Shown: positions 1-64,000 of the stretch, one piece after another | How the letters are laid out: every line of letters begins with the position of its first letter | Position numbering within the stretch: position 1 is the stretch's first letter | Source: Alphaproteobacteria bacterium | GTDB taxonomy: Bacteria; Pseudomonadota; Alphaproteobacteria; GCA-2731375 | Direction: 5' to 3' | Length of the DNA stretch: 64,000 nt | Assembly: GCA_965225945.1 (NCBI GenBank) | Contig: CBDDBZ010000024.1 | Span: forward strand, 32,001 to 96,000 | Notes under the pieces: model-generated | Told to the model about the DNA's origin: nothing | Database searches by the model: none | Seen by the model: only the letters and a program-made list of their open reading frames with translations | Position numbers and translations under genes: made by a program

Positions 1-16
1 AACCAAAGATACTCCG

Positions 17-105
17 GGATTCGGGGTCGCGTCCTGCATCTTGGATGGGGTTGCGGCGTCGGGGGGCCCGATCTCGAAGTATCGAATTCTTGCCCCGATC
101 CCGAA
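17..105. repeat. ~87-bp dispersed REP-like repeat, copy 1 (copy 2 at ~2314-2401)
   Basis: ttcggggtcgcgtc(c/t)tgcatcttg...gccccgatcccgaa is present at both sites with scattered substitutions; it is followed here by aaaaaggggtcaggcaccttttcc. Confidence 0.75.
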
Positions 106-339
106 AAAGGGGTCAGGCACCTTTTCCATGGGGGCGAAGTCGCCGCCGGGGCGACGGCGTGAGGAGGCGAAGGCCGGACTTCCGTTCCCTACCTCTCCGC
201 CGGATTGCCGCTCCTGGCCCGGTCCTGGAGGCGCCGAGCCCGGCTTCCCGAGCACGACGCGCCCGGCGCCCTCGACGCGGTGGTGGTGCGGCGGGCGGCG
301 CGAGGGTGAAACGCGAAACCCCGGTCGCCCGGGCCGGGA

Positions 340-777
340 CTACATGCGCTCGGTGACGTCGGCCCAGCGCACCGAGAAGTTGGCCTTGTCCTTCGACGGG
401 TCCCAGTCCATTCGCCAGTGTTTGAGGACATCCCTACCGAGAAGCGACTTGACGCCATCGAGATCGGGGTTCGGCGGCAAGATGTCGATTGTGATGGCGT
501 AGTGCTACAGCCGGCGGCGCGTCACATCCTTGAACGTGAGCGTGGCCGGTTCCAGGAACGTCGGCGTCGTGCCGCCGACACCCGTGGCAAAGTCGGAGCA
601 TGGCAACTGGCTGTAGTCCAGCCCGATGTTCTGGCCGTCGGACGGCATCAGTGTCGTCGAATCGGCGCCGGTGTCCACCAAGAACGAGATCTGGCCGAAC
701 AGTTGCTGGCTTGCCGGATAGAGCACGCCTTCGAGATAGGGCGCTCCCGATCTATCGCCGATGCGCCCGGTGATCAC
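340..777 (-). pseudogene. Retropepsin-like (clan AA) aspartic protease with in-frame TAG at 505-507
   Basis: FLVDTGADSTTL catalytic motif; the frame continues past the TAG into HYAITIDIL...SLLGRDVLKHW (LLGRD motif) to a stop at 340. Confidence 0.8.
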
Positions 778-780
778 GTT

Positions 781-1071
781 TTACAGAATCAAGGTTCGCG
801 GCTTGCGCTCGATGAGGTGGACGATCACCTTGGAGCGCGGGATGCCGAGTCTGTCGACTTCGGCGAGAAGGTCGTCGAGGTTTTCGGCGGAGGCCTGGAC
901 GCCGGCCCTCGCCACGGCGATCCACTTGTCCGGGTACTCGTCGATGAAGCGCGGCTGCTCGCTCGAAAGCAGGCTCGCGGCCTCGCTGAACTCCGCCAGT
1001 GAGGCGGCGACTTCCGCGGCGGTCTCTTTCCTGTTGTTGATCATGTTCATGACAGCGGCTTTGCCGGTCAT
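781..1071 (-). CDS. Small DUF5678-like protein, partner of the aspartic protease
   Basis: 96 aa with a YPDKWIAV...ASAENLDDLL pattern, directly upstream of the protease. Confidence 0.6.
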   Translation of the reverse strand: MTGKAAVMNMINNRKETAAEVAASLAEFSEAASLLSSEQPRFIDEYPDKWIAVARAGVQASAENLDDLLAEVDRLGIPRSKVIVHLIERKPRTLIL

Positions 1072-1112
1072 GTCGATCTCCCGTGTGTCTCATCCCCGTG
1101 CTCAAAATTGTA

Positions 1113-2142
1113 CCTGATTACGCACTTTACTCAGCCGGATTGATGTGGTACAAATCGTGAACATTTGGTGGTTTTACAGGAGATTCACGATGCCACGCAA
1201 CAAGGTTCAGTTCCAGAAGGGGCTCAGCGAGCCGCGTTTTCGTGAGTTGTACGGTAGCGAGGAGCAGTGTCGCGAGGCCCTGTTCCGCTGGCGCTGGCCG
1301 GAGGGGTTCGCCTGCCCCCGATGTGGCGCCACGCGCCATTGCGAGATCGCCGGGCGAAAACTCTACCAATGCGCCGCCTGCCGTCATCAAGTCTCGCTGA
1401 CCGCCGGCACGCTCTTCCACGCGACCAAGCTGGCGCTGACCCTGTGGTTCTCGGCGATCTATCACATGACCCAATCGAAGAAAGGGATCTCCTCCCTCGA
1501 ACTCGGCCGGCGGCTCGGCGTCACCCAGACCACGGCCTGGAAGATCAAGCAGAAACTGATGCAGTCCATGCTCGAGCGCGATGCCAAATTGCCGCTCACC
1601 GGGCGGGTGGAGATGGACGATGCCTACCTCGGCGGCCGGCGTTCCGGGGCCAAGCGCGGCCGGGGCGCGCCGGGCAAGACACCGTTCGTCGCCGCCGTCC
1701 AGACCACGGCGGAGGGCCAGCCCGTGCGCATCAAGCTCCGCCGCGTCAAGGGCTTCCGCAAGAGCGAGATCGCCAAGATGGCCAAGCGCGACCTGAGCCC
1801 TGGGGCGACCGTTTTCAGCGACGGGCTCAACTGCTTCACCGCCGTCACCACGCGGGGCTGTGCGCATCATCCGATATCCACCGGCTCCGGACCCGGGGCC
1901 GTCGCCGTGCCCGCCTTCAAATGGGTCAACACGACCCTCGGCAACCTCAAAAACACCCTGCGCGGTACCTGCCATGCGATCCGACCCAAGCATGTGCCGC
2001 GCTACCTGGCGGCGTTCCAGTACCGATACAACCGCCGCTACCGGCTCGCCGACATGATCGAAGCCCTCGGCCGCGATGCCCTGCGCACGCCGCCCATGCC
2101 ATATCGGCTCCTGAAGTTGGCTGAGGTTAGTGCGTAATCAGG
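1113..2142 (+). mobile_element. IS1595-family IS, copy 1 (1030 bp)
   Basis: TIRs cctgattacgcact / agtgcgtaatcagg; 8-bp TSD aaattgta at 1105-1112 and 2143-2150. Confidence 0.95.
1190..2137 (+). CDS. IS1595-family transposase
   Basis: N-terminal CPRC...CAAC Zn ribbon; VEMDDAYLGG, FSDG and RYLAAFQYRYNRR motifs. Confidence 0.93.
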   Translation: MPRNKVQFQKGLSEPRFRELYGSEEQCREALFRWRWPEGFACPRCGATRHCEIAGRKLYQCAACRHQVSLTAGTLFHATKLALTLWFSAIYHMTQSKKGISSLELGRRLGVTQTTAWKIKQKLMQSMLERDAKLPLTGRVEMDDAYLGGRRSGAKRGRGAPGKTPFVAAVQTTAEGQPVRIKLRRVKGFRKSEIAKMAKRDLSPGATVFSDGLNCFTAVTTRGCAHHPISTGSGPGAVAVPAFKWVNTTLGNLKNTLRGTCHAIRPKHVPRYLAAFQYRYNRRYRLADMIEALGRDALRTPPMPYRLLKLAEVSA

Positions 2143-2275
2143 AAATTGTAACACGGGGCGCAAGGGGGCAAGCGAGGCTGATCGTCGCGTGTGACGAGCT
2201 AGTGACGGTGGTCACTCGATCCCAGGCTCGGCGGGCTCCGCCGGCATCCCGGACCTTCCGCCACTCGGCGACGCG

Positions 2276-2401
2276 CGGGTTCGGGGTCGCGGGTTCGGGG
2301 TCGCGTCTTGCGGGGTTCGGGGTCGCGTCTTGCATCTTGCATGGGGTTGCGGCGTCGGGGGAGCCGGTCTCGAAGTGTCGAATGCTCGCCCCGATCCCGA
2401 A
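2276..2401. repeat. REP-like repeat copy 2 with tandem GGTTCGGGGTCGCG units
   Basis: Three ttcggggtcgcg units followed by a match to 17-105. Confidence 0.7.
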
Positions 2402-3064
2402 CCACGCCATCGCCCACACCCCGCCGTCGAGCCATGGCGGCGAAACCGCCCGCGCTCGAAGGGCGTGGAACGACGCCATGGTGACGTCGGGACGATCCGC
2501 GGCCCTTCGCCCCCTCGCGCCCTCCACAGCGACCAAAACTCGTCATTTCGGGCCGATTCGGCCTCATTCGTGACGGTTTTTGATGCCCAAATGAGCGCCT
2601 TTTGAACCCCCCGGGCGATGTGCCTCCGGACGTATATTTGACATAATCCGAGACCGGCGCAGCCGTCCCGAGGGCCCGCTCGGCGGCGGGCGGCGGGGCC
2701 CGGCGGGGCGCCCGGGCATCGTGGCGGACGCAGGGCGGGGGCCGGAAACCCCCATCGATTCAATCTCTTCCGCTCCCGCCACCGGCGCCTTGCGGCGCCT
2801 CGCGCGGCACGCCATATAGGAGACATGAGCCACACGCATCCGACGCGTTCGGCGATAGACGTTCGCGCCGATCCCCGGCCGGGCGGCGGGGCCGGTTCGC
2901 GCCGGTTTTCGCGCCGGCGTGGTGAAAAACCATCATTCCTCGTCGCGCGGGCCGGGCGTGGGGTCCGGGAACTCGCGAAGCTCGAGCTCGCGATCACCGG
3001 TGAAGACGACACCTCTCATCGATTCCTCCTCGTAAATCGGCGGACCGCCTCGCCATGCTCGCCG

Positions 3065-4039
3065 TCAGCCCACCGACTCCTTCGCCTGTTTCGCCGCCTC
3101 GGCCGCCGGCGCGCCGGAGATCACCGGCAGGCCGCGCTCGCGGTAAGGGGTACGGCCGAAGAAGGCGCGGTAGCACTTGGTGAAGTGGGAGGCCGAGACG
3201 AAACCGCAGGCGAGCGCCACGTTCATCACCGACATCGTGGTCTGCAACAGCAACAGCCGCGCCCGGTGCAGCCTCAGCTCGAGATAATAGCGGGCGGGCG
3301 AGCGGTTGAGATACTTGCGGAACAGCCGCTCGAGCCGGCGGGTCGAGAGGCCGGCCTGGCGGGCCAGCGCGGTGCGGCTCAACGGCTCTTCCAGGTGCTG
3401 CTCCATCATCTCGATGATCACGAGCAGCTTCGGGTGGCGGACGCCCAGCCGGCCCGGGAGCGAGAGCCGCTGGTGTTCGCCCGGCGGGCGGATCCGCTCG
3501 TGAATCATCTGCTCGGCGATGTCGCCGGCCAGCTCCTGGCCGTGCTCGCCGGCGATCAGGTCCAGCATCATGTCGATCGAGGCGGTGCCGCCGGCACTGG
3601 TCATCCGGTTGCGGTCGAGCTCGAAGAGCTGCGCCGTCACCATGATATCGGGAAATTCCTCGGTGAAGGAGGCCAGGTTTTCCCAGTGGATGGTACAGCG
3701 GTAGCCGTCCAGCAGGCCGGCCCTGGCCAGCACGTGGGTGCCGGTGCAGATCGCGCCGACGGCGACGCCCGTGCGATCCATCCGCCTGAGCCAGGAGAGC
3801 GGCGCGGAAGCGGCGAAACGATGGATGTCGATGCCGCCGCACACGATCACACCCGACAGCCGTCCGGCCTCCTGGATCGCCACGTCCGCATGTACCGTGA
3901 CGCCGTTGGAGCAACGGACCGGGGCGCCGTCGAGGGAGAGGATTTCCCATTCGTAGAGGCCCCGGCCGCTCAGCCGGTTGGCGATGCGCAACGGCTCGAT
4001 GGCGTTGGTGAAGGCGGCCATCGAGAAGTTGGGCACCAA
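3065..4039 (-). CDS. GlxA-family AraC regulator (DJ-1/PfpI + HTH); true start uncertain
   Basis: GAICTG, TIHWEN, TSAGG and C-terminal AraC ACGFVSASHFTKCYR; an in-frame TGA lies just upstream of the conserved RVGFLLVPNF. Confidence 0.9.
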   Translation of the reverse strand: MVPNFSMAAFTNAIEPLRIANRLSGRGLYEWEILSLDGAPVRCSNGVTVHADVAIQEAGRLSGVIVCGGIDIHRFAASAPLSWLRRMDRTGVAVGAICTGTHVLARAGLLDGYRCTIHWENLASFTEEFPDIMVTAQLFELDRNRMTSAGGTASIDMMLDLIAGEHGQELAGDIAEQMIHERIRPPGEHQRLSLPGRLGVRHPKLLVIIEMMEQHLEEPLSRTALARQAGLSTRRLERLFRKYLNRSPARYYLELRLHRARLLLLQTTMSVMNVALACGFVSASHFTKCYRAFFGRTPYRERGLPVISGAPAAEAAKQAKESVG

Positions 4040-4183
4040 CAGGAAGCCGACGCGGTGCGGAATGTTCCCGGAGAATCGGAATCACAATCGCCTGGCCCCG
4101 CCCGCTCCGCGCTGGCCCCGGACCGTCGGCGCGCGCTACCATCCGCCTCCAAGCAGAAAGTCCGGTCGAGGGGAGCGGCGGCA

Positions 4184-5383
4184 ATGGACCTGGGATTCAA
4201 GCCCGAGGAATTGGCCTTTCGCGACGAGGTGCGCGACTTCCTCCGGAACCATCTGCCCGACGACATTCGCGAGGCGACGGTGCGGAGCCCGTCCTACGTC
4301 GACAAGGAGATGATGGTCCGCTGGCAGCGCATCCTCGACGATCGCGGCTGGATCGCGCCGGCCTGGCCCGAGGAACACGGCGGCCCCGGCTGGAACCTCG
4401 TCCAGCGCTATATCTACGACGAGGAATATCAGGCCGCCGATGCCCCGCGTGTCAGCCCCTTCGGCATCACCATGGTGGGCCCGGTGATCTACACCTTCGG
4501 CGACGCAGGCCAGCAGGCCCACTACCTGCCTCGCATCCTGGCAAGCGAGGATTTCTGGTGTCAGGGCTATTCGGAGCGCGGCGCCGGCTCCGACCTCGCC
4601 TCGCTGCAAACCCGAGGCGTTCGGGACGGCGACGACTACGTGGTGAACGGTCACAAGATCTGGACCTCGCATGCCCACCACGCCGATATGATGTTCTGCC
4701 TCGTGCGCACGGACAGCGAGGTCAAGGCGCAAGCCGGCATCAGCTTCCTGCTGATCGACATGGCGAGCCCGGGTATCACGGTGCGCCCGATCGTCTCCAT
4801 CGACAAGGCCCACTATCTGAACGAGGTCTTCCTCGACGACGTCCGTGTCCCCGCCGCCAACCGCGTCGGCGAGGAGAACAAGGGCTGGACCTACGCCAAG
4901 TTCCTGCTCGGCAACGAGCGGACGGGAATTGCCGGAGTCGCCAAGTCGAAGCGCAAGCTGGAGCGGCTGCGCGCGATCGCCGCGCGCGAATGCGACGAAG
5001 GCGCGGCGCTGATCGAGGAGGCGGCCTTCGCCCGCCGCCTGGCCGATATCGAGGCGCGATTGACGGCGCTGGAGTTCACCAGCCTCCGCCTGCTGGCCCG
5101 CGACCGCGACGGCGCGGGCTCGGGCGCCGAGGCCTCGATGCTGAAGATCCGGGGCACCGAAATCGAGCAGGACCTGAACGAGGCGGTGATCCAGGCGATA
5201 GCCTTATACGCCGCGCCCTACCCGAGCGAGCCGCCCCGGCCGGAGCGGAACGAGCCGGAAATCGGCCCCGAGCACGCGGCCGGCAAGATGTCGGAACACT
5301 TGCTGCGCCGCGCCGCTTCCATCTACGGCGGCAGCAACGAGATCCAGCGCGGGATCATCGCCAAGTTGGTGCTGGGGCTCTGA
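4184..5383 (+). CDS. Acyl-CoA dehydrogenase (PimC-like)
   Basis: WCQGYSERGAGSDLASL, NGHKIWTS and SIYGGSNEIQRGII motifs. Confidence 0.93.
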   Translation: MDLGFKPEELAFRDEVRDFLRNHLPDDIREATVRSPSYVDKEMMVRWQRILDDRGWIAPAWPEEHGGPGWNLVQRYIYDEEYQAADAPRVSPFGITMVGPVIYTFGDAGQQAHYLPRILASEDFWCQGYSERGAGSDLASLQTRGVRDGDDYVVNGHKIWTSHAHHADMMFCLVRTDSEVKAQAGISFLLIDMASPGITVRPIVSIDKAHYLNEVFLDDVRVPAANRVGEENKGWTYAKFLLGNERTGIAGVAKSKRKLERLRAIAARECDEGAALIEEAAFARRLADIEARLTALEFTSLRLLARDRDGAGSGAEASMLKIRGTEIEQDLNEAVIQAIALYAAPYPSEPPRPERNEPEIGPEHAAGKMSEHLLRRAASIYGGSNEIQRGIIAKLVLGL

Positions 5384-5491
5384 GCGCGAGGGAACCGGCT
5401 GGTCTCCTCGGTTTCCGGCCGATGCGCTGACATCAACCGCCGGATCATGCTCAAAGTGAGGCGCCGACCGAATTCGGGGTACCCGACCGGG

Positions 5492-7123
5492 CTATTCACC
5501 GCCACCCAACAGGCGTTTGGCCTCCTCGCGCAGCTCGGTCTTGCGGATCTTGCCGCTGGCGGTCATCGCGAATTCGTCGACGAAGATCACGTGTCGCGGG
5601 AGCTTGAAGCTCGCGACGTGGCCGCGGCAGAAGCCGATGACCGCCTCCTCGGTGATCTCGACGCCGGGCGCGGCCTGCACGAAGGCCACGGCGACCTCCG
5701 AGAGGCGCGCGTCGGCAAGGCCGACCACGGCGACCTGGAACACCTCGTCGCGTTCCAGCAGCAGGCCCTCGACCTCCATCGGATCGACGTTCTCGCCGCC
5801 GACTTTCAGCATGTCCTTGTAGCGGCCGAGGAAGCGGAGATAGCCGTCGGCCAGCAGGACGCCCGTGTCGCCGGTGTGGAACCAGCCGTCCGCGTCGTAG
5901 GCGGCCGCCGTCTCCTCCGGCTTCTCGTAATAGCCGAGCATCAGGGCATCGCCCTTGACAATCAGCTCGCCGGGGATGCCGGCGGGTTGGTCGACGCCGG
6001 TCTCGGGATCGACGACGCGACACTGGTAGCCGAGCGCCGGGTAGCCCGAGGTCTCGCAGCGATGCGCCTCGTCGTCGTCGAGCGACCCGAGCGAAACGCC
6101 GAGCCAAATCTCGGTCATGCCGTAGCCGGAGACCGTGTGCAGCGGCGCCAAGACCCGGGCCCCGCGCCGCGCGATGGGCGTCGCGCTCAACATGCCGGCG
6201 GCGAAGATGCCGACGCGGAGCGTGGAGAGATCGCGCGGACGCGCCTCCTGCGCCTCTGTCAAAGCCTTCATGTGCGCCTCGAAGCCGTGCATCATCGTGA
6301 CCCCTTCGCGCTCGACCAGGTCCAGACATTCGTCGGGATCGAAAGTCTCGGTGATGACCTGCTTGGCGCCCGTCACCATGGCCATCAGCGCACCCTCCGA
6401 ATAGCCGAAGGCGTGGAACAGCGGCAGATAGTTGAGGACCACGTCGATCGGCGTGATCGCCATGCGGAAGCCGCGTCGCTCGATGTTCGGGATCAATTTG
6501 TGGCTGTGCATCGCCCCCTTGGGAAACCCGGTGGTGCCGGAGGTGTACATGATCATCACCGGATCGTCCGGGTCCACGGCGTCGGCCCGCGCCCGGAGAT
6601 CCGCCTCGGAGACCGCCTCGCCCTCGGCCTTCGCCTGGTCCCAGGAGACGGCGCCCGCCGCGACCTCCGCCCCCACGATCACCAGCCGTCGCATCTTGGG
6701 CACGCTCGCATCGTCGATCTCGATGCCCGTCTCCGGCATCGACAGCACCTCGCGCGCCATCGCCTGATAGTCGATCGGCCCCGAACGGTCGTGGGTGATC
6801 AGCATGACGCTGTCCGATTGGCCGACCACATAGTCGAGGTCGCGGGTCCGGAAGCGGGTGTTGATCGGCACCTGGACCGCGCCGATCTTGGCCAGCGCGA
6901 AGCTGATGAAGATCCAGTGGTCACAATTGTTGAGCCAGAGCGCCACGTGTTCGCCCGGCCCGATGCCCTGGACCATCAGCGCCTTGGCGGCGCGGTCTAT
7001 CTCCGCCGCCTGGGCCCGAAAATCATGGCGGCGATTCTGGAACACCAGCGCCTCGCGCTCTGGATGACGCGCGGCCATGTCGTCGGCGAGATCGCCGAAC
7101 CGTCGCTTCGCGTACCACTCCAT
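5492..7123 (-). CDS. AMP-binding acyl-CoA ligase
   Basis: YTSGTTGFPKG, GYGMTE, GWFHTGD and KVGGENVDPMEVE; start MEWYAKRRF with an aggag RBS. Confidence 0.93.
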   Translation of the reverse strand: MEWYAKRRFGDLADDMAARHPEREALVFQNRRHDFRAQAAEIDRAAKALMVQGIGPGEHVALWLNNCDHWIFISFALAKIGAVQVPINTRFRTRDLDYVVGQSDSVMLITHDRSGPIDYQAMAREVLSMPETGIEIDDASVPKMRRLVIVGAEVAAGAVSWDQAKAEGEAVSEADLRARADAVDPDDPVMIMYTSGTTGFPKGAMHSHKLIPNIERRGFRMAITPIDVVLNYLPLFHAFGYSEGALMAMVTGAKQVITETFDPDECLDLVEREGVTMMHGFEAHMKALTEAQEARPRDLSTLRVGIFAAGMLSATPIARRGARVLAPLHTVSGYGMTEIWLGVSLGSLDDDEAHRCETSGYPALGYQCRVVDPETGVDQPAGIPGELIVKGDALMLGYYEKPEETAAAYDADGWFHTGDTGVLLADGYLRFLGRYKDMLKVGGENVDPMEVEGLLLERDEVFQVAVVGLADARLSEVAVAFVQAAPGVEITEEAVIGFCRGHVASFKLPRHVIFVDEFAMTASGKIRKTELREEAKRLLGGGE

Positions 7124-7158
7124 CGCCTCGCTCCTCGTCGTTGCGCGGGCCGAAAGTC

Positions 7159-8172
7159 TCAATGCCGGTTGGCGAGGTCCAGAAAGTCCCGGTTGACGCA
7201 GTTCCTGAGCTCGCCGTCCCGAAGGTAGCCGAGCATGGAGCGGAACGCCTTGGCCCGAAGATCGCGCTGCCCCGGCACGCTGTAGAAGGCGGCGTGGGGC
7301 GAGAGCAAGAGGCGCCCGTCGATCCAGTCCTCGCGGGCGGTGAAGGCGCGGATCAGGGGATGGTCCTCCGGCGGCTCGCTCGGCAGCACGTCGAGGGCGG
7401 CGCCGGCGATTCGGCCCTCCCTGAGCGCGTCGTACAGCGCGTCGATGTCGACCACCGGTCCCCGGCTGGTGTTGACCAGCACGGTCGTCGGCTTGGCCCG
7501 GGTCAGCAGGTCGGCATCGACCAGGCGCTCGGTTTCGGCGCTCAAGGGCGTGTGCAGGCTGATGGTATCCGCCGTCTCGAACAATTCCTCGACGCATCCC
7601 ATGCGGCGATAGCCGGTGGCTAGATCAGCGCCGTCGGGGAGGTAGGGGTCATGAAACACGACGTCCATGTCGAAGGCCCGGGCGCGCCTGGCGGCGGCGG
7701 TGCCGATCCGCCCGAGGCCGACGATGCCGAAGGTCGTGCCGCGCAGCCGCATGAGGCAACGCTCCGCCGCGTAGTCCCAATTGCCGCGCGGATCGGCGCG
7801 CAGGCAATCGTTGTAGCGGACCACCGCGCGCCTGAGCGCCAGCGCCATGGCGATGGCGTGGTCGGCGACCTCGGTGGTGCCGTAGTCGGGGACGTTGCAG
7901 ACGGCGATGCCGCGGGCGCCGAAACCTTCCAGGTCCAGGCCGTCGAAGCCGACCCCGCCGCGCACCACCATCCGGCAGTTCTCCATCAGCCCCATCCGCG
8001 TCGTCACCAGCGGAGTACAGCGAAACACCAGGATGGCGTCCGCCTCGGCCCAGGAGTCCTCCGGCACCGCCTCGCCGTCGTCATGGACGTCGAGCGTAAC
8101 GTCGAGTCCGGCGGTGATTTCCTCCTCGACCTCGAGGCCTTCCCACATCTTGTCGGTGATCAGAATACGCAC
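7159..8172 (-). CDS. D-isomer 2-hydroxyacid dehydrogenase (CtBP-like)
   Basis: GIVGLGRIG, VNTSRGPVVD, AALDV and SPHAAFYS motifs. Confidence 0.92.
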   Translation of the reverse strand: MRILITDKMWEGLEVEEEITAGLDVTLDVHDDGEAVPEDSWAEADAILVFRCTPLVTTRMGLMENCRMVVRGGVGFDGLDLEGFGARGIAVCNVPDYGTTEVADHAIAMALALRRAVVRYNDCLRADPRGNWDYAAERCLMRLRGTTFGIVGLGRIGTAAARRARAFDMDVVFHDPYLPDGADLATGYRRMGCVEELFETADTISLHTPLSAETERLVDADLLTRAKPTTVLVNTSRGPVVDIDALYDALREGRIAGAALDVLPSEPPEDHPLIRAFTAREDWIDGRLLLSPHAAFYSVPGQRDLRAKAFRSMLGYLRDGELRNCVNRDFLDLANRH

Positions 8173-8517
8173 GCCTCGCTCTCCCTTCCCGCTTTGCCGT
8201 CCCGGCCGGCTGTTCTACCTTCGAGACCCGGGGCGGGACAAGGCGTGGGAACGAAAGCGCTCGCGAACCGTCGATCGAACGCCGCGATCACTGGACGGCG
8301 AGGGCGCGGATCGACTAAGAGTCGACCGACAACCCACGCAGACGATATGTCGGGCCGAAGCGACGATCAGGCGCGGCGTGGAGACGGGCAATGTTGACAC
8401 GGCTAGATTTATTGAACTTCAAGTCTTGGAGACATGCGGATCTGCGCTTCGGCCGCGTTACCGGGCTGTTCGGTCCCAACAGCTCGGGCAAGAGCAGCTT
8501 GCTGCAGTTTCTGTTGA

Positions 8518-8617
8518 TAGCCGGATCGCCTCCTCAATGCGCCTGCGCCGGCCCTTGCCTGCAGTCCAAGGAGACACACTACATATAGTGGGTGTGGGTG
8601 ATAACCGGATAGGCAAG
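8518..8617 (+). mobile_element. Right-end fragment (100 bp, with TIR) of the 755-bp element
   Basis: Identical to 24441-24540. Confidence 0.92.
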
Positions 8618-8688
8618 TATTGCTGACCGGGCTGTTCGGTCCCAACAGCTCGGGCAAGAACAGTTTCTGTTGATGCTGAAATCAGACT

Positions 8689-8832
8689 AAGAACGCCACC
8701 GACCGGGGATTGGTCCTGGATCTCGGTGGTCCCGACCAGCTCGTCGATCTCGGCACATTTAAGAACGCCACCGACCGGGGATTGGTCCTGGATCTCGGTG
8801 GTCCCGACCAGCTCGTCGATCTCGGCACATTT
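8689..8832. repeat. 72-bp perfect tandem duplication inside the ATPase gene
   Basis: aagaacgccacc...cggcacattt twice (8689-8760, 8761-8832). Confidence 0.92.
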
Positions 8833-9983
8833 CGCGACATGGTGCATGGCCATGACGAAAAAGCGACGATCGCCTGGCGACTGGAGTGGGAGGAATTCGA
8901 GCCGCTCGAAATTCCGGATCCCGCCGGGCGGCGGCGCGATGTCATGCTTTCCGGTCACGAGATGGCCATCGAATGCGAGGTTGCGCTTCGGCGCAATTCG
9001 ATGAGCGCACGCCGATTGATGTACGAGTTCGAAACTGAGAAATACTCTTTAAGGCCAAAACCGACAAAACCCACTGAGTTCGTTCTCGGCTCTAGCTCGT
9101 TACGAGGGCCGGGTTTCGACTTTCAACGCAGCCGCGGTCGAGCCTGGCCGCTTCCTGGACCAATCAAGACGCATCTCTTTCCCGATCAAGCCAAAACATA
9201 CTATCGGAACGCGGATTTTCTCGGCTATTATGAATCTGCATACGAGGAAACAATTGATAACGTCTATTATCTCGGGCCCTTGAGAGTGTATCCGAAACGC
9301 CTATACACATGGGCTGGCGCCAGACCCGTCGATGTTGGTCCACGTGGTGAAAGAACCATTGATGCGATCCTGGCGGCGACTTCAGAAGGCGAATTGTTGA
9401 ACCTTGGTCTCAAAACAAAGCGACGCTCGTTTCAAGAAATGATCGCCCACTGGCTCAAGAAATTGGGGCTTATACAGGAGTTCAGAGTCGACGAACTAGT
9501 GAGCGGATCTAACACATACCGAGCCGTGGTGCTACGCGACCGTCGCGGTTACGAGGCATTGTTGACCGATGTCGGTTTTGGAGTGTCGCAGGTCTTGCCC
9601 GTTCTGGTGCTGCTCTACTATGTTCCAGAGGGCACGACCGTCATCTTGGAACAACCAGAAATTCATCTCCATCCTAGTGTGCAGAGCGGTCTAGCGGATG
9701 TGATATTGAAGGTGGCCGAAACACGCAACGTACAGGTAATCGTCGAAAGTCACAGCGAACACCTACTCCGCCGACTACAGCGTCGCGTTGCGGAAGGCAA
9801 GGTCGACGCCGAAGATATCTGCCTCTATTTCTGCTCCGTTCGTCGGAGTACGTCATCCTTACGAGACCTACAACTCAATAAGTTCGGCGAGATCCAAAAC
9901 TGGCCTGAGTATTTCTTCGGTGACGACTTCGGCGAGGTCGCCGCGACGCAGAAAGCCGGTCTGAAACGGCGAATGGCGGCGGA

Positions 9984-10484
9984 ATGAAGCTCAAAGCGGT
10001 CGTTGACACCAATGTTGCGGTCGTCGCCAACGGTCGTCGCACCCATGCCATCGCTGCGTGTCAATTACGCTGCATCGAACGCCTCGAATCGATCGTCGCC
10101 AGCGGAATGGTTTTGATCGATGATCGACAGCTGATTTTGAACGAGTATCGAAACCGACTTACGCCCACCAGAGGTCCAGCTGCGGGCGATAGGTTCTTCC
10201 TGCATGTATACAGACATCAACATGTAAGTGATCGCGTCCAATCGGTTCCCGTAACGCCGCGGGATGATATGCCGGATCACTTCGAGGAGCTACCGGACGA
10301 TCCCCGGCTGGACACTTTCGATCGTAGGGACCGCAAGTTCGCCGCCGTGGCGCGGGTGGGACGAGCGCCGGTGTGGAACGCGACCGACAGCGATTGGGCG
10401 GAGCACGAACAGGCGCTGCGCGAGAACGGTATCGTCGTGGAGCAGCTCTGCCCGGAGCACGCCACCAGGGACGGACAGCCGTAG
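9984..10484 (+). CDS. PIN-like domain protein coupled to the ATPase
   Basis: VVDTNV N-terminus, DRKFAAVA and NATDSDW; ATGA overlap with the ATPase stop. Confidence 0.75.
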   Translation: MKLKAVVDTNVAVVANGRRTHAIAACQLRCIERLESIVASGMVLIDDRQLILNEYRNRLTPTRGPAAGDRFFLHVYRHQHVSDRVQSVPVTPRDDMPDHFEELPDDPRLDTFDRRDRKFAAVARVGRAPVWNATDSDWAEHEQALRENGIVVEQLCPEHATRDGQP

Positions 10485-10511
10485 CCGGCGTGGGACGAGG
10501 AGGACGCGAAC

Positions 10512-11291
10512 ATGGACGAGCTGAAAATCGCGCGAGAGGCGGGAGGGATCGCCGTCGTCACCATCGACCGGCCGGCCAAGCGCAACGCCGTGACGCTGGC
10601 CATGTGGCGCGGGTTGGCGGAGATCGCGCGCGAGCTCGAAGCCGACGCAGGGGTCCGGGTGGTGATCGTGACCGGCGCCGGCGGCCATTTCTCGGCTGGC
10701 GCCGACATCGCCGAGTTCGCCACGGTGCGCGACACGCCCGAACGCGGCGCCGTCTACGAGGAGGCGACGGCGGCGGCCGAGAATTCGCTCCACGGCCTGG
10801 CCAAGCCGACGATCGCGGCGGTCGACGGCGTCTGCGTCGGCGGCGGGCTCGGCCTCGCCATCTGCTGCGACTTCCGCGTCGCCGGGCCCGAGGCGCGCTT
10901 CGGCATTCCCGCCGCCCGCCTCGGCATCGTCTATGCGCTCGGCGAGACGCGGCGCCTGGTCGACGTCGTGGGCGCCGTCGGCGCCAAGCGGATCCTGTTC
11001 TCGGGCGAGATTTTCGACCGGGAGGCGGCCCAGGCGCTCGGCCTGGTCGACGAGGCGGCCGACGGCCCGGCGTTGCCGGCGGCCCGCGCTCTTGCCACCG
11101 CCATGGCCGCCAACGCGCCGCTCTCGCTCGCCGGCGCCAAGTTCGTGGTCAACGCCATCACCGCCGGCCGGGGCGAGGCGGAGCGGGCGCCGATCGACGC
11201 GCTCTGCCTGGAGGCGATCGCCAGCGAAGACTATGGCGAAGGCCGCGCCGCCTTCCTCGAGAAGCGCCGCCCGAGCTTCACCGGGGCTTGA
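10512..11291 (+). CDS. Enoyl-CoA hydratase/isomerase
   Basis: FSAGADI, KPTIAAVDGVCVGGG and AFLEKRRPSF motifs. Confidence 0.93.
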   Translation: MDELKIAREAGGIAVVTIDRPAKRNAVTLAMWRGLAEIARELEADAGVRVVIVTGAGGHFSAGADIAEFATVRDTPERGAVYEEATAAAENSLHGLAKPTIAAVDGVCVGGGLGLAICCDFRVAGPEARFGIPAARLGIVYALGETRRLVDVVGAVGAKRILFSGEIFDREAAQALGLVDEAADGPALPAARALATAMAANAPLSLAGAKFVVNAITAGRGEAERAPIDALCLEAIASEDYGEGRAAFLEKRRPSFTGA

Positions 11292-11300
11292 GAAGCGGCC

Positions 11301-12716
11301 ATGGCGGGCGACCACGCGCGGTTGCCGTCGCGCGGCGCGGGCCCCCTCCTCCACCCCGCGCTCGCCGGCCTCTGGCTCCGCCCCTGGTTCGACGCCTTCG
11401 CGCTCCGCTTCATCGCCGACTGGCAGATGCCGATGGCGCGCGCTCTCGCGACGGCGCTGGCCGTGGACGGCGAACCCGAGACGTTTCGCCGGCGGCTCGC
11501 TCTCGCGCGACGCCCGGGCCCGGTGACGCGCGCAAGCTTGGCCGCCGTCGCGGCCGGGGGGCGGGCTTACGCACGCGCGGCGGCGGACTGGGAGGCGACG
11601 CTGTTCGCCCCGAGCCCGCCCACGCCGGAGGCGGCGATCGCGGCCGAGGTCGCGCGGCGGAGCGCGGCGGAGCGGATGATGCTGTCGCAAACTCGCTTCC
11701 TGCCCCTCGTCGCGCGGGGCGCGGTGGCGCCGCTCGGCTGGGACGTCGCCAGCCAAGAGGAGATGCACGCGCGGCACGGCGCACGGCTGGAAGGTCTCGC
11801 CTTCCCCGCGCCGGCGCCGGGCGAGGTTCGCCGTTCCCATTCGTTGCTCGGGCCCGACGGCGCGCAGTATTGGCTGCGGATGCCCGCGCCCTCCCCCCTG
11901 CTGGACGACGAGGCCTGGGCCCATGTGTATGAGCCGGCCGGCGTCGAGAACCCGGCGACGCTCGTCTTCCTGCACGGCATCTGCATGGAGCTGGAGTTCT
12001 GGCCCGACCGCTTCGACCCGATCCCGAGGCTCGCCCGGCGCGGAATTCGTGTGCTTCGGGTCGAGGGGCCCTGGCACGGCCGGCGCCGCGCGGCGGGCCG
12101 TTTCGGCGGCGAGCCGATCCTGGCCCGGGGGCCGCTGGGTATGGTGGAACTGTTCGAGGCCTGGGCGAGCGAGGCGGCGCTCTGGATCGAGTGGGCCCGG
12201 CGCGCGGGCTCGGGGCCGGTGGCGCTGGCGGGCGTCAGTCTCGGCGCGCTGACCAGCCAGCTCGCAGCCACGGCCGCCCGCGACTGGCCGGCGGCGATGC
12301 GGCCCGACGCCTTGCTGCTCGTGGTCACCACCGGCGACCTCGGCGCCATCATCACCGAAAGCGACCTTCCCGCCCGCCTCGGCCTGCCCGCGCGGATCGC
12401 CGAGGAGGGCTGGACGGCCCAGACCATCCGGCCCTGGCTGGCGCTGGTCGAACCCGGGCCGGCACCGGCGCCGGCGCCCGGGAACATCGTGATGCTGCTG
12501 GGCGAGGTGGACCGGGTGGCCCCCTTCGCCGGCGGCCTGGCGCTGGCGGATCGCTGGCGGGTGCCGGCGGCGAACCGCTTCCTCCAGCGCCGGGGCCACT
12601 TCTCCGCCAGCCTCTCGATGGGCTTCGATCCCCGGCCGATCGAGCGGCTGCTGGAGATCCTGGCGCGCCGGGGCGCGCGCCTCACTGGGCCTGACGGCGG
12701 GTATCCCGTGGTTTGA
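11301..12716 (+). CDS. Alpha/beta hydrolase
   Basis: FLHG, GVSLG nucleophile elbow, and a C-terminal D and GH. Confidence 0.7.
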   Translation: MAGDHARLPSRGAGPLLHPALAGLWLRPWFDAFALRFIADWQMPMARALATALAVDGEPETFRRRLALARRPGPVTRASLAAVAAGGRAYARAAADWEATLFAPSPPTPEAAIAAEVARRSAAERMMLSQTRFLPLVARGAVAPLGWDVASQEEMHARHGARLEGLAFPAPAPGEVRRSHSLLGPDGAQYWLRMPAPSPLLDDEAWAHVYEPAGVENPATLVFLHGICMELEFWPDRFDPIPRLARRGIRVLRVEGPWHGRRRAAGRFGGEPILARGPLGMVELFEAWASEAALWIEWARRAGSGPVALAGVSLGALTSQLAATAARDWPAAMRPDALLLVVTTGDLGAIITESDLPARLGLPARIAEEGWTAQTIRPWLALVEPGPAPAPAPGNIVMLLGEVDRVAPFAGGLALADRWRVPAANRFLQRRGHFSASLSMGFDPRPIERLLEILARRGARLTGPDGGYPVV

Positions 12717-12846
12717 GGGCGATCCGCCGCCCTTCGCACGATGAGCGATAGCCGGCCAGCACCGGTCGTTCCTCAAAACCTCGTCGGCCGCTGAAATCCT
12801 GGCATTTCATCCCACCGCCGGCGAGTGTTGGCGGCCTGCGGACGAT

Positions 12847-12927
12847 CGTCGTGATCCCCGTCGCCTTCGAGCGCGAGATCGTCCCGAGCCGCGCAACGTT
12901 ATAGCGGGAAAACATCGCTCCGCGCCG
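12847..12927. repeat. ~80-bp intergenic repeat (second copy ~21202-21281)
   Basis: cgtcgtgatcc...gagatcgtcccgagccgcgcaacg...gcgggaaaacatcgctccgcgcc at both sites. Confidence 0.75.
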
Positions 12928-12982
12928 ACAAGTGGCAGTCCTGAAGCGGGAAAGACCACGGCCGCGGCTTCGGCCGACGTGC

Positions 12983-14089
12983 TCAGGCGGCCCGGGTCGC
13001 CTCCGCATGGCGCGAGAAGGCGGGCATCACTTCCTCTGCCAGCAGGGTGAGCGAGCGTCGGCAGAACGCCGGATCGTCCCACTCGTGCGCCATCACCGTG
13101 AGGACTCCGAAGGGACCCGTCTCGTCGCGTAACGCGACGAGTTTGTCGAGAACCGTGGCCGGCGAGCCCCACGCCACCATGGACTCGGCCACTTCGTGCC
13201 ACTCGACCGCGTCTGGGTCCGGATGCCCTTCCGGCGCGATGAACCTCGCCAGCCCCCGCGCGTGCAGCGACGAGAGCAAATAGCGGAACCAGAAGCCCAT
13301 GGCGCCGTCCGGATCGAGCAGATAGTCACGCGCCTCCTGGTCGCTCGGGGCGACCACGATGCTGCGCAAAACCCGCCAAATCTCGGGGTCGGGCCGCCGG
13401 CTCGCCAGCTCGCAGCCCTCGACGTAGCGCTCCCACTGGCTCCTCGTGTAGCGAGGCTGCAGGAAGCTCGACCCCGAGATCGGGATCCAGCCGCACTCGC
13501 CGGCCATCAGGGCGCTGCTCGAGCCCGGCGACAGGATCGAGACGGCGATCGGCGGATGGGGCTTCTGGTAGGGCTTCGGGAAGGCGCCGACGCCGAGCTC
13601 GATGCGGGAGACGTCCTCGAGCGTGACGTCCCAGTATTTGCCCTTGCGCCGATACGGGGGTTCGCCGTCCCAAATCGCGAGGATGTGTTCGATCGACTCA
13701 CGGACCATCGCCCCCCGGTCGGTGTCGCCTCCGACGTCGAAGAGCTCAACGTCCGAGGACAGGCTGCCGGTGCCAATTCCCATCAGGAATCGGCCACGAG
13801 AAAGGTGGTCGAACAACGCGGCCTGCCCCGCGACCTGCGCCGGGTGGTGCTGCGGCAGGCAGAATACGCCGGTGCCTAGCTTGATTCGCTTGGTCTGCTC
13901 GATGAGCGTGGCGAGAAATACGAGCGGGGCGGTGATCGGCTCGACGGTGGCGCTCACGTGCTCGCCGATCCAACACTCGTCGAAGCCGAGCGCATCGGCG
14001 AGCAAGACGGTCTGACGGTCCTCTTCGAGAACCTCGGTGAAGTTCCGTTGCGGATCATGCACGGGCTGCATGAACATTCCTAGGCGCAT
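12983..14089 (-). CDS. LLM-class flavin-dependent oxidoreductase
   Basis: GFDECWIGEH, IKLGTGV, DHLSRGR and PKPYQKPHPPI motifs. Confidence 0.92.
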   Translation of the reverse strand: MRLGMFMQPVHDPQRNFTEVLEEDRQTVLLADALGFDECWIGEHVSATVEPITAPLVFLATLIEQTKRIKLGTGVFCLPQHHPAQVAGQAALFDHLSRGRFLMGIGTGSLSSDVELFDVGGDTDRGAMVRESIEHILAIWDGEPPYRRKGKYWDVTLEDVSRIELGVGAFPKPYQKPHPPIAVSILSPGSSSALMAGECGWIPISGSSFLQPRYTRSQWERYVEGCELASRRPDPEIWRVLRSIVVAPSDQEARDYLLDPDGAMGFWFRYLLSSLHARGLARFIAPEGHPDPDAVEWHEVAESMVAWGSPATVLDKLVALRDETGPFGVLTVMAHEWDDPAFCRRSLTLLAEEVMPAFSRHAEATRAA

Positions 14090-14281
14090 CTTTGCATGCC
14101 TCCCTACCCTGTGGCTTGCCCGGCTGGACAGCTCACAGGTTAGTGGAACCGACCTCCCAACACCAGGGCGGCGATGCTCTGGCGCGCCCTCGGCGAGACC
14201 GGCTATGTCTACAATCGGAGCGCCGCCAATCTAGGCCGCGGAAAATAAGGCCGGCTGTGCCGGGCTCCTGGGAGAGATGCG

Positions 14282-15118
14282 ATGCAGATCGTCGATTCAC
14301 AAATCCACCTCTGGGCGAATGACAAAATGGCGCCGCCGCACCGGCAGGTTGCCACCTACTCGATGGACGACGCCCTGCGGGAGATGGCCGAGGCCGGGGT
14401 CGACGCGGCGGTGATCCATCCCCCCAGCGCGCTTGGCGAGGCGGTCAACGTGCTGGCGGTCGATGGGGCGCGCCAACACCCGGACAAGTTCTGCATCCTG
14501 GGGCATTTCGACCTGCGGAGCCCGACAGGGCTCGACGTGGTCAAAGGGTGGCGGCAACGGCCGGGCATGCTCGGCTTCCGGTTCACCTTCAACCAGCCAC
14601 ACCAGCAGAGCTGGTGGAGCGACGGCTCGCTCGATTGGTTCTGGGCGGCGTGCAAGCGCGAGGGGCTGCCGATCGGCCTGCTGGCCGGCGCACACCTAGC
14701 CGAGCTCGCCAATATCGCCGAGCGCCATCCGGGGCTGAAGCTGCATATCGACCACTGCGGCCGGGGCGGCGGGAGTTCGGGGGGGATCGATGATCCCGCC
14801 TTCGCCAATTTGGAAGAGATGCTGGCCCTGGCCAAATACCCCAATGTCGCGGTGAAGCTCTCCGGCGCGCCGAGCTATTCGAGCCAACCCTATCCCTATC
14901 GCAACATCCACTCGTATATCCGGCGGATCTTCGACGAGTTCGGCCCCGGGCGCTGTTTCTGGGGCACGGACATCACCCGCATGGCGTGCCCATACCGGCA
15001 ATGCGTGACGATGTTTACCGAAGAGCTGCCCTGGCTCCGGGGGCGCGACCGGGAGCTGGTAATGGGGGACGCGATCTGCGACTGGCTCGGCTGGAGGCGG
15101 CACGGCGGCGCCGGGTAG
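14282..15118 (+). CDS. Amidohydrolase_2 family protein
   Basis: IVDSQIHLW, IDHCG, VAVKLSG and CFWGTD motifs. Confidence 0.88.
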   Translation: MQIVDSQIHLWANDKMAPPHRQVATYSMDDALREMAEAGVDAAVIHPPSALGEAVNVLAVDGARQHPDKFCILGHFDLRSPTGLDVVKGWRQRPGMLGFRFTFNQPHQQSWWSDGSLDWFWAACKREGLPIGLLAGAHLAELANIAERHPGLKLHIDHCGRGGGSSGGIDDPAFANLEEMLALAKYPNVAVKLSGAPSYSSQPYPYRNIHSYIRRIFDEFGPGRCFWGTDITRMACPYRQCVTMFTEELPWLRGRDRELVMGDAICDWLGWRRHGGAG

Positions 15119-15131
15119 ACTTAGAGCATGA

Positions 15132-16457
15132 TCAGGCGGAAAAGTCGGCTGTGCTAACGAGCCATGTCGCGATCTGGGGAAAGGCGATGACCAATGCCAA
15201 AACGGCCAGCATGGCGATCACGAACGGCAGCGCGCCGATGTAGATGTCCAAGATCCCTCGACCGGGGTCGGCATTGGCGGCTCGCATTCTGACCCCTTGC
15301 AAGACGAACAGGTTCATGCCGACCGGGGGCGTGATCAGCGACAACTCGAGCAAGATGACCATGACGATGCCGAACCACACCAGATCGACGTCGAGCGCGA
15401 TCAGCATGGGGAGGATGATGGGGAGCGTGGTCACCATCATCGCGAAGCTTTCCATCATCATGCCGAGGATGACGTAGAGCACGCACAGGAACAGGATCAG
15501 CTCGAGCTGAGAAAGCCCGAGGCCGATGACCCAACGCGACAGCATGATCGGCAGTCCCAGCAGAGCCAGAGTGTTCTGCAGCAGGAAGGCGCCGATCAGG
15601 ATGAACATCACCATCCCGGTGCTGCTGGCGGTGGAGAGAAACGTGTCCCTCAGCATTCGTAGATTGACCTTCCGGTTCGCGAGCGCGAACAGGAAAGCCC
15701 CACAAACCCCGAACGCGGCGGCCTCGATGGCGGTGGCGATACCGAGATAGATCGTGCCCAGCACCAGGAAGATCAGCACGAACACCGGCAACAGCGCAAA
15801 CAGGCTGAGAAACCGGTCGCGCCAGGTGACGATTTCGACCGGCTGCGGGGCCATTTCGGGGCGAACCTTGGCGAACACGAAGATGACCCCCATGAAGCTC
15901 AACATCATGACCAGGCCCGGAATTACGCCGGCGATATAGAGCCGCCCGATGGAGGTTTCCGCGAGCAGGCCATAGACGATCAAGATGATGCTCGGCGGGA
16001 TCAGGATCCCCAGGGTTCCGCCCGCCGCGAGGGAACCGAGCGCCAGCCGAATGTTGTAGCCGTGTGCCCGCATCGAAGGCAGCGAGACCGCCCCGATCGT
16101 GGTCGCGGTGGCGACGCTGGAGCCGGAGATCGCGGCGAACAGGCCGCAGGCCCCGATGTTGGTGTGCAGCAGGCCTCCGGGCAACCGGTTCAACCATTTG
16201 GCCAAGGTCTGATACATCGCGTCGGTGACGCCGCTGCGGAGCAGGATGTCGCCCATGAGCAGAAACAAGGGCACGACGGCGATGGAAATGCTGCTGTTCA
16301 CGGCCCATGGGATATGCGCGTAGAAACCCCAGATCGGAGAGTCTATGAATACGCTACCTACCGTCATCGCGGTTATACCGAGCGCGACAGCGACGTAGAA
16401 GCCGAGGGCGAACGCGACGAGCAGGGTGAGTATGATGACGGTGAGGATGCCGAGCAC
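15132..16457 (-). CDS. dctM: TRAP transporter large permease
   Basis: AAISGSSVAT, GTLGILIPPS and LITPPVGMNLFV motifs. Confidence 0.93.
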   Translation of the reverse strand: MLGILTVIILTLLVAFALGFYVAVALGITAMTVGSVFIDSPIWGFYAHIPWAVNSSISIAVVPLFLLMGDILLRSGVTDAMYQTLAKWLNRLPGGLLHTNIGACGLFAAISGSSVATATTIGAVSLPSMRAHGYNIRLALGSLAAGGTLGILIPPSIILIVYGLLAETSIGRLYIAGVIPGLVMMLSFMGVIFVFAKVRPEMAPQPVEIVTWRDRFLSLFALLPVFVLIFLVLGTIYLGIATAIEAAAFGVCGAFLFALANRKVNLRMLRDTFLSTASSTGMVMFILIGAFLLQNTLALLGLPIMLSRWVIGLGLSQLELILFLCVLYVILGMMMESFAMMVTTLPIILPMLIALDVDLVWFGIVMVILLELSLITPPVGMNLFVLQGVRMRAANADPGRGILDIYIGALPFVIAMLAVLALVIAFPQIATWLVSTADFSA

Positions 16458-16460
16458 GGC

Positions 16461-17039
16461 TCAATCGTCCCTCTGCTGGGCCAAGGGATCGACCGGTCGC
16501 ATGACGGCGGCCCCGGCGACGAACCGGAACCCACCCGCGATGAGCATGACGATCGCTTGGGCCGTGAGCATCGTGAAACCGATAGCGGTCAGCGATTGCG
16601 CATATACGAGCGGCTGCGCGAGCATGGAATACGCGGTGGCGTCCAGGATGTAGGATTCGTAGGAGAGATGCCAAGTGTTGGCGGACAGCACCGCGGCCAG
16701 CACCACCGCCATCGCGATCGTCAAGAGGTTCAGGATCTCGCGCAAACGGGCCGGATAGAGCGGCATAATGACATCGATGCGAACATGGGCCCCCCGCGCG
16801 AGCGCGAAGGCCATGGCCCAGGTGCCGCCGAAGGCCAGGACTTGACCCGCGATCTCATCGCTGACCCCGGTGAAGGGCCCCCCGAGGCGGCGGCTCGCCG
16901 CATCTATCATCATGTAGAACGCCAGGGGCAAGAAGGCGGCGCCGGCCGCGACCGCCATCATCGTCGTGATGCGGCTTGTCACGTGCTCCACACGCTCGAC
17001 AATCACGGGGATGGCTCTATCCGAGCGTTCAACCTGCAT
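16461..17039 (-). CDS. dctQ: TRAP transporter small permease
   Basis: Four hydrophobic segments, HVRID motif, located between dctP and dctM. Confidence 0.88.
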   Translation of the reverse strand: MQVERSDRAIPVIVERVEHVTSRITTMMAVAAGAAFLPLAFYMMIDAASRRLGGPFTGVSDEIAGQVLAFGGTWAMAFALARGAHVRIDVIMPLYPARLREILNLLTIAMAVVLAAVLSANTWHLSYESYILDATAYSMLAQPLVYAQSLTAIGFTMLTAQAIVMLIAGGFRFVAGAAVMRPVDPLAQQRDD

Positions 17040-17200
17040 GCGAACGCACCTCCTCCTGAGACCGACGCGAGAGCGCTTAGGGCGCCACGGCCGGACGAGG
17101 AATCAGCTCAACGGGGTTATTGGCCGAGCGGGCCGGAAGCGACATGTGGCGTTGTCGCCATCCGGCTGCTCAACTGATGGATAACTGTCCCGCTAAAGCG

Positions 17201-18250
17201 CTACTCGACTTTGTGCCCGGTGATCGGCGCGACATGCTTTTTGAAGGCCTCCCGCCCTTCAGCGCCGACCCGATCGAACCACCAGGGCAGGATGACCTCG
17301 CTGGTGAGCTTCTCGAATGTCGGAGCCCACTCGGGCTTCGCCGGAATGGTCAGCGTCATGCCCTTCTCCTTGGCCAGCGCGACGCCGACCCGGTTGTTCT
17401 CAAAGCCGCCACCCCAAGCCACTTTCTTCATCTCGGGCACCGCGGCGAGGATCGCCTTGCGGGCCTTTTCGGACAACTTGTCCCAGCTCCTTTTGCTCAC
17501 CACGACGTAGCCGACCGCGCCGGCGGTTCCGATGGCCGTCATGTGCGGGGCAACCTCCCACATGCTCAATCCCTTGACCTGGTCCGGACCGGTGATCAGG
17601 CTATCGATCACGCCCCGCTGCAAGGCACTGTAAACCTCGTTCATCACGATGTTGAGCGGTTCTCCGCCGAGCGCCTTGACCCATTGCGCGAGGCCCGGCG
17701 AATAGACACGGACCTTGTGGCCCTTGATGTCCGCCAAGCTGTTCACCGGATACTTGCTGTACAGGAAGGAGGCATTCCAATAAAAGTTGGAAAGGACCTT
17801 GCCACCCATTATGTCCTCGCGCGGCGCCACGATGTTTTGCAGCCACGCCTCGGCCACCTCCTGCTGCTGTTCCGGGCTCGTCGTGACACCCGCGAGGTCG
17901 GTCGCTTCGATCAGCGGGAAGTCGCCGGCGACGTAGGACGAGGTGACATCCGCGATATCGATCAGGCCGGCCCTCATGATGCGCAACATTTCGGTTCCGC
18001 CGATACCGATCTCGCCATACGTCAGGGTCTCCAAGCTCACCTCGCCATCGGTGATCTCGGGAAGCCGCTTCTCCAACCACCGCCAGAGGTTGTAGTGCGC
18101 CCCGACGCGATGGGCGGCCACACCCCGCCACTTGACCTTGTCCTGCGCCGACGCCTCGGGAACGAGGGACAGACGATCGCCGCTCAACGGGGACAGGAAT
18201 ACCGCAAGCAACGTGACCGCGATGGCGATCATCCATTTTCTTCTATACAT
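17201..18250 (-). CDS. dctP: TRAP substrate-binding protein
   Basis: Signal peptide; DIKGHKVRV and EVYSALQRGVID motifs. Confidence 0.9.
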   Translation of the reverse strand: MYRRKWMIAIAVTLLAVFLSPLSGDRLSLVPEASAQDKVKWRGVAAHRVGAHYNLWRWLEKRLPEITDGEVSLETLTYGEIGIGGTEMLRIMRAGLIDIADVTSSYVAGDFPLIEATDLAGVTTSPEQQQEVAEAWLQNIVAPREDIMGGKVLSNFYWNASFLYSKYPVNSLADIKGHKVRVYSPGLAQWVKALGGEPLNIVMNEVYSALQRGVIDSLITGPDQVKGLSMWEVAPHMTAIGTAGAVGYVVVSKRSWDKLSEKARKAILAAVPEMKKVAWGGGFENNRVGVALAKEKGMTLTIPAKPEWAPTFEKLTSEVILPWWFDRVGAEGREAFKKHVAPITGHKVE

Positions 18251-18815
18251 GACGCTCCTCCAGGGGTTCGTTTCGATTTTCTCGCCACCCGAGCATTATG
18301 CGTGAAGGGTAGCCGCGAGGCAAAGCTAGCGCCTCCTATGATACCGCTGTCAAGTTGGCTGCTAGCATCGGGTATGCCTGCATGGTGGCGGTCTTCGTCT
18401 TCGCCAAGGACCCTGATGTTCGGCCTGCGGGAATTTCCGACCTGATCACGCCTCGCCTCGACGGCCCCGTACGCTCGAGCGCTGGCGGCTGGTCGTCACG
18501 GTCGATGTTGATCGCCTGGCCGATAATATTGCGGCCCGAGGGTGAGGCGGAGAAGCAAATGATCCAGTGAATTATGTGACCGCCGACGACTTCGCCGATC
18601 AGGTCGTGCCATTTGGCGAGCGCGACCTGGGCGGCATCGACAATCGTTTCCACCGCTCCCAAAATTTCGGCGCCACCCTCAGTTCGCCCATGGTCGGTAA
18701 AGACGAAAGCGCTTTGGGCGTGGCGCTCGTCGCCATGGCGAACACGGGCAAGAACATCCTCGCCCGGAGCACGCGACGACGTCGCGCGCGCATGGCCTCG
18801 ATCCTCCTCGAAGCG

Positions 18816-19829
18816 TCAATCCCAAACCCGCTCCCACCGCCTGGTCTCGGCCGAGCGGTGGATCGCCAGCGCCGCGCGCAGTTCGCCGAGCGAATATTCC
18901 GCGCTCGCCTCCAGCGGCTTGCCGTCGAGCACCGCCCGGGCGAAGTCCTCCAGCTCGGGCGCGAAGGATTTCGTGTAGCCTCGAGGCCCGCCCACCCGCA
19001 AGCCATCGGGACTCGCGCCCTCGAACAGCACGACGCCTCGGGTGCAGCCGTGGTCGATGACGATTTCGCCCTCGGTGCCGGTGATCCGCCACCAGGGGTC
19101 CGGCTCGTTGACGGAGGTGTGGCGAAGCGCGTGGAAGGTGGCGGTCGAGCCGGACTCGAAGGCCAAGATCACGTCCGCGAGCGATTCCCCCTCCATGGCG
19201 CCGAAGGGATGGCCGACGACGGCGACCACCTCCTCGATCTCGCCCATCCACATACGCAGCGGCCTCAGCCAGTGCGAACCGCCGTCGATCACGATGCCGC
19301 CGCCCATGCGCGCGCGCTCCTCGCGCCAGGGCTCCTTGGCGAGCGAGGGGAGCTTGGTCGGATCCAGCACGTAGTTGGCGCGCGCGGTGACGACCTCGCC
19401 GATGCGGCCCTCGCGGACGAGCTCTCGCGCGGTGACGATCTCGGGCCAGTACTGGGCGTTCTCGGCGACCATGAAGACGGTGCCGGCCGTCCGCGCCGCC
19501 GCCAGCATCCGTTCGCAGGCATCCAGCGTCGCGGCCATCGGCTTTTCCAGCAGCACGTGCTTGGCGGCCTCGAGCGCCTGGATCGTCAGCCCTTCGTGCA
19601 AGTCGTGGGGCAGCATGAGGTCGACGGCATCGAACGGTACGCCTTCGATCGCGTCGTCCAGCGAGGTGAAGGCGGCGGCCCCGGTCTCGGCCGCGACCGC
19701 CTGGGCGCGTTCCAGAACAGGATCGACCGTGGCCACGATACGGATGCGCGGGACCTCGCGAAGGGCGGCCAGGTGATGGGCGGCGATGCCACCGCAGCCG
19801 ACCAAGGCGAGCGTCAGTTGCGAAGCCAT
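18816..19829 (-). CDS. Gfo/Idh/MocA oxidoreductase
   Basis: VGCGGIA, HVLLEKPMA and GGGIVIDGGSH motifs. Confidence 0.92.
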   Translation of the reverse strand: MASQLTLALVGCGGIAAHHLAALREVPRIRIVATVDPVLERAQAVAAETGAAAFTSLDDAIEGVPFDAVDLMLPHDLHEGLTIQALEAAKHVLLEKPMAATLDACERMLAAARTAGTVFMVAENAQYWPEIVTARELVREGRIGEVVTARANYVLDPTKLPSLAKEPWREERARMGGGIVIDGGSHWLRPLRMWMGEIEEVVAVVGHPFGAMEGESLADVILAFESGSTATFHALRHTSVNEPDPWWRITGTEGEIVIDHGCTRGVVLFEGASPDGLRVGGPRGYTKSFAPELEDFARAVLDGKPLEASAEYSLGELRAALAIHRSAETRRWERVWD

Positions 19830-19925
19830 GTGCGTTTCTCCCTCTCCCCGCCTGCGATGCTAAATCATCCCACGGTCTTACAAAACGTCGCGGAGCCAAG
19901 GGACGGCGCGGCGCGCCCGACCGAT

Positions 19926-20960
19926 CTACGCCGACAACTCGAGCATCACCTTCATCGCGTCGTCGGCCTTGGTGTCGGCCAGCTCGAAGCCGCGCCGGAT
20001 ATCGCCCAGCGGCAGGACGTGGCTGACCATGGCGTCGGCCCGGACCTTCCTCGAGGCGATCAGGTCCAGGGCGGTTTCATAGTTGCCCGTGCTGTATCCG
20101 GAGGTGCCGATCAACGAGATCTCGGGATTGCTGACCGCGTTGGAATCGAAGCTCAGCGGTCCATCGAAGATCGCCACGAGGATGATGCGGCCCTGCCGGT
20201 TCACGGCCCGGAGCGCCTCCTCCATCAAGGCGGGCACGCCGACCGTCATGAAGACCACATCCACGCCCTCGCCGTCGCACAAGGCCTTGATCTCGTCGAC
20301 AATCGAGCGGCCATCGGCGAGCACGCCGTGGGTCGCGCCCAAGTGGCGAGTGGCGGTATCTAGGCAGTGCGGCTGGCGATCCACGCAGATGATCTGTGCC
20401 GCCTCCGCCCGGCTGGCGGCCGCCGCGACGGCCATTCCGATCGGTCCCGTGCCGATGATCGCCACGTTCTCGCCGGCTCGGACACCGGCGCGCTCGACGG
20501 ATCGCACGCCGACCGCCAAGGTCTCGATCAGCGCGCCTTCGACGTAGGAGAGGTGGTCCGGAAGGTGGTATGCGCCCCGGGCGGGCGCGGTGACGATCTC
20601 GCCGAAGCCGCCCGGCCAGTCGGGCGTGCCCATCACCGTTCTGGCGGGGCAGATCTGAGATTCGCCCGCGCGGCACCAGCGGCAATCGCCACAGGTCCGA
20701 TACGGCAGGAGGGCGACGCGGTCCCCCGGCGCGAAGCCGGTGACGTCGGCGCCCACCTCGACCACCCGGCCGGCGAGCTCGTGCCCCATGATCGACGGCG
20801 GCTTGCGAAACGGGTGCGTCCCCTTGAAGGCGTGCACTTCCGAGCCGCATATCCCGGTGGCACCCACCTCGATCAGAAGATCGTCCGCCTTGTCGAGGCG
20901 GGGCGCCGCCGTCTCGATGATCCTCAGTTTTCCGATCGCTTCGAGCAGGGCCGCCTTCAT
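19926..20960 (-). CDS. Zn-dependent (MDR) alcohol/polyol dehydrogenase
   Basis: GICGSE, GHE, CGDCRWC...C and GTGPIG motifs. Confidence 0.92.
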   Translation of the reverse strand: MKAALLEAIGKLRIIETAAPRLDKADDLLIEVGATGICGSEVHAFKGTHPFRKPPSIMGHELAGRVVEVGADVTGFAPGDRVALLPYRTCGDCRWCRAGESQICPARTVMGTPDWPGGFGEIVTAPARGAYHLPDHLSYVEGALIETLAVGVRSVERAGVRAGENVAIIGTGPIGMAVAAAASRAEAAQIICVDRQPHCLDTATRHLGATHGVLADGRSIVDEIKALCDGEGVDVVFMTVGVPALMEEALRAVNRQGRIILVAIFDGPLSFDSNAVSNPEISLIGTSGYSTGNYETALDLIASRKVRADAMVSHVLPLGDIRRGFELADTKADDAMKVMLELSA

Positions 20961-21419
20961 CGTCTTCGTCCTCGCCGAATTGCCGGCGTTTGGGGGTCCG
21001 TCATCCCTCTGGCGCGCCCGCGGGCATTCAACTCGAGCCAGCTTGGCGGCGCTCCAACGGCTTGCTTTTCGAGCCGTCACCGTTGGGGTTGGAGCACCGC
21101 TTCGACGCCGGCAATCGCCGTACGATGCATGACCCGCCGCCGGGATGCCGGATCATAGGGCATGACCAGATGCATGGTCCAGGTGTTGTCCCCCATCGGA
21201 ACGTCGTGATCCTCGTTGCCTTCGAGTGCGAGATCGTCCCGAGCCGCGCAACGCAATTGCGGGAAAACATCGCTCCGCGCCACGAAGCGGCAGTCGGCGA
21301 TGGGGAGGAGCCATCCGGAGAATCCCGGATTAGGCCGGCGCGACCTTGTCAGCGCGCGGCGCTTTGCTAGTCTCCGCCCGCAAGCCGCCTTTTTTGGCAT
21401 CCGAATTCGGGAGGGAACC

Positions 21420-21743
21420 ATGCTGCTCGACGTCCGCACCTACACCTGCCGCCCCGGCACCATCAAGAAGCACCTGGAGCTTTACGAGAAGATGGGCAAG
21501 GGGCCGCAGAGCCGCAATCTGGGCCAGCCGCTGGCCTATCTCGTCACCGAGACCGGCGATCCCAACCAATACGTCCACATCTGGGTCTACGAGAACGCCG
21601 GTGACCGCGAGACCAAGCGCACCGCCATGCAGGCCGACCCGGAATGGCTCGCCTATACCCAAGAGAGCGCCAAGCTCGGCGCGCTGGTCAAACAAGAAAA
21701 CAAGCTGATGCGGCCGGTCGACTTCTACCCGATCGCGCGGTGA
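21420..21743 (+). CDS. NIPSNAP family protein
   Basis: DVRTYTCRPG, YVHIWVYEN and ADPEW motifs; gaggga RBS. Confidence 0.88.
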   Translation: MLLDVRTYTCRPGTIKKHLELYEKMGKGPQSRNLGQPLAYLVTETGDPNQYVHIWVYENAGDRETKRTAMQADPEWLAYTQESAKLGALVKQENKLMRPVDFYPIAR

Positions 21744-22247
21744 GGGAGGTGCTGCGGCGCGCGCGCGATCGCCGCGCCGCCACCGCCACCTTCCGGGTGG
21801 ACGCGGGGCGCTGGGGTGAGTTCACGCCGCGGCGAGGGCTGGCATGTCGGCTATCGGGGGTAGACTCCCCGTCGGGCCGGGGGGGGGCCGATTCGGTCAT
21901 TGATAGCCACGAATTGACATTCCGTTGTTCTGAACTGAAGGCCGCATCCCCGCAGCCGCATCGCAATTGCAACCGTCGTTCGACTGGCTGCTGCGATCAA
22001 GCATCACTCAGAATGCCCAGCCGGCGCAAAAGCGGATAGCGACGATCGATGATCTCGCGCAGCGTCGATTCCTTGATGCGAAACCGGCCACTGCGCGCCA
22101 AGTGGTGGACAACGCTGCGCGAGGTCAAGCGGTGATTGGGAGCAACCAACGCCGCGGCCTCTGCAAGCGCGGCCTCCAGCTCCTGCCTCAGGGCCAGCCG
22201 AAGCCGCTGCTGTCTCGGGTACAGTCAAGGCAACTGGATCAGGGTGT

Positions 22248-23156
22248 TCAGGTCGCTGGCAGGACCCCAGGGGGAAGCGCCGCGCAGTGGCGCGCGATCT
22301 CACCGGGTCGCGTGAACCATACCCGCTCACGATGCGGGTGCTCGGCGCAATGCGCCAGAGCCGTGCGCAACACGCGCAAGCGAAACGGCTGGCCGACGAT
22401 GTAAGGGTGCAGCGCGATTGCGCAAACTAGCGGTCTGTCAACGCACTGCCGAACCATTTCGTCGAACTGGTTGACGATCATGTCGGCAAAGTCACGCGCA
22501 CTATGGTGTCGGTGCAGCTGTGCGGTAAAGTCGTTGAGCTCCAGCGGATAAGGAACCGCCAAGATTCGACCGGAGCGGGTCTTCAACCAAATCGGCTGAT
22601 CGTCGGCCGGCCAGTCGAGCAAATATTGATACTGAGCTTCCTGCAATAAATCTGGCGTCACCGCCGTTTCGGACAAGCTCGGGCTCAACCAGCCAGCTGG
22701 CAGGGTGCCGCTTCCCTGCGCAATCGTATCGGTTACGGTGCGGATAAGATTGTCTTCGTCCTCTGTCCACATACCCCGCTGCAACTCGGAACTGGTCCGG
22801 CCATGGGCGATGATCTCGTCCCCCCGCGCGACAATGCGGGCCGCGATCCGCGGTTGCGAACGAAATATCAGACTGTTGACCGTAAAAGCAACGGGCAGCC
22901 GCAATCCGTCGAGCATCGCAACCAAATTCCACAATCCGACACGGTGACCGTAGTCTCGCCAACCATAGTTTCGTTCGAGCTTCCACCCGCTCCACTGGCT
23001 CTGGCCGCTCGACCGGTCTTCGGCGACTCCGGTGCCGAATGCGAAATGCTCAACCGCTACTGAAACATAGAACGCCAGCCGTTTGTTTCCCGGCCAGGAG
23101 TAATCCGGGCGTCGGTCGATGACTGAGTAATCGTAACGGCCGTGGTGTGGGAGCAT
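22248..23156 (-). CDS. Polysaccharide deacetylase family (PuuE-like)
   Basis: WPGNKRLA, WRDYGHRVG and ALHPYIVGQPFR motifs. Confidence 0.88.
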   Translation of the reverse strand: MLPHHGRYDYSVIDRRPDYSWPGNKRLAFYVSVAVEHFAFGTGVAEDRSSGQSQWSGWKLERNYGWRDYGHRVGLWNLVAMLDGLRLPVAFTVNSLIFRSQPRIAARIVARGDEIIAHGRTSSELQRGMWTEDEDNLIRTVTDTIAQGSGTLPAGWLSPSLSETAVTPDLLQEAQYQYLLDWPADDQPIWLKTRSGRILAVPYPLELNDFTAQLHRHHSARDFADMIVNQFDEMVRQCVDRPLVCAIALHPYIVGQPFRLRVLRTALAHCAEHPHRERVWFTRPGEIARHCAALPPGVLPAT

Positions 23157-23159
23157 GGG

Positions 23160-23785
23160 TCAACTTCCTGGCACAACACCCGCTGGCAACGCAGTGACAT
23201 GTCGTGCGATCGCACGGGGATGAGCGAACCAGATAAGATCGCGCTGCGAATGATGGGCAATGTGCGCGAGCGCGTCGCGGACCAGCTTTAGCCGGAATGG
23301 CTGCCCGACCGTCATGGGGTGCATCGCAACCGCGCAGACGAGAGGCCGCTCGGTGCATTGTTCGATCATTTCATCGAACTGGTCGACGATCATATCAGCG
23401 AATTCACGTGCGCCCTGATGCCGAAACAGAATTGCGATTGAGTCGTTGACCTCCAACGGATATGGGACAGACAGGATCCGACCGCTACGCGTCTTCATCC
23501 AGAACGGTTGATCGTCGGCGCACCAATCCATGATGTACTCGTAGCCGGCCTCCTGAAGGAGATCGATGGTAACGTCACTATTGGACATCCCGGGGCCCAT
23601 CCATCCGCGTGGAGGGTTGCCCTCATGACGTTCGATGGTCTCCGTGACGGAGGCGATCATTCGCGCCTCGTCCTCGGCCCACATCGAGCCTTGATGCTCA
23701 GACTGGGTGCGACCATGACCGATCACTTCATCGCCGCGCGCGCGAACACGTTCCATGATCTCGGGACACTACTCGTAGATCAGAC
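23160..23785 (-). pseudogene. Second deacetylase paralog, 3' part (5' part at 29170-29451)
   Basis: Joins the 5' part across TSD GATCAGAC as ...NASSLIYE*CPEIMERV; also carries an in-frame TAG near 23769. Confidence 0.88.
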
Positions 23786-24060
23786 CTTGCCTATCCGGTT
23801 ATCACCCACACCCACTATATGTAGTGTGCACCCATTTTCCTGAGTAAAGCTCGGTGCAGGTCGAAGCGGAGATATCTCCGGCGATGCCGAGCAGGGACTC
23901 GGACGGCATTGTAGCGCCTTTTAGGCGACACTTTAGCGTGGTGGAAATCCTAATCATTGAGTCGGATTTGGCAAAACGCCACGTTGCATAAAGGACCGTC
24001 ACTTCATTGAAATTTATCTGAAATCGGAGGTGAACGACACCGATGGAATATTCCAGGAAA

Positions 24061-24369
24061 TCAGAGCTTCATTGAATTGTAGGATTCGAGTGCCGGATTA
24101 TTCACAAATAGCTCTGTGAACTGGTTTTCAAGTTCGCTCAATACGTCATATGAAGTAAACGGATTGAGGATCACGTTCTTGCGTGTCGCTTCGTCTTCGC
24201 TGCGACTCAAAACGCGCAGGAGACTAACAGGCGCGGACGGGTTCTTCGCAACGATTCGTGCCAGCGCGTCGCTTTCTTCGACTAGTGCCGTCAATCGCTC
24301 AGACGATGTCGTTTCATCAGCAGCTTCCCGTCTGGCCGTGGGTTTCTTCGTTTTTCCCTTGGTCGCCAC
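24061..24369 (-). CDS. Passenger: short leucine-rich-repeat-variant (LRV/HEAT-like) protein, 102 aa
   Basis: VAKNPSAPVSLLRVLS...TRKNVILNPFTS repeat pattern; GTG start; identical in three copies. Confidence 0.7.
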   Translation of the reverse strand: MATKGKTKKPTARREAADETTSSERLTALVEESDALARIVAKNPSAPVSLLRVLSRSEDEATRKNVILNPFTSYDVLSELENQFTELFVNNPALESYNSMKL

Positions 24370-24403
24370 CGTTCCGTCCCCCGATGTTAAGTACGTGACG
24401 TGA

Positions 24404-24432
24404 ATTAAACTCCGGTTCGGTTTTCAGAACAA
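24404..24432 (-). promoter_or_regulatory. Putative sigma70 promoter of the passenger gene
   Basis: TTGTTC-N17-TTTAAT on the minus strand, ~35 bp upstream of the GTG start. Confidence 0.5.
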
Positions 24433-24541
24433 TCAAGAATTAGCCGGATCGCCTCCTCAATGCGCCTGCGCCGGCCCTTGCCTGCAGTCCAAGGAGACAC
24501 ACTACATATAGTGGGTGTGGGTGATAACCGGATAGGCAAGC

Positions 24542-25364
24542 GTGAACCATCAAGCCGACGCCACGACGCCGACCGCGGGCGGCGCCAAGGTCCGCTACAT
24601 CAACGCGGAATGGCGGAACCGGGAGGACAGCCCGCGCATCGGCTCACGCGAGAGCCGGCGCGCCATGACCTCGTTCCAGGACGTGCTGGTGCACGACGTC
24701 AGGGCCGAATTCCAGGCGGGCCAGATCGATCTCGACCGCTCGGGCTTCACGCTGTGCGAGAACCTCACCGAATGCGGCGACTTCCGCGACGACGCGGTGA
24801 TCGAGGCGCAATACTATCCCGAGATGATCGACCTCGTCCGGCGGATGAGCGGCGCCGACCACGTCTTCGTCAGAGCGCACCTCGTACGCACCGAAATACC
24901 CACCGATTTCAACGACGGCTACGCGCGCTTCGTCCACTGCGACTTACAACATCCGGCTGATCGAGGAATTGGCGCATGAATTGCTGGCGCGATACGACGT
25001 CGAGGCGAAGCCGAACTGGACTTACGCCTGGTACAACACCTGGCAGCCCTTCGATCATCAGGTGCAGAAAAATCCGCTCGCCGTGATCGACTGGCAAAGC
25101 CTGCCCCTCGAGGACGTGATCGACTACTATTATACTGGCCGCGGCCTCGACAGCCTGACCGCGGCGCCCGTCTACAGCCCCGACCATCGGTTCGATCCCG
25201 GGGATGGAGACGACCGAGACACTGGTGATCAAGCAGTCGACGCGCGGCCCGGCCGGGCGGCGTATTGCCCGCACACTTCCTTCGATCTGCCCGGCAGCGA
25301 CGACTTGTTGCCCCGGCGCAGCATCGAAACTCGGTTCCTCGCCGTCTTCGAGGACGCCGCTTAA
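24542..25364 (+). pseudogene. CmcJ/NvfI-like oxidoreductase, frameshifted (cargo)
   Basis: LDRSGFTL, YYPE, VHCD / NTWQP, PLAVID, PHTSF, RRSIETR split over two frames near 24950. Confidence 0.75.
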
Positions 25365-26912
25365 AACACCAGCTCCACCAGGTAGGGACCTTCGGAGCGG
25401 AGGCCGGCGTCGAAGGCGCGCCGCAGGCCGTCCAGATCGTCGGCCCGGCTCGCCTCCACCCCCATGCCTCGGGCCATTTGGACCCAATCCAGGTCCGGCC
25501 GGTCGAGGCTCAGCATGTCGATCGCGCGGGGGCCGGGATTGCGGACACCGACGTTGGTGAGCTCGCCGCGCAGGATGTCGTAGCTGCGGTTGGCGAAGAT
25601 CAGCACGGTGATGTCGAGGTTCTCGCGCGCCATGGTCCAGAGCGACTGCGGCGTGTACATGGCGCTGCCGTCGCCGATGAAGGCCAGCACCTTACGATCG
25701 GGACAGGCGATCTGGGCGCCGATCGCCACCGGCATGCCGTAGCCGATCGCGCCGCCCCGGTTGTTGAACCAGTCGTGCGGCGGCGCGCCGGCGGTGAAGG
25801 GGAAGAAGCCCCGGCCGGAGGTCACCGATTCGTCGACCACGATGGCGCCTTCCGGCAGCAGGGAACCGATCACCTGGGCGATACCGTCGAGCGTGACGGC
25901 GCCGCTGGGCGCCTCCGGCCGGCCCGCCGGCGCGACCTGGGCCGGCGGCCTCGTGTGGGCGTCGAGCTCGCCGGCCAACGCCTCCAAGGCAGCGACGATG
26001 TCGCGCTCCACGCCGGCGAGCTCCACCACCTCGCAAGCCTCGGGCGTCAGCGCGCTGGGCTTGCCGGGATAGGCGAAGAAGGCCACGGGCGCGCGGGCGC
26101 CGACCAGCACCAGTCGCTCGACCTCGCAGAGAACCGCCAAGGCGCGCTCGACGACATAGGGAATGCGCGCCACCTGGACCCGGCCCGCGCCCCGGGCGAG
26201 CCGAGTGTTCGAGCCCTCGCTCAACAGGCCGCAGCCGGTCGCCGCCGCGATTCGTCCCGCTAGCTCCAGCCCCCTTTCGCCGAGCGCCTGGCCACCGAGG
26301 AGGAGCGTCGCCTTGCCGCCGCTGGCGCGGAGCGCCTCGGCCGAGGCGCGCACGGCGTCCTCCGAGACCGCCTGGCGCGGCGCCGGCTCGCGCGCCGTCA
26401 CCACATTCGCGGCCTCGTTCCAAGCGCTATCGGCGGGCAGGATCAGGGTCGCGATCCGGCCGGGAGCCTGGCGCGCCGCCTCGATTGCCAGGGCCCCGTC
26501 GGCGGCGATGGTGGTCGCGTCGGGCGAGGTCTTCACCCAATGGGACATCGGCCGGGCCACGCCTTCGACGTCGGAGGTCAGCGGCGCATTATGCTGGATG
26601 TGGTGGACGGCGTGGGTCGCCGACGATGTTGACGATGCCCGAATTCGCCTTCTTGGCGTTATGGAGGTTGGCCAGCCCGTTGGCGAGGCCGGGTCCCAGG
26701 TGCAGCAGGGTCGAGGCCGGCCGCTCGCGCATCCGGTAGTAGCCGTCGGCGGCGCCGGTGACCACGCCCTCGAAGAGGCCCAGGACGCAGCGCATTCCCG
26801 GCACATGGTCGAGGGCGGCGACGAAATGCATCTCCGAGGTGCCCGGATTGGCGAAGCAGATGTCGATGCCGCCGGCGAGCAGCGTGCGGACCAGGCTTTC
26901 GGCGCCGTTCAT
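25361..26912 (-). pseudogene. Acetolactate synthase large-subunit-like ThDP enzyme, frameshifted near 26610 (cargo)
   Basis: [25 protein letters not shown] and GDGSAMYT motifs over two frames. Confidence 0.88.
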
Positions 26913-27031
26913 GTCGCCCCCTCCCGTCTCGAGCAAGGCCGCCCGGCGAGGAGCGGCGAATCGCGTCCGGCATAACCGGCGGGGCGAGAAATGCCAAGCG
27001 ACAAGGGACCGATTTCGACTACCCTGCCCGC

Positions 27032-28321
27032 ATGCACAGGCTGCTCTTTCTCGATCCGGGCCACTTTCACGCCGCGCTCACGCTTCGCGCGGCCAATCCC
27101 CGGGTCGCAGACGAGATCCATCTCCATGCGCCCGAGGGGCCGGAGAGCCAGGCCTTCGTCGATCTGGTGGAAGGCTTCAACGCCCGGGCCGACGCGCCGA
27201 CGGCGTGGCGCTTGGAATGCCATCTCGGTGCGAATTCGCTTCACCGGTTGATCGAGGAGCGCCGCGGCGAGATCGTGATCCTGGCCGGACGCAACGATCG
27301 CAAACTCGCCACCATCCGCCGTCTGCGGGAGGCCGGATTCCACGTCCTGGCCGACAAGCCCTGGCTTACCGGGGCGGGGGCGCTGGGGGATCTCGCCGCC
27401 GCGACCACGCCCGGCCGGCCGCTGGCGATGGACATCATGACCAGCCGGCACATGGCGCTGGCGCGCCTGCGCCGCGCGCTCGTCGGGCAATCGGAGCTGT
27501 TCGGCGCCTTCGAGGCCGGGGGGCCCGGGCCGGCGATCGAGCAGACCTCCCGCCATCACATCCACAAGCTGGTGAACGGCCAGCCGCTCCGCCGGCCGGA
27601 CTGGTATTTCGATTGCCGGGTCCAGGGCGACGGGCTGGTCGACATCCAATCGCACCTGGTCGATCAGGCGCAGTGGTTGATCGCGACGCTGCACGGCCCG
27701 GAGGCCGAACGCGACATCGAGGTGATCCGGGCCCGGCGGTGGCCGACGCCGGTCGGCCGCGAGCTCTACGCCGAGAGCACGGGCGTCGAGGACTATCCGG
27801 AGCTGCCGGCCGGCGTGGTGGTGGACGATGTCATCCAGCTCGCCTGTAACGGCGTGATCGAATTTTCGATCGGCGGCGTGAGGGTGCGCCAGCGGGCCGA
27901 ATGGGGCGCCCGCGAAGCGGAAGGCGGCGGCGACCAGCAGCACGCGGTGGCGCGCGGCAGCGGTGCGCAACTCGTCCTGCGCCAGGGGCCGGAGACCAAC
28001 CACGCGGCGGAGCTGCATGTGGCATCGAGCGGGGCCCGAGATTTGGAATCCCGCCTGGCCGCCGCGGTCGCGGCGCTGGCCGCCGACTTTCCCGGCCTTT
28101 CGATGGCGCCCTCGGAGCTCGGCTTCCGGCTCACCGTCGCGCCCGGGCTCGACGGCGGCCACGAGAGCCACTTTCCCCTGGTGCTCGACGAATTCTTGGA
28201 TCTCTTGGACGGATCGGGCGACGGCGCGGCGCTGGCGGCGCGGATCGGTGCGCGCTACGCCCTCCTCGCCCGGGCTCGAGAAATTGCCGAGGATATCCCC
28301 CCGCCGCCCGACGCGCCCTAG
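27032..28321 (+). CDS. Gfo/Idh/MocA-like putative oxidoreductase (cargo)
   Basis: [24 protein letters not shown] and HLVD motifs. Confidence 0.75.
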
Positions 28322-28414
28322 AGCCCCGTGAAGCAGTCCTTCGCGTCGCTCAGGTCTTCTTGCGCCTGTAGCGGAGCCGGCGTTTCTTCCGCTTGCCTTT
28401 CCGGATCTTGGACG

Positions 28415-29169
28415 CTTGCCTATCCGGTTATCACCCACACCCACTATATGTAGTGTGCACCCATTTTCCTGAGTAAAGCTCGGTGCAGGTCGAAGCGGAG
28501 ATATCTCCGGCGATGCCGAGCAGGGACTCGGACGGCATTGTAGCGCCTTTTAGGCGACACTTTAGCGTGGTGGAAATCCTAATCATTGAGTCGGATTTGG
28601 CAAAACGCCACGTTGCATAAAGGACCGTCACTTCATTGAAATTTATCTGAAATCGGAGGTGAACGACACCGATGGAATATTCCAGGAAATCAGAGCTTCA
28701 TTGAATTGTAGGATTCGAGTGCCGGATTATTCACAAATAGCTCTGTGAACTGGTTTTCAAGTTCGCTCAATACGTCATATGAAGTAAACGGATTGAGGAT
28801 CACGTTCTTGCGTGTCGCTTCGTCTTCGCTGCGACTCAAAACGCGCAGGAGACTAACAGGCGCGGACGGGTTCTTCGCAACGATTCGTGCCAGCGCGTCG
28901 CTTTCTTCGACTAGTGCCGTCAATCGCTCAGACGATGTCGTTTCATCAGCAGCTTCCCGTCTGGCCGTGGGTTTCTTCGTTTTTCCCTTGGTCGCCACCG
29001 TTCCGTCCCCCGATGTTAAGTACGTGACGTGAATTAAACTCCGGTTCGGTTTTCAGAACAATCAAGAATTAGCCGGATCGCCTCCTCAATGCGCCTGCGC
29101 CGGCCCTTGCCTGCAGTCCAAGGAGACACACTACATATAGTGGGTGTGGGTGATAACCGGATAGGCAAG
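28415..29169. mobile_element. 755-bp TIR element, copy 2 (passenger ORF 28690-28998, minus strand)
   Basis: No differences from copy 1 seen; same orientation. Confidence 0.95.
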
Positions 29170-29451
29170 GATCAGACTACTCGCGTTCTGCGCCGCAGGA
29201 ATTTGGAACTCGTCGAGCACGTCCAATAAACGCCAAATTCCGACCCGAAGGCCATAGTCACGCCAGGCATGATTGCGCTGGGTTTGCGGCGCATCGGTCT
29301 TGAACGCGGGGTCGGAGCCCAAGCCAGTGCCGAATGCGAACGTCTCGATGTTATTGCCGACGTAGAATGCCAGTCTCTTACCGTCGGGCCAATCATAGAT
29401 TGGCCTTTCGTCGATCATCGACAGATCGTAGCGACCGTGAGTCGGTAGCAT
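29170..29451 (-). pseudogene. Second deacetylase paralog, 5' part
   Basis: MLPTHGRYDLS...WPDGKRLAFY...WRDYGLRVG. Confidence 0.88.
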
Positions 29452-29487
29452 TGACAATTCCTCGGATGACAGCCGGTTCCGGCCATC

Positions 29488-29516
29488 AGAGTAGCCATTC
29501 TTGGCCTCCACGGCAA
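29488..29516 (-). promoter_or_regulatory. Promoter-like module, copy A
   Basis: TTGCCG-N17-TACTCT within a repeat shared with 48120-48197 and 61635-61712. Confidence 0.55.
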
Positions 29517-29926
29517 TGCAGAAGCCGATCCGCGCAGGCTGGGTACTCTGCGTGCCGTCCATGCGGCCGGCGATGGCGATTTCCGAAGGCTGACTGACGG
29601 ATTTCTCACCATCGAGGCACACCTCTCCCGTCGTTTTCCTCCCTGCGATGGCTGCGTAGATCAAGCCGGCACCGGCGGCGTACGCAGCCGGACCATGCGC
29701 GCCAGGATCAGTCCAAAGATCCGTCCCGACACCAAGGTCTCGGCCATCCAGTGCGGGAGAAATGGGTCAACATTCTCCTGTTAGCACCTGCTAATATTAC
29801 GGAGAGTCTTGGGGGAACACCAGACGTCGATTCGGCGATTCCCGACATTCGACCGCCAAGCTCGTCTATTGGGGGTATGGTCCCCGTCGGGTCGGAGTGG
29901 CCGATTCGGTGATTCATAACCAATGC

Positions 29927-31149
29927 CACAGTACACGACTCGTTCATGCTGGCTTTGGCCTGGGCACCTGGACTGGTGGTTTTCCGGGGACGAGGAAACG
30001 AATCAGCTCAATGGCTTGACGCCTGTCGATAGGATTGACGAGCTGTCGCCTTATCCACTCGAAACCGTATCGGAAGATGGATTTTGCCATCCTTTTGTGG
30101 GTTTTGAGGCGGATCGGCTCGGCCTCGTGGAGCCAATCGCCGACTTTGTGCGCCCAGCAGAAGGTGATGGAAAGGACGGCGGTGAGCTTGGAGATGCGCT
30201 CCGGGTCGGTCATGTGGGTGTCTTCGAGGTTGAAGCCACGGGTTTTCAAGGCGGCGAAGAGGGTCTCGATTTGCCAGCGCTGGGCGTAGATGGCCAAGGC
30301 CTCCTCGGGCGCGTCGTTGGTCACGACGATCAACAGTTCGCCGGTCTTGAGATGGAGCGCGGCGACGAAGACGGGCCTGGCCTTGGGTTTTCTGGCCTCC
30401 GAGAGGCGCCTGGCGTTGGAGAGGATGCGGCTTTCCCCGGGTTTGAGGTCGCGAAACAGCTCCCTCGCCTTGACCATGCGACCACGCGTGTTGGCGATCT
30501 TGATGTTGGATCGGATGCGGATGTGAAAGGGGATGGCCTTTTCCTGCAACCATGCCAGCCAGGCGTCGCCGATGAATTCCCGGTCGGCCAGGAGGCTGGC
30601 GATCTTGTCGACCCCGAAGAGCCGGAGGACGTGTTCGAGGATCGCGATCCGCTCCTTGGTATTGGAATTGCCCGCCTTGTCGAGCACCCGCCAGCACACG
30701 GGAATGGCGATGGCGCGGTTGACGATGCCGATCATCAAGATGTTGACGTCGCGGCGACCCAGCCGCCAGTTGGTCCGGTCCATGGTCAGCCGCCACGGCC
30801 CCGCCTGGAGCCCCATCATCGCGACCAGGAACTCGGCGAGGCGATCGTAATCGAAATCGACTTGCTCGAAAAACCGTTGCAGGCGCCGATAGTTGGAGCT
30901 GGATCGCGCGCGCCCCGGAAAGTGGCAGGCCAAGTGAGAGAGGTTCACCGTCCGGGCGACGAACACGCCGAAGACCAAGACGCAAAGGCTCTCCAGACGG
31001 CTCTTGCGAAAGGCGAAGCCGCATCGTAGCGTCTCACGCAGGGCGTTGATCGGGTTGTCTCGCATGATTTCCCTCTTGACTCGTCGTGGAGTGAATCGGG
31101 AATCCTACAACCTTTTCAACGTCCTACGTAAATGCCGTCGTGTACCATG
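29927..31149 (-). mobile_element. IS4-family IS (IS10/ISAba1-like), 1223 bp
   Basis: IRs cacagtacacgac / catggtacacgac; 9-bp TSD aaccaatgc at 29918-29926 and 31150-31158. Confidence 0.9.
29944..31065 (-). CDS. IS4-family transposase
   Basis: MDRTNW, LADREFIG and YREK-type YAQRWQIETLFAALK motifs. Confidence 0.93.
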   Translation of the reverse strand: MRDNPINALRETLRCGFAFRKSRLESLCVLVFGVFVARTVNLSHLACHFPGRARSSSNYRRLQRFFEQVDFDYDRLAEFLVAMMGLQAGPWRLTMDRTNWRLGRRDVNILMIGIVNRAIAIPVCWRVLDKAGNSNTKERIAILEHVLRLFGVDKIASLLADREFIGDAWLAWLQEKAIPFHIRIRSNIKIANTRGRMVKARELFRDLKPGESRILSNARRLSEARKPKARPVFVAALHLKTGELLIVVTNDAPEEALAIYAQRWQIETLFAALKTRGFNLEDTHMTDPERISKLTAVLSITFCWAHKVGDWLHEAEPIRLKTHKRMAKSIFRYGFEWIRRQLVNPIDRRQAIELIRFLVPGKPPVQVPRPKPA

Positions 31150-31274
31150 AACCAATGCACAAAACACGACATTCAGATTAGCTAATGTATAGTCAGTTCA
31201 GCTCCGGTCGGTCCTCAATGGCGACCGCGATCCGGCGCGTCGCGATGTCGGCGAGGGGCGAGGGATGGCCGGCG

Positions 31275-32114
31275 CTACCCTATGCGGCCCGTTACCTGCT
31301 CGGCGCCTCGGTACAGAATATCGCGCAGAGCCGAAACGGCTCTCTCGTGGAAAGCCACCGCCACGGGGTCCATGTCGCGAGTCGGAATGGGCGTGGGCTC
31401 GAAGTGATGATAGCCGTCCGTGCCGCGCACCAGGGCGGCGCTGTCCCAAGCGCCGACAATCTGCCGCGAGCGGGTGGGCATGTAGTGCAGTGAGATGCCG
31501 ATGCGTCGGTCGTGCGAGGAGTTCGGTCCAGAGGCATGGGCAATGCGTACGTTGTGGATCGACATCTCCCCCGGCCCGAGCGCCATTGCCACGGTCTTGC
31601 TCTCGTCGACTTCGACCGCGATTTCTTGGCCCCGCGTGAGCATGTTGTCGGCATGGAAGGTATCGTCGTGGGGCAGCGCCTCTTCCGCATGGCTTCCCGG
31701 CAGCACGCGCATGCAGCCGCTCTCCACCGTTGCCGGCGAAAGAGCCAGCCAGGCGGAGACCAAATCGGTGGCATCCAGGCCCCAGTAGTTCAGGTCCTGA
31801 TGCCACGACACATAGCTTGGGCTGCGGGCCTCCTTGATCCAGAAGATGGTGTTCCAACAAAGAATGTCGGGACCGATGAGATCCTCGACCACATCCAAGA
31901 TGCGGGGGTGGCGCATCAGGTCGTCGAGCCACTTGAACAGCAGGTGCGACTTGTTGCGCTGGCCACCCTGGATGGGCTGGCCCTGTTCTGCCTCGAAGGC
32001 CTCCAACCGGCCCCGCAGATCTGCGACTTCATCCTCGCGGAGGATCGGGATCGGGAAGAAGATGCCCTCGCGCTGATATTGCGCAACGGCAGCTTCACTC
32101 AGCACCTTCGCCAT
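31275..32114 (-). CDS. Phytanoyl-CoA dioxygenase family (Fe/2OG)
   Basis: WHQD, SAWLAL, HASGPN and RRIG motifs. Confidence 0.9.
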   Translation of the reverse strand: MAKVLSEAAVAQYQREGIFFPIPILREDEVADLRGRLEAFEAEQGQPIQGGQRNKSHLLFKWLDDLMRHPRILDVVEDLIGPDILCWNTIFWIKEARSPSYVSWHQDLNYWGLDATDLVSAWLALSPATVESGCMRVLPGSHAEEALPHDDTFHADNMLTRGQEIAVEVDESKTVAMALGPGEMSIHNVRIAHASGPNSSHDRRIGISLHYMPTRSRQIVGAWDSAALVRGTDGYHHFEPTPIPTRDMDPVAVAFHERAVSALRDILYRGAEQVTGRIG

Positions 32115-32345
32115 GGCGGCTCCTTTGGCGCGCGGGCGTGGTGAACGCGCGAGCAGATCTTAGTCCAAATCATGCCAGGCGTCATGGCCCGCGAGCAACA
32201 TCGGCAATGTCGGGGTAGGGTCACGACGGCAGGGAACGTGAAGCCTGCCCACCCCGCCGGTGCCATGTTCGGCTATTATCGGTCCCGCTATTATCGGTCC
32301 CGAGGGAGTCAGCTGGGGACTGTCGGTTCATGGGAGATCGAAGCA

Positions 32346-33152
32346 ATGAGTTCAGACAATATCGACGTGGTGGCCGACGCCCTGGCCGAGGCCTGGCGCT
32401 CGGGCGGCAGCGTGGCGCCGCTGGACGAGGCGTCGTGGCCGACCACGCTCGCCGAGGCCTACCGGGTCCAGGATGAACTGGACGCGCGGCTCGGCTATGA
32501 GCTGGCGGGCTGGAAGATCGGCATCACCAATCGCGCCGGCATGAAGACCCACGGCCTCGACCATCCGGTCATGGTCGGCCGGCTCTATCGGCAATTCAGC
32601 CAAGACAGCCCCGGGCGGTTTCGCATGGCGGACTTTCGCAACGCGCCGATGGTCGAGGGGGAGTTCGCCTTCCGGCTGGGCCGCGACCTGCCGCCGCGCG
32701 ACGCGCCTTACGGCGAGGCGGAGGTGCGCGAGGCGGTCGCGGCGGTGATCATGACCGTGGACGCGGTGGACACCCGCTGGGGCGTGCATCCCTTCGATCT
32801 GACGATCTATCAGGGCAACGCCGACAATGCCTGCGCCGGCGCCTTCGTGATCGGCGAGGAACTCGACGGGTGGCGCGGTCTCGACCTGGCGAGCCTTCCG
32901 GTCCATCTCTACCTGGACGGGCAGATCGCGAGCGGCGCCGCCTGGCAGGGCGAGCAACGCTGCACCTTGGACGAGCTCTACCGGGCGCTGCGTTGGGCGG
33001 CGAACGAGCTATCCCGGCGTGGCCTCGGCTTCCGGGCCGGCCAGGTGATTTCCACGGGCAGCCCGCACGAGCCGGTGGCGGCGCGACCGGGGGCCGAGAT
33101 CGTCATTCGCTACGGCGACATCGGGGAGATCCAGGTGCGCTTCGACGCATAG
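32346..33152 (+). CDS. 2-keto-4-pentenoate hydratase / FAH family
   Basis: AYRVQ, GWKIGIT, VEGEFAF, ADNA and GQVISTGS motifs. Confidence 0.88.
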   Translation: MSSDNIDVVADALAEAWRSGGSVAPLDEASWPTTLAEAYRVQDELDARLGYELAGWKIGITNRAGMKTHGLDHPVMVGRLYRQFSQDSPGRFRMADFRNAPMVEGEFAFRLGRDLPPRDAPYGEAEVREAVAAVIMTVDAVDTRWGVHPFDLTIYQGNADNACAGAFVIGEELDGWRGLDLASLPVHLYLDGQIASGAAWQGEQRCTLDELYRALRWAANELSRRGLGFRAGQVISTGSPHEPVAARPGAEIVIRYGDIGEIQVRFDA

Positions 33153-33215
33153 GCGATGTCCGGATCCGGCACGGCGTCGCGCGCCGCCGGCGACATGATT
33201 TCGAGGGAGGATGGA

Positions 33216-34136
33216 ATGAAAGTCGGCTTTATCGGTCTGGGCGGCATGGGCAAATACATCGCCCTCAACATCGCCCGCGCCGGCTTCGACCTGACGGTCT
33301 GCGACCTGCGCGAGGACCCCGTGCGGGAGCTGGAGGGCCACGGCGCCACGTCGGCGGCGACCCCGAGGGAGGCGGCCGAGGGCGCGGACATCATCCTGGC
33401 CTCGCTGCCGAACGAGGCCGCGACAGAGCTCGTCGCCTTCGCCGAGACGGGCGTGCTGGCGGGCGCCGGGCACGGCGCCATCTACGTCGAGACCAGCACG
33501 ATCAGCCCCGGGCTGGTCAGGCGCATCGCCGAAAAGGCGGGGACGCGCGCCATCGCCGTCATCGACGCGCCGGTCAGCGGCAGCGTCCGGCAGCGGGAGG
33601 AGGGCACGCTCTCGATCATGGCCGGCGGCGAGGCCGACGCCATCGCCAAGGCCATGCCCGTGTTCCAGGCCTACGGCGAGAACATCTTCCACGTGGGCGG
33701 CGTCGGCGCGGGGGCGACGATCAAGATCGTCAACAACATGACCATGGCGACCAACATGGTCTCGGCCCTGGAGGCCATGGTGCTCGGCGTCAAGGCGGGG
33801 CTCGCGCTCGACACGATTCGCGATGTCATCAGCGTCAGCAGTGGCGGCAGCGCCGTCTTCGACACGATGATGCAGAAGATCCAGTCGCAAAGTTTCAGGC
33901 CCGAGCAGGGCGGAATCGCCAAGCAGTCGCTTCGCACCGTGCGCAAGGATTCGAGCCTGGCGATGGACCTCGCCTCGGAGCTGAACGTGCCCCTGCTCGC
34001 CAGTGCCGCCGCTGCCCAGGCCTGGATCGCGGCCGAGGCGCGAGGGCTGGGCGGCATGGAGATTCACGCGCTCCTCTCGGTCCTGGAAGAGCTCTCGGGC
34101 GTCCAGGTCCAGCCCGACGAGTTTTCGGACGACTGA
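33216..34136 (+). CDS. NAD(P)-dependent beta-hydroxyacid dehydrogenase
   Basis: GFIGLGGMG, DAPVSGS and KIVNN motifs. Confidence 0.92.
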   Translation: MKVGFIGLGGMGKYIALNIARAGFDLTVCDLREDPVRELEGHGATSAATPREAAEGADIILASLPNEAATELVAFAETGVLAGAGHGAIYVETSTISPGLVRRIAEKAGTRAIAVIDAPVSGSVRQREEGTLSIMAGGEADAIAKAMPVFQAYGENIFHVGGVGAGATIKIVNNMTMATNMVSALEAMVLGVKAGLALDTIRDVISVSSGGSAVFDTMMQKIQSQSFRPEQGGIAKQSLRTVRKDSSLAMDLASELNVPLLASAAAAQAWIAAEARGLGGMEIHALLSVLEELSGVQVQPDEFSDD

Positions 34137-34351
34137 GGGTCCGACGCGAAAGCCCCCGATCAACGAATCGAGACGGACCGAGATGCCGGCAAGGTCGAGC
34201 AACGTGTTCTCGCCAGCCTTGGCCGGTTCTCGACACTCGACGACGCGCTGTCCACGCGCGATATCACCTCGAGTCGGCCCCTGGGCACGCGCATCGAAGT
34301 GCGCGTGATCGTCGGCGCCTGCGTCGTGTTTCGGAGCAGGAGAAGGCCGCT

Positions 34352-35305
34352 TCAGCCCGGCACGCCCTCCGCCGCGTCGTTGAAGCTGAAGCCCATGGTC
34401 CGGCAGTGGTAGTACAGCCCGCCGTCCTGGGCCACCAGGCGGATGGTCCTGTCGTTGCCCCGATTGTGATGGGAGTGGGTCGTCCCGGGCGGGGTCAGCA
34501 TCACCGCATCTTCCAGCCAGTCGACCCGCTCGCCGTCGAGTGTCGAGTAACAGTCGTCGCTCTTGACGATGAGCGTGACGGCAACCGAGTTGTGGTAATG
34601 CGGTCGCTGGTCCTCGCCGACCGCGAGCGAGGCGAGCGCCAGGGTGAGCGTCGGCGTGATCCGCCGCCATTCCTGCCCCTCGCTGGAGAACACCACCGCC
34701 TTGCCGGTCACATCCGGCCCGTTCAAGCTCTCGGCCGATTGCAGCCACTGCGCGAGCTCCTCGGCCGGATAGAGCAGCGCTTCGATGGGCGCGTTGCCGG
34801 GGAGCGGCGGTTCGGCGTTCTCCAAGGCGAGCTGCGGCTCGTTGGTCAGCAGGAAGAGCAACGAATCCGTCTCGCCGGCCACATGCCTGGTCTGGCCGCC
34901 ACCCGGCAGGCAGAACACGTCGCCCCGGCGCCACGGAATCCGATCGTCACCCTTCTCGGAATGCCCGGCGCCCCGCATGACGTAGTAGACCTCGGCACTG
35001 GCCTTGAGCTCCGTCGTCACCGAGTCGCCGGGGCGGATCCGGACATAGCGGACCAGCAGCAATGGCGTCGTCGCGGGAAAATCGAGTTCGAGGCGGTCGC
35101 TGATGTCGAGCGGAATAAGCCCCGTCTCCGTCGCCGGATCGAGGGCCTTGGCGCGCTCTTCGACGAAGACGTGGCGCGGCACCTCCGGGATCTTGACCTC
35201 GAAGGCGTTCTCCGGCGCCGAGTAACGGGCCCGCGCGGCATAAACGCCCCGCGCGGCGCTCTCGTCCAAACCAGCTGTCGGCGCTACCGTTTCCCGTTGC
35301 AACAT
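34352..35305 (-). CDS. Bicupin (gentisate dioxygenase-like) protein
   Basis: QRPHYHNS, TPPGTTHSHHN and QDGG motifs. Confidence 0.75.
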   Translation of the reverse strand: MLQRETVAPTAGLDESAARGVYAARARYSAPENAFEVKIPEVPRHVFVEERAKALDPATETGLIPLDISDRLELDFPATTPLLLVRYVRIRPGDSVTTELKASAEVYYVMRGAGHSEKGDDRIPWRRGDVFCLPGGGQTRHVAGETDSLLFLLTNEPQLALENAEPPLPGNAPIEALLYPAEELAQWLQSAESLNGPDVTGKAVVFSSEGQEWRRITPTLTLALASLAVGEDQRPHYHNSVAVTLIVKSDDCYSTLDGERVDWLEDAVMLTPPGTTHSHHNRGNDRTIRLVAQDGGLYYHCRTMGFSFNDAAEGVPG

Positions 35306-35877
35306 CGTCCTTTCCCCTTCGCTTTGGCCATGACCCGAAGCCATGTGGTCGGCACCGCCGCCATCTCCCGGCTGGCGCCCTCCGGTGGCCGACGAGGATA
35401 GCACGGAATGAACTCTCCGTGTGGCGCGTCGCGATGGAGCCGATCGATCGATTTGCGGTGATCGGAGGTGATCGAGTAACATTCGGGGTCTGTTCGTGCG
35501 AGTGAGTGCGTCGGGGGAGGGTCGATCACGCCGTGTTGGCGGCAAGTTCGGGTGCCCGAATGGCGACCCCTGGGTGGGAGGGCGGCCTTGTCGCGTCCGT
35601 TGGGCAAACCGATCGATCACCTCGACGTGGGTCACTCCATGGCCCGCGGCACCGTGTCATGGCGCCGTGACATTGCGCCCAGATGCCTCACCGCCTTACC
35701 AGCGATCGCGCCACCTCGCCCCACGTGGGTCGAACGAAGCTCGTTTACCCGAGCTTCAGCCGCTTCCAGCGCCGCTCGCGCCGAATATGACCAGGCGCCG
35801 CCCGCTCGGAAGCGATCCGAGACGACGACTGCCGGCCCGCCGGGCCGGAATTGAAGACGGGGGATCGGGGAAGACTG

Positions 35878-37565
35878 ATGCAAGAGCCCAAGCAAACTCT
35901 GGCGCACGTCATCGCCGATCAGATGGCCAAGTACGGGGGGTTCATCCTCGTCGGCCTGTTCCTGCTTCCGGTCATCATCGTGCCCATCTGGGTCGGCGAC
36001 CTCGCGCGGTTGCTGGAGATCCTCGAGGAATTCCTGCCGATCCTGATGTTGATGTCCCTCGCGATCCTGCTCTTCACGGGCTATCCGGTGGCCTTCATTC
36101 TGGGCGGGTTGGCGATTTGCTACGGCTTCGTGGGATGGTTCTTCGGAATTTTCGAGATCCAAGAGTTCTTCAATTTCGTGCCGCGCATCTGGATCGGCGC
36201 CGCCGAGAACCTGGTGCTCGTCGCGGTGCCCGCCTTCATCGTCATGGGCATCATGATGGAGCGGAGCGGCGTTGCCCACCGCATGCTTTATTCCTGCCAG
36301 GTCTTGCTGCGCCGGGTGCCGGGCGCGCTCTGCCTCTCCGTCACCGTGATGGGCACGATCCTCGCGGCGATGACCGGAATCATCGGCGCGTCGGTGACGA
36401 TGATGAATTAAACTCCGGTTCGGTTTTCAGAACAATCAAGAATTAGAGCGGCGTTGCCCACCGCATGCTTTATTCCTGCCAGGTCTTGCTGCGCCGGGTG
36501 CCGGGCGCGCTCTGCCTCTCCGTCACCGTGATGGGCACGATCCTCGCGGCGATGACCGGAATCATCGGCGCGTCGGTGACGATGATGACCGCCATGGCGC
36601 TGCCGACGATGCTCAAGCAGGGCTACGATCAGGGCCTGGCGACGGGCTCGATCTGCGCCTCCGGTTGTCTCGGCATCCTGATCCCGCCCTCGATCATGCT
36701 GATCATCATGGCGGATCTGCTCTCGATCTCGGTCGGCAGCCTGTTCATGGCGGCGCTCGGCCCGGGACTGATACTCGCCTCGCTGTATCTGATCTACATC
36801 TTCTTGATCTCCACATTTCGGCCCTCGGTCGCGCCGCCGCTACCCTCGGAGATGCTGAACTTGCCGCGCAAGGAAATGCCCCCGTTGATCCTGAAGGGCT
36901 TCCTTCCGCCGGTCTTCCTGATCGCGCTCATCAAATGCTCGATCCTGTTCGGCTGGGCCACCCCCAGCGAGGCGGGCGCGGTGGGCGCCTTCGGGGCGTT
37001 CGTTCTCGCTGCCTTCTACGGGACGTTGAAATGGCCGATGCTCAGGTCCGTTTGCCACACCTCGGCGAACACGATCGCGATGGTCTTCTTCATCATCATC
37101 ACCGCGACCTGCTTCGCCTACGTCTTCCGCTCGCTCGGCGGCGACGATGTGGTCGATGGTTTGATCCGCGAGGCGGGCCTCGACACCTGGGGCCTGCTGT
37201 TCCTGATCATGGGCATCGTCTTCGTGCTGGGCTTCTTCCTCGATTGGCTGGAGATCACGCTCATCATCCTGCCGATCTTCGCCCCGATGGTGGCGACCTT
37301 CGACTTCGGCGATCACGTGGCGAAGATGGACACGCTCTACTGGTTCACGGTGCTGCTGGCGATCAATTTGCAGACCTCGTTCCTGACCCCGCCGTTCGGC
37401 TATGCCCTGTTTTACCTGAAGGGGATCGCGCCGCCGGAGGTCACGCTTCTCAGCATCTATCGCGGGATCATTCCGTTCGTCATCCTGCAGCTCATCGGGC
37501 TGGGGATCGTGCTGAGGTTTCCGGAGATTGCCTTGTGGCTGCCTAGAGCGGTCTATGGCGGCTGA
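35878..37565 (+). pseudogene. dctM: TRAP large permease disrupted by a 143-bp duplication plus a 39-bp foreign insert
   Basis: 36264-36406 is repeated at 36446-36588; the insert brings a TAA at 36409-36411; LGILIPPS and SFLTPPFG lie downstream. Confidence 0.88.
36404..36446. mobile_element. 43-bp internal fragment of the 755-bp element
   Basis: Identical to 24401-24443. Confidence 0.9.
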
Positions 37566-38281
37566 TGGAGGACAGGAACATGGCTAGCACTGACAACGTC
37601 TCGGAAACTCGAGAATCCGGCCTGCTCCGTTTCACCCTTGCTCTCAGTCGATTTATCGACCTGTGCGGTCGTTGGGGCTCCTACTTCATCATACCGCTGG
37701 TGGCGATAACGATCTTCGACGTCTTTATTCGAAAGCTCATCTGGATTCAGCTTTGGCTCATAGACAATTTTGGCAGGCCGTTCCAGTCGACGACGCTGCA
37801 GGAGCTCGAATGGCATTTTCATACCGTCATTTTCGCCCTCGTCCTGGGCTATGGGTATGTGAATAACCGTCACGTGCGTGTCGATCTCATTCGCGAGACT
37901 CTCGCGTTCCGCAAGCAGGCCTGGATCGAGTTCCTCGGTTGTACCGTCTTCATGATCCCGTTCACCGCGTTCGTGTTGTTCTTCTCCGTCAAGTTTGCCT
38001 GGGACTCCTATGTTACGAACGAGATTTCCGGCTCGATGGTCGGGCTGGGATACCGTTGGATCATCAAGACGGTCTTCGTGCTCGGCTTGGTACTGGCGTT
38101 GCTGTCGGGTATCGCGGTCTGGCTCGAGACCGCCTTGATCCTCTTCAACTTGGAGAGGTCGAAGTTCCGGCTGATGACGCTCGAATGGCCGGGGCAGGAG
38201 GTCTCGAGACGGGTCCAGAGCGACGAGGAGGAGGGCGATCCACCGGGATCGCCAGGAGCGGAAACGCAGTCCGCGAATTAG
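37565..38281 (+). CDS. dctQ: TRAP small permease
   Basis: LQELEWH and HVRVD motifs; four TM segments. Confidence 0.88.
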   Translation: MEDRNMASTDNVSETRESGLLRFTLALSRFIDLCGRWGSYFIIPLVAITIFDVFIRKLIWIQLWLIDNFGRPFQSTTLQELEWHFHTVIFALVLGYGYVNNRHVRVDLIRETLAFRKQAWIEFLGCTVFMIPFTAFVLFFSVKFAWDSYVTNEISGSMVGLGYRWIIKTVFVLGLVLALLSGIAVWLETALILFNLERSKFRLMTLEWPGQEVSRRVQSDEEEGDPPGSPGAETQSAN

Positions 38282-38991
38282 CGCGCTTCAGGTGTGAAGC
38301 GCATCGCCGGGCCGCCCCAAGCCAGCCCGGGGCCGCATTCTCACCGATTCCTGAATGTGGGAAAGTACACGTGACGCGAAGCGAAGGACGTCTTCACGGG
38401 GGACGAAATCGGGTAGGCGGGTTCCTCGCGGTTCCCGCCTCCCACACCACCGGGCATACGTTCTACGTACCACGGCGGTTTCCGGTTAGTTGCAACGCTC
38501 GGAACCTGTCGGCTAGGGGGATGAGCCCCTGGCCGTCGAACCAAGCCAGGGTCATGGCCTCGGTGGCTTGGGGGCTGAGGGACTTGCGCCACCAGCCCTT
38601 GCCGGAGAGAGCCAAGATCCATGCCCGCCATTCGGGCACCCCAAGGCTTCGCAGAAAATCCGCTTGCGCCTTGGTGCGCTTGCATTGCTTGAGCCGGACA
38701 CAGCGCAGTTTTCGGCGGATCCATCCGTCGAGACGCCGTAGTTGTCTCCCGCAACGGGCATGGCGGAAATACGTCACCCAACCGGCGAGGAAGCTGTTCA
38801 GCTCGCCGACCATGCGCGCGAGGCTGACGCCCCGGTTGCGCCGGGTGATTTCGCGAACCCGTTGCTTCGCCCGCCGCAGGCTTTGGGGCGCAATGCCGAG
38901 CGATCCATCCGGCAAAAGTCGGTGGCCGAGGAACCTGCGTTCCCAGACCGGAGCGACGGCACTTTTCTCCTGGTTGATCTGAAGATGCAAC

Positions 38992-39746
38992 CTTGCCTAT
39001 CCGGTTATCACCCACACCCACTATATGTAGTGTGCACCCATTTTACTGAGTAAAGCTCGGTGCAGGTCGAAGCGGAGATATCTCCGGCGATGCCGAGCAG
39101 GGACTCGGACGGCATTGTAGCGCCTTTTAGGCGACACTTTAGCGTGGTGGAAATCCTAATCATTGAGTCGGATTTGGCAAAACGCCACGTTGCATAAAGG
39201 ACCGTCACTTCATTGAAATTTATCTGAAATCGGAGGTGAACGACACCGATGGAATATTCCAGGAAATCAGAGCTTCATTGAATTGTAGGATTCGAGTGCC
39301 GGATTATTCACAAATAGCTCTGTGAACTGGTTTTCAAGTTCGCTCAATACGTCATATGAAGTAAACGGATTGAGGATCACGTTCTTGCGTGTCGCTTCGT
39401 CTTCGCTGCGACTCAAAACGCGCAGGAGACTAACAGGCGCGGACGGGTTCTTCGCAACGATTCGTGCCAGCGCGTCGCTTTCTTCGACTAGTGCCGTCAA
39501 TCGCTCAGACGATGTCGTTTCATCAGCAGCTTCCCGTCTGGCCGTGGGTTTCTTCGTTTTTCCCTTGGTCGCCACCGTTCCGTCCCCCGATGTTAAGTAC
39601 GTGACGTGAATTAAACTCCGGTTCGGTTTTCAGAACAATCAAGAATTAGCCGGATCGCCTCCTCAATGCGCCTGCGCCGGCCCTTGCCTGCAGTCCAAGG
39701 AGACACACTACATATAGTGGGTGTGGGTGATAACCGGATAGGCAAG
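38992..39746. mobile_element. 755-bp TIR element, copy 3 (passenger ORF 39267-39575, minus strand)
   Basis: One substitution seen versus copies 1 and 2; 8-bp TSD GATGCAAC at 38984-38991 and 39747-39754. Confidence 0.95.
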
Positions 39747-40864
39747 GATGCAACCTGCCTTGGAGGAATTTGGCCACCGAGGCCATCACCCGTTCGCCTG
39801 CCGCCTGGCTGCGAACATAGATGTTCACATCGTCGGCGTAACGGCAGAAGCGATGGCCCCGCGCCTCCAGCATCTGGTCCAGGTCGTCCAGTAGAAGATT
39901 GGCCAGCAGCGGCGACAGCGGGCCGCCTTGCGGCGTACCCTCATGGCGCCGGATGCAGACGCCGGCTTGCATCATCCCCGCTTGCAGGAAACGCCGGATG
40001 ATGCGCAGCAGGCGCTTGTCGCCAATGCGCCCAGCCAGTCGGGACATCAGAATGTCGTGCTTGACCCGGTCGAAGAACGTCTCCAAATCCAGGTCGACCA
40101 CGATCCCGTGGCCTTCGGCGACGTATTTGCCTGCTTGGGCCAGAGCATCGTGGGCGCTCCGTCCCGGACGGAAGCCAAAACTCGAACCCGAGAAAGCCGG
40201 ATCGAGAATTGGCTGAAGGACTTGCAGGATGGCTTGCTGAACCAGACGGTCCAGCACCGTCGGGATGCCCAATTGCCGCATCCCGCCCCCCGGCTTGGGA
40301 ATCGAGACCCCCTTCACCGGTTGTGGCCGATAACCGCCTCGGGCCCACTGCGCCACCAGCGCATCCTTGTGATCGGCGAGCCAGGGCCGTAGGTCTAGGA
40401 TGGTCATCCCATCCACCCCCGCCGACCCCTTATTCGCCTTCACCCGCCTGTAGGCTTGGCTCATGTCGGTGGCGATGAAAAACCGCGCTTAGATGGTGAT
40501 TTCAGCGACATCGGGCATCGTGGCGCTGTAGCTGCGTGGTTTGCAGGCGGGAGTTGGCTCGGCGCAGCGGTGGGTAAGTAGCCCGCCGCGGCGACCGCCA
40601 AGAGTCTGGCGGCGGCGGGCTGCTTATCCACCGCGGGCGGGCGTCTCGATTCCTGTTTTGGCTGGCTGGCGGCGGCGGTTCCGCGGACCTGACAAGGGGA
40701 GCCGCGGGAGTACACTCGGGCCGCTGAGAACGATGCGGCGCCGGCCCCGTTTGCTTGCTGGCAACGACCGGCACCGCACCCCCCGAGCCATGCAAGGCAC
40801 GACCCATATGCGCAGTATCGTGCGGGTTTGGGCGTGGGTCCACCCCGTTCTCATCGGCTGCGCG

Positions 40865-41305
40865 ATGAAGAACACCGCCCGCCTGTTCAACTGCGCCTCG
40901 TGCCATCAACAGGTGGTTCTCTGCCGGCACTGCGACCACGGCAACATCTACTGTTCACGGAGCTGCAGCGATCGGGTGCGCCGGCGATCGCAGCGCCATG
41001 CCGGGCAGCGCTACCAGAACAGCCGGCGGGGCCGTCACAAGCATGCTGAGCGCCAGCGGCGCTATCGCGAACGCCGGCGGCGCCGGACGCCGGTGAATCG
41101 GCGCCGCGGGCAGGAAGTGACGCATCACCCTTTGACCGCCGCGCGGCGGCGTCCTGTTGTGGCGCGGACGCCGGCAGGGCGTCCCGGAACACGGCCCTTC
41201 GGGCACGAGCGGCCCGCCAGGGTCTTCCGCTGCGATCGCTGCGGCCGGTTCTGCGGGCAGGCGGTCTATCCGGGGCTGCGCCCGACGGGAAAGGGGGTGA
41301 GATGA
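40865..41305 (+). CDS. Cys-rich Zn-finger / Arg-rich protein upstream of istA
   Basis: CASC...[15 protein letters not shown] and C-terminal CDRCGRFC; ATGA overlap with istA. Confidence 0.75.
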
Positions 41306-42807
41306 CCATCGACAAGGAGACCCGCGCGGAGATCCTGCGCCTGTATCACGTCGAGAAGTGGACGGTCGGCACGATCACACGCCAGCTCGGCGTGCATCGC
41401 TACACCGTCGAGCGCCTCCTCACCGCGGCCGGCGAGCCCCGGGACGCGAGGTCGCCCAGGCCGTCGATGATCGATCCATACGTGCCGTTCATCGCCGAGA
41501 CGCTGGCATCCTGGCCGACGCTGCCCGCCAGCCGGCTCTACCAGATGGTGCGCGAACGCGGCTATCCGGGCGGCGGCGACCACTTCCGTCATCTGCTCAG
41601 CCACTTCAGGCCCAGGCCCGTGGCCGAGGCCTATCTGCGCCTCAAGACCCTTCCCGGCGAGCAGGCCCAGGTCGACTGGGGACACTTCGGCAAGGTGACG
41701 ATCGGCCGCGCGGAGCGCCGCCTGATGGGCTTCGTGATGGTTCTCAGCTACTCGCGGCGGATCTTCCTGCGCTTCTACCTCGACGCCGGGATGAGCAACT
41801 TCCTGCGCGGCCATGTCGAAGCCTTCGAGGCGTGGCAGGGCGTGCCCCGCGAGCTCTGGTACGACAACCTGAAGAGCGTCGTGCTGGAGCGCCGCGGCGC
41901 CGCCATCCGGTTCAATCCCCGGATCCTCGACCTCGCCGGCCACTACCACTTCCTGCCCAAGCCCGTCGCGGTCGCGCGCGGCAACGAGAAGGGGCGCGTG
42001 GAGCGGGCGATTCGCTATGTCCGGACCAGCTTCTTCGCCGCCCGCCGGTGGCGCGATATCGACGATCTCAACGCCCAGGCCCTGGCCTGGTGCCACGGCA
42101 TCGCCGCCGACCGCCCCTGGCCCGAAGACCGCTCGATCACCGTGCGCGAGGCCTTCGAGCGGGAACGCGGCTCTCTCATCGCGCTGCCCGGCGATCCCTT
42201 CCCCGACCACGACCGGGTCGAGGTCGCCATCGGCAAGACCCCCTACGCCCGCTTCGATCTCAACGATTACAGCGTGCCGCACACCCATGTGCGGCGCACC
42301 CTCGTCGTGGTCGCGACGCTCGACGAGGTGCGCATCCTCGACGGTGTGGACGTCATCGCCAGCCATCCGCGCAGCTTCGACAAGGCGGCCCGCATCGAGA
42401 ACCCCGAGCACATCGCCGAGCTGGTCAGGCGCAAGAGCCATGCCCGCCGCCTTCGCGGCCAGGACCGGCTGGTCCAGGCCGCGCCCAACAGCGAGCGCCT
42501 GCTCGCCGAGGCCGCCCAGCGCGGCGGCTATATAGGCGCCACCGTCGCCGCCCTGTTGCGCCTCCTCGACGCCTACGGCGCCGCCGAGCTCGAGGCGGCC
42601 ATCGACGAGGCCCTGAAGCGGGACGTTCCCCATCCCAACGCCGTGCGCCTGAGCCTGACCCGGCGGCGCGAGCTGCGGCACCAACCCCCGCCCATCCCCG
42701 TCGAACTGCCCGGCGATCCGAGAGTGCGCGACATCACTGTCCGCGATCACGACCTCGTCGGATACGACGGGCTGGCCGGCGAACCCGAGGAGGACAGCGA
42801 GCAATGA
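41302..42807 (+). CDS. istA: IS21 transposase
   Basis: [18 protein letters not shown] and [13 protein letters not shown] motifs. Confidence 0.95.
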
Positions 42808-43592
42808 ACGATACCCTCATGGGCCGTGCCCGGGCGCTCGGCCTGCACGGCCTCGCCGCCCACTGGGGCGAGGTCGCCGGGCATGACTGGCCCGCTGCGC
42901 TGGTCGCCTGGGAAGAGGAGGAACGGCGAAGCCGCAGCCTCAAGCGCCGCCTCGGCGACGCCCGCCTCGGACAGTTCAAGCCGCTCGCCGACTTCGACTG
43001 GGCATGGCCGCGCCGCTGCGACCGCATGGCCGTCGAGGATCTCATGAGCCTCGAGTTCCTCAACGAGGCCGCCAACGTCGTCCTGGTCGGCCCAAACGGC
43101 GTCGGCAAGTCGACCATCGCCGCCAATATCGCCCACCGCGCCGTCCTCGAGGGCCACACCGTGCGCTTCGCCACCGCGGCCAGCATGCTCGGCGAGCTCG
43201 CCGCCCTCGACAGCGACACCCTGCTTCAGCGCAGGCTGCGCTTCTACGCCCGCCAGCACCTGCTGGTGATCGACGAGGTCGGATACCTGTCCTACAGCAA
43301 CCGCCATGCCGATCTGCTGTTCAACATCGTCTCCAGCCGCAGCCAGCAGAACTCCACCATAATCACCACCAACCGGCCCTTCGCCGAGTGGGGTGAGGCC
43401 TTCCCCAACGCCGCCTGCCTCGTCGCCCTGGTCGACCGCCTCGTCCACAACGCCGAGATCATCGCCATCGACGCCGAGTCCTGGCGCCGCAAGGAGGCCG
43501 AGGAACGCCAGAAGCAGCGCAGCGCCGAGCGCCGCCGGCGGCGAGCCGGCAAGGCCGGCGCGCAGGACCGCGGGGAACCGCCGCCGGCGTAG
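42804..43592 (+). CDS. istB: IS21 helper AAA+ ATPase
   Basis: [22 protein letters not shown] and DRLVH motifs. Confidence 0.95.
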
Positions 43593-43594
43593 CC

Positions 43595-44491
43595 ATGGAT
43601 GGTCCCCGCCTCTGGGACCGGCGGGTGCGGGCCGAGGCCCTGCGAGGCTATCCCCTCGAAGACGTCGTCCGCCGCCTCGGCTACCGCCGCGATCCCACCG
43701 ATGCCGCGCGCTGGAGGCGTCCCGGATCCGTCGTCAGCATCAACGGCTTTATGTTCTACGAACATCTGCGCGGCGAGGGCGGGGGCGGAGCGATCGACCT
43801 GGTAATCCATGCCTGCCGGTGCACCGTGCCCGAGGCCCTCGGCTTCTTCTCGAAACTGCCGTGCCGTGACCGGTTCCCGGCCGATCGCCACCCGAAGCCG
43901 CCGTGCCCGGACCGCCACTGGCCCGCCATCCAGAGCTACCTCGTCGAGCAGCGCGGCCTCGCGGATGTGCTCGTCGCCCTGTGCCGCGACCTCGGCTTGC
44001 TCTACGCCGACCGCCACGGCAACGCCGTGTTCGTCCGCCGAAACGCGGCCGGCGAGGCTCTCGGCGCCGAGAGCGTCCCTGCCGCGGCGCCACGCCGCCT
44101 CGCGCCGACCGGCGCCGCCGCGCGCGGCGGCTTCTGGATGTCGTGGGAACCCGACTGGCCGAACTCCGTCATCCTCGCCAAGAACGCAATCGACGCCCTG
44201 TCGGTCCTCTCCCTCCACCTCGTCCCGGCCGGGCGCAAGGGATGCGCCGTGGTCTCAACCGGCGGCGCCACCGCAAGCCTCCCCGAATGGATCGAGGCCT
44301 GGAACCCCGGCCGGATCTTCTGCGCCTACGACGCCACCCGCCAGGGCGATGACGCCGCGGCACGGCTCATCCGAAACGACAGCAGGGTCGTCCGCCTGCG
44401 CCCTGCCCTCGACGGCCTGGACTGGAACGACATGCTCATGCGCGACCGCGCCGGCGAACCGCTCCAGATCGATGACCGGCCCCTCGACTGA
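43595..44491 (+). CDS. DUF3991/Toprim primase-like passenger with degenerate acidic motifs
   Basis: GGGAIDLV, YLVEQRGL, ADRHGNAVF, AKNAIDALS, CAYDAT and DWNDML motifs. Confidence 0.75.
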   Translation: MDGPRLWDRRVRAEALRGYPLEDVVRRLGYRRDPTDAARWRRPGSVVSINGFMFYEHLRGEGGGGAIDLVIHACRCTVPEALGFFSKLPCRDRFPADRHPKPPCPDRHWPAIQSYLVEQRGLADVLVALCRDLGLLYADRHGNAVFVRRNAAGEALGAESVPAAAPRRLAPTGAAARGGFWMSWEPDWPNSVILAKNAIDALSVLSLHLVPAGRKGCAVVSTGGATASLPEWIEAWNPGRIFCAYDATRQGDDAAARLIRNDSRVVRLRPALDGLDWNDMLMRDRAGEPLQIDDRPLD

Positions 44492-45223
44492 ATAGCCACA
44501 GCGCGAAACAAAATCAGCCAAGCCCAAAAGCATCCCGTCAGCCAACCGCCACCGACCGCTCAAAAAGAGCACCATATAAGCGCACCCTGGAACCACCGCT
44601 AACAGGCTCAGGTTGGCTGAACTCACCACCCGTTCCATCAGGTCTTGCGTCAAGGCTCGTTGCTGTTCCAACGCCGTGACCGCTTGTGGCTCCTCGCAGG
44701 GTCCAGTTCCGGTTCCGCCGTCACCGGAGGCCTCGGGGCGCAGCGTCTTCATCAGGGCCTCGTCAAAAAGGTCCAGTTGATAAACACCGCCTTGCCGCCG
44801 CTCCACGCTCATCGAGTTGATCCAGACTGCTCCTTGCTACTCGGATTCGGCCCTTCGGCGCCTCTCGGCCCCTACTATGGCCTCGGCTGACTTCTCCACC
44901 GCCATCGCTCCCCGTCGCCGGTTCGCTACTCGGATCGCCCGAGAGCGCTGGAGATCTCCCTGGGTAAGACGCTGATCTTTCCTCCGGTCGCGGCCGGATT
45001 TACCAATGCGACGTCCGAACGACTATCGGGCCTCGCCATCCATTGCTGGCTTACCCCATCGCACCGGCCTGATATCCGGTTTCTGTTCGTCCGCTCCAGA
45101 TTTTGCCTCCCGCTTCCTCCCCACCCCGCCTCGCGGCGACGCAGTTGCCTTCAGCTATCGGTTCCGGTCGTTACGGCCCGTAGAGAACTTCCATCTCCTA
45201 GATCAGCGCCATGCCAGGCACAC

Positions 45224-45257
45224 AAAAAAGAGCCGGGGGCCAGAGGCACCCCGGCTC
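45224..45257 (-). terminator. Rho-independent terminator of dctP; IIC intron insertion site
   Basis: GAGCCGGGG...CCCCGGCTC hairpin followed by TTTTTT on the minus strand. Confidence 0.88.
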
Positions 45258-45279
45258 GAATAAAGTGCTTCGATCGGGA

Positions 45280-46341
45280 TCAGTCGACGTAAGCCAAGTC
45301 ACCCCAAACCTTCCAGTCGGCGCGAAACTTGCTGTAGGAATCCCAGACCATGGCGAAGTCCTTGTCGTTCTTGTACTCTTCCGCGGCCAGTTCCTCCCAG
45401 GCCGCCCGCAACCGCCCGAGCGCTTTGTCGGACCAGCGATGCACCTTCACGCCCTTCGCCTGCATCCGTTTGATGGCCGGGAACTGGAACGCCTCGGACT
45501 CGGCGAGCGAGATGTAGTTGTTCAACTTGCAGGCCGCCTTAACTATCAGCTTGTGGTGGTCCGAAAGACCGTCCCAGGTCGGGCGATAGAACTCGATCGC
45601 CTGCAAGCTCGCCGGCTGGTGCCAGCCCGGGAAGTAATAGTGCTTGGCGATCTGATAGAAGCCGAAGTGCTCGTCCATCACCGGCATGGAGAACTCCGTG
45701 GCGTCGATCACGCCGCGCTCCAGGGCCGGATAGATGTCGCCGCCCGCCAAAAACTGCGGCGACACGCCGAACTTCGTCAGCACCTTGCCGCCATAGCCGA
45801 AGAAGCGGATCTTCATCCCATTGAGCTCGTCCAGGGTCTTGATCTCCTTCTTGAACCAGCCCGCCGTCTCCGGCGCCAGGGTCGCACAGGGCGTTATCGC
45901 CTTGAGGTTATGGCGTTTGTAGAGTTTGTCGAGCAGCTCCTGGCCGCCGCCGAACTCGAACCATGCATAGTACTCAGCGGCCCTTGGACCGAACGGCATC
46001 GAGGCGAAGAACGCCAGCGCCGGCAGCTTGCCGACGTGAATGCCGGGCGAGCCGAAGGCCACCTTTACCGAGCCGTTGGTGAGCGAGTCCCAGTAGTTGT
46101 AGGCGGGCACCAGCGCGCCGGGCTCGAAATGCTGCAGAACGAGCGTGCCCTGCGACAGCTCGGTCGTCCAATCGGCGATGCGTTTGGCGCTCTCGCCGAG
46201 GATCACCATCGATCCCGGCCAAGCCGCGTGCATCTTGAGCTTCACCTTCTTCTGCGCCCCGGCCGAAGTGGCGATCACACCCGTCATGGCGACCGCGACC
46301 GCGATCCCCAATGGTATTTTGAGCAAACGTGACAGGGTCAT
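45280..46341 (-). CDS. dctP: TRAP substrate-binding protein
   Basis: Signal peptide; GWFKKEI, IYPALERGVIDATEF and YYFPGWHQP motifs. Confidence 0.92.
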   Translation of the reverse strand: MTLSRLLKIPLGIAVAVAMTGVIATSAGAQKKVKLKMHAAWPGSMVILGESAKRIADWTTELSQGTLVLQHFEPGALVPAYNYWDSLTNGSVKVAFGSPGIHVGKLPALAFFASMPFGPRAAEYYAWFEFGGGQELLDKLYKRHNLKAITPCATLAPETAGWFKKEIKTLDELNGMKIRFFGYGGKVLTKFGVSPQFLAGGDIYPALERGVIDATEFSMPVMDEHFGFYQIAKHYYFPGWHQPASLQAIEFYRPTWDGLSDHHKLIVKAACKLNNYISLAESEAFQFPAIKRMQAKGVKVHRWSDKALGRLRAAWEELAAEEYKNDKDFAMVWDSYSKFRADWKVWGDLAYVD

Positions 46342-46445
46342 TTCTCCCCTCCCTCCCAATATAGGTCGAACTTTCAGGCTGACGAAAGCTCTGCTCGCGT
46401 CATCCAAAACAACGCTGCGAAGCAGGTATCGGTTGCAAAAATTTT

Positions 46446-47464
46446 GGCTCAATTCGTGAATTGTATGCATTAGTGATAGAGTGCCTGGAACGTCAGGAGG
46501 TTGGGTTATGGACGGCAAGGGTTTCCAGGTGTGGCTTTCGGCGGCGCGCGGGCTGACGCGCGCGCAGCGGCGCGAGGCGCTCGCGGTGCTGTCGGGCCGG
46601 AGCGAGGGCGAGGCATCGAAGGCCGCGATCGAGCTTGGTGTGGACGAGGCCCGGCGCTGTCCGCACTGCGCGAGCGAAGGGGCGGTTTCGCGCGGTATGG
46701 CGCGGGGTCTGCGGCGCTACCAGTGCAAGGGCTGCGGCAGGACCTTCAACGCGCTGAGCGGTACGCCGCTGTCGGGCTTGCACCACAAGGAACGCTGGCT
46801 GTCGTTCGGGGCGTCGCTGGCGAAGGGGGAGACGGTGAAGGCGTCGGCGGCGCGCTGCGACGTGGCGGTGAGCACGGCGTTCCGCTGGCGTCACCGGTTT
46901 CTGGCGGCGGCGCGGAGCGATTCGGAGGTGCTCAAGGGGATCGTGGAAGCGGACGAGACCTACGTCCTGGAGAGCCGGAAGGGCGCGCGCGGGCTGGGGC
47001 GCAAGGCACGGCGGCGGGGCGGCAAGGCGAAGAAGCGCGGCCTCTCGCGCGAGCAGGTACCGGTTCTCATGGCGGCGGACCAGAGCGGAACGACGGTCAG
47101 CGCGGTGCTGCCCAGGGTCGATGCGGCGGCGCTCACGGCTGCCCTCGACCCGGTGGTCGCGAAGGACGCCCTGCTGGTCTCCGACGGCGGCGCGAGCTAC
47201 CCACCGTGCGCCGCCGCGCTCGGGGTGAGCCACGAAGCACTCAACCGCTCGATGAACGTTCGGGGCGATCTGCATGTGCAGACGGTGAACAGCCGCCACA
47301 GCCGGTTGAAGGACTTCCTGCGTCCCCGCCGCGGCATCGCCACCCGCTATCTGGACAACTACCTGAGCTGGTTCCACCTCGTCGGCCTCGCCCCCGGCGC
47401 CAATGACCGAGCCTGCCTCGCCGCCGCCGTAACAAGGTGACGCATACAATTCACGAATTGAGCC
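46446..47464 (+). mobile_element. IS1595-family IS, second type (1019 bp); transposase 46508-47440
   Basis: 23-bp TIR GGCTCAATTCGTGAATTGTATGC; 8-bp TSD aaaatttt; CPHC/CKGC, VEADET, VSDG and GIATRYLDNYLSW motifs. Confidence 0.93.
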
Positions 47465-47632
47465 AAAATTTTTCGCAGCGACGCCCATAGCAAAGTCGAT
47501 GAATTCCCCGGAGTCAAGCCCGCCTCTCCGAGCGCCCAAAGGGGACCAAAGCAAAAGCGGTAGCCATGGAGATTGCGGTGGGCCGCGGAAATCGGCGAGC
47601 GAATTCCGGATCGACCGGCCGGTGGAATGAAT

Positions 47633-48067
47633 TCAGCCCTCGACCTGCCGCTTGAGGCCCCGGTTCATCAAATGGAACGCCTCGGTCATGAGCTCGTGGT
47701 CGTCGTTGTATTTCTCTTCGGCCAGCGTCCCAGTGAATATCTCCCGGTGGATGAAGGTAGCTCCGCCATCCGACGCCGGTTCGATCTCGAATATGTGCTC
47801 GCCCTGCAGTTCCGAGCGGTTTTCGCCGCCCTTCCACGAGAGACGCTCGTTTGGCCGGACGATGTCGAGATCGGCGTCGAACTCCGCGTCCGTCCCATCC
47901 GGCATCTTCACGTTTACATGGAGCACCCGGCCCACCACGGGCGCGCCTTCGATACGCACGATGTAGGGGTTCCAGTCCCCCCAGCCGGCGACGTCCGAAA
48001 GCACGGCCCAGACCGCCTCCGGCGGGGCGGCGATCTGGATGGCGGTCCTGATCTCGTTGGCGGACAT
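47633..48067 (-). CDS. SRPBCC/polyketide cyclase-like protein
   Basis: IAAPPEAVWAVL...WNP, HREIFTG and MNRGLK motifs. Confidence 0.85.
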   Translation of the reverse strand: MSANEIRTAIQIAAPPEAVWAVLSDVAGWGDWNPYIVRIEGAPVVGRVLHVNVKMPDGTDAEFDADLDIVRPNERLSWKGGENRSELQGEHIFEIEPASDGGATFIHREIFTGTLAEEKYNDDHELMTEAFHLMNRGLKRQVEG

Positions 48068-48155
48068 TTCCACGACTCCCTCTCCCCGCAGCACTATCGG
48101 CACCTAACAGGCAGTTGAACCGACATCCCCCCAGTGACTGTCGGTTCCGACCATC

Positions 48156-48184
48156 AAAGTAGCCATTCGGGCCCTCGATGGCAA
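48156..48184 (-). promoter_or_regulatory. Promoter-like module, copy B
   Basis: TTGCCA-N17-TACTTT upstream of the SRPBCC gene. Confidence 0.55.
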
Positions 48185-48197
48185 TTCCGAGGCCGAT

Positions 48198-48275
48198 GAG
48201 CAGCTTGAAGACCATGGCGAGCGCCGTCTTGCGGCCGAGGCAGCCCTTGGTCTTTTCGGTCCTGAGTCGCAGCGT
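48198..48275 (-). pseudogene. IS256-like transposase C-terminal remnant
   Basis: TLRLRTEKTKGCLGRKTALAMVFKLL. Confidence 0.6.
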
Positions 48276-48332
48276 GGGAAAAGGCGCAGCGTGGGAAAAG
48301 ATCGCGGTAGGGACATGAGTTACCCCACGCCC

Positions 48333-48986
48333 TTCGCCGTAGGGACGCGGGTTACCCCGCGCCCCCGGCACAAAACCCGGCGTGCGGAACTACCGCACCG
48401 GGCTTCCACCTCGGATGTTTGACGGCAAAGCAACTTGCCGTACACGCTCCAGCCCCTGGGTCACGCTTACCCGGCTCGGTGTCCGGTACGTATCGGGTTG
48501 AACCATGTTCTCCTCGGCGCCTCCCCTTGGCTCCACCAACTCCGCCGTCGATTGTTCGACTTTGTTCGCCGGCTTCACGGCTACTATGGGAGGCTCAGAC
48601 TTCTGGCGGCCGTTCATCGCCGGCGACGCCCCCTTGGGGCTTCCCAGCACGACCCGAGCCCACCAAGCGGTCTCGGGTAGCCACCAGATCTCCCGGTTCC
48701 CTGACAAAGTGCGTATGCGCATGCCTGGGGTCTTGGACCACGCCGGGCCGGCAAACCGCTCGCGCTAACGCGGTGCGCCATGTTGTCTTCCCCATAACGG
48801 GAGAGGGTCGACACCCGGGACGACAGCTGTTTCACGGCTCGATATCCCAGCCTACGCACACCCCTACCGACGCTTCGCCGACACCCTCGCGGATGCCAAC
48901 GCACGGCTCGGAGGCCGATGTGGTTCGCTACTCCTTCATCGCAGAGGACTTGCACCTCCAACACCTTGCCGGTTTTTCCGGCGCAC
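48333..48986 (-). mobile_element. ORF-less group II intron Z (654 nt), nested in DVI of X
   Basis: GTGCGCCGG 5' end; RT deleted between ...QGLERVRQ and ...VKHPR; DV AAGCCCGGTGCG...CGCCGGGTTT; DVI ending CCCTACGGCGAA. Confidence 0.88.
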
Positions 48987-48992
48987 CCCGCA

Positions 48993-50911
48993 GTTACGGT
49001 AGGAATGCGCATTGCTGCGCACCCCCCGCGCAGATCCGGACGTGGTCGTTGAACCATCCGGCTCCTACCTCGGGTGCTTGACGGCAAACCGCTGGTCCGG
49101 CCATGGGTGGCGGATGGAGGCGCGTGGCCACAGGATTTCGGTCATGCGCTCCAGTCGCTTCCAACTAAATCGGGCTCGCTGGGACCGGCGGCGTAGCGCC
49201 CGCATCCACCGGCGTTGCAGCCTGCGGAGGAACGCACGGATGAACCGGCCTGACCCTGGGACGGCAAAGTAGTTGAGCCAGCCATTGCAGACTCGCCCCA
49301 GCCACCTACCAACTTCCCAGATGTCGTGGTGCCAGCGCTTGCGGAGCACCTCGTCGATGCGCGCCAGGGTCCTGTTGACCCGTTTGGCGACCGGTTTGCG
49401 ACCAAGCCGAAAGCGTCCTCTCAGGGTCGTCGTGCAATAGTGCGTGAGGCCCAGAAAGTCGAAAGTCTCCGGCTTGCCCACCCCGCGCTGGCGCCGGTTC
49501 AAATCCGCGAACCGGCCAAACTCCACGAGGCGGGTCTTGTCCTGGTGGAGGCTGAGACCGAACCGGGCCAGCCTCTCCCGAACGTCGCGGAGGTACCGCT
49601 CCGCATCCCGCTTGTGTTGGAACCCGACAACGATATCGTCAGCGTAACGGACGATGATCGCTTCGCCATCCGGGACGTTCGGGCGCCATTTCTTGTGGAA
49701 CCACAAGTCGAGCACGTAATGCAGGAACACGTTCGCCAAGACGGGGGAGACTATTGCCCCCTGCGGCGTGCCCATACCCGTATCTGCCCATGACCCACTC
49801 TCTATGACGCCGGCGTTCAGCCATTTCCGGATCAGACGGATGACCCGCCTGTCTCCGATGCGGTGCTCTAGGAACGTGATCAACCAATCCCGCGGGATCG
49901 TGTCGAAGTACGCCCGGAGGTCTGCATCGACTATCCAGCTGACCTTGCGCCGTTCTATCCCGAAGGCCAGGGCATCGAGCGCATCGTGCGCCCCCCGCCC
50001 CGGTCGGAACCCGTAGCTGAAGCCAAGAAACACCACCTCGTAGATCGGTGTCAGGATCACATCCACAACCGCCTTCTGGACGACCTTGTCCTCCAGCGCC
50101 GCGATCCCGAGCGGTCGTGTCCCCCCGTCCGGCTTGGGTATCTCTACCCGCCGAACCGGCGGCGCCCGGTACGCTCCCCCTCTGTGCAGGCGCCGGTGCA
50201 GGTCGAGCAGGCGCTCATCCAGACCCTCGCCGTACATGTCCCACGTAACGCCGTCGACACCGGCTGCTGCGTCCTTCTTCAATGCGAAGTAGGCCGCACC
50301 GAGCGCGTCCGGCGTAATGTGGTGGAAGAGCGCAGTGAGACGTTCCTTCGGGTTTCTCTCTGCAGCTTTCCGTATCCGGGCCGCCGCCTGTGGCACGCTT
50401 ACCCGACACTGTGTTCGGCGCGTGCTTTGGCAATCCGGATTCCCCTTGGTTGAGGCCCTTTCCTCCGGCGACTCCGCAGAAGCTCGCGCTCCCTTGTTCG
50501 CCGCCCTCACAGGTCGTACGGCCTCATCCGACTTCTTCAAACCGTTCATCATAGGCTTCGGTTTTCTCCATTCCCTACGCGGCCCCTTTACGACAACCGG
50601 GGCAGTTTGAAGACCTCCCAGGGTCCCAACAGAAGGCGTGCGAACGTGCATGGGTTCTCTGACACCGCGGGGCTCGCCGACATCTCACCAAAACGACGCC
50701 TGCGATATTGCCTTCGACCGATCTGAAAGCCTCGGCACCCCGGACCATCGCTTTTACGGTGCTCAATAGCCCTGCCCATCCATGCCGCTACCGACGCTTC
50801 GCCTGCCCCCTCACGGGAGCCAACGCACGGCTCGCGGAGAAACGTGGTTCGGTTACTCCTTCGTTCCGGGGGACTTGCACCCCCTACCTTCTGCCAGTTC
50901 GCCTGGCGCAC
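48993..50911 (-). mobile_element. Complete group II intron Y (1919 nt), nested right after DV of X
   Basis: GTGCGCCAGG 5' end; DV GAGCCGGATG...GTCCGGATCT; 3' end CCTACCGTAAC; EBS1 CAGATC (50720-50725) is complementary to IBS1 GATCTG (50912-50917). Confidence 0.92.
49065..50651 (-). CDS. ltrA: Intact group II intron RT/maturase without an endonuclease domain (start uncertain)
   Basis: LTALFHHI, IPKPDGGTRPLGI, SYGFRPGR, GTPQG, RYADD, FDFLG and RRRSQ motifs. Confidence 0.93.
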   Translation of the reverse strand: MHVRTPSVGTLGGLQTAPVVVKGPRREWRKPKPMMNGLKKSDEAVRPVRAANKGARASAESPEERASTKGNPDCQSTRRTQCRVSVPQAAARIRKAAERNPKERLTALFHHITPDALGAAYFALKKDAAAGVDGVTWDMYGEGLDERLLDLHRRLHRGGAYRAPPVRRVEIPKPDGGTRPLGIAALEDKVVQKAVVDVILTPIYEVVFLGFSYGFRPGRGAHDALDALAFGIERRKVSWIVDADLRAYFDTIPRDWLITFLEHRIGDRRVIRLIRKWLNAGVIESGSWADTGMGTPQGAIVSPVLANVFLHYVLDLWFHKKWRPNVPDGEAIIVRYADDIVVGFQHKRDAERYLRDVRERLARFGLSLHQDKTRLVEFGRFADLNRRQRGVGKPETFDFLGLTHYCTTTLRGRFRLGRKPVAKRVNRTLARIDEVLRKRWHHDIWEVGRWLGRVCNGWLNYFAVPGSGRFIRAFLRRLQRRWMRALRRRSQRARFSWKRLERMTEILWPRASIRHPWPDQRFAVKHPR

Positions 50912-51214
50912 CAGATCCCGGCGTGCACTGCTAATGCACCGGGCTCCTGCCTCGGGTATTTGACGTAGAAGCGTTTCGACGGCCAGGGATGGAGGATCGT
51001 CACTGGCGGAAGCCAGCGCTCGACCAGCTTGGCAAAGACCTTCCAGGTCGTGCGGTCGTTCTGGCTGCGGCGCCGGAGCGCTTTCAGCCATAGAACGAAA
51101 CCGCTTTCAGCGGTAGTTCGTGGTGCCGGGCGGTGAGGTCGGTGGCGTAACGGATGGGTCGATCCTGTGTTGAGGTTTGGAGTTCCGAAGCTCACGCAAC
51201 ACGGGAGCAGACCC

Positions 51215-52120
51215 ATGACCGATAGTGACAAGACCATCAGCCCGCTGCGCCAGCGCATGATCGACGACATGGTGCTTCGCGGCTTCAGTGCCAACACGCA
51301 GCGCGGCTACATCAGTGCGGTGGCCGGCTTTTCCGACTTTCTCGCACGCTCTCCGGATCGGGCGGAGGCGGAGGATCTCAGGCGCTATCAAGTGCATATG
51401 CGCAAAGCAGGCGCATCGGCGACGACGATGAACGCGGCGGTCTCGGCATTGCGGTTCTTCTTCGGCGTCACGCTCGGCCGAGGCGACGCCGAGATCGGCA
51501 TGACGACGGTGGCAATGCCGCGCAAGCTGCCGGTGATCCTGAGCGTCGAGGAAATGGCGCGGCTTCTCGATGCCGCCCCCGGTCCCAAATACAAGGCGGC
51601 CTTTTCGCTGGCCTATGGCGCCGGCCTGCGCGCTTCGGAGGTGGTCCATCTCAAGGTCCCGGACATCGACAGCAACCGCAAGACGCTTCGCATCGAGCAA
51701 GGTAAGGGCCGCCGAGATCGCTACGCCATGCTCTCGGATCGCGCCGTCGAGCAGCTCAGGGTCTGGTGGTTGCTTGGCCGCGCCCGCGGCGTGATGCTGC
51801 CCGGCGGTTGGCTGTTTCCAGGCCAGAACCCGGTCAACCCGTTGACCACCCGCCAGCTCCGTCGCGCCCTCGATGGCGCCAAGGCGGGGGCGGGGATCGA
51901 GAAGCGGATCTCGCTTCACACGCTGCGCCACTGCTTCGCCACCCATCTCCTCGAACAGGGCGTCGACATCCGCGTGATCCAGGTTCTACTGGGGCACAAG
52001 AAGCTGGAGACCACGGCTCACTACACCCAGGTCGCCAGCACCACCTTGCGGCGCGCCAAGAGCCCACTGGACCTGCTCGAGCCGCCGACGCCCAAGACCA
52101 AGCGCAAGCCGCCGAAGTGA
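51215..52120 (+). CDS. Tyrosine recombinase/integrase
   Basis: YGAGLRASE, GKG, HTLRHCFATHLLE and LLGH...TTAHY motifs. Confidence 0.93.
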   Translation: MTDSDKTISPLRQRMIDDMVLRGFSANTQRGYISAVAGFSDFLARSPDRAEAEDLRRYQVHMRKAGASATTMNAAVSALRFFFGVTLGRGDAEIGMTTVAMPRKLPVILSVEEMARLLDAAPGPKYKAAFSLAYGAGLRASEVVHLKVPDIDSNRKTLRIEQGKGRRDRYAMLSDRAVEQLRVWWLLGRARGVMLPGGWLFPGQNPVNPLTTRQLRRALDGAKAGAGIEKRISLHTLRHCFATHLLEQGVDIRVIQVLLGHKKLETTAHYTQVASTTLRRAKSPLDLLEPPTPKTKRKPPK

Positions 52121-52133
52121 GCCGGCGGCCTCG

Positions 52134-53348
52134 GTGCCGCGTCCCGCGCTCGAGGTCCAGGACATCTTCCGCGACCACGGGCCCGGCTTCCGTCGGGCCC
52201 GGGCCGGTCGTCTGAGCCTCGGCCAACTGAAGGTCATGTCGGCGATCGAGTGTTGCCGCACCGCCGCGCTCGGCGGTCATGTCGCGGCCTGCGAGGACTG
52301 CGGGCAGAACCACATCGCCTACAATTCCTGTCGCAACCGCCATTGTCCCAAATGCCAAGGCCAGGTCGCGCGCGAATGGCTGGCGGCGCGAGAGGCCGAA
52401 CTGCTCTCCGTCCCCTACTACCATCTCGTCTTCACCCTGCCAGCGGCGATCGCCGACATCGCCTATCAGAACAAGTCGGTGATCTACGATATCCTGTTCA
52501 AGGCGAGCGCCGAGACCATGCTCACCATCGCCGCCGATCCCAAGCATCTCGGCGCCAAGATCGGCATCACCGCCGTGCTCCACACCTGGGGCTCGGCCAT
52601 GACCCACCATCCCCACATCCACATGATCGTGCCGGGTGGCGGAATCTCACCTGACGGTAGCAGTTGGATCTCTTGCCGGCCCGGCTTCTTCCTGCCCGTC
52701 CGCGTGCTCTCGCGCCTCTTCCGCCGCCTCTTCATCGAGAAGCTCCTCGCCGCCCACGAGGCAGGGCGCCTGAAGTTCTTCACCGACCACACCAGCCTCG
52801 CCGAGCCGGCGGCCTTCCGTGTCTTCCTCGCACCGATGCGCAAACAAGAATGGGTCGTCTACGCCAAGCCGCCCTTCGGCGGACCAGAGGCCGTGCTCGC
52901 CTATCTCTCCCGCTACACCCACCGTGTCGCCATCTCGAACAGCCGCCTGGTCAGCTGCGACAGCCAAGGCGTCATCTTCAAGTACAAGGACTACCGGCGC
53001 AAAGGACGCGAGCGCTACAAGACCTTGCCCCTGGCCGTGCCCGAGTTCATCCGCCGCTTCCTCCTCCATGTCCTGCCCTCGGGCTTTCACCGCATCCGCC
53101 ATTACGGCCTCTTCGCCAACGGCGGTCGCACCCGCAACATCTCCCTTGCCCGCGAACTGCTTGCCATGCCGGCACCGGAGAGTGAGGCCGACGATGCCGC
53201 GAGTGACGATGATACCGAACCGCCGTCCCTCTCAGAGCCCTGCCCGCAGTGCGGCGGCCGTATGATCGTCATCGAGCGCTTCGAGGCCGGCGCCCAACCA
53301 CGCGCCCCGCCCCGTGCACGGCCCCTGGCCAGGGCCACGGCAGCATGA
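52134..53348 (+). CDS. IS91-family HUH transposase with a Zn-binding domain
   Basis: SCRNRHCPKCQ, HTWG...HPHIH, YLSRY and RIRHYG motifs. Confidence 0.93.
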   Translation: MPRPALEVQDIFRDHGPGFRRARAGRLSLGQLKVMSAIECCRTAALGGHVAACEDCGQNHIAYNSCRNRHCPKCQGQVAREWLAAREAELLSVPYYHLVFTLPAAIADIAYQNKSVIYDILFKASAETMLTIAADPKHLGAKIGITAVLHTWGSAMTHHPHIHMIVPGGGISPDGSSWISCRPGFFLPVRVLSRLFRRLFIEKLLAAHEAGRLKFFTDHTSLAEPAAFRVFLAPMRKQEWVVYAKPPFGGPEAVLAYLSRYTHRVAISNSRLVSCDSQGVIFKYKDYRRKGRERYKTLPLAVPEFIRRFLLHVLPSGFHRIRHYGLFANGGRTRNISLARELLAMPAPESEADDAASDDDTEPPSLSEPCPQCGGRMIVIERFEAGAQPRAPPRARPLARATAA

Positions 53349-54329
53349 CCGACACCGCTTCGAATAACGCTATTGCCGCCGCTCACCCGCGGCCACGATC
53401 CCGCTCGCCGCAACACCATCGAGCGCGCAGGGAACCACCTGCGAGACCCGCCGGCATCGACCCGAAGTCGCCATCAAACCACCCTGCCGGTGTCGTCGCC
53501 AATCAGATCCGAGCCATCCAGCAGCGCCGGCCACCCGAGAAAGCTGGCCCGCCGCTCGCAAATCCCCATAGACCGAGCGTGCCGCACCGCCGAGCCTAGT
53601 CCTGCCCGCGGTTTCCTCCCTTAAGCGTTGTCCGACACCTGCCGATCCAGTCCGCCGGATGCAACCCCTGCGCCTCGGCAGGTGTCCGACAACGCTTAAC
53701 AGAACCGGGCGACCTGATAGCGGAAGGCATTCAGGGCCGGAGCGTTGGTCGGCACGGCGAAGTACGCGAAGTAGCCTCGCACCACCGATGCCAGCCAGCG
53801 GCCCTGCTCGGCGATTGGCTGATGCCGTCGCCGGAGGAGTTCGCGCTTGATCTCCCCGAGCTTCGCCCCCATGCGCTTACGCCGCGTCTTGCGTCGCAGT
53901 TGGAACCGTCCCTTCCGGTCCTTCGCGCAGATGTGCGTGAAGCCCAGGAAGTCGAACGTCTCCGGCTTGCCGTCGCCTCGGCCCTTCCGACTTTTCGCGG
54001 CGTGCCGCCCAAACTCGATGAGCCGGGTTTTCTCCGCGAACAGCGCGAGGCCGAAAGCCCGCAAGCGTTCCTCCAATGCCGCCCGGAAGGCAAGCGCGTC
54101 TTCCCGGTACTCGAAGCCCACGACGAAGTCGTCCGCGTAGCGGACGATGACCATGTCGCAGTGGGTATGGCGCCGACGCCATTGGTGCGCCCACAAGTCC
54201 AGGACATAGTGCAGGTAGACGTTGGAGAGCAGCGGTGAGAGCACCGCGCCCTGTGGCGTCCCCTGCTCCGGGACCGTGAGTTTGCCATCTTGCATAATGC
54301 CGGCTTCTCTATCGCGTCCTCGGTCAAGC

Positions 54330-54600
54330 CCTTTCTGGTTACGTCATGCCATATTCCTTCTTCACGTCGTTCCGCACTGGCGGATGTTGCCGCACGGGGC
54401 TCTTGCTTCTCTTCGAGGTTGGCGCGTGGCCACCTCATGATGGGATCAGAGGATGAGGCGGTTCAATCTTTCGCGCGTCCTTGCCGCCGGTCAGCGGCAG
54501 GGTCTACCGACATTACGAACTCACCCCACCCGTCGTCCCCGTGAGGACATCTCTCTGCCTAAGCAGAACTCGTTGATCTCCTTGTCAGTACAGTCGAAGG
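54330..54600 (-). ncRNA. Putative bridge/seek RNA region of the IS1111-type element
   Basis: Downstream non-coding region with short matches to the target flanks and to the element's own ends. Confidence 0.6.
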
Positions 54601-54601
54601 T

Positions 54602-55654
54602 TCAATCCGCCTTGACGGCGTCAGCAGGGCCGTTGCTCCAGCGGAACTCGGTGCCGTCGACCCACATGCGGTGCAGAACTACGGCCAGGCGCCTCGCGAC
54701 GGCGACGATGGCACGGCGCATGCCACGTCGCTGGGCCACTCGCATGCCCCACGCCTTCAGCCAGGACCATTTCCGGCCGTGGGTGAGGAGGGACTGCGCG
54801 GCCTCGTACAGCATCGTGCGGAGCATGCTGTCGCCGCACTTGGACACGCAACCATCATAGTCGATCTCGCCGGACTGGAAGCGCTTCGGCGTCAGGCCGA
54901 CATGCGCGCCGACCGCCCTGGAGTGAACGAAGCGCTGCGGCTGATCGATGGTAGCCCGGTAGGTCAGCGCGACGACCACGCCGACGCCGGGTGCCGTCAT
55001 GAGCCGTCGGCAGACCGGGTCATGGCGGACCGTGTCGAGCACCATTTTGTGGAGGACCGCGAATTGCTGGCGCATCACTCGCCGGACGGTGAGCAGCGGT
55101 TCCACAATAGCGGCCAGCTTCGGAAAGTCTTCGACCAGCTCGCGGATCCGCGCCTCGTACCCGCGGGTGCTGACCGTGCCCACCTTGAGACCGAAGTTGC
55201 GCAGCGTCCCGCGTAGATCGTTCTCGACGTCGAGCAGTTTTCTCTGGAGCAGCTTGCGGCTGGTCAGCAGCATCCGCTGCTCCTGGGCAACCAGGGTCTT
55301 CACATGCACCGGCTTGAACAGCCCGACCCGCATCATCTGGGCGATGCCGCGCGCATCGTTGCGGTCGCTCTTGTTGATCTGCTGCCCCTTGAGCAGTGCT
55401 TTCATGTGCCGAGTCTCGACGCAGACAACCGGCAGCCCGGCGGCGGCAAGACCGTTGACCAGCCATTGCGAGAGCGGACCGGCTTCGATCCCGATCCGGC
55501 CATAGGCCACGCCGATCGAGGTCAGCAGCGTGACGATGTAGTCCGGCTCGGTCGGCACTTTCCGCTCCAACACCACCTCGCCAACCTCGTCGACGACGCA
55601 TACCGCCGTCTCCTTCACCGAAACATCCAGACCTACGAAATGTGCCATCGTCAT
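54602..55654 (-). CDS. IS110-family DEDD recombinase
   Basis: VGLDVS, GIEAG, KSDRNDARG, GLTP...QSG and AVARRLA motifs. Confidence 0.95.
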   Translation of the reverse strand: MTMAHFVGLDVSVKETAVCVVDEVGEVVLERKVPTEPDYIVTLLTSIGVAYGRIGIEAGPLSQWLVNGLAAAGLPVVCVETRHMKALLKGQQINKSDRNDARGIAQMMRVGLFKPVHVKTLVAQEQRMLLTSRKLLQRKLLDVENDLRGTLRNFGLKVGTVSTRGYEARIRELVEDFPKLAAIVEPLLTVRRVMRQQFAVLHKMVLDTVRHDPVCRRLMTAPGVGVVVALTYRATIDQPQRFVHSRAVGAHVGLTPKRFQSGEIDYDGCVSKCGDSMLRTMLYEAAQSLLTHGRKWSWLKAWGMRVAQRRGMRRAIVAVARRLAVVLHRMWVDGTEFRWSNGPADAVKAD

Positions 55655-56572
55655 CGCTCCTTCCTCGATGTTCGAGGTCAGGGCGACCCCGATTTATCGA
55701 TCATGCGTGAAGGGGCTGCCATCATCCTGATATCATCAGCCACAGCCGCCGCGATATACCATCTTTCAGCCACTTGGCCGTAAGGCGGAGGAGACGCCGA
55801 TCTCCGATCCGGTGCTCTAGGAACCCTCTCAGCCAGTTTTGGTCGGATGAGTCGAAGAAGCCGGATATATCGGCGTCCAGGATCCAGTTCACCTCGCGCT
55901 CGGTGATCGCCACCGCGAGCGCGTCCAGCGCGTCGTGCTGGTTGCGCCCCGGACGGAAGCCGTAGCTGAACCCGAGGAAATCTTCCTCGTAAATCTGGTT
56001 CAGCACCGTGCTCACGGCCATATGGGCGATCTTGTCCTCCAGGGCCGCGATCCCCAATGCCCGCGCCGAGCCGTCCGACTTCGCGATGAATTGTCGCCGG
56101 CTCGGCAGAGCCCGGTAGCCGCCCCGATGGAGCCGCCCATGCAGGTTCGGGAGACGCTGCTCCAGATCCTGGCCGTACTCTTGCCACGTCATGTCGTCCA
56201 CTCCGGGCGCCGCGTCGCGCTTCAGCGCCAGGTAGGAGGCCCGAAGGAGTTCGACATCGACATGGTGCAGCAGCGCGGTGAACTTTAGTTTCCCATCTCG
56301 TCTCGCCGCTTCTCGTACGCGCTCCAGCCCCTGTGACAGGCTTTCCCGACTCCGCGTCCGGCGCCTGCGTGTCAATCGGCGTTGAACATTGACCCCCTAT
56401 CGGCGTGCAATGTTGACCCCTTTGGGGATGCACGGCGGAGGTCGTACAGGTAGTCCATAGGAGGGGCCCGCGCGCGGGCCGACGCGCCCACCACGCGGCT
56501 GGCGGCGGACCGCGCGTGGGAGGTTCCTGTGGGCCCACCTGGGCGACCGGGCGGCAGGTGGATCGGTTGCCT

Positions 56573-57301
56573 TTAGGACCGATTCTTGAAGCGCCAGGAG
56601 TCGTTTCCGGTCTCGATGATCTCGCAGTGGTGCGTCAGACGATCGAGGAGCGCGGTGGTCATCTTGGCGTCGCCGAAGACGGACGGCCATTCGCCGAAGG
56701 TCAGGTTGGTGGTGACGATGATCGAGGTGCGCTCGTAGAGCCGGCTGACGAGGTGGAACAGCAGCTGGCCTCCGGTTTGGGCGAAGGGCAGGTAGCCGAG
56801 CTCGTCGAGGATGACGAGGTCGCGCCGGGCCAGCTGATCGGCGAGCCGGCCCTGGCGGCCGGCGCGGGCTTCGGCCTCGAGCCGGTTGACCAGGTCGACG
56901 ACGTTGAAGAAGCGGCCCCGGGCGCCATCGCGGATGCAGGCCCGCGCGATGGCGACGGCGAGATGGCTCTTGCCGGTGCCGGTGCCGCCGATCAGCACGG
57001 CGTTGCGCTGGTTGGCCAGGAAGCCGCCGACCGCCAACTCGCGGACCAGCGGCTCGTTGACCGGGGTGTCGGTGAAGTCGAAGTCGGCCAGCTCCTTGGC
57101 CAGCGGCAGCTTGGCGCCACTCATCTGGTACTTGATGGATCGCGCCTGCTTGTCGGCGATCTCGGCCTTCAACAGCTCGCCGATGATTCGCTGCATCGGA
57201 TGCTGGCGCTTGAGGCCGTCGGCGAGCACCTCGTCGAACGCGTCGCGCATGCCGGCGAGCTTGAGTGCGGCCATCATCTCCAGGACCTCATGGCGCTCCA
57301 T
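56573..57301 (-). CDS. istB: IS21 helper ATPase
   Basis: [19 protein letters not shown] and ALLDRLTHH motifs. Confidence 0.95.
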
Positions 57302-58799
57302 GGCCGACCCCCCTCAAGCGGTCGTAGCGGGTGCAATCGGCCACCGGCTCAAAGCGAAGACGCAGGTTCGCGGGCGTCGGGATCGGCGCCGTCTCGGACG
57401 GCTGGCGCCGACGATTGAGGATGTTGAGCACGACGTCGGCGCTGCACACGCCGCCAGCGAGCGCCTCGGCACAGGCGGCCTCCACCGCCGCCAGCCCATC
57501 CGCCAGCACGGCGGTGAGGATCTCGACCATCTGCCTGTCGCCGTCGTCGTGGCCGGCGAGCCGGACGCGCACGCGACCCAGGGCGCCGGGCAGCGCCCAG
57601 TCCTTGAACGGCGCGCCGTTACGAAGCGCACCGGGCTTCCTCGCCAGCACGGGCACGTAGTGCCACGGGTCATAGACGGTCTGGTCGCGGCCGAAGCGCC
57701 GGGCATGCTCGGCGACGATCTCGCCGTCCTGGCGGATGACGATGCGATCGGCGTAGGCATGGACCTCGACCGGACGGCCGACGGCGCGCGCCGCCACGCT
57801 GTACTTGTTGCTGTCGAAGCGCACCAGGCAGGTCTTCGACACCGACGCCGGGACCGCGTGGAAGCCGTCGAACGGCCCGCGATAGCCGACCAGGGACGGA
57901 CGCTCGTCCTCGAACACCTGCCAGACAGTCCTGTCCTTGAACACCGGGTGGGGATGACGCCGGGCGTAGGCGACGCACTGGTCCAAGAGCCAGGCGTTGA
58001 GTTCGTCGTAGGTCTTGAAGCGCAGCCGCGGGGTGAAGAACCGACCGCGGATGATCCCGACCTGGTTCTCGACCTGCCCCTTCTCCCATCCCGCTCCCGG
58101 CGTGCATGCTGTCGGTTCGACCAGGTAGTGGCCACACATCTGCACGAAGCGCCGGTTGAACGCGCGCTCCTTGCCGATGAGGACGGTCTGCACCGCCGTC
58201 TTCATGTTGTCGTAGATGCCTCGCCGGCAGGCACCCTGGAACAGCCGGAATGCCCGGTCGTGGGCGTCGAACACCATCTCCTGGCTCTCGCGCGGATAAG
58301 CGCGGACGAAGAACATTCGGCTGTGGCACAGCCGGACGTGCGCGACCTTGACCTTGGTCGTCACCCCCGCCAGCACCACGTACTCGTGGCTCCAGTCGAA
58401 CTGATAGGCCTCGCCCGGCGAGAACACCAACGGCACATAGGTCTGCGCCGTCGATGCCGAACGGCGCCACCGCCACGCCTTGGCGTAGCGCCGCACCGCG
58501 TCGTAGCCGCCGCCATAGCCCAGACCCTCGAGGGCTTCGGAGATCCGTAGCAGCGTCAGCCGCTCCCGCTTCGACTTGGTCTCGTTGGCCTCCAGCATCC
58601 GCTCCAGCTCGGCCGTCCACGGCCCCAGCTTCGGCATCGGCTGGACCCGCCGGTCGTAGGTGAACGCCGTCGCCTGCGAACGGATCACCTTGCGCACCGT
58701 GTTGCCCGAGACCTTCACGTCCCGCACGATCTCCTTGATCGGCTTCCCCTTGACGAAATACTCCCGCCGGATCCGCGCTATCGTCTCCACGACCAACAT
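57288..58799 (-). CDS. istA: IS21 transposase
   Basis: [18 protein letters not shown] and [10 protein letters not shown] motifs. Confidence 0.95.
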
Positions 58800-59420
58800 C
58801 CCCCACCACCTCGTCCGCCCAAAAACGAGGTGACTTGGACTAGCCAGGCTCAGGGGGTCAAATTTGGACGCCGATCACCCCTCAACAGGGGTCAACTTTG
58901 CACGCCGTTCCACACCTGCGTTGCTGACCCACGTTCCCCTTGGCTCCGCCCCTTCCCTCCACCGGCTCCGCCGCCTCGCACAAGGCTTTGTTCGTCGGCT
59001 TCCCAGGTACTATGGGCGAATCTGACTTCTCTCGAGCGTGCGTCATCGGCTACGGCCCTTCGGGCCTTCCCGATGCGGACCGCGCAAACGCAAGGACGGC
59101 CACTCGAGAGATCTCCCGGTTTCCGCTCAGGCGATTTCCATGCGTGCGTGGGCTCTACGACCGCGCAAGGCCCTCCGAGCGCTCGCCAATGCGCGCTCGT
59201 CGGTGTGGCCTTCCCCATAGACCCACAGGGTCGGCGCCTCGAATGCGCATTTTTTGCGGCTCAATACCCAGCCCACATGTACCCCTGTCAACGCTTCGCC
59301 TCGCCCTCGCGGACCGCAGGCGCATGACTCGGGGCCGGTGTGGATGGCTAACCCTTCACCGTACGGCTCTCTCATCCGCTACTCCTCGCCGGCGATACCG
59401 GCGCACGGGTCATTCTACTT

Positions 59421-60450
59421 CCTGATTACGCACTTCACTCAGCCGGGTTGATGTGGTACAAATCATGAACAAATGGCGGTTTTTCTGGAGGTTCACAATG
59501 CCACGCAACAACGTTCAGTTCCAGAAGGGGCTCAGCGAAGCGCGTTTTCGTGAGTTGTACGGTAGCGAGGAGCAGTGTCGCGAGGCCCTGTTCCGCTGGC
59601 GCTGGCCGGAGGGCTTCTCCTGCCCCCGATGCGGCGCCACGCGCCATTGCGAGATCGCCGGCCGCAAGCTCTACCAATGCGCCGCCTGCCGTCATCAAGT
59701 CTCGCTGACCGCCGGCACGCTCTTCCACGCGACCAAGCTGGCGCTGACCCTGTGGTTTTCGGCGATCTATCACATGACCCAATCGAAGAAGGGGATCTCC
59801 TCCATCGAACTCGGCCGCCGGCTCGGCGTCACCCAGACCACGGCCTGGAAGATCAAGCAGAAACTGATGCAGTCCATGCTCGAGCGCGATGCCAAATTGC
59901 CGCTCACCGGGCGGGTGGAGATGGACGATGCCTACCTCGGCGGCCGGCGTTCCGGGGCCAAGCGCGGCCGAGGCGCGCCGGGCAAGACGCCGTTCGTCGC
60001 CGCCGTCCAGACCACGGCGGAGGGCCAGCCCGTGCGCATCAAGCTCCGCCGCGTCAAGGGCTTCCGCAAGAGCGAGATCGCCAAGATGGCCAAGCGCGAC
60101 CTGAGCCCGCTGGCGACGGTTGTCAGCGATGGGCTCGGCTGCTTCACCGCGGTCACCGCGCAAGGCTGTGCGCACCATCCGATACCCACTGGCTCCGGAC
60201 CCGGGGCCGTCGCCGTGCCCGCCTTCAAATGGGTCAACACCACCCTCGGCAACCTCAAAAACACCCTGCGCGGTACCTACCATGCGATCCGACCCAAGCA
60301 TGTGCCGCGCTAACTGGCGGCGTTCCAGTACCGATACAACCGCCGCTACCGGCTCGCCGACATGATCGAAGCCCTCGGCCGCGATGCCCTGCGCACGCCG
60401 CCCATGCCATATCGGCTCCTGAAATTGGCTGAGGTTAGTGCGTAATCAGG
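59421..60450 (+). mobile_element. IS1595-family IS, copy 2; transposase (59498-60445) has a premature TAA at 60311
   Basis: Same TIRs as 1113-2142; 8-bp TSD ttctactt; TAC>TAA in PRY. Confidence 0.93.
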
Positions 60451-60664
60451 TTCTACTTTATCGACCGCTGCGGCGGGCCTCTTCGTGGCTGGTGTCGCCA
60501 GTGCCAGCGGAGGCGGAAAAGTACAATGACCCCTTTTTCTGACGTGTTCGCGCCGCCCGCCCTCATCCACATGGGTGGCACACGGCAGTTGGTGCTTTGC
60601 CGCGCCGATCCCGACGGCTTCGCCGTCGAATTCACGGCGTCTTCGCAGCGCGTAGGACGGCGCC

Positions 60665-61528
60665 TCAAAACGGCCGGTCGCCGTCGAGGCAGACGCGGCG
60701 GAGGACGCGGCGCTCGCTCGCGCTGTCGAACGGCGTCGACTTGTGCAGGACGCAGCGGTTGTCCCACATCACCAGCTCGCACGGCCGCCAGTGGTGGCGG
60801 TAGACGAACTCGGGCCGGGTGGCGAGTGCGTTGATCTCGTTGCGCAAGCGGTGACCTTCCTCGAACGGCAGACCCGAAACTTGCGATGTATGCTCGCCCA
60901 AATAGATGCCCTTGCGACCTGTCTCGGGATGTGTCCGCACCACCGGGTGGTCCGGCGGATTGGAGACATTTCGGATCTGTTCCTCGCTCATGTGCCATTT
61001 GTGCCTTGCGAAGGCCCAGTCCTGCGCCGCCGTCAGTCCGCGGAGACGGGCTTTCATATCGTCGTCCAGCGCCTCGTAGGCGGCGTGCATGTCGGCGAAC
61101 AGCGTGTCGCCGCCTTCGCTGGGCAGCTCGAGCGCATAGAGGAACGTCGCCATCGCCGGCGCCTCCTTCCAGGCGGCATCCGTGTGCCAGACCAGCGAGC
61201 TCTCGTCGGTATGGCGCCCGGTCGTGCCGCCGGCCTCCTCGACGTTCGTCAGCAGGTAGATTTCGGGGTGTTCGTCGGCGTGCAGATGGTCCATCACCTG
61301 GTACTGGACCGGGCCGAAGCGACGGCAAAAGGCGACCTGCTGGGCTTCCGTCATGTCCTGGTCGGGGAAGACGAGGACGAGATGCTCGAGAAACACGGCC
61401 CAGATCGCCGCGACGTCACCCTCGTCGAGCGGTTGCGAGAGGTCTAGCCCCGTGACCTCGGCCCCCAAGGCGGTGGAGAAGGGCCGTATCTCGAGCGCGC
61501 TCGCCGTATGGGTCGACCGGGTCCGCAT
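60665..61528 (-). CDS. TauD/TfdA-family 2OG dioxygenase
   Basis: WHTD, GGDTLFAD, HPVVRTHPETGRK and WDNRCVLH motifs. Confidence 0.93.
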   Translation of the reverse strand: MRTRSTHTASALEIRPFSTALGAEVTGLDLSQPLDEGDVAAIWAVFLEHLVLVFPDQDMTEAQQVAFCRRFGPVQYQVMDHLHADEHPEIYLLTNVEEAGGTTGRHTDESSLVWHTDAAWKEAPAMATFLYALELPSEGGDTLFADMHAAYEALDDDMKARLRGLTAAQDWAFARHKWHMSEEQIRNVSNPPDHPVVRTHPETGRKGIYLGEHTSQVSGLPFEEGHRLRNEINALATRPEFVYRHHWRPCELVMWDNRCVLHKSTPFDSASERRVLRRVCLDGDRPF

Positions 61529-61670
61529 GATTTCGCTCCCTCGCTCGCGTGCTGGCAACACCGCTAGACGCCGCCGCCCGGCCGCTGACGTCGGAGGCCG
61601 ACATGGTTGATCGGCTGGGCGTTACAACTATGAGCCGACATCCCCCAGACGACTGTCGGTTCCGACCATC

Positions 61671-61699
61671 AGAGTAGCCATTCGGGCTCTCGACGGCAA
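61671..61699 (-). promoter_or_regulatory. Promoter-like module, copy C
   Basis: TTGCCG-N17-TACTCT upstream of the TauD gene. Confidence 0.55.
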
Positions 61700-61953
61700 T
61701 TCCGAGGCCGATCGGCGTGAGCAGAGCACTCCGCCTGCCTCCGGGTCCGGCCCCGACGGCGGCGGCACGCAGCCGGGCGATCCGCGCCAGGATCCGCGCG
61801 AACACATCCGTCCCGATACAGCGACCCCGGCCATCTGGCATGTCGCCCTTGGCTCACATGACTCGCCTGTTAACGCCCGCAAATGTTACGGAGAGACTTG
61901 GCGATGAACGATCCATCGACTTGACCACACGCCGATCCGGAGGAAGACAGCCG

Positions 61954-62793
61954 ATGACTAAAGAAGATGTCTATGAGGTCTACGCGATCCAATACGCTTA
62001 CCGGGCGGATCGCAAACGCCACGAGACTTTCATCACCAATGCCTGGACCGATCCGCTGCACGATACGGACCAGCCGATCTCCTATTACGTGTGGGCGATC
62101 GTCAATGCCGAGCGCACCATCGTTGTCGACACCGGCTTCGATGCCGACGAAGCGGCACGTCGGCGCCAGGAATCGGGAGAGCTGTGGCGACCGGAACTAA
62201 AATTTACGCCCGCCGAGGGTCTGCGCATGATCGGGGTCGACGCCGCGCGAGTGGCCGATGTGATCATCACCCATCTGCACTTCGACCACGCCGGCACGCT
62301 CGATCACTTCCCGGAAGCGCGCTTCCACTTGCAAGAGCAAGAGATGCAGTTCGCGACGGGGCCTTGCATGGCGCACGACTACTTCAAGGGCGCCTACACG
62401 GTGGACCAGGTCGTCGCGATGGTACGCAACGTCTACCGGGGGCGAGTCGCGTTTCAGGCGGGCGACGCGGAAATCGCTCCCGGCGTGAGCGTTCATCACA
62501 TCGGCGGGCACACGATGGGGATCCAATCCGTGCGGGTGCGCACGCGTCGCGGTTGGGTGGTGCTCGCGAGCGATGCGAGTCACATGTACGACAATTTCGA
62601 AAGCATGGCGCCAAATCCCATCGTCTTCAATGTGGGGACGATGCTCAGCGGTTTCGAGCGACTGAAGACTTTGGCGGACGGTCCGGGGCACGTCATTCCG
62701 GGTCATGATCCCCTCGTCATGGCCAGATATCCCGCCGCGACGCCTGCAACCGAAGGTATCGTGGCACGCCTCGACGCGGACCCACGGAGCTGA
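61954..62793 (+). CDS. N-acyl homoserine lactonase-family metallo-beta-lactamase-fold hydrolase
   Basis: VDTG, THLHFDHAG, GGHT, LASDA and PGHDP motifs. Confidence 0.88.
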   Translation: MTKEDVYEVYAIQYAYRADRKRHETFITNAWTDPLHDTDQPISYYVWAIVNAERTIVVDTGFDADEAARRRQESGELWRPELKFTPAEGLRMIGVDAARVADVIITHLHFDHAGTLDHFPEARFHLQEQEMQFATGPCMAHDYFKGAYTVDQVVAMVRNVYRGRVAFQAGDAEIAPGVSVHHIGGHTMGIQSVRVRTRRGWVVLASDASHMYDNFESMAPNPIVFNVGTMLSGFERLKTLADGPGHVIPGHDPLVMARYPAATPATEGIVARLDADPRS

Positions 62794-62925
62794 GGAGCAA
62801 TCGAGGATCGACCGTCCTCCCAGCAACCCCGTAAACCAGCCGTAGACGGGGACGAGGGACCTCGAGGAGGCGCCGAGGGCCGAACGGGCTGGCCCGGTGC
62901 TCCGTCCTCGACTAGGCTAGCTCCG

Positions 62926-63189
62926 ATGTGCTTTCGGGCTGATCGCTTGGCAATGAGGCTTTCCGGCACGCTGGTCGGGGTCGGATTTCTGCTATTCGGC
63001 AGCTTGGCGATCATCGGACCGGTCGTCCCCACGATCGAGGAGAGTCAGGACAAAGCGTTCTGGTTTGGAATGCTTCTGATCGTTGCGGGCACCGTGGCTG
63101 TTTTCGCCTCCTGGACCGCGCGAGACCTGGATGGCATCTGGTGTCGCTATCCGCGCCGCTGGGGATCGAGCGGGGGCGAAGATCGCTAA
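62926..63189 (+). CDS. Small two-TM membrane protein
   Basis: Two hydrophobic segments; no family recognised. Confidence 0.45.
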   Translation: MCFRADRLAMRLSGTLVGVGFLLFGSLAIIGPVVPTIEESQDKAFWFGMLLIVAGTVAVFASWTARDLDGIWCRYPRRWGSSGGEDR

Positions 63190-63827
63190 ACGACCTCTTG
63201 CACTGCTGCGGTGCGGCTCGGGACACCACGCGCCGCGCGGCAAGGTCGGGAGCAATTTTTGATGCGGGATCGCAGCGCCGGACCCGGGAAGGTGGATGAT
63301 GGAGGGGCGGGCGATCTGGCTAGGGATCATCACCGTCATCGAGCTAGGGGAGGCGCAAAAGCCCGAGGGCATGGTCCACTAATGGCAAGCGGCGCCGTCA
63401 CACTGCAACAGGTGCGGCCGGTCGCGGCGGTATCGGGTGGCGAGGCTGGTTGAGACCTACGGCCAGGACGCTGGGCTACCGGCGATCACGTCGGCGCTGG
63501 AAGAGGGGTGCCCGAGGAAGGGCAAGTACGGCGGGTGTTTCGTGATCTTCCCTGGGCGGGCGATGGGATGATGCGCACGATCAGGTCATATGTCGGAAAT
63601 CAGGGGTGGAGTCCCCGTCGAGCCTGGGCGGCCGTCTACGGCATTGATAGCCATTTTCGGAATTGGCGCGTTTCTGGCGACTCTACCTATCTCAAGCTCG
63701 GTGATTAGTCGAGTAGTCACAGCAAGCGGCCAAAAAATCGTTGGTTTTCGGCCCGGGCCAAAGCCCATTTGTGACCGCCTTGGCATGGCCACTATAGTCT
63801 CATTAGAAAACCGAATGGACGGAAGCA

Positions 63828-64000
63828 ATGACCGAACCTGGAACCCGCGTGGCGCTCATCACCGGCTGCGGCAAGGAGAACGGCATCGGCGCGGCGATAG
63901 CCCAGCGTTTGGCAAGGGACGGTTTCATCGTTGCCACATCCGACGTGGCGGCGGCGGGCGTCGACAATGACAACACCGTCCAGCGCGTCAGCTCCGGTTG
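63828..64000 (+). CDS. SDR-family oxidoreductase, 5' part (runs off the window)
   Basis: MTEPGTRVALITGCGKENGIGAAIAQRLARDG. Confidence 0.8.
   Translation, partial: MTEPGTRVALITGCGKENGIGAAIAQRLARDGFIVATSDVAAAGVDNDNTVQRVSSG

What the first reader, a model, noticed from the sequence alone, without database searches (positions are those of the whole stretch)
23778..29177. Two non-autonomous copies moved 3.9 kb of host genes as a composite transposon
Seen: the TSD GATCAGAC flanks only the outer ends of copies 1 and 2. The inner flanks (cgtgaacc; cttggacg) match neither the TSD nor each other. Removing 23786-29169 plus one TSD rejoins the halves of a deacetylase gene. The cargo is a CmcJ/NvfI-like gene, an ALS-like ThDP enzyme and an oxidoreductase. 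Inference: the whole 5.4-kb unit either transposed in one step or entered through recombination or cointegration via the element. Either way the element reshuffles metabolic genes with no transposase on board.
Basis: partly seen in the sequence, partly recalled or inferred. Interest (0 to 1): 0.75.

Follow-up and report, generated by a model that had tools for sequence, protein, structure and literature searches.

The report
Composite transposon built from defective IS copies
Two identical copies of a small transposase-less insertion element bracket 3.9 kb of the bacterium's own genes and sit together inside a deacetylase gene like a classical composite transposon, a known kind of structure whose cargo here is mostly already broken.

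Summary
Two 755-bp elements (23786-24540 and 28415-29169) are 100% identical, lie in direct orientation and have perfect 43-bp inverted ends. They bracket 3,874 bp. Only the outer flanks share an 8-bp duplication (GATCAGAC; chance about 3e-5).

Removing the unit plus one duplication makes the deacetylase collinear with intact 299-aa orthologues. The window's allele, however, carries a TAG where the orthologues have Tyr.

The element is a deletion derivative of an ISAcr1-like IS1595-family insertion sequence. It shares the ends, keeps a 32-codon transposase remnant and makes 8-bp duplications. It carries an LRV_2 ORF and no transposase.

The cargo consists of near-identical copies of genes that are intact in close relatives. 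Here the CmcJ-like gene has at least three indels, the ThDP enzyme gene has one frameshift, and only the oxidoreductase gene is intact.

No donor locus, scar or cognate transposase was found, because the source species is absent from the genome collection. One-step composite transposition (about 0.45) cannot be separated from recombination into a resident copy (about 0.38). Misassembly (about 0.1) remains possible.

Composite transposons built from non-autonomous elements are already known, for example TIME-COMP. This is a new member of a known kind, of modest interest.

The parts
23778..23785 (.). Left copy of the 8-bp target-site duplication, GATCAGAC.
23786..24540 (+). Copy 1 of the 755-bp non-autonomous ISAcr1-like (IS1595 family) element. 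Perfect 43-bp inverted repeats lie at 23786-23828 and 24498-24540.
   Evidence: structure; ends 84-90% identical to the ends of ISAcr1.
23805..23900 (-). Remnant of the last 32 codons of an ISAcr1-like transposase gene. Its final codons run into the terminal inverted repeat.
   Evidence: tblastn of the ISAcr1 transposase, residues 307-338, 65.6% identity, E 1e-8. The same hit is found in copy 2, and residues 308-338 at 64.5% identity in copy 3.
24061..24369 (-). 102-aa passenger ORF with an LRV_2 (leucine-rich repeat variant) domain. It is the only recognisable gene in the element.
   Evidence: PF25591, E 4.5e-8, 33.4 bits against a cut-off of 27. (the exact protein is on 44 contigs; its 90% cluster has 278 members).
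24542..25364 (+). CmcJ/NvfI-family oxygenase pseudogene. It has the same start (MNHQADATT) as the intact 275-aa relatives, and that start lies 1 nt after copy 1. The frame changes at about 24944, and there is an out-of-frame patch at about 25195-25245.
25361..26936 (-). ThDP-dependent 'acetolactate synthase large subunit'-like pseudogene with one frame change at about 26613-26616.
   Evidence: TPP_enzyme_N and TPP_enzyme_C on separate frames. (PRK07586 profile positions 1-100 on one frame and 100-513 on the other).
27032..28321 (+). Intact 429-aa oxidoreductase (Oxidoreduct_C domain), 428 of 429 residues identical to relatives' proteins.
28322..28414 (.). 93 nt between the oxidoreductase stop codon and copy 2, left unassigned. 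Two minus-strand frames end in stop codons here (31 and 20 codons) and could be the tail of a gene cut by copy 2.
   Evidence: six-frame reading, GC3 0.73 and 0.76. (no family or local match).
28415..29169 (+). Copy 2 of the element, identical to copy 1.
29170..29177 (.). Right copy of the 8-bp target-site duplication, GATCAGAC.
29170..29451 (-). 5' part of the interrupted PuuE-like polysaccharide-deacetylase-family gene (94 codons, ending ...NASSLI).
23160..23785 (-). 3' part of the same deacetylase gene. It has an in-frame TAG at 23771-23769 where the orthologues have Tyr.
   Evidence: (TIGR03212, weak).
38992..39746 (+). Copy 3 of the element (one mismatch, at position 54). It is a simple insertion with the duplication GATGCAAC (38984-38991 and 39747-39754) inside a group II intron reverse transcriptase/maturase ORF.
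8518..8617 (+). Solo right-end fragment of the element (element positions 656-755).
36404..36446 (+). 43-nt internal fragment of the element (element positions 616-658), lying between 143-bp perfect direct repeats of a DctM gene.

Best explanation
Proposed structure. 23786-29169 is a non-autonomous composite (compound) transposon. Each 755-bp end is a deletion derivative of an ISAcr1-like IS1595-family insertion sequence. It keeps both terminal inverted repeats and the last 32 codons of the transposase gene, but carries an LRV_2 ORF in place of the transposase.

Proposed sequence of events.
1. Two such copies first inserted independently on either side of a three-gene stretch elsewhere in the same lineage's genome. 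One landed 1 nt upstream of the CmcJ-like start codon and the other 93 nt beyond the oxidoreductase stop codon.
2. A cognate full-length IS elsewhere in the cell then supplied transposase in trans.
3. That transposase paired the left end of copy 1 with the right end of copy 2 and moved the whole 5,384 bp in one step into the deacetylase gene, making the 8-bp duplication GATCAGAC.
4. The copy is redundant, because intact versions exist in close relatives, and it is decaying.

Shown: the anatomy; the family of the ends; the 8-bp rule; the intact target allele in relatives; the lineage-own origin of the cargo.

Inferred: the donor arrangement, the trans-acting transposase, and the single-step move.
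For: Structure.
- The two copies are identical and complete, in direct orientation, with four intact 43-bp ends.
- An 8-bp duplication flanks the outer ends only. Its chance probability is 3e-5.

Eight-bp duplications are the rule for this element and its relatives.
- Copy 3: GATGCAAC.
- An ISAcr1 copy on pACRY02: CAATATAT.
- The window's two other IS1595 elements: AAATTGTA and AAAATTTT.

Family of the ends.
- The ends are 84-90% identical to ISAcr1 ends in 8 of 11 matching plasmid records.
- A transposase C-terminal remnant is present.
- Larger database variants still join the element-specific segment to the C-terminal half of an IS1595 transposase (P0361 and P0367).

Target and cargo.
- Intact 299-336-aa orthologues read straight across the insertion point.
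- The cargo proteins are near-identical to intact proteins on other contigs. The CmcJ-like gene matches P0062 at 98.5% over residues 1-134. The oxidoreductase matches P0009 at 428 of 429 residues.
- A contig length of 1,906,737 is listed both for those cargo relatives and for exact copies of the window's flanking paralogue and PhyH gene.

Precedent. Experimentally captured composite transposons made of two non-autonomous elements, in either orientation and with family-typical duplications, are described in PMC4133298 (passages read).
Against: - No donor locus, no second copy of the unit and no empty donor scar was seen. The best full-length match had only 55% identity, and none of the 43 had the CmcJ-like gene next to the oxidoreductase.
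- The exact cargo proteins occur on one contig only.
- No transposase with the C-terminus that the element's own inverted repeat encodes was found. None of the 120 listed ISAcr1 relatives (of 6,365 scoring) has it, and the best shares 19 of 28 terminal residues. Among the 18 hits of the remnant search (11 sequences read), no full-length transposase with that C-terminus appeared.
- The window's own IS1595 transposases are only about 30% identical to ISAcr1's and have unrelated ends.
- The final structure is exactly what recombination into a resident single copy would also give.
- Element fragments with long target duplications elsewhere in the window show that processes not mediated by transposase also act on this element.
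- How IS1595-family transposases move DNA, and how sharply transposition falls with length, is not known to me.
Confidence: 0.45

Rival explanations
1. Entry through a resident copy. A single element first transposed into the deacetylase gene and made the GATCAGAC duplication. The cargo, with a second copy, was added later without new transposition.

There are three possible routes:
- homologous recombination of a circle (one element plus cargo) that had been excised by recombination between two direct copies at the native locus;
- repair of a break in the resident copy, templated on the two copies flanking the native cargo (ectopic gene conversion);
- an IS26-style targeted cointegration of a translocatable unit.
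For: - The end product is identical to what is seen: an outer duplication, unmatched inner flanks and direct orientation, which circle insertion requires.
- The copies offer 755 bp of perfect homology, and the element is very abundant. The exact ORF is on 44 contigs, and there are three full copies in 64 kb.
- Element fragments joined to long duplications of the target, with breakpoints at the same element position (about 656-658), show recombination- or replication-based events at this element in the same window.
- PMC4133298 notes database copies of its non-autonomous elements that lack duplications and attributes this to homologous recombination between copies (passage).
Against: - It needs more events: a prior simple insertion plus excision plus reintegration, or a double template switch.
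- No lone-element allele of the deacetylase and no scar was seen. Protein searches could not have shown either, however.
- The other complete insertions checked in the window all keep matched duplications: copy 3 and two IS1595 elements, 3 of 3. Scrambling between copies is therefore not rampant here.
- IS26-type targeted cointegration is known (recalled) only for the IS6 family.
Confidence: 0.38
2. Assembly artefact. Only one element sits in the deacetylase gene. The cargo lies elsewhere between two other copies, and the assembler threaded the wrong path through the identical 755-bp repeats.
For: - The repeats are identical, so the path through them is undetermined by sequence alone.
- The exact frameshifted cargo pieces and the exact oxidoreductase are seen on a single contig of 139,671 bp.
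- The window holds other odd local structures that could be consensus errors: 143-bp and 72-bp perfect duplications and element fragments.
- The cargo carries several indels while the flanking genes match database proteins exactly.
Against: - One contig runs through three copies of the same 755-bp repeat and several other repeated ISs. Short-read graphs normally break there, so long reads that would span 5.4 kb are likely (inference, not checked).
- Both false joins would have to be made consistently.
- The three copies themselves show no indel noise.
- One of the CmcJ lesions is a complex multi-base replacement rather than a homopolymer slip. This is inferred from comparing the window DNA with the relatives' protein.
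Confidence: 0.1
3. In-situ origin. The cargo reached the deacetylase gene by some other route, and the two elements inserted later at its edges.
For: None specific. It is considered only for completeness.
Against: - Each later insertion would carry its own matched 8-bp duplication, but neither copy does.
- The outer flanks would not be a duplication of each other, and their removal would not restore collinearity with intact orthologues.
Confidence: 0.02

Closest known systems
TIME-COMP1 and TIME-COMP2: composite non-autonomous transposons made of two Tn3-derived miniature elements in Pseudomonas (PMC4133298; abstract and passages read)
   Same: - Two copies of a transposase-less derivative flank unrelated DNA.
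- The copies can be in the same orientation (TIME-COMP2).
- The core has no transposition genes.
- The size is similar (2.5 and 3.9 kb).
- The whole unit is flanked by the duplication typical of the family.
   Different: - The family differs (Tn3, 5-bp duplications, 262-bp elements without an ORF).
- Those units were caught transposing into a trap plasmid. Here mobility is only inferred.
- The ends here are 755 bp long and carry an ORF.
MITE-flanked structures in Acinetobacter: identical MITEs flanking class 1 integrons, and two MITE-297 copies flanking 76 kb on pA297-3 (as described in the discussion of PMC6382973; passages read)
   Same: Identical non-autonomous elements bracket cargo 'comparable to a composite transposon'.
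   Different: - Those elements are on plasmids and carry resistance or mercury cargo.
- Their parent IS families differ.
- Here the cargo is decaying chromosomal metabolic genes in an uncultured bacterium.
Classical composite transposons (Tn5, Tn10, Tn9; the Tn5 example is in PMC10969869, passage read; the rest is recalled)
   Same: IS-cargo-IS, in which the outer ends are used and a family-typical duplication flanks the whole unit.
   Different: In those, at least one flanking IS encodes the transposase. Here neither does.
Mobile insertion cassettes (MICs): IS ends around passenger genes without a transposase (the term is recalled; papers seen only as the listing)
   Same: A single 755-bp copy fits this description: IS1595-type ends, a passenger ORF (LRV_2) and no transposase.
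   Different: - MICs are described as single units.
- Here two of them act, or appear to act, as the arms of a larger unit.
IS26 pseudo-compound transposons and translocatable units (recalled)
   Same: - Direct IS copies bracket the cargo.
- The outer duplication is inherited from the first insertion.
- The cargo is added next to a resident copy.
   Different: - Those depend on an IS6-family transposase.
- Here the ends are of the IS1595 type and no such activity is known for that family.
ISAcr1 (IS1595 family) of Acidiphilium cryptum, plasmid pACRY02, NC_009468.1, locus L001 positions 1801-2880
   Same: - The terminal 48-68 nt are 84-90% identical.
- The transposase C-terminus is encoded into the inverted repeat.
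- It makes an 8-bp duplication.
   Different: - ISAcr1 is 1,080 bp long with a 338-aa transposase and imperfect repeats.
- The window's element is 755 bp long, has perfect 43-bp repeats (both resemble the transposase-3' end more than the other end), an unrelated interior and no transposase.

Membership tests
IS1595-family (ISAcr1-like) non-autonomous derivative | Terminal inverted repeats related to those of a transposase-encoding member of the family. | tested here: met
   Element positions 1-68 and 708-755 are 83.8% and 89.6% identical to an ISAcr1 end, and 83.3% identical to the other end. Eight of the 11 matching plasmid records are annotated ISAcr1.
IS1595-family (ISAcr1-like) non-autonomous derivative | An 8-bp target-site duplication. 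| tested here: met
   Copy 3 has GATGCAAC and the composite has GATCAGAC. ISAcr1 on L001 has CAATATAT. The window's other IS1595 elements also have 8-bp duplications. That 8 bp is the family norm is otherwise recalled from ISfinder.
IS1595-family (ISAcr1-like) non-autonomous derivative | No functional transposase, but a trace of descent from one. | tested here: met
   The only Pfam hit in the element is LRV_2. A 32-codon transposase C-terminal remnant is present. Intermediate forms exist in the database (P0361 and P0367).
IS1595-family (ISAcr1-like) non-autonomous derivative | A cognate autonomous partner able to act on these ends is present in the same cell. | tested here: inconclusive
   No partner lies in the window: the 18-nt end motif occurs only at the element's own ends (7 of 7 matches). 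None of the 120 listed ISAcr1 relatives has the C-terminus encoded by the repeat. The rest of the source genome could not be searched.
MITE in the strict sense | Small (roughly under 600 bp) and non-coding. | tested here: not met
   The element is 755 bp long and has a conserved 102-aa ORF. It is better described as cassette-like (MIC-like).
Composite (compound) transposon | Two copies of one IS-type element with intact outer ends bracket unrelated DNA. | tested here: met
Composite (compound) transposon | A family-typical duplication flanks the whole unit and not the individual copies. | tested here: met
Composite (compound) transposon | An uninterrupted target allele exists. | tested here: met
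   This was tested at the protein level only. P0189, P0192, P0193, P0195, P0196, P0197 and others read ...NASSLIYEYCPEIMERV... across the insertion site.
Composite (compound) transposon | At least one arm supplies the transposase. | tested here: not met
   Neither arm encodes one. At most the unit is a non-autonomous composite.
Composite (compound) transposon | The same unit is seen at a donor or second site, or is observed to transpose as a unit. | tested here: inconclusive
   The genome-contig scan found no close relative of the source. The exact cargo proteins are on one contig only. A transposition assay is not possible with these tools.
IS26-type pseudo-compound transposon | IS6-family arms and transposase. 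| tested here: not met
   The arms are of the IS1595 type.

The most novel reading that the evidence does not exclude
The LRV-carrying 755-bp element may be more than a passive hitch-hiker. On this reading it is a very abundant, lineage-wide vehicle for rearranging genes in an uncultured, IS-laden gammaproteobacterium. It would build composite units from chromosomal operons. It would also seed templated insertions with long target duplications from a hotspot at element position about 657. Its conserved LRV ORF would contribute to its own mobilisation or maintenance. If so, transposase-less IS1595 derivatives would be a distinct, self-promoting class of gene shuffler.
Probability: 0.1. Interest if true: 0.55.

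Novelty: new member of a known kind. Interest (0 to 1): 0.3.

Why it matters
If the structure is real, it is a clean natural example of transposase-less IS derivatives bracketing ordinary chromosomal genes and relocating them. It comes from an IS family (IS1595/ISAcr1) and an uncultured lineage where I found no such report. My literature check was limited: a search for 'ISAcr1' returned 0 papers, and for 'IS1595' plus 'MITE' I saw only the listing.

It shows how gene duplication and pseudogene formation proceed in IS-rich genomes. The moved copy and the target are both decaying.

It does not change what is known about composite transposons. It offers no demonstrated functional gain.

Tried and rejected
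1. Donor search. It returned 43 loci, and the best full-length identity was 55%. The source species is therefore not there. None of the 43 loci has a CmcJ-like neighbour. Only 1 of 43 (L004) has a weak ThDP-enzyme hit 5-6 kb away. Hence there is no donor, no scar and no conserved synteny to report.

2. The plasmid collection. No record covers 80% or more of the element (0 of 11). The cargo matches only distant ALS genes at 66-68% identity (86 records).

3. The 93 nt next to copy 2.
- I then sent the same reference to the search of protein representatives (0 hits).
- I found afterwards that the reference window:28322-28414:- is the wrong frame, the antisense read-through frame. The same wrong frame had been used.
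- That negative result therefore says nothing about the two frames that end in stop codons.
- Those two frames later gave no Pfam hit and no local tblastn hit.
- Whether copy 2 cut a gene at the donor remains open.

4. Exact look-ups of junction ORFs (deacetylase 5' part fused to the repeat, and the two ThDP pieces). Four of the 8 queries were not in the collection. This says nothing about how common the insertion is.

5. The cognate transposase was not identified.

6. The neighbouring IS4-like element (29944-31065) and the window's IS1595 copies were checked as possible partners. They were rejected because their ends are unrelated.

7. An 8-nt direct repeat (ACTACTCG) straddling the target site was considered as the footprint of an earlier event. 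It was rejected because the spacing matches the paralogue and the orthologues exactly, with no extra codons.

8. The Rfam scan found nothing in 23778-29177. All 5 hits are group II intron domains elsewhere in the window.


Full report
**What is there.**
The window holds three full copies of a 755-bp element: 23786-24540, 28415-29169 and 38992-39746.
- Copies 1 and 2 are identical at all 755 positions and lie in the same orientation. Copy 3 differs at one position, position 54.
- Each copy has perfect 43-bp terminal inverted repeats.
- The 8 bases left of copy 1 and the 8 bases right of copy 2 are both GATCAGAC. The inner flanks are CGTGAACC and CTTGGACG.
- At this window's base composition, two given 8-mers agree with probability 3.05e-5.
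- Copy 3 has its own 8-bp duplication, GATGCAAC. Removing copy 3 and one duplication in silico restores an open group II intron reverse transcriptase/maturase frame.

The element therefore makes 8-bp duplications. In the finding's region, only the outer ends of the pair carry one.

**The target.**
- Removing 23786-29169 and one duplication joins a 94-codon 5' part (29451-29170, minus strand) to the 3' part (23785-23163) in the same frame. The joined reading has the same spacing as the tandem paralogue at 22248-23156.
- A protein search with the 3' half found a 90%-identity cluster of 106 members with full-length 299-aa proteins.
- Seven of these, aligned with the two halves, read straight across the junction (...NASSLIYEYCPEIMERV...; two have H at the third position after LI).
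- One of them, P0189, bears an accession consecutive to that of a member of the paralogue's cluster. The tandem pair is therefore uninterrupted in a relative.
- P0197 even shares the window's upstream leader, and matches 29562-29161 and 23783-23163 at 96% and 99% identity.

The target is now doubly dead. It may even have been dead before the insertion.

**What the element is.**
- It has no transposase. Its only family match is a 102-aa ORF with an LRV_2 domain.
- Against 72,556 plasmid records, 11 matched and none covered 80% of the element. Eight of the 11 matched element positions 1-68 at 83.8% identity, under genes annotated 'IS1595-like element ISAcr1 family transposase'.
- On pACRY02 that IS is 1,080 bp long and is flanked by the 8-bp duplication CAATATAT. 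The element's two ends match its ends at 83-90% identity.
- The last 32 residues of the ISAcr1 transposase match copies 1 and 2 just inside the left repeat at 65.6% identity (E 1e-8), and copy 3 over 31 residues at 64.5%. The final codons lie within the repeat itself.
- A search with that remnant returned 18 proteins. Of the 11 I read, six carry the whole remnant region behind unrelated or out-of-frame N-termini. Two (P0361 and P0367) join the element-specific segment directly to the C-terminal half of an IS1595-type transposase. Less-deleted intermediates therefore exist.
- The exact LRV ORF is on 44 contigs and its 90% cluster has 278 members. The element is abundant.

It is a non-autonomous, cassette-like derivative of an ISAcr1-like IS1595-family element.

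The window's other IS1595 elements (1113-2142 and 46446-47464) have unrelated ends, and the two copies that tblastn matched (1187-2038 and 59495-60346) encode transposases only about 30% identical to ISAcr1's. The element's 18-nt end motif occurs nowhere else in the window (7 of 7 matches are its own ends; expected 0.01). Any transposase acting on the element must therefore come from outside the window.

I could not identify that transposase. None of the 120 listed ISAcr1 relatives (6,365 scored) ends in the residues that the repeat encodes.

**The cargo (24541-28414, 3,874 bp, 69.7% G+C against 65.0% for the window).**
- It holds a CmcJ/NvfI-family gene, a ThDP enzyme of the PRK07586 'acetolactate synthase large subunit' type, and an Oxidoreduct_C protein.
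- Exact and 90%-cluster look-ups show intact, near-identical versions on other contigs. There are 275-aa CmcJ-like proteins (P0062, P0067) and 429-aa oxidoreductases (P0009, 428 of 429 residues identical).
- Contig lengths of 1,906,737, 416,279 and 224,571 recur for both genes.
- 1,906,737 is also the longest contig listed for exact copies of the window's paralogue and of its PhyH gene. This is a fingerprint argument only, because the tool gives no genomic context.

The cargo is therefore the lineage's own DNA. In relatives with an intact deacetylase it must lie elsewhere.

The window's copy is decaying.
- The CmcJ-like gene keeps the relatives' start (1 nt after copy 1). It changes frame at about 24944 and has a further out-of-frame patch, so at least three indels.
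- The ThDP gene changes frame at profile position 100, about 26613-26616.
- Only the oxidoreductase gene is intact.
- The last 93 nt before copy 2 are unassigned. An earlier search of them was in the wrong frame and is void.

**How it most likely arose.**
The anatomy is that of a composite transposon whose arms are non-autonomous. I rank one-step transposition of the 5,384-bp unit by a transposase supplied in trans first, at about 0.45. It needs the fewest events. It also has an experimental precedent in another family: TIME-COMP1 and TIME-COMP2, two transposase-less miniature elements in either orientation, captured on a trap plasmid with family-typical duplications (PMC4133298; abstract and passages).

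The same end product would result if a lone copy first inserted at GATCAGAC and the cargo plus a second copy then entered through it. The routes would be a recombining circle, templated break repair, or targeted cointegration. I put this at about 0.38.
- In its favour are the direct orientation, the 755 bp of perfect homology and the element's abundance.
- Also in its favour are two odd sites in the same window, where fragments of the element sit between long duplications of the target with breakpoints at the same element position (about 656-658). One is at 8518-8617, between imperfect 48-58-nt repeats. The other is at 36404-36446, between perfect 143-bp repeats. Such sites are not products of ordinary transposition.
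- Against it are the extra steps. In addition, the three other complete insertions I checked all keep matched duplications.

Misassembly through the identical repeats (about 0.1) cannot be excluded without reads. I count it as unlikely because a contig that runs through three identical 755-bp repeats probably rests on long reads. That is an inference.

**What could not be done.**
It gave 43 loci, the best full-length match was 55% identical, and none of the 43 had the cargo's gene order. The donor locus, the scar and DNA-level empty sites therefore remain unseen.

**Comparison and verdict.**
Composite-like structures bracketed by non-autonomous elements are in print, as follows.
- MITEs flank class 1 integrons, and two MITE-297 copies flank a 76-kb region. 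Both are described in the discussion of PMC6382973 (passages).
- TIME-COMP is described in PMC4133298.
- A 2024 review of prokaryotic MITEs uses 'composite' only for classical IS-driven transposons (PMC10969869, 2 occurrences).
- I found no paper mentioning ISAcr1 (0 papers). I did not read the 17 papers that mention both IS1595 and MITE (listing only).

This is a new member of a known kind. It is a tidy example with a mostly dead cargo in a dead target, inside a region crowded with IS1595, IS4-like, IS21, IS91 and IS110 elements and group II introns. Interest is 0.3.

Noticed in passing
window 36264-36588: A DctM transporter gene is broken by a perfect 143-bp tandem duplication of its own sequence (36264-36406 and 36446-36588). 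A filler of about 39-43 nt, identical to element positions 616-658, lies between the two repeats. Both junctions show 2-3 nt of microhomology. Removing one repeat and the filler would restore the gene. This looks like template switching or break repair, not transposition.
   Followed up: partly
window 8460-8673: A P-loop ATPase gene is interrupted by the last 100 nt of the element (positions 656-755, at 8518-8617) plus TATTGCTG. The insert lies between imperfect direct repeats of the target (58 nt and 48 nt). The element breakpoint is the same (about 656-658) as at 36.4 kb, which suggests a hotspot in the element.
   Followed up: partly
window 8688-8831: A perfect 72-nt tandem duplication lies just downstream of the site above (family D14).
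   Followed up: no
window 29457-29556, 48125-48224, 61640-61739: A repeat of about 100 nt (61-76% identical) lies just upstream of three minus-strand genes: the interrupted deacetylase, a Polyketide_cyc2 gene and a TauD gene. It may be a shared leader or an RNA element. Rfam gave no match at gathering thresholds.
   Followed up: partly
window 23769-23771 (minus strand): A nonsense codon (TAG, where the orthologues have Tyr) lies three codons after the LI encoded by the duplication, in the deacetylase gene. The allele also has two substitutions relative to the closest orthologues (Q for H and D for G).
   Followed up: yes
window 23765-23785 and 29170-29185: The 8-mer ACTACTCG occurs on both sides of the target duplication, 15 nt apart in the rejoined sequence. 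Spacing against the orthologues shows no extra codons, so I take it as chance.
   Followed up: yes
window 38466-40488: Copy 3 of the element sits inside the reverse transcriptase/maturase ORF of a group II intron. The window has five Rfam group II intron domain hits (44850-45140, 48728-48952, 50653-50877, 59151-59372) and several reverse transcriptase fragments, some cut by other ISs (IS110 at 54602-55693).
   Followed up: partly
window 1113-2142, 46446-47464, 59421-60313, 29915-31170: Other insertion sequences are present. Two distinct IS1595-family elements have 8-bp duplications (AAATTGTA and AAAATTTT). A third copy is 94% identical to the first over the compared 300-nt repeat. An IS4-like element lies next to the deacetylase, and its exact transposase is on 161 contigs in the protein collection.
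   Followed up: partly
protein P0011 (relative of window 27032-28321): In a relative whose longest listed contig is 1,906,737 bp, the oxidoreductase is cut short at residue 373 and ends in five unrelated residues. The native cargo locus is therefore itself disrupted there. The new tail is not encoded by this element's repeat in any frame.
   Followed up: no
plasmid hits H1-H3: Three sphingomonad plasmids (Rhizorhabdus, Sphingopyxis, Sphingomonas) match element positions 3-126 at 72.6% identity, with no annotated feature under the match. They may be remnants of related IS ends.
   Followed up: no
window 23786-23828 and 24498-24540: Both ends of the element are the same 43 nt. They resemble the transposase-3' end of ISAcr1 (89.6%) more than its other end (83.3%). 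The element may therefore have been built from two copies of one IS end.
   Followed up: partly

Follow-up and report, generated by a model that had tools for sequence, protein, structure and literature searches.

The window analyzed here, a stretch of 64,000 nucleotides from contig C24 of an alphaproteobacterial assembly (6.27 Mb in 39 contigs, 96.55% complete, 5.58% contamination), contains three direct copies of a 755-bp repeat (Table 1). Copies 1 and 2 are exactly the same and copy 3 is one base off (position 54, C>A). The ends of the element are 43-nt arms that are 100% complementary in every copy in the window, and its GC content is 0.51 compared with 0.65 for the window as a whole. Twelve ORFs of at least 25 amino acids overlap the element, and among the three that were scanned against Pfam, only the ORF of 102 amino acids matched a family, LRV_2; neither the ORF list nor the Pfam scan of the three ORFs revealed a transposase ORF inside the element. 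These results bear out most of the initial annotation of this DNA, which was made from the sequence alone and described three copies with one visible difference, perfect 43-bp terminal inverted repeats (TIRs), lower GC content, the lack of a transposase, and an LRV-like protein of 102 amino acids as the only convincing ORF. The same annotation credited the gene with its own promoter-like sequence, which did not hold up, as a consensus scan upstream of the 102-aa ORF detected no sigma-70-like site. By eye, a weak TTGTTC-17-TTTAAT can be seen at 24432-24404(-), ∼35 bases upstream of the GTG start. An Rfam scan of the element region gave no match inside the element and two weak matches outside it, far below the gathering scores.

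Table 1. The 755-bp element, its derivatives and the resident insertion sequence (IS); coordinates without a contig name refer to the window
Feature	Coordinates	Strand	Remarks
Compound transposon	23778..29177		GATCAGAC, copy 1, cargo 24541-28414 (3,874 bp), copy 2, GATCAGAC
8-bp duplication GATCAGAC	23778-23785; 29170-29177		left of copy 1; right of copy 2
Copy 1, 755-bp element	23786..24540	(-)	strand of its gene; identical to copy 2
TIR, corresponds to the IS right end (IRR)	23786..23828		43 nt, 100% complementary to 24498-24540
TIR, upstream end with respect to the LRV gene	24498..24540		compared with IRL of the resident IS
Transposase 3'-end remnant (IS1595 family) and IRR	23786..23893	(-)	78.7% identity to resident IS 998-1105
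66-aa ORF with relic transposase C-terminus	23802-24002	(-)	reads ...SLLGIAGD.S....ELYSG.W, transposase-C-terminus-like
LRV_2 gene, 102 aa	24061..24369	(-)	GTG start, purine-rich upstream stretch
Copy 2	28415..29169	(-)	LRV gene 28690-28998(-)
Copy 3	38992..39746	(-)	LRV gene 39267-39575(-); sits in a group II intron reverse-transcriptase gene
8-bp duplication GATGCAAC	38984-38991; 39747-39754		target duplication of copy 3
Solo right-end fragment of the element	8518..8617	(+)	element positions 656-755
Internal 43-nt piece of the element	36404..36446	(+)	element positions 616-658
Resident IS, basic 1,105-bp form	C26:2024-3128; C32:60944-62048; C35:51448-52552		
Resident IS, 1,118-bp copy	C34:125574-126691		

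The flanks of the three copies are arranged in two different ways. Copy 3 is bordered on both sides by its own 8-bp target duplication, GATGCAAC, which is of the GATCCAAC type. At the other two copies, GATCAGAC borders copy 1 on its left side and copy 2 on its right side, and the sequences on the inner sides, CGTGAACC and CTTGGACG, are unrelated to one another, so that copies 1 and 2 each lack a duplication of their own. Thus, the clean 8-bp duplications reported initially stand in the case of copy 3, but GATCAGAC flanks copies 1 and 2 jointly rather than a single copy. The window also holds a solo right-end fragment and an internal piece of the element. The latter is flanked by the two copies of a 143-bp duplication (36264-36406 and 36446-36588) that splits a DctM permease gene, and contigs without this piece are present in the public sequencing runs X1 and X2.

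A blastn search of the genome with the element yields 313 alignments, 69 of which span at least 700 bp and were taken as full-length copies; such repetition in 6.27 Mb is far beyond chance, and the 69 copies together account for 0.83% of the genome. The length is exactly 755 bp in 48 of these copies, among which 22 are identical to copy 1 and 18 carry a single, mostly private change, the remaining eight differing at 2 (one copy), 3 (two copies) or 5 to 40 positions (five copies). The 69 copies with such star-like differences represent a very recent burst. The 102-aa ORF is intact in 59 copies, disrupted in eight and devoid of the start motif in two. Perfect 8-bp direct repeats border 47 copies and are absent at the other 22, only some of which can be explained by exchanged flanks (four flank matches were found). 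A target logo compiled from all duplications, as the initial annotation had suggested, was built from the 47 clean sites and gives the consensus W-N-[G-W-W-N-N-W-W-C]-N-W, which is palindromic and AT-rich in a GC-rich genome, and to which the motif GATNNNAC proposed at the outset was a fair first approximation. In this logo, position 1 of the duplication is G in 31 sites, position 6 is A in 33 and position 8 is C in 35; two bases beyond the duplication, the base is A or T in 44 of the 47 sites on one side and in 40 on the other side.

The insertion of copy 3 can be traced in independent data. The public runs were searched with positions 35800-40300 of the window, and contigs from four runs belonging to four studies aligned to that stretch. 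In X1, X2 and X10, which come from three studies, contigs join position 38983 to position 39747, skipping exactly 763 bases, that is, the 755-bp element together with one copy of the 8-bp duplication. These three runs therefore have an empty site in place of copy 3, and the insertion is polymorphic between samples; the run data, being contigs, show the empty site and cannot confirm filled junctions in other runs. One run among the three is labelled as a sponge metagenome, and the best-matching run may be the source sample of the window itself. Copy 3 interrupts the reverse-transcriptase gene between its RVT_1 domain, on the right of the element, and its maturase domain, on the left. Contigs of an RNA library (X13) cover the element at 39005-39404 and 39488-39733, which, with ∼70 copies in the genome and possible carry-over of DNA, is not proof of transcription.

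An origin of the repeats through faulty assembly or binning would have to be considered for any metagenome-assembled genome with 5.58% contamination, all the more so as the two copies of the 3.9-kb segment that lies between copies 1 and 2 (see below) differ by 0.4%. Nevertheless, such an artefact is extremely improbable in view of the perfect duplications at distinct sites for 47 of the 69 copies, the independent runs that contain the element and also the exact empty site, and the related copies in other genomes and metagenomes.

The same blastn search retrieved other elements of this genome that are 78.7% identical to the left end of the 755-bp element over the first 108 bases. These elements are copies of an IS whose ORF encodes a 339-aa protein with matches to PF12760 (IS1595 zinc ribbon, E 3.5e-13), PF12762 (IS1595-type DDE domain, E 3.6e-37) and NCBIfam NF033547 (E 7.6e-57). 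Besides the basic 1,105-bp form and a 1,118-bp copy (Table 1), the genome contains six copies of 1,631 or 1,658 bp that have gained an inverted 505-bp copy of their own right end, and two 1,121-bp copies that are internal deletions; one of the six long copies is cut by a contig end. The first 16 bases of the 1,105-, 1,631-, 1,658- and 1,121-bp forms are the same as in the 755-bp element. The resident transposase has 81.7% identity with proteins from Acidiphilium plasmids that are annotated as ‘IS1595-like element ISAcr1 family transposase'. The ISAcr1 copy comprises 1,080 bp between the ends CTTGCCTATCCGGTTG, with one mismatch in 16 bases compared with the 755-bp element, and the terminal sequence CTTGCCTATCCGGTT is identical over 15 bases in the element and ISAcr1. 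The initial annotation could not assign the ends to an IS family, a statement that is superseded by the match to the catalogued ISAcr1 (15 of 16 bases). It also proposed a search of the whole genome for an autonomous partner, and an IS1595-family IS with the same terminal 15-16 bases is present elsewhere in the assembly. There is no complete copy of the resident IS within the window, so the partner could not have been seen at that stage.

Comparison of the ends makes the resident IS a credible partner. The element end agrees with the left end of the resident IS in 15 of the first 16 bases, 30 of the first 32 and 35 of all 43, and with the right end in 16/16, 26/32 and 35/43, respectively, compared with 15/16, 26/32 and 31/43 between the two ends of the IS. 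The element is thus closer to the left end of the IS (30/32) than the two IS ends are to each other (26/32), so that by sequence the ends of the cassette equal the IS's own pair as a substrate. The copies of the resident IS are also accompanied by 8-bp duplications of the same type as those of the element, and on contig C26 the order is GTTCGATC, 755-bp element, GTTCGATC, IS, GTTCGATC, that is, the same 8-bp target was used by both. In the IS1595 family, target duplications are 8 bp long according to ISfinder, and the 8-bp repeats of the element agree with this length. The missing transposase is, then, probably the enzyme of the resident ISAcr1-like 1,105-bp IS.

The element carries a trace of its origin in addition to the ends. 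The last 108 bases of the IS, with the C-terminus of the transposase and the right end, have their homologous counterpart in bases 23786-23893, and the LRV gene occupies the former place of most of the transposase gene. Read along the gene, the layout is a 43-bp end, ∼128 bp of upstream sequence, the LRV_2 gene for 102 amino acids, a decayed piece of the transposase 3' end and the second 43-bp end. The relic is only ∼79% identical to the resident IS, and the ends agree at 35 of 43 positions, so that the cassette descends from a different, related IS; given this descent, cross-recognition by the resident transposase is inferred. Taken together, these sequence comparisons make it highly likely that the 755-bp repeat belongs with the mobile insertion cassettes, as a member derived from the IS1595 family, and that the resident ISAcr1-like IS moves it in trans. 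The DDE transposase of this IS, with its zinc ribbon and IS1595-type catalytic domain, would recognize the common terminal 15-16 bases and a conserved CACCCACACCCACTA block, and would insert the cassette into the palindromic AT-rich target W-N-[G-W-W-N-N-W-W-C]-N-W, duplicating the bracketed 8 bp. A gene-carrying MITE or mobile cassette moved in trans was also the initial proposal, and it is in accord with the lack of a transposase, the duplications at 47 of the 69 copies, the empty site, and the resident IS with matching ends and target.

Alternatively, the element could be moved by a more closely related ‘master' IS whose 43-bp ends are identical and which is unassembled, lost or resident in another member of the community. 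This would account for the internal transposase relic being only 78.7% identical to the resident IS and for the match of the ends at just 35 of 43 positions, and a source of this kind is hinted at by the relative genome G017, in which IS-type ends are 84% identical to bases 3-107 of the element, closer than the resident IS; the genome completeness of 96.55% leaves some room for it as well. However, no second IS with the ends of the element is present in the genome, and a scan of metagenome contigs for the exact 43-nt end found nine loci, all of which are copies or fragments of the 755-bp type (95-100% identity over the aligned part), none with a full transposase. The resident IS, in contrast, shares the target motif and the duplication length, and on C26 both elements are in one 8-bp target. 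We consider a separate master IS unlikely and prefer the resident ISAcr1-like IS as the driver. Co-occurrence in five other genomes with an LRV element, all of them incomplete MAGs, is less consistent: a transposase at least 80% identical to the resident one is encoded in two, more distant IS1595-family matches are present in two, and none is found in one.

The 102-aa ORF matches LRV_2 (PF25591) with an E-value of 2.6e-8 and a score of 34.1 bits, above the cut-off of 27; with the older LRV model, PF01816, it scores 19.4 bits, under the cut-off of 21.6. A search that covered a single genome for each species gave 17 loci coding for relatives of this protein, and IS1595-type ends are found on both sides in 10 of these, on one side in two and on neither in five, the latter all cyanobacterial or unclassified and 43-56% identical. 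In eight of the 10 two-ended loci, the ends are 523-546 bp apart, which implies that the common form of the family is MITE-sized and includes little beyond the gene. The hosts of these short elements are Alphaproteobacteria MAGs, including a Stellaceae, one Dehalococcoidia MAG and one ‘Proteobacteria' MAG, and perfect 8-bp duplications border two of the seven short relatives that were aligned. The 755-bp form, which retains the transposase relic, is also present in a Rhodospirillales MAG, at 87-92% identity. Matches to the element itself are found in eight of 41 genomes (G000 and 40 relatives), the source genome counted. In a genome of the same genus, the entire element is matched at 89% identity and bases 1-344 at 100%, another genome, from the same family, has pieces of the element at 99-100% identity at contig ends, and a complete genome from another family has 99% identity over bases 1-370. 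Such near-identical pieces in relatives as distant as another family point to recent horizontal spread.

The LRV protein is also widely represented in metagenomes. Among 251 candidates from metagenome protein clusters, 234 are homologues at E≤0.001, most of them exactly 102 amino acids long and 74-99% identical; their contigs, which come from several sources (ncbi, ena, jgi and tara), are mostly 0.5-1 kb, the size to be expected when a repeat disrupts the assembly of short reads. Selection was estimated from an alignment of the window element with seven short relatives (L039-L045, from the 10 two-ended loci), one of which, L045, has an in-frame stop and another, L042, lacks the first codons. 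Over the 28 non-independent pairs, dN/dS is 0.16-0.57, with values of at most 0.36 in 27 and a typical level of about 0.2-0.35, and the variable columns at codon positions 1, 2 and 3 number 59, 32 and 76, respectively. Change densities within the 755-bp lineage, determined against metagenome copies at 95% identity, tell the same story: the ORF (11 changed bases of 309) changes less than the transposase relic (11/174) and the spacer (6/58), the values for the upstream region and for both 43-bp ends being 6/128 and 1/86, respectively. These substitution patterns indicate that the ORF is a real gene that evolves under purifying selection across the element family.

What kind of protein this gene encodes can be gleaned from its relatives. 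A search of 1.84 billion representatives with a profile built from 30 homologues retrieved 4,750 proteins at E≤0.001. Only 12 of the best 150 matches are small (82-165 amino acids) and the other 138 are proteins of 412-2,244 amino acids in which a module of ∼90 amino acids occurs 5-20 times; all 12 of the large proteins that were scanned carry both LRV and LRV_2, one of them also WGR and one NACHT. As the best matches are mostly multi-module proteins, the cassette gene corresponds to one repeat unit of a helical scaffold for protein binding. The protein starts with a basic, disordered N-terminus followed by helices, and the AlphaFold model, which the initial annotation had recommended and which was built with a 30-row alignment, is all-helical with residues 1-19 disordered (mean pLDDT 65), but fold assignment failed: Foldseek against the PDB found nothing at E≤0.001, the best Z in a wide VIA-align structure search was 3.1, and the best E-value in a sequence profile search of the PDB was 0.75. 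No match to the protein was detected in PADLOC, PHROGs or NCBIfam, and the protein atlas matches are confined to LRV-type clusters, some of them phage-labelled, with no function attached. Complex prediction for the transposase and the LRV protein gave scores of 0.24 and 0.14, compared with a mark of 0.32, and is neutral on binding. RNA folding downstream of the gene is not notable (z -1.81). In outline, the protein would be a small binding module.

Two readings of its role deserve comparable attention. The LRV protein could act in the life cycle of the element as a small adaptor or regulator, with the transposase, the ends of the element or a host factor as its binding partner, and selection would then operate via transposition success. 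This tentative scenario fits the position of the gene where the transposase gene used to be, the fact that it fills most of the 523-546-bp sister elements, the purifying selection in elements from different groups (Alphaproteobacteria MAGs and one Dehalococcoidia MAG), and the basic disordered N-terminus followed by helices. Against it, the protein does not resemble the transposase (hhalign probability 0.2) and matches no DNA-binding family, and in a genome where 69 near-identical copies complement a single broken gene, selection is weak. Ordinary cargo directed at the host, namely, a small protein-binding module from which the bacterium benefits, for instance in a host-associated lifestyle, with the element merely spreading it, is a similarly doubtful option. 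It would be in line with the ∼90-aa module being the repeat unit of large bacterial proteins (5-20 repeats in 138 of the best 150 matches), and known cassettes of this kind carry host-useful genes; yet a single copy would be enough for a host function, and the family is found in contigs of several sources. Because the gene is kept in elements of different hosts and replaces the transposase, we lean slightly towards a role in the propagation or control of the element, with ordinary cargo about as likely, and our best guess is that the protein is a protein-binding module that would serve the element itself rather than a particular host. A bolder version, to which we assign a low probability, is that the LRV elements are widespread ‘satellite' transposons whose protein is needed to exploit or restrain ISAcr1-like transposases, that is, parasites of a parasite. 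A weaker possibility is that the protein is a decoy against giant LRV sensors with NACHT or WGR heads.

Copies 1 and 2 form a larger mobile unit. The two copies, in direct orientation, flank a cargo, with one 8-bp duplication present at the outer ends only, as in a compound transposon, and the unit comprises 5,384 bp (5.4 kb). TPP_enzyme_C and Oxidoreduct_C domains are found among the cargo ORFs, and a second version of the cargo, with 99.6% identity, is located at C34:100947-105008; neither of its borders carries an element, and the similarity breaks off precisely at the ends of the element. The outermost 8 bases of the cargo on each side (CGTGAACC and CTTGGACG) look like the leftovers of two separate insertions in the donor. 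The simplest reading would be that the cargo was flanked by two cassettes in a sister lineage, after which the complete 5,384-bp unit transposed to its present place; in terms of the mechanism proposed above, two copies flanking 3.9 kb of host DNA would later have moved jointly, as a compound transposon, into 23778-29177. Because the C34 locus is free of elements, the cargo came from another strain or a lost intermediate, or else the assembly mixes strains (contamination 5.58%); the assembly cannot tell whether both cargo copies share one cell.

The element thus offers a clean, datable case of a transposase-less IS derivative in mid-burst, for which a likely driver can be named and a target motif has been derived from 47 sites, and it suggests that compound transposons, with the duplication of ordinary host genes as a result, can arise even from so small an element. 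The retention of one small protein by a non-autonomous element, under purifying selection and in distant hosts, suggests that not all ‘MITEs' are passive, and the 102-aa LRV_2 proteins, present by the hundreds on short metagenome contigs, can serve as markers for the family.

Among the known systems, ISAcr1 and the IS1595 family share with the element the terminal CTTGCCTATCCGGTT and the 8-bp duplications, and the resident partner transposase is 81.7% identical and has both family domains. IS1595-type ends are found on the element in 16 of 16 bases compared with the right end of the resident IS, 15/16 with the left end and 15/16 with ISAcr1, and a transposase with a zinc ribbon and a DDE domain is encoded in the same genome. 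The element differs in lacking the transposase, only a ∼108-bp relic of the 3' end of that gene being left, and in carrying an unrelated gene instead. Transporter IS (tIS) are the next comparison: passenger genes in IS are described for two families, IS1595 and IS66 (10.1101/2021.05.26.445724), and the element resembles the tIS of the IS1595 family in belonging to that family and having a passenger gene between IS ends. A tIS keeps its transposase and the LRV element has none; in the 17 and 9 loci examined, no transposase shares ends with the LRV gene, and the element is not a tIS. On C26 and C32, the IS adjoins the 755-bp element, each with its own ends. As for compound transposons, the qnrS2 cassette of Aeromonas is reportedly one made of two MITE/MIC copies; the layout with two copies is the same here, but the cargo is metabolic and duplicated from elsewhere in the assembly.

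MITEs are normally non-coding. The element is MITE-like in being short, with terminal inverted repeats, target duplications, many copies and a transposase acting in trans; 755 bp is at the upper end of MITE sizes, and the relatives are 523-546 bp. It is not a plain MITE, given the conserved 102-aa ORF with dN/dS of 0.16-0.57. The element is best called a mobile insertion cassette (MIC). MICs such as MIC231 of Bacillus cereus have IS4/IS231 ends and a recognizable enzyme or resistance gene as the passenger, whereas the present element belongs to IS1595 rather than IS4/IS231, its passenger is tiny and conserved, and its 69 copies are at the level of MITEs. Both MITEs and MICs are characterized as non-autonomous IS derivatives that can be activated by a cognate transposase (PMC3129680). 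In the LRV element, as in MICs, IS ends surround a passenger gene, with LRV_2 as the sole family match and the transposase reduced to a 3' relic, and a cognate IS in the same genome is expected to mobilize it. The literature search found no published description of an LRV-carrying IS1595 derivative, ISfinder entries and supplements being beyond its reach, so that a name may exist there; searches for ISAcr1 by name and for leucine rich repeat variant together with insertion sequence found nothing. The kind of mechanism is already known, and what sets the LRV element apart from the known systems is that a MITE-like copy number goes together with a gene under selection, and that the family is so broad in metagenomes.

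The insertion sequence (IS) that is the inferred mover of the 755-bp element is present in the genome of the window mostly in a form longer than its basic 1,105 bp. These copies, of 1,631-1,658 bp, are found at C14:57696-59326 and on contigs C1, C15, C27, C33 and C38, and in them the 1,105-bp IS is extended by its own right end, 505 bp of which are repeated in inverted orientation ~21 bp outside the left end. The long form therefore terminates in perfect inverted repeats of 505 bp, and its outer ends are still accompanied by 7-8-bp duplications. The flanks of the copies on C1 and C15 are identical, and these two may be a single locus that was assembled twice.

The basic form of the IS, in its complete state, is found next to the 755-bp element at two sites (see the table), in both cases at a distance of exactly 8 bp; on C26, three copies of one 8-mer are present: outside the element, outside the IS and between the two. 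Element ends 8 bp apart are detectable also in contigs from other sequencing runs, with spacers that match the target motif. The 8-bp spacing in all these cases suggests that a duplicated target was re-used or that the elements hop locally.

Features in the window and elsewhere in the same genome
Feature	Location	Details
755-bp element and complete 1,105-bp IS	C26:1261-3136	
755-bp element and complete 1,105-bp IS	C32:60181-62048	
Solo right end of the 755-bp element	window 8518-8617	100 bp; element positions 656-755; left part absent
Other IS	window 29926-31149	~1,224 bp; DDE_Tnp_1 transposase
Split DctM-type TRAP permease gene	window 36264-36588	with duplication
Group II intron reverse transcriptase/maturase gene	window 38463-40464	interrupted by copy 3
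Isolated internal element fragment	C21:68066-68092	27 nt
Isolated internal element fragment	C22:47480-47529	50 nt

A perfect tandem duplication of 143 bp splits the permease gene, and between the two repeats lies a 43-nt internal piece of the 755-bp element (positions 616-658, directly upstream of the LRV gene), whose junctions overlap by 3 nt and 1 nt. Contigs of two public sequencing runs (X1 and X2) contain this gene without the 182 extra bases. The duplication together with the element piece looks like the product of a templated-insertion or template-switch repair event rather than transposition. As for the isolated internal fragments, short stretches of host sequence (21 and 18 nt) are directly duplicated around the one on C21, and a host stretch of ~35 nt, within a repetitive region, around the one on C22; no host-sequence duplication was found around four other isolated fragments inspected in this genome. 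The flanks of one further isolated fragment, on C9, share only a 20-nt inverted repeat.

Copy 3 of the element (window 38992-39746) separates the RVT_1 (6.2e-35) and GIIM (2e-18) domains of the group II intron protein; here one mobile element is nested within another. The ~1,224-bp IS, with a transposase that matches DDE_Tnp_1 (PF01609, 1.4e-16), occurs 47 times in the genome at a length of at least 1,150 bp; the genome is therefore heavily IS-loaded.

Beyond this genome, a 370-bp piece of the element with 99% identity to a window copy was identified in G029 (loci L032 and L050), a complete genome assigned to another family within the same class. A transposase cluster was likewise found at 99% identity to the transposase of the resident 1,105-bp IS. 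Taken together, these near-identical sequences suggest that both elements were recently transferred horizontally.

Follow-up and report, generated by a model that had tools for sequence, protein, structure and literature searches.

Nested arrays of a six-base-guided group II intron at the DV ends of related introns and of itself in an alphaproteobacterial genome

Spliceosomal introns and non-LTR retroelements presumably descend from group II introns, and how the latter spread without killing the host is a central question. Introns nested in other introns (twintrons) are known. In the chloroplast twintrons of Euglena, the internal introns lie in DV or DVI of the external intron, and the inner intron breaks the catalytic 3' domains, so it is removed first. 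These are degenerate organellar introns in essential genes; in this connection, PMC4649490 quotes the notion of selection for essential sites. Recurrent, guide-directed insertion at the DV 3' strand has, to our knowledge, not been described for them.

In Methanosarcina acetivorans (Dai and Zimmerly 2003, as presented in PMC4424553 and PMC2882425), up to five group II introns are nested through repeated site-specific homing into other group II introns, with no coding exons around them; these accounts describe insertion as balanced by deletion through homologous recombination and see the arrangement as a perpetual homing site. The twintrons of Thermosynechococcus elongatus (Mohr et al. 2010, PMC2882425) are described as trans-mobilised ORF-less introns at a conserved site in related introns, the inner and outer introns moving separately, which is, in the view of the authors, a route of proliferation. 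Copies within the same intron have been reported for the lycophyte mitochondrial cox1i1149g2, 'invading itself' (Zumkeller et al. 2020, PMC7049729), and for the complex twintron of Eutreptiella petG (PMC5572947).

The arrays of intron Y described below resemble those of M. acetivorans, as set out in the cited accounts, in the lack of surrounding coding exons and in the proposed repeated intron-into-intron homing and recombinational loss. They differ in that the reported target there is the ORF (domain IV) of related introns, whereas Y uses the junction of DV and DVI and leaves the host ORF intact; moreover, the main target of Y is the same intron (self-nesting), and its host is a bacterium. 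In T. elongatus, two start codons in domain IV are reported to flank the insertion site; nesting there is one level deep, and the introns do not insert into themselves. According to their descriptions, the cox1i1149g2 and petG cases are organellar and have one nesting level, whereas the tails of Y record up to six. In the lycophyte, domain IV holds the insertion, and the inner copy, reported as degenerate, was not seen to splice (PMC7049729), unlike the nested Y copies, which are near-identical and have intact ORFs. The Y arrays are a variant, not previously known, of the known nested introns.

The window, i.e., the whole stretch of 64,000 nt that was analysed, covers positions 32,001–96,000 of contig CBDDBZ010000024.1 of the Alphaproteobacteria bacterium MAG (GCA-2731375; assembly GCA_965225945.1). 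Three group II introns, X, Y and Z, all lie on its minus strand, with a gap of six bases between Y and Z. The nest has the following features.

50912..51090, minus strand: C-terminal remnant of the X IEP and X DV (DV about 50950..50912)
50912..50917, minus strand: GATCTG in X, serving as IBS1 of Y and forming the final six bases of the X DV 3' strand
48993..50911, minus strand: intron Y, 1,919 nt, full length, endonuclease-less, multicopy in the genome
50720..50725, minus strand: EBS1 of Y, CAGATC, hairpin loop, Y nt 187–192
49065..50552, minus strand: Y IEP, 495 aa plus stop, RVT_1 and GIIM, without an endonuclease domain
49031..49036, minus strand: Y's own GATCTG at its DV 3' end, Y nt 1876–1881
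48993..49030, minus strand: 38-nt Y tail, nt 1882–1919 (linker, DVI and 3' end)
48987..48992, minus strand: X-derived spacer TGCGGG (DV-DVI linker and beginning of the 5' strand of X DVI), which contains the IBS1 of Z, GCGGG
48333..48986, minus strand: intron Z, 654 nt, ORF-less
48797..48801, minus strand: EBS1 of Z, CCCGT, which pairs with GCGGG, including one G-U
48301..48332, minus strand: rest of X DVI (GNRA loop, 3' strand, bulged A) and X 3' end

Minus-strand reading of 48200–51300 showed that the DV 3' end of X (...GGGATCTG at 50912) is followed by Y (50911..48993), which begins with GTGCGCC and ends with ...CCTACCGTAAC, and, after the spacer, by Z (48986..48333), with the same first bases and the end ...CTACGGCGAA. 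All three introns start with GTGCG and end 7–8 nt past the bulged A. Rfam model RF02005 (group-II-D1D4-6; gathering score, 49) matched X at 59372–59151 (168.3 bits), Y at 50877–50653 (163.7 bits) and Z at 48952–48728 (168.9 bits), while matches of RF00029 (DV/DVI; gathering score, 40) at 48993–49066 and 48301–48407 were sub-threshold (35.4 and 32.5 bits).

With Y and Z removed, the pieces of X, three in number, were concatenated by script from their coordinates. The resulting 77 nt form, with a folding energy of −42.3 kcal/mol, a DV hairpin that has a 2-nt bulge, and then a DVI whose loop is of the GNRA type and in which a UA is bulged 7–8 nt before the 3' end. The AGC triad and 2-nt bulge of DV and the bulged adenosine of DVI are all present in the folds. 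The joined segment aligns without gaps to the 3' end of Z itself (59 of 77 positions identical), and the uninterrupted relatives L106 and L037 carry the same contiguous GGATCTG+TGCGGGGGG. In addition, the 32 nt that follow the second genomic copy of Z (contig C33) are identical to the X DVI remainder at 48301..48332. Taking the inner introns out thus restores a complete outer intron; in the same way, nt 1–1881 and the tail of an interrupted Y make up a full Y copy. In both X and Y, the G of the triad is opposite A instead of U, which is unusual.

The EBS1 of X, Y and Z occupies the terminal loop of one and the same hairpin of the RF02005 consensus, a loop that may be called Id3 by analogy, and pairs with the 5' exon over 6/6 (Y), 5/5 (Z) and 5/5 (X) positions. 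The window and 80 related loci supplied 32 distinct combinations of exon and loop, for which pairing was tested with the helix starting at exon position −1. At least five pairs were formed by 19 of the 32 true combinations and by 73 of 962 mismatched controls; for at least six pairs, the corresponding values were 17/32 and 29/962. Of the 13 non-pairing combinations, four represent head-to-tail junctions of introns, which are not expected to pair, and the others have one internal mismatch or an uncertain boundary. Guide and exon covary in relatives (CGCATC-GATGCG, CCGTCC-GGACGG, CTCCAG-CTGGAG). Both the intron-in-intron arrangement and the EBS1 loops of Y and Z were thus read correctly in the first-pass annotation. 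As for EBS2/IBS2, a preference for G at −7 (10/14) was the only signal among the 14 non-intron 5' exons inspected, and no pair is proposed.

The IEP of Y has an RVT_1 domain (E-value, 1.5 × 10−36) and a GIIM match (E-value, 1.9 × 10−4) whose 21.8 bits are slightly below the cut-off of 23. The ORF ends with the maturase region, DV begins at the stop codon, and the latter is situated 34 nt 5' of the point at which Y inserts into itself. IEP lineages lacking the endonuclease domain comprise the bacterial classes A, C, D, E, F and g1–g4. The nearest plasmid-borne relatives of the Y IEP, with about 55% identity, are found in Ralstonia, Burkholderia and Cupriavidus. The genome contains 19 copies or fragments of Y, 11 of them with the intact 495-aa ORF. 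Judged from these ORFs, the near-identity of the copies and the contigs in RNA libraries, Y looks active. In DNA run X3, the k-mer depth of Y is ~121, compared with 4–8 in the flanks, and unitigs of this run span the X/Y and Y/spacer/Z junctions by 23–30 nt; the junction of Y with the DV of a second host intron, X2, is present there as well. Among the Logan contigs, no joint precisely skipping Y or Z was found, and they thus give no sign of splicing; stretches without RNA coverage carry no weight in either direction. The one weak joint, which links 49041 and 50942 (side 20; 18 further letters lie in between), is read as DV of a related intron.

X is a far larger element than the 3' fragment for which it could be taken, a possibility that was rejected. 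It is a dead intron of 11.1 kb whose IEP gene, recognised by Pfam as two RVT_1 halves, is broken by three insertion sequences. Its 5' exon ends with ...AGAATGACCC, the 3' exon begins with CTTTT, and the window copy is co-linear with the X copies in contigs C29 and C37. The further features of X are as follows.

48301..59406, minus strand: whole outer intron X, 11,106 nt, five foreign insertions; extent from 5'-end reading, RF02005 and copy co-linearity
59220..59224, minus strand: EBS1 of X, GGGTC, complementary to 5' exon GACCC
56371..58914, minus strand: IS21-family element in the X IEP gene; boundaries from comparison with the C29 copy
58799..57288 and 57301..56573, minus strand: istA and istB of this element (Pfam rve, Mu-transpos_C_2, IstB_IS21)
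54270..55760 (approximate), minus strand: IS110-family element in the X RT domain (Pfam DEDD_Tnp_IS110, Transposase_20)
55654..54602, minus strand: IS110 transposase
51091..53699, plus strand: IS91-type element, which splits the X maturase region; boundaries by comparison of X copies
51167..52120 and 52134..53348, plus strand: tyrosine integrase and Y2/IS91 transposase (Pfam Phage_integrase, Y2_Tnp, Zn_Tnp_IS91)

The IS110 element occupies the same place in all three X copies and appears as a gap in the homology of X to Y. Since the RT gene is cut by the IS21, IS110 and IS91-type elements, ordered splicing of X is moot, and the earlier proposal that X can splice only after both inner introns have gone carries no functional weight.

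Of an IEP gene, Z retains about 60 codons from the N-terminal part and the final few, the middle being deleted; it is an ORF-less relative that would probably need mobilisation in trans. Its guide CCCGU may direct it to the next conserved stretch, six bases downstream of the Y site. Both genomic copies of Z lie at the identical place in X DVI. No Z was found in 32 other genomes of the order at E-values ≤ 10−20, so that its target preference is based on two copies in one genome.

At the DV/DVI site, this genome holds Y insertions in three X copies and in X2, i.e., in all X copies that retain DV and in the second host. Relatives of Y occupy the same site in OZ253470, OZ220465 (33 loci), OZ219791, OZ242200 and G028, the use of DV ends recurring in at least four further assemblies. 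A fifth lineage (L075, L076) harbors at this site an unrelated ORF-less intron of 832 nt with an 8-nt guide-like CAGATCCC. The 3' end of DV and the 5' strand of DVI are therefore a recurrent landing site, used in X, in X2 and in other assemblies, in line with the first-pass inference of introns aimed at this region. Its description of Y as an intron-targeting intron holds for this recurrence, but not as a dedicated specificity. In a MAG with a 100% identical IEP, all five Y copies found lie in ordinary DNA after GATCTG-like hexamers, and the same is true for six of the seven Y insertions (six full, one fragment) in G028, a genome of the same genus, which makes 11 of 12 (11 full, one fragment) at ordinary GATCTG-type sites in these two related genomes. 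A majority of homologues outside introns had been named beforehand as evidence against intron targeting, and for Y this was found in part.

These ordinary insertions, together with the lack of conserved sequence upstream of −7 at non-intron sites and the nature of the region, a graveyard of mobile DNA, point to an incidental landing pad. According to this explanation, Y has hexamer specificity only, and its insertions in introns and in Y accumulate as they are cost-free, while genic ones are purged. We consider it a possible but doubtful account of the data. The genome offers 5,065 GATCTG and 3,620 GGTCTG hexamers, together ~8,700, only about 20 of which are DV ends of introns, yet these took at least 23 of roughly 30 Y insertions; use of the DV end is far above what the hexamer count predicts. 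Purging alone would have to clear more than 99% of insertions. Insertions on the sense strand are able to remove themselves by splicing, and there is non-coding DNA on offer. Furthermore, Z and the L075 inner intron, as independent lineages, have converged upon a common stretch of 15 nt, and OZ220465 has 33 occupied host DV ends. We infer that the excess at DV sites combines a real preference, through local or cis action or through target structure, with neutral retention in dead DNA.

The GATCTG in Y's own DV had been recognised at the first pass, but its actual, repeated use by Y had been missed. This hexamer is empty in the window copy; elsewhere in the genome, it is filled by further Y copies at eight loci, and no fewer than 19 self-insertions can be counted. 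The nested arrays are built as [1-1881]n [1-1919] [38-nt tail]n, and genome-wide their marks amount to 14 5' ends, 18 DV ends and 27 tails, including two variant tails of 36 and 37 nt. Eight direct self junctions of a DV end with a 5' end and 17 tail/tail junctions were counted. Contig C38 carries four DV ends and four tails, in register, at 556–562 kb, and two DV ends with six tails at 142–146 kb; in most arrays the numbers of heads and tails are unequal, and recombination is needed as an added assumption.

Self-nesting is known from one assembly only, and the Logan contigs gave no read-level support for its junctions. No tail/tail junction was matched in genome_contigs or metagenome_contigs, and three contigs (C31, C35 and C38) end inside arrays, as could be expected if a 1.9-kb repeat of ~20 copies had been misassembled and the real genome had single Y copies. 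Such an artefact is, however, very improbable. The copies are broken exactly at the predicted EBS1 target, the repeat unit is exactly nt 1882–1919, tails of 36 and 37 nt exist, and no exon bases occur within arrays. In C31, C33 and C37, the outer and inner copies differ by SNPs, an in-frame insertion of 12 nt is present in the inner one of C37, copies b and c of C31 have two private variants in common (positions 219 and 611), and some outer copies are cut by IS elements; these differences show that the nested copies are distinct DNA and not duplicated assembly. Tandem duplication or replication slippage, which in principle could expand tandem 38-nt units and would fit the unequal numbers of heads and tails, is hardly credible as the origin of the arrays. 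It explains neither the 5' parts that end precisely at nt 1881 and continue with nt 1 (eight junctions) nor a unit phase that matches the intron 3' end and the EBS1 target, and the four heads and four tails of C38 at 556–562 kb are equal in number.

The reading that we prefer, and hold to be quite likely, is that of an active, six-base-guided intron Y that recurs in the DV ends of its relatives and of itself and so produces inside-out arrays. In this view Y, which lacks an endonuclease and is structurally of the RF02005 type, would be an active group II retroelement whose target is chosen almost wholly by pairing of EBS1 CAGAUC with GAUCUG, or with GGUCUG through one G-U, the insertion point usually being followed by T. 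The hexamer appears to coincide with the conserved 3' strand at the base of DV in Y's own intron class, so related introns and Y itself would all carry the target just upstream of DVI. Y may have retrohomed, presumably by reverse splicing and reverse transcription, into the DV site of X, of X2 and, repeatedly, of resident Y copies. Each self-insertion would split the host Y into nt 1–1881 and a 38-nt tail, and hence give rise to [1-1881]n [1-1919] [tail]n; later homologous recombination between the long 5' parts would delete some of these, while the tails stay as a record of insertion. As DV and DVI are kept apart by the inner intron, the host can probably splice only once that intron has left.

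More tentatively, the DV 3' strand and the start of DVI (GGAUCUG UGCGGGGGG) could be a class-wide landing pad on which several lineages have converged independently in a network of intron-on-intron parasitism, with the self-nesting of Y coupled in cis. The RNP would form during transcription of its own gene and reverse-splice into the nearest target, namely the DV/DVI junction of the very Y copy that made it. As the insertion point lies 34 nt beyond the stop codon, every layer would keep its RT gene and the array would amplify RT dosage; the orphan 38-nt tails would act as a molecular counter of past events. Several observations speak against the preferred reading as a whole. The self target of Y has C at +1, while T was found in 14 and C in none of the 21 non-self sites with a 3' exon read. 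No self-nesting was detected in G028 (six full copies) and the identical-IEP MAG (five copies), despite the same Y DV end, nor in OZ220465, though it has 33 junctions of a host DV with the Y relative; no private change in the Y ribozyme that would explain self-nesting in the present genome was found.

Y would be a natural case of a bacterial intron with a guide that matches the most conserved helix in the ribozyme class to which it belongs, and by this match other introns and Y itself would become renewable, harmless targets. The arrays may be regarded as a readable history of insertion and recombination, and as a test bed for whether retrohoming prefers cis targets, whether a structured DNA target helps endonuclease-less introns, and to which depth a nested ribozyme still unpacks by sequential splicing. 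Such arrays also break assemblies and defeat intron-finding pipelines, which, according to PMC4028801 and PMC8919778, skip nested copies.

With class C (IIC) introns, Y shares the absence of the endonuclease domain and a short, IBS1-based target. Class C introns, however, insert just after a hairpin (a terminator or attC) and use an IBS1 of 3–4 bp, whereas that of Y has 6 bp. Y matches RF02005 and neither RF02001 nor RF01998, and it is not a member of class C. Hairpin targeting of the IIC kind was considered for Y and rejected, as most Y targets show no hairpin. Some relatives (L105 and L108) are inserted at the 3' foot of a hairpin. Another intron in the window is of the IIC type and matches both RF02001 and RF01998.

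In the 5′ to 3′ reading of the window, the outer group II intron X, the two introns inserted in it (Y and Z) and all remnants lie on the minus strand.

Layout of the nested introns (all minus strand)
DV end ...GGGATCTG at 50912: C-terminus of the intron-encoded protein (IEP) of X and DV hairpin, by sequence reading
50911..48993: intron Y, a complete group II intron, 1,919 nt
48992..48987: TGCGGG, six bases between Y and Z
48986..48333: intron Z, ORF-less, 654 nt
48332..48301: rest of X DVI and intron 3′ end, 32 nt

Rfam analysis revealed RF02005 (group-II-D1D4-6) matches of 164–169 bits each in Y, in Z and at 59372-59151, the last of them representing the 5′ part of the outer intron X, as well as sub-threshold RF00029 (DV/DVI) matches at the intron 3′ ends. 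When the three outer pieces of X were joined by coordinates and folded, they formed a textbook DV and DVI with a bulged adenosine. They align without gaps to the 3′ end of Z (59 of 77 positions identical), and GGATCTG+TGCGGGGGG is continuous in uninterrupted relatives, as in rejoined X. The anatomy proposed in the first-pass annotation, with Y and Z set 6 nt apart in the DV-DVI junction of X, was right to the base, and their removal rebuilds DV/DVI. In the DV of X and Y (50912-50950 and 49031-49066), the G of the AGC triad, the usual partner of which is U, stands opposite A, while Z has G-U. ViennaRNA favours a shifted DV register, in which the GAUCUG region is paired with bases upstream of the triad.

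The candidate EBS1 guides of X, Y and Z occupy the terminal loop of one and the same RF02005 consensus hairpin, a loop that can be called Id3 by analogy only.

EBS1 guides and their targets (minus strand; basis, loop/exon covariation)
50725..50720: EBS1 of Y, CAGAUC, on GAUCUG
48801..48797: EBS1 of Z, CCCGU, on GCGGG
59224..59220: EBS1 of X, GGGUC, on GACCC

Covariation was assessed at 80 loci from 51 assemblies retrieved by a search with the Y IEP, where intron 5′ ends were mapped with a profile from Y, Z and X and the loop region was then aligned. Loop and 5′ exon covary in the relatives (CGCATC/GATGCG, CAGACG/CGTCTG, CCGTCC/GGACGG, TCATTC/GAATGA, TAAGCG/CGCTTA and CTCCAG/CTGGAG). At least five consecutive pairs from exon position −1 were found in 19 of 32 distinct exon/loop combinations versus 73 of 962 mismatched controls, and at least six in 17 of 32 versus 29 of 962; four of the 13 non-pairing combinations are head-to-tail intron junctions, where pairing is not expected. 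The guides of all three introns are thus assigned, which bears out the motifs suggested earlier for Y and Z.

Intron X starts at 59406, after ...AGAATGACCC; large insertions aside, two further X copies of this genome run co-linear with it.

Elements inserted in X (copy comparison and Pfam)
58914..56371: IS21-family element
~55760..54270: IS110-family element, at the same place in all three X copies
53699..51091, plus strand: IS91-type element with tyrosine integrase

The RT domain of X is left in two halves (56375..55722 and 54295..53696). With five foreign insertions in a total of 11,106 nt and no intact IEP, X is a whole but dead intron, so the suggestion that it could splice only after Y and Z had left is biologically moot. 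The IS110-type element sits at the same RT-gene point in the copies on contigs C29 and C37 and in the window (54270-55760), and the 5′ exons differ between C37 and C24/C29. Either X was mobilised in trans with this element inside it, or it was the carrier IS that moved. Two empty X homing sites (…AGAATGACCC/CTTTT) lie in inverted orientation ~100 nt downstream of an occupied one (C33:303800-303900); the target of X seems to be the terminal repeats of an IS.

The genome was also searched for Y and scanned for three marks, namely its first 25 nt, the 25 nt preceding nt 1881 and the tail of 38 nt (nt 1882-1919). This revealed 14 5′ ends, 18 DV ends and 27 tails, of which one measures 36 nt and another 37 nt, with eight junctions of a DV end (…GGATCTG) directly to nt 1 of another Y and 17 tail-to-tail junctions.

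Arrays of Y, by contig
C38, 556-562 kb: 4 DV ends, 4 tails, in register and reaching the contig end
C38, 142-146 kb: 2 DV ends/heads, 6 tails
C33: 2 DV ends/heads, 5 tails
C34: 1 DV end/head, 3 tails, within X2, the second host intron of Y
C39: 1 DV end/head, 3 tails
C35: 1 DV end/head, 2 tails, contig end
C31: 3 heads, contig end
C37: 2 heads, within another X copy and followed by an IS21 element

Repeated insertion of Y at its own GATCTG (49036..49031 in the window copy) predicts just this pattern, [1-1881]n [1-1919] [tail]n, and the genome-wide counts correspond to a minimum of 19 self-insertions. That tails outnumber heads fits a later loss of the long 5′ parts, which would be removed by recombination between direct repeats while the tails stay; the same loss has been proposed for Methanosarcina arrays (PMC4424553). 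The layers are very unlikely to be assembler duplicates: inner and outer copies are told apart by SNPs in C31, C33 and C37, an in-frame insertion of 12 nt marks one inner copy, two private variants are common to two nested neighbours in C31, and some outer copies are cut by IS elements. Such cuts are found at C38:144739-146156 and C38:146453 / C33:307776, and one and the same IS end (…CACATCAGGTTGCTCAATC) adjoins Y in two arrays, at nt 821 and at nt 845. The insertion point falls 34 nt beyond the stop codon, so that the RT gene is kept in every layer; the 495-aa ORF is retained in 11 copies.

Within this genome, 5,065 GATCTG and 3,620 GGTCTG hexamers are available, yet the ~20 that are intron DV ends take the large majority of Y insertions. 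Y is present in X2 and in each of the three X copies that keep the region (C24, C37 and, by context, C33). Among insertions whose 5′ exon could be read, just three lie outside introns (one in an IS3-type gene on C20, one at 328 kb on C34, and the outermost C31 copy), all preceded by GGTCTG. At 21 non-self sites with the 3′ exon read, the +1 base is T in 14 and C in none, whereas the self site has C. Together with the excess of DV sites, this unfavoured base indicates that something beyond base pairing favours the DV context. Proximity of a new RNP to its own gene, a DNA hairpin and simply neutral retention are the candidates.

Introns are not the only targets of Y. In a MAG with a 100% identical IEP, all five copies lie in ordinary DNA, after GATCTG (4) or GAGCTG (1), and the same-genus genome G028 has six full copies in ordinary DNA and one Y fragment in a 70% relative, at its DV end; self-nesting was found in neither set of copies. 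In OZ253470 (IEP 93% identical), the host of Y is ORF-less and X2-like, and Y occupies its DV end. Scanning for the host-DV/Y junction as an exact pattern gave 36 loci in four assemblies: 33 in OZ220465, all in one host family, and one each in OZ219791 and OZ242200, with DV-like hosts; the context of one of the 36 is not DV-like.

At the OZ220465 loci (L115-L150), one host intron family is dispersed in 33 copies, all of which have a Y relative at the DV end. Among the inner copies there, some carry EBS1 CCGATC, and the DV of one host ends in GATCGG, possibly a guide/target arms race or co-spread of a composite. At two loci (L075, L076), a different 832-nt ORF-less RF02005-type intron occupies the same point between GGGATCTG and TGCGGGGGG and carries CAGATCCC, complementary to eight target bases. 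Head-to-tail tandems, in which a 3′ end is followed immediately by nt 1 of the next copy, occur in OZ220465 (L037, L057, L059) and an Acidimicrobiaceae MAG (L106), and include 730-nt ORF-less units. Their best explanation is that an already occupied 5′ exon is used again, which would imply a weak 3′-exon requirement and no target immunity.

A search of 32 other genomes of the order did not detect Z. Downstream of both copies in this genome come the same 32 nt of X DVI and then different 3′ exons. The second (C33:304600-304680) lacks the first 19 nt, and its nt 43-51 are replaced by 32 nt identical to the end of one Y tail joined to the beginning of another that follows it, suggestive of a microhomology-type rearrangement.

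Twintrons are well known. The surveyed literature describes nested arrays in Methanosarcina acetivorans, built up by repeated homing (PMC4424553, PMC2882425), twintrons in Thermosynechococcus with the inner intron in domain IV (PMC2882425), a Trichodesmium twintron that is spliced (PMC4649490), a lycophyte mitochondrial intron that has inserted into itself (PMC7049729) and self-similar complex twintrons in a euglenoid plastid (PMC5572947). Neither a bacterial intron nested in itself nor recurrent guide-based homing to the DV 3′ strand was found described in the papers of this survey, although earlier descriptions may exist. The nested-intron finding is real, and richer than the initial account.

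Sequencing runs containing the stretch are mostly sponge-associated metagenomes. In DNA run X3, the depth of Y is ~121 against 4-8 in the flanks, unitigs cross the X/Y and Y/spacer/Z junctions for 23-30 nt, the k-mer limit at a repeat, and the X2-DV/Y junction is also present. RNA-library contigs span most of Y, which is not in itself proof of transcription.

A second, different group II intron at 44850-45140 (minus strand) matches two class C-type models, RF02001 at 133 bits and RF01998 at 51 bits; its IEP seems to be split in two ORFs (44255..44812 and 43292..44218, minus strand). A small IS at 46400-47480 contains a 319-aa ORF (46481..47440, plus strand) with inverted repeats, …GCAAAAATTTTGGCTCAATTCGTGAATTGTATGC and its complement, on either side, and a related IS1595-type transposase (59453..60313) adjoins the 5′ exon of X.
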